From: Leucoraja erinacea | Lineage: Eukaryota | Length of the DNA stretch: 64,000 nt | Reading direction: 5' to 3' | Assembly (NCBI RefSeq): GCF_028641065.1 | Contig: NC_073409.1 | Location: forward strand, 434,001 to 498,000 | Part shown: one piece after another, positions 1 through 64,000 of the stretch | How positions within the stretch are numbered: position 1 is the first letter of the stretch | How the letters are laid out: each line of letters opens with the position of its first letter | Notes under the pieces: generated by a model | Database searches by the model: none | Told to the model about the DNA's origin: nothing | The model's input: only the letters and a program-made list of their open reading frames with translations | Translations under genes and position numbers: made by a program

Positions 1-109
1 TGCAAAAGACAAGCAGAAAAGCTGAATAAATCAACGATTGGCTGCAGAGAGCACAATGATGTGGAAAGATTCTCCAAAATGTCACCTGACAGTTTGTAGA
101 TATACATAG

Positions 110-295
110 TGGTGGAGTAACTCGGCGGGTCCAGGTAGAATCGCTGGAGACAAATAAGCAGCGTTTTGGGTCGGGATACTTTTTCAGTCTATCGAAATGT
201 CACCAACCCATGTCCTCCAGAGATGTTGCCAGACCTGCTGAGTTACTCCTGCACTTTGTGTTCTACATGAGACTCCAGTATCTGCAGTTCCTCAT
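110..295. mobile_element. Fold-back (inverted) pair of Penelope-derived short elements
   Basis: ggagtaactcggcgggtc...tgggtcgggatac is followed by the reverse-complement arm gaaatgtcacc...gctgagttactcc. Confidence 0.65.
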
Positions 296-489
296 GGCTC
301 CAGTTTGTAGACATGATTGTACTTTTGGTATTTAGAACAAACCCAATTTAGATGCTCCACGAATACCAACGCATTGATTAAAACCTTTAGATCACATTAG
401 TTTAGCTACAAATGTTATGAACTTCAAATGCAATATGAGGTTATTAAGAAGAATTGTGGTGCAATCTATACAAATTGAATAAATCAAAA

Positions 490-1135
490 TGAGTTTAGTT
501 TATAATGTTGGTGACGTGTACTGAGATACAGTGAAAAGCATTTGTCACATGGTGTCCAGTCAAAGAAAAGACTAGACATGATTACAATCAAGCTGTGCAC
601 AGTGTACAGGGTATAACATTCCGTGCAAGATAAAGTTTGATTACAAATGGTTCAAAGCTCTCCATTGAGGTAGATGGGAGGGCAGGATGAGGAGAGGATC
701 GGACAAAAGTTGATAACAGCTGGGAAGAAAATGTCCTTTAATCTGGAGGTGTGCATTCTCAAACTCTTATCTCTTGCCTGAGGGGAGAAGAGGGAGTGAC
801 TGGTCCTTGATTATGCTGCTGGCCTTACAGACGCAGTGTGAAGCAGAGATGGTCAATGGTTGGTTTGTGTGAAGGTCTGGGCTACGTCCACAATTCTCTG
901 CAATTTCTTGTGGCCTTGGATGGGGCTGTTCCCAAACTATGTTGTGATACATCCCGATAAAATACTTTCTATAGCACATGTGTAGAAGTTGGGGACAGAC
1001 TGAATCTCCTTAGCCATCTAACAAAGTCAAGGCCTTGGTGTGCTTTCTAGGCCAGAGCTTTGATGGTCCAGGATAAATTGCAGCAGATTTTTATTCCTAA
1101 GAACTTGAGGTTCTCGACCATCTCTATTTCGGCAT
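490..1135 (-). mobile_element. Rex1/Babar-type LINE 3' fragment
   Basis: CKASSIIKDQSLPLLPSGKR in the minus frame. The 3' UTR is homologous to 21385-21655 (+) and 48712-48890 (-). Confidence 0.7.
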
Positions 1136-3550
1136 CATCACTTTGTGCTGGATCAATAATCACCATTGATGAATCTGTAGAGACTCATTGATACCCTGTT
1201 GTTGCTGATGTGTGAGGCATGAAAGAGTCTGGGCCAAACTGGTCTGGAGAGATCACTGAGACATCTAACCCGGGTTAAGCCACTTACATTTGGGATTTTC
1301 ACAAGAAGAATAGGCACGAGTAGACGCTTATATTCCCATGTTTTCAAATCAACCAGAATAGGTCATCATTAAATTACTCGTAACTTGGGTTGAATTATGT
1401 TGAGAGAATGCAAGTAGGTTGAATTGGAAGTCTAAACCTGAGTCTTTGGATTGTAAATATTTACAAGGAAAACAGGTGGAATGGTGATAAATTGATACAA
1501 CAAATTCATCTGAAAATGCGGCCTTTCCAATTCAACGCTTGGAGCTAAATCAGGAATCCCTACACCGAGAAATGTTTATAATTTCAGAGATCAACTTCAT
1601 GGGTTTATCCCACAACGTTCCATGTTGAAACTTCTTCTGGTTGAGTCCACACACAAGATTAGAAGTTGTTCGGCCAGAGCTGGACACACATCTTGGCATC
1701 TGCATACAATGGTGTTTGTCTTGTCGCTTCTTGTGCTTGTGCGTGGTGGTGGAAACAGGGCCGCGATCAACGTGAACGCTCTCCTTGACCCCATGTTGGA
1801 ACTTGCATTGCATTTCGCCGAGTGAGTGAATTTCACAATAGAATTCCCTGGTGAGACCCGGTGGGAGTCTAGGATCATGTCATTGTTTCATTACTTGTAA
1901 TAATTAGTTACGCTGCCCCCAAACCATTGGTTTATTGTGTTTGTTTGTTTCCGCTGAGCTGATTTTCCGAATGATCAAATGGGTGAGTGTGGGGAGAGGT
2001 TTCTAATGGCACACTCCACGGGCTGAGAGTTGTTTGTCAATACCATCTCTCTGCACTGAACTGTAAGAACATGCTGGATGTAACCAGCTTATGTAGTCAT
2101 CCGTCACGGCTCGCTTCATTTAAGGCAGGTGTTTACATGCCAAAGGTCAGAAGGTGCCTTATTTACGGATACAACAATTGCACGTAAGCTAACTTCCTGT
2201 TACACATATTTTTGAAATGACAATTCTCTGAAAGTGTGGGAGTAAATTTGTGGAAGTACAGTCAGATGATTTACTCTTGTCAGTTTAATTCCCAAGTAGC
2301 TTAGATAAATATTCCTAGCATCACTTTGCTTCATTATTTGAGTTGAGCAGGCAAAGAGTGTTTAGTAAGGTGAGTCACTCAGCTCTGGGTGTATGCTTGT
2401 GTCTGCCTATGGAGAGGTTTCAATGCTGTTCATAGTTCATAGTTCATGCTGCAACTTGTGGTAACCTCTTCCTGGGACTGAGTATCTGACACCTGGTTGT
2501 GGAAAGATGTAAATAATACTGTTCCTAATTGGCAATGCATTATTGAGAGTGTTCAGCCCCACTGATTTGGATAATGAATGCTTGCTGTAATCAGTGATTA
2601 TTGTGGAGAATTGTTTTCCTGGCTGGAAGGCAAAGGCCCAATCACCCCAATCTATTCACTGGCCACGTACATTATATAAAATCACCTTCTGGTTCTCTGC
2701 AAAATAGCATGTATTAAATTAGACTTAAACTTCGACAACGCTGACTGGATAATTGCTATAAAACATTGGTTTAATTTATAGATGCAGCATGTAAACAGGT
2801 CCTTTGACCCAGCGAGTCCACACCAACTATCGATCGCATATTCACACTAGATCTGTTACCCCACTTTCCCGCTCACCACACTAGGGGCAACTTACAGAGG
2901 CCAACTAATCTACAAACTTGCACATCTTAGTTTATAAAATGGTGCAGAGAATAGAGAGAGTTAATAGTTATTTTCACTGGGTGGAAATAGCAAATATTAG
3001 AAGCAGATATTACATCTAGTTTTAAGATGCATTTAGAGAGACCCAAGAACAGGCAGGGAACAGAGGGATGGGATTAGTTAAAGTGGCATCATGGTCAGTA
3101 TGCTATTCATCCATGGCTGAAGATATCTAGATCTTGCAGCATGCAGGCATGGCCTGCTCCATATTGTGAGGAGTTGTGAATGGAATTGAACATTGAGTAA
3201 TGGTCAGTAGATGTCCCCATTCCTGGCGTTAGGATAGCAGGATGGTCAATGGCAGAGCAGCTGAAGATGTCTGAGCCTTGAACGCTGCTCTGATGAACGG
3301 TATTAGTGACAAGCTGGAACTGGTCCAGTGAAGAGTTGGATCATTAACCTCCCAACAAGGTCAATGATCTTCCTTTGTGCGACCTATGCCTCTGTCCCCC
3401 TCATTATTATCATTAGTAAACTCCAGCCAAACTATCGGTCACCTCCCAATGTTGTCATTTGGTGTCAATTAAATAAATCTGACAGCATTGTTCTATGAAT
3501 ACAATATCCTATTTATTATTCCTATTTTACTATTTATTGGTAATTTTACA

Positions 3551-3860
3551 TTTTAGTTTAGAGATACAGCATGGAAACAGTCCCTTTGGCACAGCAAGTC
3601 CATGCCGATCATTGATCACCCATTCACATTAGGTTTATGGTATCCCACTTACTCATTCACTCCCTACACACTGGGGGCAACTTACAGAGGTTGGTTGACC
3701 TACAAACCTGCACCTTGTTGGAAACCGGAGCACCTGAAGGAAACCCACGTGGTCACGGAGAACGTGCAAACTCCGTACAGACAGCACTTGAGGTGAGAAT
3801 CAAACCCGTGTCTCTGGTGCAGTGAGGCAGCAGCTCTACCCGCTGCGCCACTGAGTTGCC
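3551..3860 (-). mobile_element. HE1-like tRNA-derived V-SINE
   Basis: Reverse complement of a tRNA-like head, V-domain (gttctccgtgaccacgtgggtttcc...ggtgctccggtttcc) and CR1-like tail ending tatctctaaactaaa. Confidence 0.85.
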
Positions 3861-3949
3861 TATTATGATTCAATGATACTTATTGCTCCAATAGCTGCAA
3901 AACAAATGTAAATGTAGCCAGTACATGTAAGTTTTTGTTTGCAGTAAGT

Positions 3950-4247
3950 GCGGCACGGTGGCGCAGCGGTAAAGTTGCTACCTCTCGGCACCGGAGACCC
4001 GGGTTCGATCCTGACCACGGGTGCTGTCTGTGTGGAGGTTGTATGTTCTCCCTGTGACCGTGTGGGTTTGTTTGGGTGCTCTGGTTTCCTCCCACATCCC
4101 AAAGACATGGGGGTTTGTAAGTTAATTGTCCCTCTGTATATTGTCCCTAGTGTGTAGGATAGAACTAGTGTATGGCTGAGTATTGGTTGGCGCAGACTCC
4201 ATTGGCCAAAGGGCCTGTTTCAACACTGTATCTCTAAACAAAACTAG
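3950..4247 (+). mobile_element. HE1-like tRNA-derived V-SINE, full length
   Basis: A box TGGCGCAGCGG, B box GGTTCGATCC, V-domain gttctccctgtgaccgtgtgggtt...ggtttcctcccacatcccaaagac, tail gggcctgtttc...tatctctaaac. Confidence 0.88.
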
Positions 4248-5846
4248 AGTGCATGTTGTCACAAAGAACAGGCCGAATAGTACACAACTCTTTCACAGAA
4301 ACTTTCGTTATTTAAAAGGGGGTTCTCATGCTTGAAATAAACCAGGTTTTCCACTTTAGTGCTTTTATTTATTTAACTTGTCAGAGGGTGGATTTATTAT
4401 TAAAAAGGGAATTACATTTTAAATTATATCACAGGTAGCAAACATGCCGTATCAGAATTAAACCAGATACCCACTTATGAGTTTCTGTTCCAGAATTGAG
4501 GTAAAGTTCCTCTCTGAGGAAATTGAGGAACAAATCTAAGTTACAGGCAGGATAATTTTCTTTTGTGGGGGCTGGGTGGGTATAATATTACTGAACGGGA
4601 AATGATTAAAACCAATCTCAGAACAATGTGTTACGGGAATTTCCAATTTTCCACACAAGTGATGCTCTTTTCATTTTTCCACAAAAGACTGAACTGGAAA
4701 AGACAAATCTGTAACTTGTACTGAAAGATATTGCCTGCTGATTATAAAGTCAATGGAAACTGATACTGAACGAAATACCAGGTATAGATCACTGAAACAG
4801 GCCCTTCAGCCCATCTCAGAGGCCTATTTAAACTGGACCGATTAGCCCATGTTTGACCCACACCCCTCTGAACCATTTTTAGCTTGTTCTACATACACAC
4901 CACCCTCTGTGAAGGGGAACAGTTGCTCCTCTGGTTCCTATTAAATCTTTCCCTTCTCACCTTAAACCTATGCTCTGCAATTCTTGATTTCCCACCCCTA
5001 GGAGCAAAGACGGTATGCATTTGCCCTAACTATGGCCCTCATTATTGAAATCGCCCCTGTTTTCTACTCTCCAAGGAATAGTGCTAGCCTGCATAACCTC
5101 TTCCATTAACAAAGTCCTGTCAACACCCTTGTAAATCTTTTCAGAATTATTTAATGGCAACTTTTCTATAGCAGAGTGATCAAAACTGAACACAATGCTC
5201 CAACTACAGCCTCATACAGCCTAACATCTATGCTCAATGCCCTTGGTGAGGAGGGACCGCATGCCAAGAGCGAGTTGGTGTGGACTCGGTGGGCTGAAGG
5301 GCCTGTTTGTATGCTGGATATCTAAACTAAACTAAACATGCAGTAAATAAACAATACATCTGTTAAAGAAGTAGATGATGGATAAGATGGGCGTGTTCTG
5401 GTTGACCTGCGGGTGGTGGGGAATGTCAGATACGAGCAGCACCATTGTCTGGATGTGTGGCTGTAAGCACATCTGTCCTGTAAATCCACACAGATACAGG
5501 AACATAACAATGCTCTACTGGCAAGTAGACTGTGTTGCTATTGCCAAGAGCTTCCAGCATAGATTCAGTTCTGCACATTAAGTACCTTCTCCATCTCAAC
5601 TATTTAAACGTAGTGGGAATTGAAAGTTTATTTCATAAATTCAACATGGAATGCAAGGCTGTCAAATAGAGCTGGCTTTTCACCTTGCAGTTCCTCGAAG
5701 CAGACATTACACATTGCACTACACAATGCATGCAAATACTGTGGCTGAGGATATGGGTGCACTAAGAATAACACAACATATCTTATTTCTTGTCAGAGTA
5801 CAGAATTGGGCAAAGGATTACAATTTTGAGTAAAACTGTTCAAAGT

Positions 5847-5972
5847 TGAAGAAGGGTCTCGACCCAAATGTCACCTGTTCCTTCTCTCCAGTGATGCTGC
5901 CTGTCCTGCTGAGTTGCTCCAGCTTTTTGTGTCTATCTTTGGTTTAAAACAGCATCTGCAGTTCCTTCCTAC
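5847..5972 (+). mobile_element. Penelope-derived short element, degenerate hammerhead, 12-bp TSD
   Basis: tgaagaagggtctcgaccc...gagttgctccagc...gcagttccttcctac, flanked by ACTGTTCAAAGT (5835-5846) and ACTGTCCAAAGT (5973-5984). Confidence 0.75.
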
Positions 5973-6519
5973 ACTGTCCAAAGTTTTGTTTTTGGTCAAG
6001 GTCTTTCATTTCCCACCGCTTATGTAAATGTTTGAAAATTAAGTAACATACAAGTGAAGTATACTTGCATTGAATTTGAAGTCTTGGGCTTCCAACCTGC
6101 CCTTCCTGCCTCTCTCTGTGATGCCAATATTATTCGAGCACAACAGGAAATCAATAGCTTGTGATACCAGGAGACACTTCCTCAAGCACAAAATGTCTGA
6201 GTAATAATTTCAAGCAAGGCTTCGCCCATTTCCTGGAAAAGGAGGAAAGATTGCTTATCCGAGTCATTCAACTATTTATCCTCTCAGAATGGAATGGGAT
6301 TGGTACATGTACAATGTAGAGAGAGAGAGAGCGGGAGCGGACAGGGCCCTTTCTCTCTCCGCACCAATACTTGTCACCTATAAGGAACCCGTTACAGTGT
6401 TTGCGACCCAGTTGATAGAGAAATCAAAACCTGAATGTGATCTCATCATTAATGACAAATAGCCTGGTGATTTCACTTATAGGGGAAATATCACACTGAG
6501 ATACAATGATACCTTTCCA

Positions 6520-6710
6520 GGTGTAGGAAGGAACTGCTGGTACTGGTTTAAACCAAAGTTAGACACAGTGCTGGAGTAACTCGGTGGGACAGGCAACATC
6601 TCTGGAGAAAAGGAATGGTGACGATTTGGGTCAGGACCTGAATGTCACCCATTCCTTTTCTTCAGAGATGCTGCGTGTCCCACTGAGTTACTCCAGCACT
6701 TTGTGTGTTT
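6520..6710. mobile_element. Fold-back pair of Penelope-derived short elements
   Basis: gtgtaggaaggaact...ctggagtaactcggtgggacaggc...gtgacgatttgggtc, then the inverted arm gtcacccattcc...cactgagttactccagcac. Confidence 0.65.
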
Positions 6711-7684
6711 CCGGGTACTTGATGAACATTTGAGTCTGATATAGAATGACCAAATAAATTCAGTATGAAATCTACAGGAATGTGTGTCTGGTGTCATGGA
6801 GCCTTGCATCTGTGTTATTAGTGCCTGCGTTATATACATACACATAGAGTTGGGCAACAATGCAACAACTTGTTTACATAAATCACCGTCAGTCAAAGAA
6901 AACATCTCGAACTGCTTTAGGAAAATATTACCGGCTTCAGAACCGAGTCCAAGGATAGGTTTCAAGGAACATTTTGAAGGGCAGGGGAAGAGAGAATTGT
7001 AGAGAGAGAATTCCAAAGGTTCATGCCTTGATGGTTTATGCACAGACAATAGGTGTAGGAGTAGGCCATTCGGCACCGCCATTCAATGTGATCATGGCTG
7101 ATCATCCCCAATCAGTACCTCGTTCCTGCCTCCTCCCCATATCCCCTGACAGGGTCAATGGAGAACTTGCTTCTTGTTTCCGATGGCCAGCACCAATAGC
7201 CCGCAGTGAATCAGCAATGTTCAGTATGGACCACCTGCATTTGTGGATCCTTTGAAGTCAGCAGAAGCAGGTGAATCTTCCCATGGTTGTTGCCAGGAAC
7301 TGTAGCCAAATGTTCTGCCATTTACTCTGTCTATTCAAGACAATGGCTGTCCTACAGAGGGTGGTTTCCACTACATTTGAGGGTGTGGTGGGAGATTTCC
7401 ATCATTCACGTTCATGACCATTGTTTAAAAATCTCCCAAATGAGAATAACTCTGGTGAGCAAAGCCTGCGAATTGGCTTCCCAACATCCTCCCTCTATGG
7501 AAAAGTGGCAACTGGGAGACATTAGGGAACGGGTACATTCCCGGCAATGGATGTATGAAGCTGCAGGCAGTGGGGAGGTGGCATTGTTTAATCTTTTTAT
7601 CCTTCCCCAATTTCCAATTCCTTGCTGATTTAGTGGCCGAAACATGTTAGTTACTCAGCAACAGAATGTCTCCTTGTTGGTATG

Positions 7685-7787
7685 TAGCGGGCAGTGTGTA
7701 ACGGGCAATCTGTAACGGGCAGTGTGTAACGGGCAGTGTGTAACGGGGAGTGTGTAACGGGCAGTCTGTAACGGGCAGTGTGTAACG
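7685..7787. repeat. 14-bp minisatellite (aacgggcagtgtgt), ~7 copies
   Basis: Directly visible tandem repeat. Confidence 0.9.
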
Positions 7788-10700
7788 AGTATAATTTGAT
7801 AGTTAGATTCATAGTCATAAAGCATGGAAACGGGCCCTTTGGCCCAACTTGCCCAATGCTTCCCAAAATGCTCCATCTATGCTAGTCCTATCTGCCTGTG
7901 TTAGGCCCATGTCCATTTAAAACATTCCTAGCCATGTACTTGTCCAAATGTCTTTTAAAGGCTCGTGGGTATAATGAGGATGTTTCTGAACGTTATAGAC
8001 AACACAGCCGGAGAGGAATAAGTCTCAATACATGCAATCAGTGAAATCTAAAAGCACATATTCCTCAGAACAACCCCCGCCTGTGGAAAGTGCTGACAAT
8101 GTCCTGTTTACTAGTAATGAAATATGATTACATTGTAAATAAAATACATTGGAAAAAACTAAAAGGCTCAAAACAAAAGCTGATGACAGTCCAGAGACAA
8201 GGATCTGCAGATGCTGGTTACTGCACAAAGGGGCACAGAGTGCTGGAGTAACTCAGCGGGTCAGGCAGCATCTGTGGAGAACATGGATAGGTGATGTTTT
8301 GGGTCGAGACCCTTCTTCAGACTGATTGTAGGGGATTGGGGGAAGGGAGGGCTGGTAAAGAGGACCAGCTCTCTTTACCAGCAAAGGGCAAAGTGTGGCA
8401 GGAAAGCCCTAAACTGGATATCAAGTGAGTTGTAGGCAATGAAGGTAGATGCGTTCATTGCCCTCTGCCTGCTGTGACCATCTATCTATCAGCCGCTGCC
8501 CTGACTCAGGTGGAAGTGGATTGTTTTATACTGTACACTGTATGGGTAAATATGACGGAGTTTGTGAAACACACATACACTGAGGCAGGAGCAACTACTG
8601 GAGAAGCAGAGGTGGTTCCAGCCCCAGCCCAGTAGTGACAGCCCAGTGCTTTCTCTCTCAAAGCTCTGATGTGGATTTCATTATCTCTCTCCACACATTT
8701 CCTTTACTTGGAAGTTGTGCGGGTCTGCCCAGCTGATGGTGGGCTTTGGCTAGAATTACTGATCCTTTTTCTGGTGAAATTGAAAGAATGTTTTTCCCGT
8801 TTCATTTGTTAAATGTTTTTTCCAGTTCATTTCTCAAGAGTTGGGTGTTGATGGCAGGGCCAGTGACAATTGCCCTTCTCCAGCTGTGCTGGGCACTGCG
8901 GCTGGAGAACAGCGATATAGTTTAAAGTGATTCAGTGAAGGATTTGGCTACGATGTGTGGAGGATGCTATTGGATAAAGTCACACAGTGAGTGACTGAAC
9001 AAAGTAAGGATGGTTTTCATTTGAAAAAAAAAATTGTTTAAAACCAAAAACTTGATCATCATGCGGTCAGATTGACCCATCCTGTTTTAAAAAATAAATT
9101 GTATATAAATAATCAGCCTGGCGTTGTGGAATTTAAACTCTTGTTTTCTGGATTATTATCTCGTCGCTTGGCCCTTCTCTCAAATCTTTCTCATATTATT
9201 CAATAATTTGACTGTTACTTTTCCACCATTTTATTCAATGTCCCAGACCCCAATGATAAGAAATGTAAATGATATCCATGCCTGTGGTCAAAGATGTATT
9301 AAATTTAAAAGAAAAGGACACAGAGTGCTGGAGGGCTTGTAAAATGAGAGTAACCTGCTGGTGTAAATCATTGGGTGTGATGCTTACGTTTTACTTCTGA
9401 TTGGAGATGAGAATCCCATGAGTAAATTTGGAATTGGACAAATAATAACCAGGGCACAGATTGTAATCATGATGTGGAGATCCAAAGTCCTTTGCCAATG
9501 GCTCAGTGTGAGTTGGACTGACCAAAGATCTTTGGTACTGACCAAGGCAGCCGAGTGCTGGAGGACGTATACACTCGTTCCTCAACTGCAGTATGGGTGA
9601 GGCATAACGGCACTTCATCCTCATCCATCCAACTGGCCCAATTGTCCATGACGGAAGTTATCCAACCCATCTTCCGTTTCATTTGGTGTGGTGTGGCAGT
9701 GCCTATCGGCAGTGACTCGACTACAGTCTGTCGGGGATGGGACCCAACAGGTCCCCCTTGATCTAGTAAACTTTGATATTCAAAAATATGTCCCATTTTA
9801 CTTGAGGAAGGGTTGGTATCTGCCCTGGTCTCCCTCCTCCATAACTTCCATTGCTGCCCATTTGTATTTGGTAGAGCTTCTGTGAAGTGTTTTGGTAAGT
9901 TTGCCCTGAAAGGCACCACATAATTGTAAGTGGTTGATGTGAAAGTCAGACATCTGTGTGAGTTAGCGGTGAGAACACAGGAGCTGCCTCTGACTGCAGT
10001 GATCACAGCTCAGGCCTGTTGATGGTGCTGGCAGGTGCAGCATGTGATCCAGCAACCCTGGGTGTGTTGCTGCTTTGGGACACAGTCCCACCTGACAACT
10101 GCCAGTAGAATCTCACAATTAGTAAGAAATACATTCAGCGTGGAATGCCTCCTTACTGGACCATCTCGGCATAAATTATTGCAAAATTAAAAAGACTAAT
10201 ACAGTTCCTTTCATGTTCCACCTCAAAATGTCAAACGAATCAAGTCCCTTTCACTCTTCTAAATTGTAGTTGAAACAACATTAGCAGCCCAAACCTCTCA
10301 TTGACAGGGAGGAATCTTGGGCTGTTTTGAAAGATCCGTTAAAGGCACTAAACCCTATACAACTGCAGTAGAACCTCCCTGCTCCTATACTCAAATCCTT
10401 TTGCTATGGAAGCTCTCTTTCTTTCTGCTCATCTTTCCAGAGTCCACCTCAGAAAAAACAGCTTTACGTTTGAAACACCTCCCTCTCATGGTCATTTAGA
10501 AGATCCGTTAAAGCAGTAGCTCAGAGATTCCCTGCTCATTCAGAGTAGAGAAACAGCTTTACCCCTCCCTCTTGTCAGAAGCAAAGCAGAGTGGACACAC
10601 TCACTCCCACTGCAAGTGTCGACTTGATTTCACTTTAGGCCTGGATACCATGGTCAGATCCACGGAGATCAGAGTTAGGCTGTGGATCTGACACATGTCG

Positions 10701-11652
10701 ATGTTTGCACCATTTCAGTGTCAGCCTGAGAGAACCTTTCAATTCACTGTTTGTAAGGAACCATTCTGCTATGTTAACACTTGGCAAGTGTGCATTTCTA
10801 TTTTGTTAGAAGTTCAATAGAAATGATATTCTGAGCTTAAAGTTTTTGGGCAATTGAGTTCTGAATTGTCCTCATCAGTTAAGTATGAGCATGGGACTAT
10901 TGCTATTCTCAGTGCCTGCCTTCTGACCCATACACTCTGCACTACTGTCATGTCACAGTGTTTACTCAAACACGAGAAACACTATCCTTTCCAAGCCCAT
11001 CTCCTCCATACTTGTGTCCTGTCCAGATGGCTACTCACTCTTGAGTTTAGAACTGGTGTTTTTTTCTCACCCGTCCTTAGTAATTTCCACTTGCTGTGTC
11101 CGGCGAATGATGACCCCTGATGGTATTCTCGTCTCATTATACATGAGATTGTGATATTTGCCACCAATCATTTGATATTACTCCAAGATAGATTAAAATA
11201 TAATGTTTTCCTCTCATGCCGATTTTCCACATTACAGGGAGTTTGCTGAATTCCAGGAATGTTAAAAAATATTACATTGGATTAATATCAAAAAATGTCT
11301 TTGGAACTAATGCTTTAACAATGCAGCAATGGTGACAGACAGAAAATGCTGGAGTAACTCAACGGGACAGGCAGCATCTCTGGAAAGAAGGAATGGGTGA
11401 CGTTTTGGGTCGAGACCCTTCTTCAGATGGTGTATAAAGTGTATGACTGCTTTAAGCAACACTTTTATAAACGACACTGCACTGTGATTCACCTTTCAGT
11501 TTGCAGACAATGAACATTAATGTATACTTTGTGAAAGACAGTCAGGAGAACTGCAGAGGTGGGAGATTGCAACCTTCACCTGGTCCACCCTGTCTCGATG
11601 GATGCAATCAACCTGGCGTGCACAAACAGAAGATCAAACAGAATAAGTTGTC

Positions 11653-11752
11653 TCAGTCTGAAGAAGGGTTTCGGCCCGAAACGTTGCCTATTTCCTTCAC
11701 TCCATAGATGCTGCTGCACCCGCTGAGTTTCTCCAGCCTTTTTGTGTAACCC
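11653..11752 (+). mobile_element. Short non-autonomous Penelope-derived element with a minimal hammerhead ribozyme motif; 8-bp TSD
   Basis: CTGAAGA-A-GGGTTTCGGCCC-GAAAC-GTT at 11658-11685; flanking direct repeat AAGTTGTC at 11645-11652 and 11753-11760. Confidence 0.75.
11654..11690 (+). ncRNA. Minimal hammerhead ribozyme-like motif (Penelope pLTR type)
   Basis: Core boxes CUGANGA and GAAA flank a GGG/CCC stem II. They are followed by palindromic ACGU (a stem III that can only form in a dimer) and a GUH triplet. Stem I is only ~2 bp, so activity is untested. Confidence 0.6.
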
Positions 11753-12405
11753 AAGTTGTCTTACAACTTTAGGCTGTGCACGGTGTACAAAAGAAGAAGA
11801 AGGAGAACTGCAAGGATACAGCATTAAACACTCAGGGGCAAACACCCCTTTGGTCTATATTTGAGTTTTTAGTGAGGTTGACTTGGTCCTTCTGTAAATT
11901 CCTTCCTTTTACATTAAAACGCTCATTTTTCATCATCTAACTATAGATCAACTGTGAGATATTTCCCACGTGATCTTAACATTCACAAGCTGTCTTTTTG
12001 ATTTATTTTATTTTGACCCTATTCATAAAAATCCTTAAGACCAAATATCTGCCCATGTTTGCCTTCTGTACATCTCAATGTGCTTGATAATATTTATTTT
12101 ATTGTGTTGTTGGTTTTCCCATCCCTCCCCCCTGAATGTACTGTTTCATTAGGAGTGGTTTGGTCCAGGTTTTCCAGATGATGTTATGATGGGTGTGGTG
12201 GTTGGGCAGGAGAAGCAATAACATCAACCTAAGCTGGAACTATTCAGGATGCCTATTTTACACTGTTTTAGTTTACTCTCCAGCAGCCTCGATGGAAGCT
12301 GATGTTAACATTTTGTAATGCCACTTCTCTAGCCCATCGGTAACTCATCTGTCATAATTAACCAGGTTCCCATGATAGAGAACCTCACTGGATTTATGTG
12401 TAGAA

Positions 12406-12810
12406 CACAGAGTGCTGGAGTAACTCAGCGGGTCAGGCAGCATCTGTGGAGAACATGGATAGGTGACGTTTCACAGAGTGCTGGAGTAACTCAGCGGGTC
12501 AGGCAGCATCTGTGGAGAACATGGATAGGTGACGTTTCACAGAGTGCTGGAGTAACTCAGTGGGTCAGGCAGCATCTGTGGAGAACATGGATAGGTGACG
12601 TTTCACGTCGGAACTGGCTAGTGATCCCACCTCTTCTCCAGCTTCCACCCCCCCCCCCCCCCCCCCCCCCCCCATATTGCAGTTAGTCTGAAGAAAGTTT
12701 TCCGACCTGAAACATCACCTATCCATGTTCTCCACAGATGCTACCTGACCCGCTGAGTTACTCCAGCACTTTGTTTTCTATGCAAGATTCCAGCATCTAC
12801 AGTTCCTCGT
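12406..12810. repeat. Three tandem 66-bp Penelope-derived units plus an inverted copy
   Basis: The unit cacagagtgctggagtaactcagcgggtcaggcagcatctgtggagaacatggataggtgacgttt occurs three times (12406-12603), followed by a poly-C run and an inverted copy at ~12684-12810. Confidence 0.85.
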
Positions 12811-13524
12811 ATCTCTTGGTTGAAACTTGCCTTTTTAAACATCCAACAAAACCGTTGTGATGCAATGATTGTAGCTAAGAAACTCAGAAGAGGCCTAACA
12901 TTGGACAAGGTCCTTATTCTTAAACCCTAACTTTGGCTGTGACATTCACTGGTATGATATCACAGAGCTACAGGGTGGTATTGCCTAATGCTATGAATTT
13001 AAAATACTACAGGAGGCATTTGAAACTCAACAGAAGCGACAGGTGAGAACGTTTAGTTTGCTGTTGAATCTTGTGGCTTCCAGTTTTACCAGCAATGTTT
13101 CAGGAAGAGGCTGAACCTGAAAAATATTTAGACAATACTGGCTGTCTCTATGATTTAGATAAGTTGTTTATAATCATAGACTAAGATTGATGATAGTGTA
13201 GAAGGAAGTAACGTGACCAATGGCGCTTGTGTCCACAATGTTTCACCCCCTTCAACTATTTACCCAAATTGTTTTGAAAGTTTTATTGAATCTGCGTGCA
13301 GTCAGTGCGCTCCAAAATCAAGTCATTCTCCATCCCACCCCTTGCCCCCACTTCTTTTGTCTCTCTGCTCACCGATTCTTCAACCCTCCTGTCTTTTTAT
13401 CTCTGGCCTTTGCCCAGCCATCTACATATCAATCCCCCCTCTCACCTGTATCCACCTATTACTTGCCAGGTCTTATCCTGCCCCATCTACCTTGCATCCC
13501 ACTCCTCACCACAATCAGTCTGAA

Positions 13525-13880
13525 GCCCATTGAGTCTACTCCTCACTCAATCATGGCTGTTCTATCTTTCCCTCTTAACACATTCTCCTGCCTTCTCCCC
13601 ATAACCCCTGAAACCCGTACTAATCAAGAACCTGTCAATCTCCGCTTTAAACATACCCCATGACTTGGCCTCCACAGCCTTCTGTGGCAATGAATTCCAC
13701 AGATTCACCACTATCTAAATAAATTCCTCTTCATCTCCTTTCTAAAGGTACGCCCTTTTATTCTGAGGCTGTGCCCTCTGGTCCCTGGCTCTCCCACGAG
13801 TGGAAACATCCTCTCCACATCAGCTATATCCAGGCCTTTCACTCTTTGGTGAGTTTCAATTAGGCCCCCCCTCATCCTCA
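13525..13880 (-). mobile_element. CR1/HER1-type LINE 3' end
   Basis: MRGGLIETHQRVKGLDIADVERMFPLVGEPGTRGHSLRIKGRTFRKEMKRNLF. Confidence 0.85.
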
Positions 13881-15369
13881 GCATCGATACATCAAAATCT
13901 ACCATGAAATCTGTCATACCTGCCGCTTCTGAATGACTGAAGCAGGTACTCAAGATTCTAAGTGCCATCCTTATTGTTCTTTCTGCAAAGAAAGACACAA
14001 AGTGCTGGAGTAACTCAGCGGGTCAGGCAGCATCTCTTGGAACGGGGATAGATGACGTTTTGGGTCGGGATCCTTCATCAGACTTTTTCTTTCTCTAATT
14101 TAATTGTCATGGGCCAGGGATTCCCAGCAGTTGTACGTACGTTGCATGTTTTGATGGAGGACATCCTTGAATCTTCTCCTCGTCTGCCTGCTGTGACAGA
14201 GTAAGGGACGGAGTGTCTGGATCCGACACACAGCCAATGTGATCTGCTCACTGGAGTGAGAGAGAGAACATTGGTCAGTATCTCCACACGGTTTATAAAA
14301 CAACGTTCTTTAGAACAGGCAGGAAAACTGAAAGGAAGGTGAGCAGGACATGTGAAACTTGAAATGTACAGGTGATGGTTACCAACTTTGTCATTTGGAT
14401 TCTATTATTTTTTTTACATACAGTATGTATTAAAAAAATAAGAAACATTTAAGTGCATTTTTATAGACAGTTCTTAAACTATTTGATCAGATATTTGCCT
14501 CGCGTGAAAGAGTGTCCACTGACAAACTGCAGGTTATTTATGGTGACTACTGATGCCTGACGGTTCTGCCTCATGGCCTGTTTACCAAGGATATTTCTGC
14601 CCATTTTAGTCAAGGTGTGGTCCATTTCCTGGGCAGACGCAGTGCAGAGCTGCCGTCTAACTCGTATCCTGCTGCATCTGAGCATGCATAAACTCTGCAG
14701 ACCTCATTGTTACAGTAAAGCATAATAACTAAATAAAATATGGCCATCCTACAAACAGCTCAAGAAGTCAATCAAAGTACAGTGGCCCCATAAAGCTCTC
14801 TGGCCATGGTACATATTACTCATTAAATGCAAAGACTACAGGGCAATGTTTAACAGAACATAACAGTTTATATTAAATAATGTCGTTAAACAGGTATTCA
14901 GAATGTATGAAACTCTGAAGATTCCCCTCCACTCTCATTCCACCAACCTCTCTGTATCTCCATGAAGTCTATGAACTTACTGCTCCCTGCATCGCGTACA
15001 AGGATGAATGTGAAGGGGGGGAGGCTTCTATTGAGAGAAGACAGGCAGATGTTCCCATTTGGGTTTGGGTTAAACCCTTTGGGTTTATATTGTCTCAACA
15101 ATTCCAACCCAGTTTATCCAGTTCCATCTTGAATATTACAATTGAATCTGCCCCATAGCTATCCCTGGGACAAGAGTCCATGTCATATCCACTGCTGTAT
15201 ACAATATTTCCTCATGTCACTGAAGGGTATCTTCATTCTATCTTCTCTGGTTTTGACTCTTCCATCAGAGGGAACAGTTTTACTTTATTTTGTGTATGTA
15301 CTTTATCATTTTAAATGCCTGCATCAATCACACTGCCTGATAGTGAAGGGTTATATGAAGGGTTTTTTC

Positions 15370-16025
15370 CCAAAACATCACCTGTCCATTCCCTCCACAG
15401 ATGCTGCCTGACCCGCTGAGTTACTCCAGCACTCTGTGAAACGTCACCTATCCATATTCTCCACAGATGCTGCCTGACCCGCTGAGTTACTCCAGCACTC
15501 TGTGAAACGTCACCTATCCATGTTCTCCACAGATGCTGCCTGACCCACTCAGTTATGGTGCAGCAGCATCTATGGAGCTAAGGAAATAGGCAACGTTTCG
15601 GGCCGAAATCCTTCTGGAAATAGGCAACGTTTCGGGCCGAAATCCTTCTGGAAATAGGCAACGTTTCGGGCCGAAACCCATAAGGGTTTCGGCCCGAAAC
15701 GTTGCCTATTTCCTTAGCTCCATAGATGCTGCCTGACCCTCTGAGTTACTCCAGCACTCTGTGAAACGTCACCTATCCACATTCTCCACAGATGCTGCCT
15801 GACCCTCTGAGTTACTCCAGCACTCTGTGAAACGTCACCTATCCACGTTCTCCACAGATGCTGCCTGACCCGCTGAGATACTCCAGCACTCTGTGAAACG
15901 TCACCTATCCATGTTCTCCACAGATGCTGCCTGACCCGCTGAGTTACTCCAGCACTCTGTGAAACGTCACCTATCCACGTTCTCCACAGATGCTGCCTGA
16001 CCCGCTGAGTTACTCCAGCATTTTG
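15370..16025 (+). repeat. 66-bp tandem array interrupted by a palindromic insert with 34-bp subrepeats
   Basis: Repeated gaaacgtcacctatccatgttctccacagatgctgcctgacccgctgagttactccagcactctgt. The 34-bp repeats start at 15582, 15616 and 15650. Perfect 30-bp arms at 15650-15679 and 15684-15713. Confidence 0.88.
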
Positions 16026-16802
16026 TATTTTGTGTCACATAACGTCTGTACCAGAGAAAACAGCCTCAGTTTCTTCAACAAAAACTTCTCTAACAGCCCT
16101 TCATCCCACAATCATTTCAGTAAATCACTTCTGTGCGTTCTCTAAAGCCTTTACGTCATTCATAATGAGTGCCGCCTAGAACTAAACATAACAACCCATT
16201 TGTGACCTTGCCTGTGTTTTGTAAATGTTCATTGTGATATTCTTGCTCCTATATTTATGCCTCTATTTATAATGCCTGGAACCCCATATGTTTTTTCACC
16301 ATTTTATCATCCTGCTCTGCCACTTTCATTAAACCATGCAAGTATATCTCCAGATATCTGTATCTGTACACTTTCTGGAATTTTGCCCTCTTGTTTATGT
16401 GGCCGCTCTCCCAGCCAAAATGTAACTGTTCCCATTTCACAGCATTATATTTCATTAGAGATTGTTTGGTGTGGAATGTCATTCAGGAGTTGAGTGGATA
16501 CATCATTAATAATAGACACAAATCCAGCATTCTGAGTTACTCCAGCACTCTGTGAAACGTCACCTATCCATGTTCTCCACAGTTGCTGCCTGACCCGCTG
16601 AGTTACTCCAGCACTTTGAGACGAGTCAGTATTTCTGACAAAGGTTGTTATGGAAATATAAGTTGACTTACCGTCTCATCATCTTCAGCGCTGTGCTCTG
16701 CAAGTTTCTCCGACAATGCATAGCCAGCTAAGATCAAGTGTCGTGTCTGAATGCGTCTCAATTGTAGAACAACAGTGGACAAGTCAGGCCCACTCATGGT
16801 GG

Positions 16803-17090
16803 CCTGCCTGTCTGACTCTGCCTGTCTGTCTGATGCTGCCTGTCTGACACTGCCTGTCTGATGCTGCCTGTCTGATGCTGCCTGTCTGACACTGCCTGTC
16901 TGATGCTGCCTGTCTGATGCTGCCTGTCTGTCTCTCACTGCCTGTCTGATACTGCCTGTCTGATGCTGCCTGTCTGTCTGATGCTGCCTGTCTGACGCTG
17001 CCTGTCTGACGCTGCCTGTCTGATGCTGCCTGTCTGACCTTGCCTGTCTGACGTTGCCTGTCTGATGCTGCCTGTCTGATATTGCCTGTC
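16803..17090. repeat. 14-bp minisatellite (ctgcctgtctgatg)n running into a Penelope-derived element
   Basis: Directly visible; continues as cctgtcccgctaagttactccagc... Confidence 0.9.
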
Positions 17091-17419
17091 CCGCTAAGTT
17101 ACTCCAGCATTTTGTGCCTATCTTCAGTTTAAACCGGCACCTGCAGTTCCTTTCTACACTACTCATTTAAAATGTGTTTTGTTAAAGCCTTAATGCACCT
17201 ACAGTTGATACTTCCATTGATGTTCCTGACAACAATTTTTACAGATCAATATCAGCAGCATCTGTTAAGGTCGCTGTGAAACAACAAGCTGGCAGTTATT
17301 TCCTTCTATAAAGCAGGCAGTGAAGAATGACTGGCTTTTTTTATGGGTTTGACAACATTATTTGCATAAACATCATTTGTAAAGCTCACAATAACCAACG
17401 TTTTTTTAATCTTTCTTTC

Positions 17420-17685
17420 ATGTTAGTTTTTGGAGATACAATGTGGAAACAGGCCCTTTGGCCCATTGAGTTCATGCCATCCAGCATTGCTAGATCTATC
17501 CAGCACACTAGGGACAATTTACAGAAGCCAATTAACTTATTTGCACATCTGTGAAATGTGGGAGGAAACCGGAACACCCGGAGAAAACCCCATGGTCACA
17601 GGGAGAATGTACAAACTCTATATAGACAGCACCTATAGTCAGGTCTCTGTGCTTTAAGGCTGTAACTCTGTCACTGTGCCACCCT
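17420..17685 (-). mobile_element. HE1-like SINE
   Basis: gtgggaggaaaccggaacacccggagaaaaccc...gacagcacc (reverse V-domain). Confidence 0.8.
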
Positions 17686-19747
17686 TCATTCACTCACCCT
17701 TCAATAAAAGACATATTGGCAAGGTATACTTACTGAGTTGCCTTTTTTAATTGTTTCTTTAAACTGGGTTACTTTCCTTTCTTTCTCTACAAAGTGTAGT
17801 TTATTGCTGACATTGTTGGTTATTCTTTACTAAATAATCACTTCGTTTTTTTATTTAAATTAGAAATAGATTTTTTTCATGGAATATTGTGAATAGGCTT
17901 TCACTAAAAACGTGTCCAAAATGCCAGCTCAATTTAAAAACATCCAATGAAAATTAAATTACCTTTTATTTCTTCTGGTCCAACCCTTAAATGATTTTTA
18001 TGTAGGGGAAGGTGTTTGTAGATATAATATGAACCACTCATGAAACAAAAAGGATTGTAAATTAATTTAAATTATAAGATTTAGTGGTGGCATTTTTGAA
18101 TTTGAATAAGGAGCAAGATTTTGAAACAAAGTGATTTATGAAAGTGCTTTTAACACTTTCCACTTCTCTATACAGTATTAATTTGCATTCTTTTGTTCCT
18201 TCGCCTGCTTGCTTGTGAAGATACAGGCAGCAGCATGAGGTGTTTCCAGATCTATTTACAGTGACGTTATTTTTTTCTTTACTGTCTTGGAAGGGAAATG
18301 GCAAGATCAGTCCTGGTTTAGATTCTTGATTATTTTCCAGTAATTGCTGCTTGTAATATATGTGGACATTGGTCAAGTAAATGGGCCTCAGTCCAGAGGG
18401 AAGCTGTTTGTGTGTGATATGATAAAGATAGAAAAGGTGTTGGGAAAATGATTAGTCTTCATGGAAATTGGTTCTGTAAATGATCCATTAGTTTCAGATC
18501 ATGGCTGGCAGGACACCATGCAACAGTTGTATGATGGAGGCCAGACTGCGAGATATTCACTCGTTGCTGTCCCTCCCACAACTAAGACAGTTGCCATTGA
18601 GGAGTTTTCTGATTAGTCCTGAATAGAAACGCAATAGAAGTATAACGCTAACACCCCTCCTGCAAGAATCAACATCATGATGAAAAACATTTGTTTTCTA
18701 CCCAGAGAGCTGACAAAGAGTGCTGGTATTTGGGCTGGTTCCCATTCACATCTCTCCACACAGTTCAGTCTGAAATACAGTCAATTATATTGATACACAA
18801 CAGGATGAATTTATTTTAAATAATGCACATTAATTATTACTGGCAAAGGCACATGTCAAGCAGATTTATTCAAACAGGCCAATGAACCCTGAACTGACCG
18901 GTTGGACGCTGTTCACCAAATGTGGTTTAGAGGCCACACGTTATTTGCTATTGTTAGAAGGGAGGCTGCTCCTTTTCCTACATGTCATTTTTAGAGGTGG
19001 TTTTTAGGGCGGAGGACTCCAGCTGGATTGGTGGTCTATTTTTGTCCCCATTGAAATAGCCAAGTGTAGGTGTGAAAGGAGCAGTTTCCTCTTTTCCACA
19101 GTGTGCATTCTACACGTACAATATCCTGGTTCCCATCGCTGACACTGGGTTGTTGGAGCAGGGGACAGGGTGTGCTAACTGTCCCCACCTTACTGGGACA
19201 GGAAATCTCACTGGATGCAAGACGGCACCGAGAACACAGCTCAAAATGCATTCTTGAAAACTTACCCGGCCATTCCCCTGTCTGTAGGAGCTGCCATTGT
19301 ATAACTACCAAGGGACTTCAGGCCTGCTGTCAGTGTGCAGAAACACTGTGTCTAAAAAGTACACTTCTCTCATTCCCTCATAAGACTGGCAAGTTATTTT
19401 CTTTCTTTGTAGGGATGAATCTCTCTCCTCCCTCTCTCTCTCTCTCATTCAGCTACAGTGCTGAATGCTGGCCATGTGTCAGTGATGAATGAACTCTGTC
19501 AGTTGTCAAGTGGAACAAATTGCATGTCTGTAAAAACTTTCACAATTCGGACTCCACAAGGTAGTTAATTACAATTAAATATTCTTTCCTAAAGGGTAGG
19601 CATTTTTATAAGACAGGGAACCAGCTAGTAACAAGGTCTATAAAAGCAGTGACCACAGAAACTGTTTACTAATGCTGTATTAAATTGCCAGTCGCTAGGG
19701 AGTGTATTTGTGCTTGGGATATTTTCAATCCAGCTGAGAAGGTACAT

Positions 19748-20246
19748 ACGGCTGCACCATCGAGAGCATCCTTACCAACTGCATCACAGTATGGTACGGC
19801 AACTGCTCTGTCTCCGACCGGAAGGCATTGCAGAGGGTGGTGAAAATTGCCCAATGCATCACCAGTTCCTCGCTCCCCTCCATTGAGTGTGTCCAAAGCA
19901 AGCGTTGTCTGCGGAGGGCGCTCAGCATCGCCAAGGACTGCTCTCACCCCAACCATGGACTGTTTACCCTCCTACCATCCGGGAGGCGCTACAGGTCTCT
20001 CCGTTGCCGGACCAGCAGGTCCAGGAACAACTTCTTCCCTGCGGCTGTCACTCTACTCAACAACGTACCTCGGTGACTGCCAATCACCCCCCCCCCCGGA
20101 CACTCCCACAGGAAAAACACTGTATGCATGTAAATAGATTTATTTATTGAAATCATATTCTGTGTCGCTCTTCCAGGGAGATGCTAACTGCATTTCGTTG
20201 TCTCTGTACTGTACACTGACAATGACAATTAAAGTTGAATCTGAAT
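19748..20246 (+). mobile_element. Rex1/Babar-type LINE 3' fragment
   Basis: GCTIESILTNCITVWYGNC...LQRVVKIAQCIT...HPNHGLFTLLPSGRRYRSL...NNFFPAAV, followed by a 3' UTR. Confidence 0.85.
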
Positions 20247-20384
20247 AGGGCAGCGGTAAATATCCACCCTGAGACCCTAGCAGGGGTGGGGAAGGGTGTG
20301 TAGTGAGTAATGGGGGAGATGAGGGGTGGGATATGGGGGGAGGGGTTGTAAGGTGTGGACTGGGGCCGTAAGAGCAGGAGCTGG

Positions 20385-20830
20385 GAAAGGTTCAATGGTC
20401 ACCTTACTTCTAAATGCCACACCTACACTGACCTCTTCAGCTGCATCCTTGCCTACTATCGTAGTGAGGCTCAATATAAACAAGTGGAACAACATTTTAT
20501 CGTCTGTCCGGATGCTTTGTGTCCCTCTGGAATAAATGTTAAATTTTCAAACTCTAGGTAGACTATTTTTCTTCTCAGTTCCCATTATTACACCGATGTA
20601 GCTTACTTACCAAATCTCTGCAATATACCCCCTAATGATCAGTAGTCCAGCTCTTTATGTCCAATCTCCATAGAGTGTTTCACCTCCCCCCAGCTCGGTT
20701 TTGAAGACTAATCCCCTCCACTCTTCCCCCCGATTCTGAGGAAGAATCCGGGACCCAAAACGTTCATTGGTTTCTCTTTCCATAGATGCCGATCGACTGG
20801 CTGAGATCCTGCAACATTTGTGGTTTTTGC
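20385..20830 (+). mobile_element. Degenerate Penelope 3' remnant
   Basis: HTYTDLFSCILAYYRSEAQYKQVEQHFIVCPDALCPSGINVKFSN, then a degenerate ctgaggaagaatccgggacccaaaacgttc motif at ~20736. Confidence 0.6.
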
Positions 20831-21384
20831 CACAAGTGGGGTAGCATGTTGGTGGAGTTGCTGGCAACGGCAGGTACCCCTCACTGGGTCCACAGTACTG
20901 CTCCAGTACCAGCCTCTCTGTACCAATGAGAATGGGCACTCTCCAAATCTGAGGCAGCCTGTGGTATTCTTATGTAACTAACTATTCAAAATGCACAACA
21001 GCCGGTTTAATGAAGGGAGGGGAAGGGAATTTAAGGAGGGAGAAAAAACAAAAGAAAATAGTTTTGTTGCCCAGTCAACCGGGAAAAATAATGGAGACGC
21101 CCGTTCCTTTCAGAGACAGTTTGGGTGAGACCATGTGATTGTGCTTTCCTGCCACCCCCCCCCCCCCCCACGACAAAGTGATTCATTAAAGGGACAGTCT
21201 TCATGAAACATCTGCTAAATGCATTCAGTCCAAGGACTGATAAACAGTACAATCTAGTAGCACATCAGTGCAGCACAGTCATGATGCAAATGTTCAGGCC
21301 GTTCATATTTATCAACAAACAACTTAAAGCTATCAATGACCTTTTATGCAATGCCCAAAACCAGAGAGCAGTGCTGGACGACAC

Positions 21385-21655
21385 ACTACCTTTATGGTGA
21401 ACCTCGGACTATCCTTGATCGGACTTTGCTGACCAGAGAGTAGTGCTGAACTACTGTCTACCTCTATGGTGACCCTTGGACTATCCTTGATCAGACTTTG
21501 CTTGCTTTACCTTGTACTAAACATTATTTCCTTATCAAGTATCTATACACTGTAAATGGCTCAATTGGAATTATGTATTGTCTTTCCGTTGACTGGTTAG
21601 CACGCAACAATATCTTCTCACTCTACCTATACGTGACAATAAACTAAACTGAACT
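21385..21655 (+). mobile_element. Rex1-type LINE 3' UTR fragment
   Basis: ggactatccttgatc...ctatacactgtaaatggctcaatt...gactggttagcacgcaaca...aataaactaaactgaact. Confidence 0.65.
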
Positions 21656-22629
21656 GGCCTGGCCTGACATTCTCCTTCAAGGCAAGGGACCTCTACTATC
21701 GCTTACATATTCCTGGACAATATGTGTCAAACAACCCTGCTTTCATCGTCAAATTCTTCCATTTCTCTGTTGTCTGTTATTGTTCATCATTTTGTAGATT
21801 CTGTTTTTGGTCAAAACTGCTGAGTTTCATCATTCGATTCTTCCTATAAGTTCATCAACACAGATTTTCCTGTTGTATTGTAGCCGTTCTGGCCAACATT
21901 CCCATGGCAACCTTCACTCACTGTTCTATTCTTCCAGTTTTGCTCACTTTGTATTCTCTGTTTGGCTTCATGTTTGCTTCCTGTAACGAAGATTTAAATG
22001 TTATTTTTAATAATACATTATTCTTTTAAATGAGCCCTGAATTTACCACATACCTCAAAGTGGTTACTTGTTTAAATTAAAGAGTGTTGTCACCAAAGAT
22101 GGTTGTCACTGCCATGAGGGGGGGGGAGGGGGGGGAGGGGGGAGGGGGGGGGGGGGGTCGCCTACAATCTGTAAGAGACCATGAGAAAAAGTTCATATTT
22201 CCAAACATATAAACATATTTCCACACTCCATAATTCTACTCATAATAAAAACCTTGTGACAAATCTTTTCTCACCATTGTTTCAGGAATTATATACCAAC
22301 TATATACCAAGGCTTAATCCATAGGCTGGCAATATCAGCTGCCTGAGGCTTTTACTGCATCCAGCTCTGAAATACCCCCATTAATATTAATAGAAGATTG
22401 TGGCACTGCATGCTACGTAATGCAGACAGGTTATTTCGAGATTTTCTTTTCCCTTATGCCAGTAATGACTAAATCTTTACTGCAGAAGCTATTTTTGGCA
22501 AGGAGTAGATTGCTAAAATCAGGAAGTGGCTGTTTTCAGCGTATGTGTTAAATTGCCACCTGTTCTGAAGAAACTTAAAGCATCAAAACTTATGTAACAT
22601 ATTTAAAAACACAACAGAAACTACTCGAG

Positions 22630-22892
22630 GTAGCCAAAAATGCTGGAGGAACTCAGTGGGTGAGGCAGCATCTATGGAGAGGAGGAAATAGGTGAAGTTT
22701 CGGGTCGAGACCCTTCTTCAGACTGATGTCGCGGGAACAGAGGAAGAGGCTGAGACAGTTAGCTGTGGGAGAGCTGGGAAGGGGAGGGGAAGGAGGGAGA
22801 AAGCAAGGACTACCTGAAATTGGAGGTCAATGTTCGTACCGCTGGGCTGTAAACTACCTGAGCCAAATATGTGGTGCTGTTCCTCCAAGTTG
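22630..22892 (-). mobile_element. Penelope-like element 3' fragment (GIY-YIG C-terminal remnant plus pLTR hammerhead motif)
   Basis: The minus-strand translation NLEEQHHIFGSGSLQPSGTNID matches the typical PLE ORF end (LEEQHLIFRLGSLQPxGxN). It is followed by cagtCTGAAGAagggtctcgacccGAAAC at ~22697-22725. Confidence 0.75.
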
Positions 22893-23035
22893 TGAATCTG
22901 TGGAATTCTATGCCACAGAGGCCAATTCACTGGATGTTTTCAAGAGAGAGATTTAGCTCTTAGGCCGAATCAAGGGATATGGGGGGAAATCCAGAATGGG
23001 GTACTGATTTTGGATGATCAGCCAGGATCATATTG

Positions 23036-23387
23036 ACAATAGACAATAGATGCAGGAGTTGGCCATTCGGCCCTTTGAGCCAGCACCGCCATTCAATGTG
23101 ACCATGGCTGATCATCCACAATCAGTATCCTGTTCCTGCCTTCTCCCCATATCCCTCGACTCCGCTATCTTTAAGAGCCTTATCTAGCTCTCTCTTGAAA
23201 GCATCCAGAGAACAGGCCTCCACCGCCCTCCGAGGCAGAGAATTCCACAGACTCACAACTCTCTGTGTGAAAAAGTATTTCCTCATCTCCGTTCTAAATG
23301 GCTTACCCCTTATTCTTAAACTGTGGCCCCTGGTTCTGGATTCACCCAACATCGGGAACATGTTTCCTGCCTCTAGTGTATCCAAAC
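23036..23387 (-). mobile_element. CR1/HER1-type LINE 3' end nested in an oppositely oriented CR1 tail
   Basis: LEAGNMFPMLGESRTRGHSLRIRGKPFRTEMRKYFFTQRVVSLWNSLP...; terminus (ctattgt)n. Confidence 0.88.
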
Positions 23388-24904
23388 GCTATTTGAATGG
23401 CGGCGCTGGCTCGAAGGGCCAAACGGCCTACTCCTGCACCTGTTTTTTATGTTTTTATCTCTGGACAACATGAATCGGTGATGTTTCTCCAGTTCTTTCT
23501 TTCCACCCATTAGAATTTTCCAGGTTATTAGGCGAGTGAGTGAAAGCTCTGGAATATATGGTTTCTTTTATAACTCTCATAAAAACATTAATGATAAAAA
23601 AAGTCTGTCAGCATTGCATCATATGCATATTAATACTACCTACAGAAGCAGACAGCAGTGAATCCAAGAGAACATTTTGTTTGCTTGCACATGAAGCAAG
23701 ATCGTAGCACTCTAGGTATACTGCCAAATCATATTATGTAAGTAATTTCAATAGCCAGTAAAAAGGAATCTGCTTCAAAGCAAACCTCATGACTATGTTG
23801 GTGATATAAATTCCACATGCCCCGATGGAACAGGAAGTTGCTGATTACAACTTTAATTTGAAATTATTTCCCAGCCATCACAATCAAATATACATTTTTA
23901 TCCTTAATATTGAATGTTTTCTGTTCCTAAGTTAGAAGGGAAATGTGGTTTGTCTTTACATTAATTCCATTTTATATTTTCCCCACATTCCCATCAACTC
24001 CCCCTAGATTCTATCACTCATCTACACACGAGTGGCCAATTAACCTACCAACCTGCATGTCTTTTGGGATGTGGGGGAAAGCCAGAGCACCCAAAGGTAA
24101 CGTACGTGGTCACGAGGTGAACTTGTGGACTCCACCCAAGATCAGGATTGAACCTGGGTCTCTGGTACGGCGATGTAGCGCTACCAGCTGTGTTACTGTG
24201 TAGTTCCCCACTCCCACCCTGCCCTCCATGTCTGTGCCCCCCTATACTGTTGCATTGAAGGTCAAAGATTAGTTTGAGGAGCACCAACACATTTTATAGT
24301 CTGTAGGTCTGTAAATCCAACTCTGGATGACTTGCTCTTGCATTCCCCACGCTGGCTATTTTTGTCTGTCAGCCTATCGTTCTTCTTCTCTCTCGTGTGG
24401 TCTCACATGCAGGGCATGTCCCAACAAGCCAAACCTTTAACATTGGCAACGTCACACAGGAAAACGCCTAACCTCCTTCATACCTCATTGTTTCACCTTG
24501 TCAGAGAAATTCCCTCTGTTCCGCCCATCACCCTCTCCACCCTGGTCTGCTACCTAGACTAACCTGGCTCAGTTCTGATGAAGAGTCCCAGTCACAAACA
24601 TTAACTAGGTCTCACTCCACAGGTGTTGCCTGACCTCAAGTGAAGTACAGACATTTCATAGTTAACTGGAAGATGTCACCCCCAGCAACAGATTTGACTG
24701 CCTTCTGGAATATCTAAATATCAATATGACATTTTTAGTTTATAAATGTTTTACAAATTATGTTACTATAAATTATAACAACATATACATTCCAATACTG
24801 TCAAAGGGATTGATATTCTGCCCTTCTTTAGCATCCAAAAGCCATAACAAATAAAAACACTATTAATAATACTTAACTTTAAAAATTGATGGATAAAACA
24901 TTTG

Positions 24905-25170
24905 TGGCCCAGCGGTGGAGTTGCCGCCTTACAGCGTTAGAGATCCAGGTTCAATCCTGACTACAGATGTACAGAATTTGTAAGTTCTCACTGTGACCGC
25001 GTGGATTTTCTCTGGGTGCTCTGGCTTCCTCCTGCATTCCAAACATGTAGGTCAATTGGCCTCTGTAAATTGTCCCCAGTGTGTAGGATAGAACTAGTAA
25101 TGGGGTCAGCACGGACTTGGTGGGCCGAAGGGCCTGTCCCCTCACTGCACCTCTAAAGATAAGCTAAAAG
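24905..25170 (+). mobile_element. HE1-like SINE, followed by a CR1 3' tail fragment (to ~25295)
   Basis: gtggcccagcggtggagttgccgcc...ggttcaatcctga...gggccgaagggcctgt. Confidence 0.8.
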
Positions 25171-25712
25171 ACGGGTGTCAGGGGTTATGGGGAGAAGGCA
25201 GGGGAATGGGGTTAGGAGGGAGAGATGGATCAGCCATGGTTGAATGGGGAAGTAGACTTGATGGGCCAAATGGCCTGATTGTGCCCCTATCACATGATCT
25301 AGATGCCTCAACCATTGGCTGTGCTTTAAGTGGGATTCTTCTTCTCTGATGAGTCAGATGTCAGTCTATGTTGAGATGCAGCCTGATTCAGGAGGACAGA
25401 CTGCCACTGAATGAGGGGATTGTTAATACTGTGTACAGCTACATAAAGATCTTTGTGGTTTCACCACACTGGCATGTGACAGGAAGACACCGTTGACATT
25501 GATGAACATTCTTGGGGATGCTTCATTTGCTACATGCATAGTGATGAGGACACCCATGAACTGGAAGGTCCAGCAGGAGCTGTAGACGTGGGCAACCGCT
25601 CATGCCAACTGGTGACATCACAAGCAGAGCTAACAAACTGTCTGCCTTGACATCGGTCACCTGTATGTTTCTGGGTGGACAATGTTGACATCCTGAACAT
25701 TTCTCCAGTAGA

Positions 25713-25810
25713 TAGACACACAAAGATGGAGTAACTCAGCGGGACAGGCAGCATCTCTGGAGAGAAGAAATGGGTGACTTTTCGGATCGAGACCCTTCCT
25801 CAGACTTCAA
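25713..25810 (-). mobile_element. Penelope-derived short element, 11-bp TSD
   Basis: Same family in reverse orientation; TCTCCAGTAGA at 25702-25712 and 25811-25821. Confidence 0.75.
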
Positions 25811-26574
25811 TCTCCAGTAGAAACTGGAAGGATTGTAAGGCAAACAGATTGATGGGAGTGGTGACTTGATAGCCACTAATTTTCAATTTGCCGACAGACA
25901 TCTGTGGGAACCTTTTGTGACACTGAATCTTGTGAGACCACGTAGTTTGTTACGTCAAGGAGACATATCCAATCTGTGCAGGAAGGAACTGCAGATGCTG
26001 CTTTACACCGAGGATAGACACAAAAAGCTGGAGTAACTGAGCGGGTTAGGCAGCATCTCTGTAGAAAAGGAATAGGTGACGTTTGGGGTTGGGACCTATC
26101 CAATCGTGTAGGAGGATGTAGCCTTTAGCACACTGCACCTCTCTCTTTCTTCTCACTTTACACTTACAGGTTTGGGTGTAGTAAGCTGTGGTTATTCCTG
26201 CAGTTCCTGCTCTCCCTGGTTCTTCTCCTGTCATTGTTAATCTTAGTTCTCTTGTGCGTCCCAGCATGCCTCCTCTGCTGAGCGATCGATCAGAGACCTC
26301 AAGTGGAGATGAGTAGTAACTACCTTCAGCGTTTCAAAATAACCTCCAAAATTCACAAAATTACCTTCCACAAATTCAATGAACAAAATCTTCTGTTTGA
26401 TTCTTTGCCAATTACTCAATCGCATGGTACATGGGTTTCTTTGTGGCTGTGGGATGTGAGGTCCTGCTGGTGCTGGCATGGGTTTCTTTCATGTGTTTCC
26501 ATTTTATTGGGAGCTTTCAGGAAGTTGGGCTCACAATGTCGATGTTGCCCAAAGACACCATCAGGTCAGATCAT

Positions 26575-26869
26575 CAGGTCAGATTTTAGGTCAGGTCGGG
26601 GGGAGTTCCCCCTGCCACGGGTACCATGTAATCCCGCGTTACCTGCTCCATGGTAGGATAGTCGGCGACTAAACCATCTCCCTCCCTGTGGAGGGGGCTG
26701 TGGATCCCCAGCAGGAGCAAAAACAAGACCTGTCAAAGGGCGGATGAGCTCCTAGCGAACCAACGGCCATCCACACTTCAGTAGAAGTTGCGATCACTGT
26801 CGTACATAGCATTGTAAGGCACCGTGCCCGTTGATGTTTTCAACAATGATGATGATGATGATGATGATG
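26575..26869 (+). mobile_element. Short RTE-like non-autonomous element ending in (GAT)n
   Basis: CpG-containing, hairpin-rich segment with aagacctgtcaaagggcggatgagc, resembling recalled RTE 5' UTRs; ends in tandem GAT repeats. Confidence 0.45.
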
Positions 26870-29334
26870 CAATGTAAGCAACAACGTTGCTCCTCCACCC
26901 AGATCCTTGCACGCAGCTTAATACTGTACGTAAAGTGGAGACACAAGAGACTGCAAATGTTGGAATCAGGAGCAAAAAACAAACTGCTGGAAAAACTGAG
27001 CAGATGGTGCAGCATCTGTGCAGGAGAGGAATTACTGATGATTTGGATCGAGACGCTGCATCAGGATTGATGGTGGAGAGGGAAGATAGCCACTATAAAG
27101 AGAGGGAGGGGTGACAGGGGTCTCTAGGTAATGGGTGGACCAAAGAGGGGTGGGAGATGATGGCAAGAGCTACTTGGGGTAGACTGGGTGGGATGGAATT
27201 GGGACAGTGGTGCAGGTGTAAGCAGACAAGAGACAAGGGCTACAAATGCTAGAACTCGATAAGTAAGAAACATTGATCCCTGAACGGCAGATGGAACCAG
27301 AATGGGCATGGATCCAGAGGGTGACGTGAGGTGGGTGGAACCTGGAGGAGGAGGAGGGAGATGAAAATGGGTGATAAGGAGCTGGGTTGGGGGTATGGAA
27401 AACGGAATAAAAAATTAGCACTGTGTGCGAGAGCAAAAATTAGAGCACTTTCGGACTGAGACCCAACGGCACCCATTCCTTCTATCCAGAGATGCTGCCT
27501 GTTCCATTGAGTTACTCCAACATTTTGTGTCTACCATGAGATCACTGGAGGTGGATTGGAAAGAGAGAGGAGAGCACAGAAGGTAAGGCTTACATGAAAT
27601 TGTAACATTCCGTGTTCATACCATTGGGTGTGGATTAACTGGGCAGAATGTGAGGTTCGTACCAAATCCATGGATTTGTACATGCAAATGGCAATAAACT
27701 CATCCTGACTTGTAATGCTGTATGTAATTGTGCCAGTTGGACCTAGTTCATCCACCTTTGTTTATGAACTGAATTTTCATGGTTGAATGGATTCATCCAA
27801 AATTCTTACTTCCCATCTTTTTGTAAATACTGCTACTAAACTATCCTCTCTTGCCTTGAGGCAATTATCAATTGTAAGGAAACTCATATTATCAGCCACA
27901 TATTCTCAATATGACTTTTTATTAACATCGTTTATTGGAACAAAAACAATACAATTGGAGCCAAAACTGCGCATTAACAAGGTCGGAACGACACCTTGTG
28001 TAGTCTGTAAATGTATAACTAATGTTCACTCATTTTCATATTTATTACAATTTTCAGTGCAGCACAAAAATACTATTATAGAATTCTCAACTTTAATTTA
28101 TTTTTTAAAAGTCATCGTTTAAATTGTTTAAAAGTCATGATACTACAGAACTGCACCAACTTTGTAAAACAAATGTTCAAAATAAATGCATTTTATCTCT
28201 CATAGATTTAATGTATAAATAATTAATATGTACCTCAGACATGACGTGGGGTTGAAAGCATCGTAAATAGGAACAGCTCCCTAGAAACGAGGGAAGCAGT
28301 GTCACAGAAAGTCATTGTAATTATGGAGTTGTTCAGATTCCATCCATGGATAAATTTGCAGTAAATGTATATTTAATGTAAACTTATACTCCATGCTGCA
28401 AGCCCTCCTGGTTTAGGATGAAGAGATTTGGAGCAAAATTTCCCTTTTTGAATCAAATAGCATTTGCCTGATAATTTGTGAGGCTGGTCATTAGTCTGGA
28501 CTATATTGATGCCTTCCAGTTCATTTGTTTCCCCCTGGGGCATTTAGATAATTTGCTGCTTTGAGACAATCCTGATAAACTTCCCACCCGATGGGGTGGG
28601 TTTCCTGTGCAACCAAGATAAGGGCATAACGTCCTCATTCGGTTTGATCGCACGGAGCTCACAGAATATCACTTTTCCTTCAATCCATCCATATATACTG
28701 ACGTTTGTTTTTTAAATGCAAAGGTCATTGCCCACTCTATCAGATCTTGAACAATAAAGGAAATTTCCTGCCTTTCAATTGTGGGTGGAAAACTAACACA
28801 TTACTTTATTCCTGCTTTATTTCAGTTACATTGATATCTAATCACTTGAAGTTCATCGGGTTAAATAACGAAGAACAAAGGGAATTATATGTTCTGCTTT
28901 GACTTCATGAAACCACGTGGCCAATAAAACAATATGATCAGGAGCAGGCATCATGCATATTCCCCCATTCTTTAGCATGGTTTATCTTCATTTCCCCACC
29001 CAGTCCCCTAGTCCCACCGTGCCCAAAATCAATCCATCACAGTCTTGTACACAGTGTTCTCCATGACATAATCATCAGGGTGAGGCCATTTACTCTGATC
29101 TCAGTCCAAACTGACCAATCTGTCACTCTGTGACTGTGGCCCCTATGTTTGGATGTTCATGCCATGGCAAAAAGTCTATCAGCTGTTTTCCTTTTAAACC
29201 TTCATGGAACTGTGTAGATGTCATTGCGGTTCCTTCTTATTCTTATAAATTATTTGCTGCTTCAATTCTGTGTCAACACCTGGATCAGACTGCTGATCAG
29301 TCCAGGTTTGTAACCAGCTGGCTTGTTTGGTCCT

Positions 29335-29620
29335 TTAAGCAATATCTATAGGAAGCACTGATTCAAAAAGGCAGCCGGCATCAGTCCCACACTGCCCTGG
29401 CCACACTCTCATTTCTCTTCTACCATCGGGAAGAATGCATAGGGGTATGAAAACTGTGACCACCAGATTCAAGAATAGTTTCTTCCCAACAACCATCAGG
29501 CTCTTGAACAATACATGAACTATACTTGAACTGATGAACTGTGGACTGCGTTCGGTTGCACAAAGGACGTTGGGGTTTTTTTTTTGCACTAGTATTGGGG
29601 TTGTTAATTTATTTGAATTT
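29335..29620 (+). mobile_element. Rex1/Babar-type LINE 3' fragment
   Basis: ccctggccacactctcatttctcttctaccatcgggaaga...ccagattcaagaatagtttcttccca; homologous to 49940-50050. Confidence 0.7.
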
Positions 29621-29659
29621 TTATTACAATTATATATGTGTGTTATGATATTGTGCCTG

Positions 29660-30320
29660 TTTTATGATACGATATGATCGAACTTTATTTATCCCAGGAG
29701 GGAAATTGATCTGCCATCAGTCAAAAACACAAAATATATGAAACATGAAATTAAAATGACGAGTGGAAAGGTTTGGGGATGTGCAAAGATTGGGAAGGGA
29801 ATGGGGAGTCAGTCTCAGTCTACTCCACGACAGAAGGGGGAAGAGTTGTAAAGTTTGATACCCACAGGGAAGAAGGATCTCCTGTGGCGTTTTGTCCTGC
29901 ATCTTGGTTGTACCAGTCTGTTGCTGAAGGTGCTCCTCAGGTTGATCAGTGTGTCATGGAGGGGGTGAGTTGTATTGTCCAGGATGCTCCGCAGTTTGAG
30001 AAGCATCCTCCCCTCCAAGACCAATTCCCATGAATGCAACTCCACCCCCAGGACGGAGCCAGCGTTTCTGATGAGTTTGTTGATCCTATTGGCATCCGCG
30101 GCCTTCACCCTGCTGCCCCAGCACACAGCAGTGAAGATGATGGCACTGGCTACCTCCGATTGGTAGAACATCTGCAGACTTTGTAGGAGTGGAGCCTTCT
30201 CAAAACGTACAGCTGGCTCTGTCCTTTCTTGGACAGGGCCTCAGCGTTCCTGGTCCAGTCCAGTTTACTGTCTCCCTGGTAAACTGCACATCCACGCCAT
30301 TGATGGAGACAGGGGACAAG
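29660..30320 (-). mobile_element. Rex1/Babar-type LINE 3' fragment
   Basis: FYQSEVASAIIFTAVCWGS...RINKLIRNAGSVLG...HPLHDTL...CRTKRHRRSFFPVGIKLYN. Confidence 0.85.
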
Positions 30321-32014
30321 GGTGTTCCTCTCCTCCTAAAGTTCGCCTATAGTTTTGTTGCTGCAAGTAAGGATTTCACCGTTCCATTGTTGGTACATAT
30401 GACAATTAAACACTCTTGCCTCGACTCATTTACAAGGAGGTGGTCACTTTGTGTATGAACCACTGCGTTCCTCTATTTCTGCATCTCTGTAACATCGGCA
30501 AATTTAGCTTATGCTCCCTTAGGTTATTCTCAAATGCATCAACAAATCGGGCAAAGAAAAAATGGGAAATACGAAATAAAAACAAAAAGTTCTACAGATA
30601 GCAGGTCAGACAGCATTCATTGTGAGAAAAACAAAGTTAATGTTTCAGATTTTATCAGAACTGGAAAATGAGGAATCAAATGTGTTTTAAAGTCCAGAGG
30701 AAGAAGGGTGGAGAAAACAAGGAAACATTCATGAAAGGGAGGTGACCACATTTGCTTCCTTGAACTTAAAGCACATTTGATTTCTAACTTTTTTTCTGTC
30801 TATAAAGACCAGGAACCTGAAATGTTAACCATTTCTCCATCCATTGATGCTGCCTGACCTGCTGAGTACTTCCAGCATTTTTGTGTTGGTGTCAAAATGT
30901 TGGAGCTACAGATGCCAAATTCCTGTTAAGCTTCTAGCTTATATAAAACTAAAGCACATTGCAGGCCAATAAATCAAAATTGACTTTTAACAAAAAACTT
31001 ATGTGCACCTCATAATCTAACAAATGCTGTAGGAAGGAACTGTAGATGCTGCTTTAAACCAAAGATGACACAAAAATCCGGAGAAATTCCAAAAGCTCAT
31101 TACTGAGCGGAAGAACAAATAGCAACTACACCTTTGCTTCCACAGGTGCTGCCTGACCTGTCGAGTTCCTCCAGCAGCTCGTTGTTTGTTCCAATCCCCT
31201 CAGCTGCTGGGTTTAACAGAACGTAGTCACACTCTTGAAACCATTGCCAGTCCCACCCAGTAACTAGAACGGACACTGACACTCCTGCCCTCATTCTACA
31301 GCCATGCATGTATGAATAATAAAGATGATTTCCCAATCTAACATTCTGTGGCCCTTTTAAGAGTCAAGAATGTCTAATTATCATTTGCACCAATGATGGA
31401 ACAATAAAGTTCTGGTGATGGATGGAGAGGCAGGTAATGGATGGATACAATCGAGAGAGCGAGTATCCACCTCTTACCTGCCACCCTTTGTCCTACCAAT
31501 CCCCTTTCCCAGTAAGAATCAGTCTAAAGAGGCACCCGACCCAAAACATCACCTATCCATGTTCTCCACAGATGTTGCCTGACCCACTGAGTTACTCCAG
31601 CACTGTGTCCTTTTCAATGAATGATACTTTAACCTTTTGGTATTAACCAGTATCTGTAGGTCCATGTTTACACATTCTTAACAATAAAATTTTTACTTGC
31701 AGCAGCACGAGGCTGTAAATGCAATACACTTGGATAATGTACAATATTATACATTGGGGGTGGGGGTGAAATCAATGTTGAAACAACAATACTTGTTCAT
31801 ATCTGCACTTTCTCTGTAGCTGTAACACCATAGTCTGCATGGTTTGAGCATGTATGGATGATTTGACCGGAAAGCAGGCAAGACAATCACTGTGTGTACA
31901 GAGAGGAACTGCAGGTGCTGGTCTCCACTGAAAATACACACAAAATGCTGGACAGGCAGCATCTCTGGAGAGAAGGAATAGCTGACTTTTTGGGTGGAGA
32001 CCTTTCTTCAGACG

Positions 32015-32330
32015 GGCGTTCGGTCGGGCCGTTCCACCCAACCCCGCTGCCCGGGTGCCGTAGCCCAGTCATCCCACTGCCCGGGCCCGAGGCTTTGCAC
32101 TAGGCCTTGCAGCACTAGGCCCGTTGCCATGGCAGCGCCGGCGCGGGTCAGAGGGCGCCGTGTCCGGTTGCCGTGGCGACGGGACGCGCGGGCCCGGCCT
32201 TCACTTGGCCGCCATGGGCGAGAGGACGTACAACTCGTCCGTGTTGCTCCACAACTGGTTCGAGGACATCGCCTTGGATCAGGTGAGGAGGCCGAGGGAC
32301 AAACATGGGGCACGGCTAGACCTAGAGCGG
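32015..32330 (+). promoter_or_regulatory. CpG-rich CFAP161 promoter/5'UTR with two RFX X-box motifs (GTTGCCATGGCAGC 32123-32136; GTTGCCGTGGCGAC 32167-32180)
   Basis: GC and CpG rise sharply relative to the flanks. Both motifs are near-palindromic matches to the RFX consensus GTTGCCATGGCAAC, which is typical of ciliary gene promoters. Confidence 0.8.
32214..32282 (+). CDS. CFAP161: CFAP161 coding exon 1 (MGERTYNSSVLLHNWFEDIALDQ)
   Basis: Strong Kozak context gccgccATGG; donor CAG|gtgagg; 69 nt, phase 0. Confidence 0.93.
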
Positions 32331-35300
32331 AATCCCCCCCACCCCCCCCCATGTTTGCCCTCACCCCCTCGTCCTCCCCCCTCACCCATTCTCACCCTCT
32401 TACCCCCCCTCCCCATCCCCCCCCCTCACCCTCCTCCCGGTCCTACCCCCCTCCCCCCTTCGTCCCCCCCCTCCCCATCCCCCCCTCACCCTTCTCCCCG
32501 TCTTACCCCCCCGCCCCCCCTCATCCCCTCCTCGTCCCCCTCCTTCCCTCCCCCCTCACCCATTCCCCCCCTCTCACCCCCCCCCCCCATCCCTCCCTCA
32601 CCCCCGTCCTCCCCCCCCCTTCACCTCCCCCTCACCCATTCCCCCCTCACCGTCCTACCCCCCCTCCCCCCCTCACCCCTCTTCCCCCCCTCACCCATCC
32701 CCCCCCCACCCATTCACCCCCCCCCCTCCTCCCCCCGCCCCCCCCTTCCCCTCCCCCTCACCCCCCCTCCTCCTCCCTCACCCCCCCCCCCTCACCCCCC
32801 CCCTCACACCCCCCGTCTCCCACTCCTTCCTTCCCGTGATAATGAAATGCAGGATCTCCTTATTGAACAAGAAGGTGGGGATATAAGGCACGGAGTTGTA
32901 CAGAATGAATTAAAGGGATATTTTACTAATGCAAAAATATATATTGTTTACATTGTCATTGTATCAAGATACTGTTCTTAATTGTCTACCTTGAGCTCTG
33001 GAACATTTTAAATTTAATTCAATCTTAACTGAAAGCATATTGGACAAACCGTTAGATGTAACAATAAATACTTAATGACTTCATTTAGCTATTTTGGAAA
33101 GCAGTTGTTTGTGTGCCAGCCGCAATGTATAAAGGGGGCACGCCCAGTAGTGAATGTGTAATTCATCAAATTCCTAGTATATTTGTTTACAGAAACAAGA
33201 GAGCACTTACTGGAATGCAAAACCTCGGTCAATAGTCATCTTTCCAAGTTATACATTGTATATTTTGAATTTGGGTAACGAACATAATCAATGTCTGAGC
33301 GTGACTTCCTGTAGAGCACAATTTGTGATGTTTTACTGAATTACCGAAGTTGCTGTAAAATTGTGACATCGCTAAGAATCCCATGAAAGTAGGCCATACA
33401 CTCAGAGTGAGTCTTTGGGAAGGTTTTTCTGGGAGCTTGTTTTCCATGCTAATGGCAAATGAAACACATCTTTTTTATTCCATAATTGCTGTAGCATATT
33501 CCCAGACTTTACTGTGACAAAGACTGTTTCTTTTCCCAATAAATAACTTGTTAAACTGACCCACAATTGCCACCGGACACCTCAATTAAATGTTAGAGAG
33601 GATGCTGCTCCTTTGTACTCTCTGGGTGGAAATCTTTCACTGGACATTACTTCAGTTTATATAGGCCAAAGCTCACTTTATTGCCTATTGCAGTTATTTT
33701 GGTTTACTTGCAATCTCGACCGTTCTCACTGTAACATAGATAATTCCACAACTCTTATCAAGTAAGCATGTTTAATCTGTCTAATTTTTACATGGGTGTT
33801 GTTTATATCTGTAAAAATCTTACCACATCTTATGTTTCCTTGTGATAGAAACATTTAATATATTTTGTTTTTGTTGGTCTATAAATCTGAATTACCTCAA
33901 ATGCAGCAATGTGAAATTAGAACCCAATGTTCAGTACACAGACCCCATCTAGTGGTTGTTTACAACAGGACATTATATAAAGATTGTAGGAGAGATTAAG
34001 TTTTTTGCTATTTTTATAACAAATGCTTGATACTGTCGTGGGTGGATGTTGATACTTGGGTAATGGAGAAGGGTAGAGGTGAAGTCAGTTGGGAAACAAT
34101 TGGGAGGGGTTAGTGGATGATAGTGGATACAGTAGAAGGGACTACAGACATGGAATGTATGGAGTGCATAATGGAAGTGATCACCAAGACTAATATTGTA
34201 AACGAATATGTAAAAGCGGATGAAAGCCTTGGATTGTCTTTACACCTAAAGGCTCCTTCAATGTGCTTGAGCATCGTCTGACCCCTGTATGACACTAGAC
34301 AATAGATAATAGGTGCAGGAGTAGGTCATTCGGTCCTTCGAGTCAGCACCGCCATTCAATGTGATCATGGCTGTTCATCCCCAATCAGTACCCCGTTCCT
34401 GCCTTCTCCCCATATCCCCTGACTCCGCTATTTTTAAGCCCTATCCAGCTCTCTCTTGAAAGAATCCAGAGAACCTGCCTCCACCGTCCTCTGAGGCAGA
34501 GAATTCCACAGACTCACCAATCTCTGTGAGAAAAGGTGTTTCCTCGTCTCCGTTCTAAATGGCTTACTCCTTATTCTTAAATTGTGGCCCCTGGTTCTGG
34601 ACTCCCCCCAACATCGAGAACATGTTTCCTACCTCTAGCGTGTCCAAACCTTTTGTTTCCCTCTCATATGGAATCAGAATGCTGTAATTGTCAGTGCAAA
34701 TGGCCCAACCTTGGAAGCTACAGACAAAAGTGTAGAAAGGAACTGCAGATGCTGGTTTACTCTGAAGATAGATACAAAATGCTGGAGTAACTGAGCGGGA
34801 CAGGCCGCATATTACCCATTCCTTCTCTCCATCTCTAGATGCTGCCTCTAGTTACTCCAGCATTTTGTGTCTATGTTTGGAAGATACAGGTTGGGGCACC
34901 TTCCACACATCCTTGTGTGCATTCCAGTGTTCTGGGACTACTTCAATATCAGGGTGATAATATATGCAATACTCTGGCAAGCTGTGTTGAGCAACAAAAG
35001 AGGGCGGAAGTTAATTTCAGAGGACTCTTCTGCTGATTAAGTACCTAGAATATCATCTTATTATGCTGTCTGTGTGGAGTTAGTACATTCTTCCTGAGAC
35101 TTTGCGAGGGTTTTCTCCGGGTGCTCCGGTTTCCTCCCACATTCCAAAGATGTGCAGATTTGTAGGTTAATTGGCTTCTGTAAATCCTAGCATGTAGGAT
35201 AGAACTAGTGTACTGGTGATCATTGGTTGGTGCGGACTCGGTGGGCTGAAGGGCCTGTTTCTACGCTAAACTAAACTTGCTTGCAGCAGCATCACTAGCA

Positions 35301-38300
35301 CAGAGACTCAGACAGCGCACAGAAACAAAAATTATACATAAATTACACAAATTCTGCAAGACTGTGATAAGAAAAAGACTGCAAAAAGCAAGACTTTGGT
35401 GTAAAACGCATTTAGAAAACAAGTCGGTGGTAGTGCAAGGGGTGATCCATTCTGCCGTGATACAACCACTCTGTACTTTCTACAGTGCTTCTGTAGAAGT
35501 TTGTTAGAGTATTCGGGGACATGACAAAGAAAGTAAAGGTGTGATTACATGTACAGGTACGTGCTGGGCCCAGGGCAAGTCACCTGAGGTGTTGATACCC
35601 AGGAATGTAAAGCTCCTAATTTTCTCCACTGCTGACCCACTAACGAAAACCTGTAACAGACCACCTTTGTCTTGATGCTTTATTGATTAAAAAAATACTG
35701 TGTAATCTTAACAGTTTATAATCAATTGCTTTGCATATGTGAATGATGGGTTAAAATTGGCCATGGTGGAGATGCGTTATTACGTAGAGTTGCAACCGTT
35801 GTTTGTTAGTTATTAAACTTCATCCAATTGTTGTGTAAAAACATGCTACCTCTACCTTTAAAAGGACAGAGAGCAATTTTCCATGTTTTAGAATGTCTTT
35901 AAAAGTATTCACATGATGTTATGTTTGACATGCCAATAAGCAATGCAAGCATATCAACAACTAAAACAAACGAGTCCTTGTGACAGCCAATGTTAGCCAA
36001 TTTGAGTGTTCTTAAGTTCCAAAAGAGATAGAAATAAGGATCTGAATGAAACTAATGATTCATTTTCCAATTGGCTTTGACTTTGGCATAGTCTCAAGGA
36101 ATGGATTACCATACTGTGACACAGTAACTATGGGATCTGTATGAAACTTACTAGAATCTTACCTTGGCCATCTTTGTGAGGTCATGAAACCTATATTGCT
36201 CTCTGCAGTGATTTGGCTTGTCCTGAAGGTTTTTGCATATTCCTTCAGATGGCCTGCAATACTCTTTCATTGATGCATTAGAAATCTGGGTGGATGTTTT
36301 CAGTTCTTCAAATTCTCGACGTTGCAGTTCATTCTGACGTCTTCCTAATAAGTGATAACGATCTATAACATCCATTAAAGGATATGCTGGAAAGATATTT
36401 GGCCCATTGCAGCCACTCCCCACTATCTCTCTCATCATCTCCAGCAATGGTACACTAACAGGATGGATTTCCCTATCTTGATGTGATGCCTTGTTGGAAG
36501 TTGTGGATGGGCAAATGTTACAACTGCTCCACCACATATCAATCAATGTGACGGAAGTTCAGGCATGACGTGAAAAATTGTCTCTGGTGACTTGAAGTTG
36601 TATTTATAGGGCAAGTAAGACAGAACACAAATGCTTCTTTAAAATATATCTTGCAGGATGTTCTTAAAGACTTCATTAACAGGAAGGAACGTGGCGAGCT
36701 TTTGATGCAAAAACTAGGATCTTTTAAAGATGATCTGCTGAATAAGGTGACCAATCTAGTTTAAGTATTACCATATTTATCTTAACTGTTATTTTCATTA
36801 ATTATTGAGTGTACTTTTAGAATCATGACTTTGTCACTGTAACAATTACAAGGTAATTTATTTTTACTTTGTATCTACAAGACTGCTTTAACTAAAATAA
36901 GCTGTTCAAATCTATTTGCTGTGGAGGTGATAAAATGAGCCGTTACATATTGTCACCTTTTGCCGGTTCATGGCATTATAGGTTGGGAGGCGTGACTCAA
37001 TGCCAATGTTTAAACCAGCTGTTTCACCTGTACAGTTGGGGAAAATTCTGCACCTGTTATGATTTGTGTTACCTCACAACAGCTTCATCTTACATTCATA
37101 GCACAATGTAGAGTGCATCAAAGGCCATTTAGCTTACTGATCTTTTTTCTAAAAGGTGCAAGTACTTTGCAATGAAATTACCTATAAATGCCCTCCAGTT
37201 AATGTTGAGTACAGAAACAACATTTGCAAGCCTCTGGCATAGATTATAAAACGGAGAAGCTTCATGTCTATGGCTCCTGCCTACTACCTACCTGCCTACT
37301 ACCTACCTGCCTACTACCTGCCTACTACCTAGCTGCCTAGTACCTACCTGCCTAGTACCTACCTGCCTAGTACCTACCTGCCTAGTACCTACCTGCCTAG
37401 TACCTACCTGCCTAGTACCTACCTGCCTACTACCTACCTGCCTACTACCTACCTGCCTACTACCTACCTGCCTACTACCTACCTGCCTACTACCTACCTG
37501 CCTACTACCTACCTGCCTGTACCTGCAGTACCTGCCTTCCACCTGTGGCTTGGTGCTTTCCATTTCCCTCAGTTCATCCTTGTGTTCTGAGTGTCTTAGC
37601 TGCTGAGTGCCAATGATATTTCCATCGTTGAACATCCATCAATCTTTGTCCTTATTTCTGGGTTATCATGGGTAATGTTTGGGACAGATAATGATGTTGC
37701 CATTATTCCCAAGAGGAAATGCTAACGATGTAAACTTGCCAGTTTTAGTTCTATTTCAATACCAGATTAGACCTCATTATCAGCATCACTGCCTGTCCCG
37801 CTGAGTTACTCCAGTATTTTGTGTCTTAGTTTGGTTTAAACCAGCATCTGCAGTTCCTTCCTACACTCTTCCCATTATCAAAGGTCAGTGTATTTGCATA
37901 TCTCTGCAATCTTGTATACATTTGCTCTCCAATAGCCTTCCCACTAGTCAGCAGTGGTGTGATTGCACCTTCTGTGTCAACTCCTTGACCTTTTCAGGAT
38001 GCCCTCTCTGCAGTATTGCCATATTCTCTTTAATCAATACTGCTGTTTACCACCTACCATCACAGAAACTGAATAGAATCAGCTCATTAAATCATAACTT
38101 CTGAGGCTGCAATTAACTTCAAGGTCTAATTATTCCACAGGGATTATTCAACATTAATATAGGTTGCAAATCTTGTCACCATGGTCAAACCCAAATTCAT
38201 GTGAGGATCATCATGTCTTTAATTACATCGATCTACAGTGTGAATATTTACACTTTATAGTCACTAGTTAAACTAATTGTGTGCCATTTTTATGCAATTT

Positions 38301-41300
38301 ACTATCCAAAACTTTTATTTTAACTGGACATACAGATATATTGAGCCAGATTGGAAGATACCACATGCCAAACATGTATTGACTTCTTGCTCTGCAACTC
38401 ACTGTCTTCTCACTAACTCAATCACTGCCACTCCACTGCTTTCTGAATTATACTTGGCTACCTCCCTGACATCTACTGACTGCTCCAGTCATTGCCCCTT
38501 TCTGGTATACTTGCACATCATTGGTGTTTGTTTCCACCTTGCTATGGTTGTGCCCTGAAGTATTGCATCCAGTTATACAGGGACTGACCTGGATCCACTA
38601 GTACAGTATATCTGGCTCTATGGACCTGGCTCTTTACTTGAGGGCAGAGGAGACCTGCCTGATGTGGCGCTCTTGACTGATCCTTGGATTCTCATCTGTA
38701 TCGTGATAAAGTGAAAACCTTGTTTTAAGTACAACAGATCATGCAGAGAGAAAATAATATAGTGCAGAGTGGAGAAGATAGTGTTGGAATGTTATATCTT
38801 TAGTCTCTGGTCTAGGGCCTGGCATTGGTGGCCCTACAGGCTTGACAAAGCAGCAGAGGAGGTGAAATCCCTGCTTGGTTCTTTAACCAGAGTCTCCACA
38901 AAACTTTCTTGCTCCCCATCTATTTAACATGGCTGGTAAGGGCTGGGATAATTCCCAGAACTATTGACAAATCTTTGGTGCAGATAGCTTAGTGAGCACC
39001 CAGATGGTCCAAGACAGACAAGTGCAGGCTTGTCAGAGGCCGAACCAACCTAATCTCTCCTCGTACATCAGTCCTGCCGTGCCGACAAAAATTCCTGAAC
39101 CTTCTGCTCAACAGCCTAACCGATAAAGGCAAGTGTACCATAAGTCTTCTTTCCCATTCTATTTACATGTGTCACCACTTTCAGGGAGTTATAGACTTGG
39201 TCCCTGTGCATTAATGCCGTTAAGGGTCTTGGCATTAACTGTATATTTTCCCCTTACATTTGACCTTTCAACTCTATGCACATTTGTTTGAATTAAACTC
39301 CAGAGGTGAATCTGTAGAATTGTGTATCACAAGAAGCAGTGGAAGTCATTAAATATCATTAAATATATCCAGGAAGATGGTAGACACGGCCCTTGTGCCA
39401 AAGAGATTAATGAATGTAGGGAGGGTACTGTGACCAGCCATGAATGTGTTGAATGGTGGACCAGGTGCAAGGGGCCGAGTGGCCTACTCTTCCTCCTATT
39501 TTCTGTGTTTCTACATTTCAATGAATAAATTCCCGACGATTATTATTTAAGCTTTATTTCACATTGGAGAACATTGCTTGCATTAACCAATAGTTGCTTT
39601 TCTGCCTTATTTAGACTGAGCTCGCCAAAAATGCTGATGGGCATATTCATTTTGGGGACGAAGTGTTACTTATAAATCCAGGCAGCGACCAGAATCATCC
39701 CAGCGATCTGCTTCGTGCCCCCATGGCACTGACAATGAACATTGATCAAAGCAGATTTATGGCTAGCAAACAAGTTGATTCTCCATGTGATGTAAGCGGC
39801 AGTGAGAACATAACCCCTTGCGTGAGAAATACTTTTATTATCACAAGGTAGGTCTAGTCTTTAACAACATTGTGTTAATTTTGTGTAAATAACATTCCTT
39901 CTGCACTTTATGACAAAAGTGGCTGTTTTCCTGAGCAGCCAATATATGTTTTTAATATAACATTTTCTTTACACTAATACATAGTGAAAAGAAAACTGTA
40001 GATGCTGGAAATCTCAAAAAGCACAGAAAGTGCTGGAGATACTCAGCAGGTTAGGCCACTTTGGGAAGAGAAATAGAGTTATTAGACTCTGAAGAAGGGT
40101 CTCGACCCGAAACATTGCCCATTCCTTCTCTCCAGAGATGCTGCCTGTCCCACTGAGTTACTCCAGCATTTTGTGTCTACCTTCGATTTAAACCAGCATC
40201 TGCAGTTATTTCTTACACATTAAATGAATGAATATGGCTATGTAAACATGCAAAAGGTGAACATAAATTGATATTGTTATACAGCACATTATCGTCCATG
40301 ACCATTCAACAGGTGTCACTCTACTAGTGAAACTAATCTTGACAATGCCAACCTGGTGTAAAAGATCTGTAAATCTGAATCAGACACTTTCTTGAGGTGA
40401 TAATAAAGGGATACAGGATGTGGACTTGTGTAGGGGAGAGAGGGATTGCAAGGGTTACTTGAAATTAGAGAAATCAATGTCCATACCGCTGGGTTGTAAA
40501 TTGTCCAAGCGAAAAATGAGGTGTTGTCGTTCAATTTGTGTTTGGCCTCACTCTGACAGTGGAGGAGACCCGGGACAGAAATGTCAGACCTGCACAGCCT
40601 GCAAACATGCATGTCTTTGGAATGTTTGAGGAAACCGGAGTACCTGGAGAAAACCCACGCAGTCACTGAATCAAACCTGGGTCTCTGGCGCTGTAAAGCA
40701 GCAACTCTACCACTGTAGGTACACATAAATGCTGGAGATACTCAGCGGGTGCAGCAGCATCTATGGAGTGAAGGAAATAGGCGACGTTTCGGGCCGAAAC
40801 CCTTCTTCACTTGAAGGGTTCACTTCACTTCAGAAGGCCGAAACCCTTCTTGACTTGTCTTAACTTACAAAGCTAATTGATCAAATGAATTGCAACATTA
40901 TTTTTTATTGATTTAATGATAACTTTGTACATTGTTTGTGTTTCACATACTCACTAACTTTTATTTCTATCAGTGTTGATGGTAGTTGCAAAGGTGATCC
41001 TCTTCGATATGGACAGAACTTTACCCTTAGAACATTGGAGGGGGTCGCAGGACAGGTAACAATACAAACAGTCACTTTCTGATGGTTTCAAAAATATAAC
41101 ATGATATTTTGTAATAAAGCAATTAGATATTTGGAAGAAAAGGTGAGGGAAACAATTGTGATTGCTTCATGATGTCTCATGATCATTGCACTGAAATACA
41201 AATGCTTCTTCTCTTCCAGCTATTTCTGACAAGTGATATGAAATTATTTTTAAAATTTGCCAAGAAGTCTCGGATGCAACTAGTGCATTTGATAGATCAG

Positions 41301-43847
41301 CTCTCCTTCCTGAGTTGCTGGCAGGTTTTGTACCTGGACCCACAGATGCGACTTGAGTACGATGGATACCCAGTACCAGTATGGACATTTTATCATTGAA
41401 AATCCTTCTTTCAGCTTAACTTTGTAATAAAGAGTAAAAGTGTTCACTGTTTAAACTTTAGATTAAATGTGTAGAACAATCCCAGGTTAGCAGTTCTGTA
41501 GGTTAGCCTGATAAGTTGTGTTACCTCACAGCTGGGTATGATCCTGATAGCACCGGCTTCTGTGATGGGTTGGATTTCCTACATTATGAAGACATGCTGG
41601 TTGATAGGTAATTGGCTGCTGCAAATGATTCTAAATGTAGGTGTGCGATAGGGAGAATCAGTTGGTGAGTACATTAGAGAAAATAGTCTGAAGGGAAAAT
41701 AAATGGGGAAATGAGATTGTGTAGCAAGGAACTGCAGATGCTGGTTTAAACCAAAGATATACACAAAGTCTGAAGAATGGTATCAACCCGAAACATCACC
41801 CATTCCTTCTATCTAGATATGCTGCTTGGCCCGCTGAGTTACTCCAGCTTGTTGTGTCTATCTATTGCTCAGAGAGCCAGCATAGTCTCAATGGACTAAA
41901 TGGCCTTCTCCAATGTTGTAGGAAACATGACATTAAAAATAAATTGGATAGTTATATGGATGGAAAGGGAATGGAGGGTTATGGTCTGAGCGCAGGTATA
42001 TGGGACTAGGGGAGATTATGTGTTTGGCACGGACTAGAAGGGTCGAGATGGCCTGTTTCCGTGCTATAATTGTTATATGGTTATATGGTTATAATGTAGC
42101 ACATATATGTAATCTATCTCATCACTCTGTGCTGAACGTTATATGGATCTAGTTGAAAGCTTTCAGTGCTACAGAAGAGTTTGGTCTTTGATAAAATATT
42201 AGTGTTTTTTGTTGATTTCCAAAGATTGAGTGATTTCCTTTATTTTGCAATGTCTGTGGCTTTGATGCATTCTTCAATACTTCCCTGGCATCAAGAATCT
42301 CTGCTGGGCAAATATTAGTTTAGTTTAGAGATACAGTGTGGAAACATGCCCTTCAGCCCACCGAGTCCACACCGACCAGCGATCACCCGCACACTAGTTA
42401 TATCCCAGACACAAGGGCCAATTAACAGAAGCCAATTAACCTACAAACCTGTACGTCTTTGGAGTGTCGGAGGAAACCGGAGCACTCGGAGAAAACCCAC
42501 GCAGTCATGGGGAGAACGTACAAACTCCGTACGGACAGCAACCGTAGTCAGGATCGAACACGGGTCTCTGGCGCTGTAAGGCAGCAACTCTACCACTGTG
42601 CCACCTGCTAAGGGATTTTTACAGGCATAATGAGGATACCAAGATAAAGACATCTATCTGGGTATTCTTCAATCTTTCCTTGAGAATTAAACAATGTCTT
42701 TGATATGAATAGCTACTTTGCCAATCTTCTTTGGACATTTTCCAATGTGCTCGTATCTCTTCATGCTGTAGAACTATACACTATAAACTATCCGTCTAGA
42801 TCTAAATAAGATGCATCGTTTGTTTTTCCGGTGGCGTTGGTATCATGTGATTTTTTTTTTAACTTCTGATTTTCTAGGCTAACATAAAAGTACTTATCAA
42901 CCATGCCCGAACCAATCAAGCTTTAGCAGTTTTTCAGCAGCACTCCTTTTGGTAAGTATTACTTCACAAAGTACAGCAAAATTGTACGAGTTTTCAGAGT
43001 TTCAAATTATTATTTTCAAATAATTATTTTAAACTTTTATATTAAGGTCATAAGTGATAGGAGTAGATTTAGGCCATTCGGCCCATCAAGTCTACTCCGC
43101 CATTCAATCATGGCTGATCTATCTTTCCCTCTCAACACCAATCTCCTGTCTTCTCTCCATTACCCTTGACACCCTACTAATCAAGAATCTGTCAATCTCT
43201 GCCTTAAAAATACCCAAAGACTTGGCCTCCACTGCTGTTTGTGGCAATGAATCTCACAAGTTCATGATCCACTGACTAAAGAAATTCCTCCTCATCTCCT
43301 TTGTAAACATACATCCTTTTATTCTAAGGCTGTGCTCTCTAGTCCTAGATTCACCCACTAATGGAAACATCCTCTCCACATCCACTCTATCCAGGCCTTT
43401 CATTACTCGGTAAGTTTCAGTGAGGTCCCCCTCATCCTCAGTATTGATACATCAGAAACTACCACAAAACCTGTCATAACGGCCCATCTTGTCCGTCTAT
43501 TTAAATGAATGGTGGAGCCGTGTGAGTCCAGTCCAGTGAGGATAAACTTTACTTCCATCAAAACTCTTAAGCTCGTGCAATAAGATATTAAATAATCGAA
43601 CCGAAATTCAGCAGCAATATTTTCTGCGTTTTGCAGGACAATGTTTGGAAAAGAACATGAAATTACCACTCACACCTTCTTTGATCCCCATCGGGCTGAA
43701 GAAGACCTGAACCATTGGATAATTGTCACTGGGGACCCAGGTGTTCCCCACGGCACCTTGTTTCAAAGGCCTCCACCTATTTGTCAAGACCCAGAACCAA
43801 AGAAAGAGCCCAGCCAGGAGTATCCCGACTGCATCAATCAAAAATGA
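32214..43847 (+). CDS. CFAP161: Cilia- and flagella-associated protein 161; 7 coding exons join(32214..32282,36657..36746,39615..39847,40974..41055,41220..41378,42878..42951,43637..43847), 918 nt, 305 aa
   Basis: The manually spliced ORF has GT-AG introns with compatible phases (0,0,2,0,0,2). The translation MGERTYNSSVLLHNWFEDIALDQ/DVLKDFINRKERGELL.../DGHIHFGDEVLLINP...RNTFIIT/...LRYGQNF.../...CWQVLYLDPQMRLEYDGYPVP/ANIKVLINHARTNQAL.../..FGKEHEITTHTFFDPHRAE..NHWIIVTGDP is colinear with recalled human CFAP161 (GNWNED, DGYIHYGDKV, RNTFIIL, LRYGQDF, DPQLRLEYEGFPVP, ANAKILINHCHTN, FGKEAEV, NHWMLVTGNP). Confidence 0.96.
32333..32835. repeat. C-rich low-complexity tract at the start of CFAP161 intron 1
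   Basis: ~500 bp of mostly C/T with recurrent cccctcacc; explains the poly-Pro ORFs. Confidence 0.9.
34297..34650 (-). mobile_element. CR1/HER1-type LINE 3' end (CFAP161 intron 1)
   Basis: Closely similar to 23036-23387. Confidence 0.88.
35060..35276 (+). mobile_element. HE1-like SINE, 5'-truncated
   Basis: V-domain present; tail gggcctgtttctacgctaaactaaac. Confidence 0.8.
36657..36746 (+). CDS. CFAP161: CFAP161 coding exon 2 (DVLKDFINRKERGELLMQKLGSFKDDLLNK)
   Basis: Acceptor ttgcag|GAT, donor AAG|gtgacc; 90 nt; resembles ELMKDFLEKRDKGKLLIQ of the human protein. Confidence 0.93.
37276..37535. repeat. 15-bp minisatellite (cctactacctacctg / cctagtacctacctg)n
   Basis: Directly visible tandem repeat in CFAP161 intron 2. 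Confidence 0.92.
39615..39847 (+). CDS. CFAP161: CFAP161 coding exon 3 (TELAKNADGHIHFGDEVLLINP...CVRNTFIIT)
   Basis: Acceptor atttag|ACT, donor AG|gtaggt; 233 nt, ends in phase 2. Confidence 0.94.
40415..40590 (-). mobile_element. Penelope GIY-YIG C-terminal remnant
   Basis: Translation SDISVPGLLHCQSEAKHKL, then a frameshifted continuation; homologous to 22820-22890. Confidence 0.7.
40974..41055 (+). CDS. CFAP161: CFAP161 coding exon 4 (SVDGSCKGDPLRYGQNFTLRTLEGVAGQ)
   Basis: Branch-like ctaac and pyrimidine tract, acceptor tatcag|T, donor CAG|gtaaca; 82 nt. Confidence 0.93.
41220..41378 (+). CDS. CFAP161: CFAP161 coding exon 5 (LFLTSDMKLFLKFAKKSRMQLV...LEYDGYPVP)
   Basis: Acceptor cttctcttccag|CTA, donor CCA|gtatgg; 159 nt. 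Confidence 0.93.
42315..42605 (-). mobile_element. HE1-like SINE (CFAP161 intron 5)
   Basis: ttagtttagtttagagatacag...ggaggaaaccggagcactcggagaaaacccac...ggatcgaac...gcagcaactctaccactgtgccacc. Confidence 0.87.
42878..42951 (+). CDS. CFAP161: CFAP161 coding exon 6 (ANIKVLINHARTNQALAVFQQHSF)
   Basis: Acceptor ttttctag|GCT, donor TG|gtaagt; 74 nt, ends in phase 2. Confidence 0.93.
43048..43440 (-). mobile_element. CR1/HER1-type LINE 3' end (CFAP161 intron 6)
   Basis: Homologous to 13525-13880. Confidence 0.85.
43637..43847 (+). CDS. CFAP161: CFAP161 coding exon 7 (WTMFGKEHEITTHTFFDPHRAEEDLNHWIIVTGDP...NQK*)
   Basis: Acceptor tttgcag|G, TGA stop at 43845-43847; matches ORF 43641..43847. Confidence 0.93.
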
Positions 43848-44164
43848 AGTTTATTGTCCACAAAATGAGCTAACATACCTTATGATCTACCAAGATTCAT
43901 TCAAACATAAAGGTATCAGTTCCCCTTCCCCAACCTGAATTAGTCTTTAACCAACAACACAATTCTGTATGTGAGCTTCCTGTATGTAGAATGTTGAATA
44001 TAACCAATCAGGAAATGTTGATGGAAGTTACACATTTCTCCAACGTGTGCAGAATGTGATGTCCACTGTTACCAAAACCCATCAAGGAATGAGAGGCAAC
44101 GTTTAAAATATTAACCACTATATTCTTTAAGTAAACCAACTAATTGTACTTGTTCTCTACTTTC

Positions 44165-44183
44165 ATTAAAATATCTAAATAAA
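44165..44183 (+). terminator. Candidate CFAP161 polyadenylation signals (ATTAAA 44165-44170, AATAAA 44178-44183)
   Basis: Hexamers lie ~320 nt after the stop codon in AT-rich unique sequence. Confidence 0.5.
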
Positions 44184-47100
44184 CATCAAGTAAATTTATT
44201 AAAATGGGGTCAGGTTTGTGGACTTGACTCTGTCAATAATGGAATTCATTCTAATTCTCATTATCATCTTAAACCTAAAGTACAAATAATCAGAGTGCAG
44301 ATGATGGAGTCTCGAGCAAAAAACAAATTGCTGGAAGAACTCTGTGAATGAGGCAGCATCTGTGGAAGGAAATGGAAAGACAATAGTTTGGGACAGGACC
44401 CATCTTCTCGACCCAAAATCCATTTCCCTCCACATCTTCCTTGATCTGTTGAGTTCCTCCAACAATTTGTTTTTTCTTCAAATGATCAATTAGGTATTTA
44501 GCTGCAGTTTTGATTTAAGTGAGATCACATGGCCATGCCACCCACAGCCCTCCGCTCTCTTCAGCTCATCTACTGCAGTTAATTGTGTGGGCCATAGGGA
44601 GGGCAGGTTTGACTGCATGAAAGGAAAACACAACATTTTTTGCTATTTAACCCATTGAGCATGCATTTCCAAATGCACAAAAAATGGCACACATTCAGGT
44701 TTTTCATTCCAGCTAGTCCACGGGAATGTTGATACTTCACACACAGCTTTCTGGTATTTATCAGGCATCGTTTAAGAAACATTTAGACCGGTACATGGAT
44801 AGGACAGGTTTAGAGGGATGTGGGCCAAACGCAGGCAGGTGGGACAAGTGTAGATGGGACTTGTTGGTCGGTGTGGGCAAGTTGGGCCGAAGGGCCTGTT
44901 GCCACGCTGACTAAAACTCTATGACTCTAGTGTTTTTCTGTCTTTCATCCGATTCAAGAGCTCTTGGGGCTAGCAGAATTAAGGGGTATGGGGAGAGCCA
45001 AGCACAGGTTACTGATTGTGGATGATCAGCCATGATCACAGTGAATGGCGGTGCTGGCTAGAAGGGCCAAATGGCCTACTCCTGCACCTATTTTCTATGT
45101 TTCTAAGTGCATCTATCTGATTGACCTCAAGTGTGCCTTATGAAATCAAGTTTCAAACAGTGAATATCCTTTGGGCAAAGTTCTGCTGAATTCCCCATTT
45201 GGTTTATTAGAGACTAGTTTACAATAATAGCCTGAAGCATTTGACTTCCCATAAGTGGAGGAGAGCTCCCTCAAGATAGCATTGGGAATCCAGTCAGCAC
45301 CTTGTGCCCACACATGAATCCACATTCCTCTAATTCAGGCACCAGTGGTTCTAACTCAATCCAGATTGACGGTTGAGTAAGAAGGCAGTGAGAGCATTTA
45401 TAATAACAATTGCAGCAGCACATGTTGGAAGTTATGGAACCAGAATATCTGCAGCACAGTCGACTTTGCCAAATCTAGAGCAAGCTCAAACCAAGCCCTT
45501 GACCCTGCAGCCTGGCTCTTCAAGTTCTCGCCCATCTCTGAGGCATCTTCGGTTCTCTGCTCCCGAAGGTGATAGAGGTCGATATGTTTGAGGTGGGGAT
45601 GGATAAATATTTGGGAGATCAATGAATTGAGGGTTATGGGGGAAGGAGCTGACCCCAGCACTGATCAGCTATAGTCTCATTCAAGAATGGGGCAGTCTTA
45701 AAGGGCCTGGGGGGGCAACTCCTGCTCCTATAGTCTTGTACTATTGTTTAAACTTGAGAGTTCCTGCCACTATCATCCTTTCATGCAGCGACCTCCTAAC
45801 TCGTAACGCTCCTCTGAGTATCAAAACTTCCTGACCTTCGAGTCCTTTTATCAATGACTTTTATCCATCCCCCATTGTTTTTGATCTCTCTGTTATAGGA
45901 ATTAGGTCCTGCCTCTTTACTCAAGATGTTTCCACGTGGTTTTATACGCCTCGATTAAGTACCCCTTCCACCTTCTCTGTTCCAAGGAAAGTGGCTTAGC
46001 TTATCTAAAACTCCCCATAGTTAAATGTATCTAGTTTGGCAGCAATCTCATGAATCACCTCTGTACCACTTTCTAGTGATGTGGTGACTTGGAACTGTGT
46101 ACTTTACTCAGACCGTGACCCAATTAGTGTCGCGAGTTTCAGCAGAACCGCCCAGCTCCTGCAATCTGTGGCTCAACTAATGAAGGACCATATCCCTGAG
46201 ACTTTTCTAAAACACCTTATTGGGCAGGTCAGGGAAGTTTAAAAGTAGTTGATGACTTTCTTTTGAGAGTGTTGTGTCCTTATCCATTTGTCATCTTACA
46301 CGATAGAGCAGATGAGACAAATCTGCAAAGATTTCCCGATTCATTCTGAGCCTTTGGGGAGATCATTTGTTTAGTGATGTCTCTAACCTGACATGGGGAT
46401 CATGGTGTGTGTGTGCAATTAAGTGAGAGGTAACAAGCCTGCAATAATGCATAAATGTAGAAACAGAACTGCAGATGCTGCTTAATACACAACATACGCA
46501 GAGTGCAGTAGCAATTCAAGGTAGCATCTCTGGAGAAAATGGATAGGTGAAGTTTTGGGTTGGGATCTGTCTTCAGACTCGACCCAATAGGGTATTTATC
46601 CATGTTCTCTAGGATGATGTCTGACCCGCTGAGTTACTCCAGCACTTTGTGTCCTCGCCTGCAATAATGCATGGTGCATTTGCATAATTACACAATGTAT
46701 AAATGTTAATGAGACTCTATTTGTTATCAAGCCACTGATAAGCAAGGCTATGCCTGATTGATTCAGTAATAGGGAACAGTGAAATGGAGGAAGACATAAC
46801 ATTTAGATGCGGATTTGAGAGCTAAGGTGAACTAATGTCTTCTAATAAATCCCCCTTGAGGTGGATGCAGTTAAAAAGGAGCACCTAGCAATTTATGGAC
46901 CCAAATGGGATTATAAATTAAACTCCGTGTTTGTTGAGTCTCTGTTCTTCATTCCGTATTTCAAATACAGTCTACTCTTGTGAATTAACAACTGCTCTGT
47001 GAAGATTTGTTTGTTTTAGCCATATCTGTGTGACATTGGTTGACACTTGTGAAGATTTTTAACAATAAAATCTAATTTCACCAAGGTAAAAGAGATTAGT

Positions 47101-47184
47101 TGTGATCTTGGTGAGATCGGACTTCTCACCTATGTAGGAGCCTTGAGAAGAACTTGTTGGAATTGAAGTGAAATGAACTGCAGT

Positions 47185-47570
47185 TGTGTCCCGACTAGTT
47201 CTGTGGGGTCTGACATACCTCATGAAGCCAAAGTGGTAACTACACACCTTGCCGCAGGTGGGCAGGAGGAAGGGAGCTCCTTTTATGGTTTTTGCTGGAC
47301 TTAGGCATATAGTGTCTGTTTTGTGAGTTGGGTGTCCAGTGTGAGAAAGGGCCTAACAGGCCAACTGGAGGTAATTATGGTATCAACGTTGGGTTGGCTG
47401 GCATTGGTTCATTTATCTTTCCATTGGATTTGGAGGATTTTGTGAAGGAATGTTTGGTGGCAACTTTCTAGAGCTTTGAGGTACTTGCTGAAGATAGTCC
47501 TGATCTTGCAAGAAACAGGAGGCCATGGATCACTGCTGCCCGGTAGATGATAAATGTGACAGGGTTGATC
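47185..47570 (-). mobile_element. Degenerate RTE-clade LINE 3' remnant
   Basis: Minus strand IYRAAVIHGLL (compare RTE VYRAVVLPTLL) and PTCGKVCSYHFGFMRYVRPH (compare the terminal CPxCGRxCxSRIGLxSH motif). Confidence 0.55.
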
Positions 47571-48304
47571 TTTGCCTCCCCACACCTTCTTACCTTGGAT
47601 GGTAAATAACTGAGGACTATGAGCTGCTCCCTGGGCACCCTGCCTGTTACCTCCTTCCTGTCTGACAAAGAGCTATTTATTCCCACTCAATCCATGCTAA
47701 CAAAGCCATGATACCTAACCGTAAGCACCAGCCTTCTACGTACCACCTCTGAAATGTCTAAATCTAATATATCTGCAGGTTCCCCTCTCTCGACTTGTTC
47801 TTACTGCAAAGGCAAGGGTATGGTTGTCACTGAGAACAATATGTCTCTCAGGCCATGGACAATGTGCTCTAGTCTTCCTTACAACCACAGGCCATCCATA
47901 ATGAGGACATGGTTGGCATCCGCCAAGATTGTCCCAAAGTCACCATCAATTAAAGGATAGTCTCCAGGTCATAATCCTGGAAAGAAAATCATCCATGCAT
48001 TAAAAATATATTTTGTCAATTCTTGTCTGAAGATTCTGGATGAAACTGTCATAAAGTAATGGAATGGAGAATAAATGACAACAAGGACCATCTAACCAAG
48101 GATCTGCTCATTTCCCAACGACTTTGGGAAAGTGAAACTGAATCATTAGTGGGAGAATGATTGGGGTGGGGGGTAATATGTAGAAACCTCCAGGAGCCTT
48201 TGTAACCTGCAATGCTGATTCCTGTCTATGGCGCAGGAGATGGAGGCGAAAGTGTTGGTTTGGGTCCTTCACATTTGATCCGTGCCAAACAGGTTAACAG
48301 AAGT

Positions 48305-48710
48305 TAGAAACAAGGAACTGCAGGTACTGGTTAATACACAAAGGACACAGAGTGCTGGTGTAACTCAACGGGTCAGGCTGCATCACTGGAGAACACGGAC
48401 AGGGAACGTTTCGGGTCGGGTCCCCTCCTCAAACTGATTGTAGGGTCTAGACCTGAAACGTCACCTATCCATGTTCTCCACAGATGCTGCCTGACCCGCT
48501 GAGTTACTCCAGCATTCTGTGAAATGTCACCTATCCATGTTCTCCACAGATGCTGCCTGACCCACTGAGTTACTCCAGCATTCTGTGAAACGTCACCTAT
48601 CCATGTTCTCCACAGATGCTGCCTGACCCGCTGAGTTACTCCAGCACTCTGTGAAACGTCACCTATCCATGTTCTCCACAGATGCTGCCTGACCCGCTGA
48701 GTTACTCCAG
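48305..48710. repeat. Penelope-derived element followed by an inverted array of four 66-bp units
   Basis: Element at 48305-48440 on the minus strand; tandem units at ~48455-48710. Confidence 0.85.
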
Positions 48711-49415
48711 GTTCAATGAAAAGCTTTTGTTGCATTCTATCCAGTCAGCAGAAGGCAATACATGATTACAATCGAGCTATTTACACTGTATAGATACATG
48801 ATAATGGAATAACGTTTAGTGCAAGGTAAAGCCAGCAAAGTTTGATCAAGGATAGTCGGGGGATCACCAGAAGTAGATGGTAGTTCACCACTGGCTTGTA
48901 ATGTGGGTGCACTATCCCTGCTTTGAGCTGCAGTGTTGCTGGATGAAGCCCAATGCTGACTCGCTTCCAATCACATTTGCAGCATTAACGAACTGAAGGC
49001 ATTTGTCCCACTGCAGCCTCAAGTGTGAAAGTTTCTGTGTAACGGGCTGTCTCACAGCGTGTGGACTCCATAGAAGGCGGCAGGAAGCCCGACTACATTT
49101 ATTTTGGTGCCAGGAGGAAAATATTATTGCAGAATGAGGAATTGATGGTATTTTACTTGAGACTTTTTTATTTGCAGCTTTATGTAAAACCCCTGCAGGA
49201 ATGTTCCAATAAAGAATACTGAAGCCATTCCATAAATAAGGAGTCAGGGTGACATGTAGCAACCTTGTGCGGTTCCCACCAGGGAGTCTGGAGTGAGACA
49301 AGTCACCTGGGCAGAGTATCAGTGGACATAAAAGCACAAAGAACCACTGTTCATAAAACTCTTGATGGAAGCAAGGATTTTCAAGCATGGTCACAACATG
49401 CCCTAACCCATAAAT

Positions 49416-49684
49416 ATGAAATGAAATGAAATGAAATGATTCAATTTATTGTCATTGTCAGTGTACAGTACAGAGACAACGAAATGCATTTTTAGCATCT
49501 CCCTTGAAAGGGAGACACAGGGCGTCGCGGTGTGCCCGCGCCTGCCGCCGTAGTCCATTACAGGCAAAGGTGGGTGAAGTGTCTTGCCCAAGGACACAAC
49601 GACAGTATGCACTCCAAGCGGGATTTGAACCGGCTACCTTCCGGTCGCCAGCCGAACTCTTAGCCCATTGTGCTATCTGTCGTC
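49416..49684 (-). mobile_element. tRNA-derived SINE with a CORE-like motif and a Rex1/Babar-type 3' tail
   Basis: The minus strand shows A box TAGCACAATGG, B box GGTTCAAATCC and gtgtccttgggcaagacactt. The tail gggagatgctaa..tgcatttcgttgtctctgtactgtacactgacaatgacaat matches 20176-20230. It ends in (CATTT)n. Confidence 0.8.
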
Positions 49685-49732
49685 TTCCCCAAAATATCCC
49701 CAAAAGCCACTGTGTGTGTGCACTGTGTCTAG

Positions 49733-64000: not shown

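Follow-up and report, generated by a model that had tools for sequence, protein, structure and literature searches.

Our analysis indicates that the 99-bp insert at positions 11654-11752 (+) of a 64,000-nucleotide stretch of Leucoraja erinacea DNA (contig NC_073409.1; hereafter the window) is likely the ribozyme-bearing terminal repeat (pLTR) of a Penelope-like element (PLE), provisionally of Neptune type, pasted into the genome as a stub of 95-135 bases. Rather than an RNA parasite in its own right, excised by ribozymes, the insert is likely an ordinary by-product of the element from which it derives. The explanation that we favor, and regard as probable, is that such stubs are products of the Neptune-type PLE's own enzyme, working on uncut RNA from two internal priming sites. 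The focal insertion comprises the following features:

11645-11653, + strand: left target-site duplication AAGTTGTCT, read from the sequence
11654-11752, + strand: focal copy, a solo, tail-less end piece (pLTR) of a PLE, provisionally Neptune-type
11656-11687, + strand: minimal type I hammerhead motif fitting the published consensus, with the predicted cut between 11685 and 11686
11753-11761, + strand: right target-site duplication AAGTTGTCT, read from the sequence

The element is abundant, as the original prediction had stated: its letter pattern matches 13 times with at most two mismatches in the 64-kb window, against a mean of 0.03 in shuffles, and an nhmmer search with a profile made from 14 copies returned 66 pieces amounting to 4,637 bp, or 7.2% of the window. 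Recurrence on both strands is likewise borne out, all 12 positions listed earlier falling within these 66 pieces. The clean target-site duplications described at three solo copies are real, and their lengths are 9, 13 (with one mismatch) and 11 bp; at the focal copy the 9 bp that we measured is one more than the 8 bp given before. More generally, 8 of 32 insertion units, the edges of which were placed by eye, are flanked by a duplication scoring at least 9, against 0.023 for random window pairs, and these eight include the three solo copies just mentioned. Apart from the focal insertion, three copies serve as reference points:

5835-5985, + strand: solo copy with a tail and a 13-bp duplication (one mismatch; 5835/5973), starting inside the CUGA box
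8195-8332, - strand: copy with native upstream sequence and a tail of about 40 nt
25702-25821, - strand: solo, tail-less copy with an 11-bp duplication (25702/25811), starting at the A of AGTCTGA

The focal copy opens with C-AGU-CUGAAGA-A-GGGU-UUCG-GCCC-GAAA-CGUU-GCC, in which CUGAAGA occupies 11658-11664, an unpaired A 11665, stem II 11666-11677, GAAA 11678-11681 and CGUU 11682-11685, the palindrome ACGU of positions 15.2-16.2, which gives no stable stem III, lying at 11681-11684. Both boxes are exact, and this intact minimal type I hammerhead core is predicted to be a ribozyme. The PLE minimal hammerhead consensus, NNN CUGANGAH G..C GAAAN palindrome NU H NNN (PMC4209133 supplement), shares with it CUGANGAH, G10.1-C11.1, GAAA, the C-G palindrome and UH, so the identification of a PLE-type minimal hammerhead with a palindromic stem III holds. 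Stem II is kept as a pairing, as had been noted, and is formed by 4 bp and a 4-nt loop (GGGU-UUCG-GCCC or GGGU-CUCG-ACCC) instead of 3 bp and 6 nt; among the 22 copies extending as far as the CUGA box, its pairs form in 15-20. Helix I consists of no more than two pairs, present in 16/22 and 17/22 copies, and a third forms in 4/22. Some 2-bp helices I, opposite-strand pairs and mostly solo motifs are also found in PMC4209133, and the combination seen here, U-A or U-G plus G-C, is weaker than the two G-C pairs of the 2-bp cases in that collection.

Across the same 22 copies, conservation is 0.96 at 10 non-CpG core positions, 0.84 at 56 body positions and 0.64 at the free N7; the core exceeds the body in a comparison biased upward by the use of a profile that includes the box to pick the copies, and one 10-nt run of the body is as high as 0.92. 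The full core CUGANGA...GAAACGUH is kept in 2/22 copies, the focal one among them, and both the CUGANGA and GAAA boxes are intact in 7/22. At position 16.2 the base is G in 11/22 copies and A in 8/22, and at G12, which follows a C, 9 copies have G and 10 have A, a pattern of CpG decay. The helices pair in 78.6% of cells, against 7-45% for slid partners. Two checks of the kind proposed along with the original prediction gave no positive result: the covariation score of the stems was reached by 43 of 500 shuffles, and the Rfam covariance models yielded no hammerhead match in the window, the six matches to E 1 being all to microRNAs, below gathering scores and coincident with the inverted composites described below. 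Folding gave no significant z (0.25 and 0.62 for the focal copy; about -1.2 to 0.6 for six of the seven sequences and -2.1 for one), and the free fold of a dimer did not take the ribozyme shape. We consider the motif to be real and likely kept under selection in source elements, with most genomic copies decayed. Published minimal hammerheads cleave poorly even as dimers (PMC4209133), and the motif of an anole PLE cleaves only with its own protein (PMC11167929); the ribozyme described here is predicted to cleave only as a dimer or with protein help.

The parentage of the stubs can be read from longer copies and from remnants of coding sequence in the window:

20400-20822, + strand: older PLE copy, with a GIY-YIG C-terminal remnant (20400-20564) followed by a decayed hammerhead (C3 at 20736)
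22630-22900, - strand: longer 5'-truncated PLE copy, with a GIY-YIG C-terminal remnant (22823-22900), a pyrimidine-rich spacer, the hammerhead (C3 at 22721) and the body
40458-40591, - strand: PLE GIY-YIG C-terminal remnant, frameshifted
59535-59660, - strand: PLE GIY-YIG C-terminal remnant with one stop, used as protein-search query

Upstream of the copy at 22630-22727 lies a pyrimidine-rich stretch and then a frameshifted frame that ends like a GIY-YIG protein. By tblastn, remnants of the endonuclease end were detected at 22826-22900, 20400-20564, 40458-40591 and 59511-59657 (E 1e-3 to 5e-11), the first two followed by a hammerhead copy at a distance of about 100-170 nt. The motif had been said to sit directly downstream of a PLE ORF at 22630-22892; the adjacency stands, and the ORF remnant is limited to 22823-22900. 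Given that the motif fits the PLE consensus, is non-coding and lies downstream of endonuclease ends, the element was most likely inserted by a PLE RT/GIY-YIG enzyme, in agreement with the original prediction.

Homology searches place these remnants among RT plus GIY-YIG proteins of cartilaginous fishes. The remnant at 59535-59660 gave 14 phmmer matches, six of which were looked up (five from rays, skates or the whale shark, and one unrelated archaeal repeat protein), and a second protein search gave six longer proteins, five of them new, with GIY-YIG in 5/5 and RVT_1 in 4/5 of the new ones, mostly at weak Pfam scores. The whale-shark protein P0015 has C-x4-C-xx-C in its linker and CxxC in the GIY-YIG motif. 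The linker motif is common to Neptune and Nematis and is taken from the relative P0015, and the Neptune-type assignment is therefore provisional. A C-terminal GIY-YIG domain, a CX2-5CxxC linker in the closest longer relative and 5' truncation are shared with Neptune-clade PLEs (PMC8557442, PMC3846280), whereas the copies described here, unlike the PLEs of those papers, are mostly reduced to the last 95-135 bp. In the zebra shark, the read-through end of P0016 gives a weak match (best E 0.005) to the hammerhead region in translation, which suggests that the motif follows the ORF in this relative too. Searched against the 64-kb window, the five longer PLE proteins matched endonuclease ends only and no PLE RT part, and no parent PLE with the exact pLTR was found in the window. 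No match was obtained with Pfam for the four short remnants, or in a word-index protein search with a 42-aa remnant.

Other coding sequence was also noted. A reverse transcriptase fragment at 50701-51099 (-; RVT_1 E 1.8e-11) is unmatched by the PLE proteins and is likely a LINE. The public ray and skate gene models P0003, P0006, P0008 and P0011 end in the endonuclease C-terminus of this PLE fused to unrelated host proteins, and these fusions are probably mis-predicted last exons. Two exon-like frames, at 32145-32240 (+) and 59935-60345 (+), have no Pfam match; they may resemble CFAP161 and the N-terminus of pro-IL16, respectively.

The position of the copies relative to the predicted cut bears directly on how they arose. 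The cut lies 32 nt inside the focal copy, and a cleaved RNA would begin at 11686; 0 of the 66 pieces in the window start at the cut (profile positions 31-36). Instead, copies begin up to about 30 nt upstream of it and retain the whole ribozyme, and the description of the element as ribozyme-bounded is not supported. The match to native upstream sequence is 5 nt or less in 17/22 copies, with a mode of 3 nt (6 copies, which start at the A of AGTCTGA); 4 of these 17 (12688, 20736, 24575 and 27064) have pyrimidine-rich upstream sequence that may be diverged native sequence. Both in the window and in many reads, 5' ends cluster at the A/G of TC-AGT-CTGA. An earlier statement that one boundary falls within a few nucleotides of the CUGA box is accurate in location, a location distinct from the cut site. 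Two further junctions were observed. Just upstream of the 40726 copy, at 40810-40875 (-), part of stem II is present once more as a short fragment, together with a small stretch in inverted orientation, which suggests that the 5' junction of that copy is rearranged, and a PLE upstream spacer at 13350-13526 (+) ends right after CAGTCTGAAG and gives way to another repeat, the reciprocal of the usual stub.

The window also contains four 66-bp tandem arrays found by TRF, as well as composites in which array units are joined to inverted pieces:

12406-12606, - strand: 66-bp tandem array with internal units from G12
15355-16028, + strand: composite of 66-bp units, inverted pieces of the focal subfamily and more 66-bp units
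48440-48710, + strand: 66-bp tandem array, one arm of a head-to-head pair with 48310-48436 (-)
61433-61769, + strand: second composite, its internal junctions shared with 15355-16028, its flanks unrelated

The existence of tandem arrays and the intact focal core speak for a retrozyme, an RNA cut by two ribozymes, circularized and re-inserted via rolling-circle copying, and PLE-pLTR-related retrozymes have been reported in vertebrates, one cartilaginous fish included (bioRxiv 10.64898/2026.07.22.740005). We nevertheless regard a retrozyme origin as very improbable. No piece begins at the cut site, and helix I has 2 bp. Internal 66-bp units start at G12 and have neither CUGANGA nor stem II. In four arrays the first unit extends into stem II, which is impossible from a 66-nt circle; such a circle was considered as the array source and rejected for this reason. 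Nor did two raw-read RNA runs show a read-end pile-up at 22693/22694, the cut site of the 22.7-kb copy, in fragment libraries that are weak for this purpose; an RNA end at the cleavage position had been suggested as a check on the original prediction. Retrozymes are recognized by at least two consecutive tandem units with a complete ribozyme (bioRxiv 10.64898/2026.07.22.740005), and since the tandem units here lack half of the core, the term retrozyme-like is not supported. In this regard, the element resembles non-LTR retrozymes (PMC7229834; bioRxiv 10.64898/2026.07.22.740005) in being non-coding, in its type I hammerhead, in its relation to PLE pLTRs and in occurring as monomers and arrays, and differs in that each retrozyme unit is described as having a complete ribozyme and as giving cleaved monomers and circles, while our units have half a core and ends away from the cut site.

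Separately, 34-bp tandem units at 15582-15676 and 61546-61635 are built from the stem II-GAAA-palindrome segment found in the focal subfamily, in inverted orientation, and form hairpins with weak scores against microRNA models. Unrelated minisatellites were found at 57142-57628 (9 bp), 37276-37518 (15 bp), 16804-17090 (14 bp) and 7683-7787 (14 bp).

The 3' ends and the arrangement of neighboring copies point to the probable explanation stated at the outset, copying by the PLE enzyme from two internal sites. Among 54 pieces with an intact 3' end, 19 are tailed (about 40 nt), 22 are short and 13 are internal to arrays, and thousands of reads on the tail-less 22.7-kb copy run on into the tail, with loose ends at 22628 and 22637. 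Neighbors are oriented head-to-head in 10 cases and tail-to-tail in 2, both of the latter inside composites, and in 7 of 8 non-composite head-to-head pairs the tail is on a single arm. One duplication (score at least 9, 11-15 bp) surrounds 3 of 9 pair units, which implies that those three pairs are single insertion events:

90-314, both arms: head-to-head pair in one 14-bp duplication, with a tail on one arm
34713-34889, both arms: head-to-head pair in one 11-bp duplication (one mismatch), with a tail on one arm
46438-46672, both arms: head-to-head pair in one exact 15-bp duplication, with a tail on one arm

An optional tail of about 40 nt, an inverted 5' partner and duplications of variable length are thus all present, and an inverted 5' partner, an optional 30-40-bp tail on one end and 8-10-bp duplications are known features of PLE insertions (PMC8557442, PMC3846280). 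In predicted folds of the tailed copies 8195-8326 (-) and 40086-40215 (+), the tail sequence CAGCAUCU pairs with AGAUGCUG in the body, at a z that is not significant; this modeled pairing is a candidate protein-binding or priming structure.

Alternatively, the stubs could be what is left of longer insertions shortened by deletion or recombination at the DNA level, the cause to which solo pLTRs without duplications were ascribed in a rotifer (PMC3846280), and 24 of our 32 units have no duplication scoring at least 9. This account seems to us highly unlikely, in that stubs of 99-140 bp, like inverted pairs, are bordered immediately on either side by duplications, and random loss would not fix the 5' end within a few bases.

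A stronger competitor is an independent SINE-like family, in which a few short masters are transcribed alone and mobilized in trans by PLE proteins. ORF-bearing ends are far fewer than stubs, and pLTR sequences alone were reported to suffice for trans mobilization in a rotifer (PMC3846280). The arrays and composites are also compatible with such masters. A total of 14 near-identical 66-bp junctions at 5 loci follow one pattern, and array units are no more alike within arrays (2.2 differences per 52 nt) than between them (1.9). Complex junctions are common to the composites at 15355-16028 and 61433-61769, whose flanks are unrelated, which implies that at least one structure without an ORF, or else the 5' end of some longer master, was copied en bloc. 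On balance we find a SINE-like family improbable: the same 5' end occurs in at least two subfamilies, and in each of them other copies reach further upstream, which argues for a repeated process and not one master; the upstream half of the initiator-like motif discussed below is missing from copies that start at the A; and the unique flank of the single locus examined (22480-22605) has zero RNA depth.

Reads mapped onto 22480-22895 with an 80% cut-off locate the same 5' end. In the bulk RNA run X24, the ribozyme is covered by about 8,000 reads per strand and the ORF end by about 230. This step is an upper bound, since sequence from upstream in other subfamilies does not reach the 80% threshold. 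In this run, 2,298 reads leave at 22724 (A) and 1,784 at 22723 (G) into unrelated flanks (agreement 0.37 and 0.32), and 2,814 more leave at 22726, partly into the upstream sequence of another subfamily; the DNA contigs of X1 also have a loose-end peak at 22724. None of the 24 loose ends listed has an adapter-like consensus. The raw RNA reads examined were oligo-dT and single-cell, and they revealed no site on 22480-22895 where many RNA molecules begin or end, the proposed start included. Because there are no such sites and the unique flank of the 22.7-kb locus has no RNA reads, copies that lie within host transcripts are the most likely source of the reads. An extra G before the A, as a cap would provide, is present in 1 of the 6 A-starting copies, where it is supplied by the inverted partner.

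Additional observations concern the same region. In the single-cell run X22, 22690-22703 has 19,572 reads on the + strand and 2,553 on the - strand, which carries the element, while the bulk run X24 is balanced; this may reflect intronic copies being biased towards the antisense orientation, priming within the purine-rich strand or genuine sense RNA. A joint between 22687 and 22793 on opposite strands is present in 352 bulk RNA reads and absent from the other three runs, and is probably one highly expressed transcript with an inverted PLE end. At 22722-22812 (-), and also near 40460 and 27578, the ORF stop carries a GT that resembles a splice donor, and there is a pyrimidine tract as well as a CAG just before TCTGA, a layout resembling the D. 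virilis Penelope intron that ends at helix I. The idea of a splice site at the 5' end is not supported, as no intron ends were found among the 15 joints listed of 98 and the consensus at 22726 is the upstream sequence of another subfamily.

Copying from internal sites by the parent's enzyme would accommodate these features in the following manner. By analogy with the anole PLE, the enzyme would nick both strands of AT-rich DNA and start copying the RNA internally, at two points on the 3' side of the ribozyme; the two priming sites would give the short and the tailed ends, and extension of both strands would give the inverted pairs. The ribozyme would be copied uncut and decay after insertion. 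In the anole element, Poseidon PAc, the tail is set by a pair of internal RT start sites 3' of the ribozyme, and both strands are cut and extended (PMC11167929); we liken these two sites to the two classes of 3' ends seen here. As in our proposal, the template of PAc is uncut RNA, and no RNA-seq reads end at the cut site of PAc (PMC11167929), just as none pile up at that of the 22.7-kb copy in the two runs examined here. PAc belongs to a different clade, and its ORF starts in stem II (PMC11167929).

Why copying should stop at one point is a separate matter. We take TCAGT to match the initiator consensus, with the A as +1. This match, together with the expectation that a polymerase would encounter no fold there once it is past the 3' strand of helix I, leads us to prefer a start of the RNA at the A of TC-AGT, at an initiator-like site that would lie in the upstream pLTR. 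We give this step slightly less than an even chance. The stubs would then be run-off copies of the first 100-135 nt or so of the transcript. An initiator-like TCACT was noted in a rotifer pLTR (PMC3846280). Two findings speak against this step: no RNA start was detected, and the start site of D. virilis Penelope is further upstream, at 46 nt plus a 75-nt intron from the ribozyme (PMC4209133). It is also possible that the fixed 5' end results from a polymerase stop or from endonuclease trimming at the same point.

Several elements of this picture are already known. Minimal hammerheads of PLEs, their solo abundance and their opposite-strand pairs were described in 2014, with thousands of mostly solo motifs per genome attributed to truncated PLEs (PMC4209133), and the link between retrozymes and PLEs was made in a 2026 preprint (bioRxiv 10.64898/2026.07.22.740005). 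The Figure S3 list of PMC4209133, in the form available, contains no cartilaginous-fish motif; the preprint, in its available parts, sampled one cartilaginous-fish genome, and its cartilaginous-fish entries could include this family. Within the literature searched, which covered few subscription papers, there was no prior description of skate or shark Neptune elements or of a fixed 5' end at the ribozyme.

The remaining value of these observations is mechanistic and concerns the role of the PLE ribozyme. The stubs are abundant, their 5' end is sharp, their 3' ends are of two kinds and some of them are inserted as pairs; they offer many natural integration products on which the model of two-site internal priming could be examined in vivo. 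In its most complete form, which we consider rather doubtful as a whole, our proposal would make the stubs a genome-wide footprint of Neptune PLE self-copying, in which the +1 A lies three bases before the core, the ribozyme caps the RNA and would clip its first 31 nt, two-site internal priming yields run-off copies, one per DNA strand, hence head-to-head pairs within one duplication and with a tail on one arm, and ORF-less composites move as units. If the 5' end is truly the transcription start, this would explain why solo ribozyme motifs far outnumber PLE ORFs.
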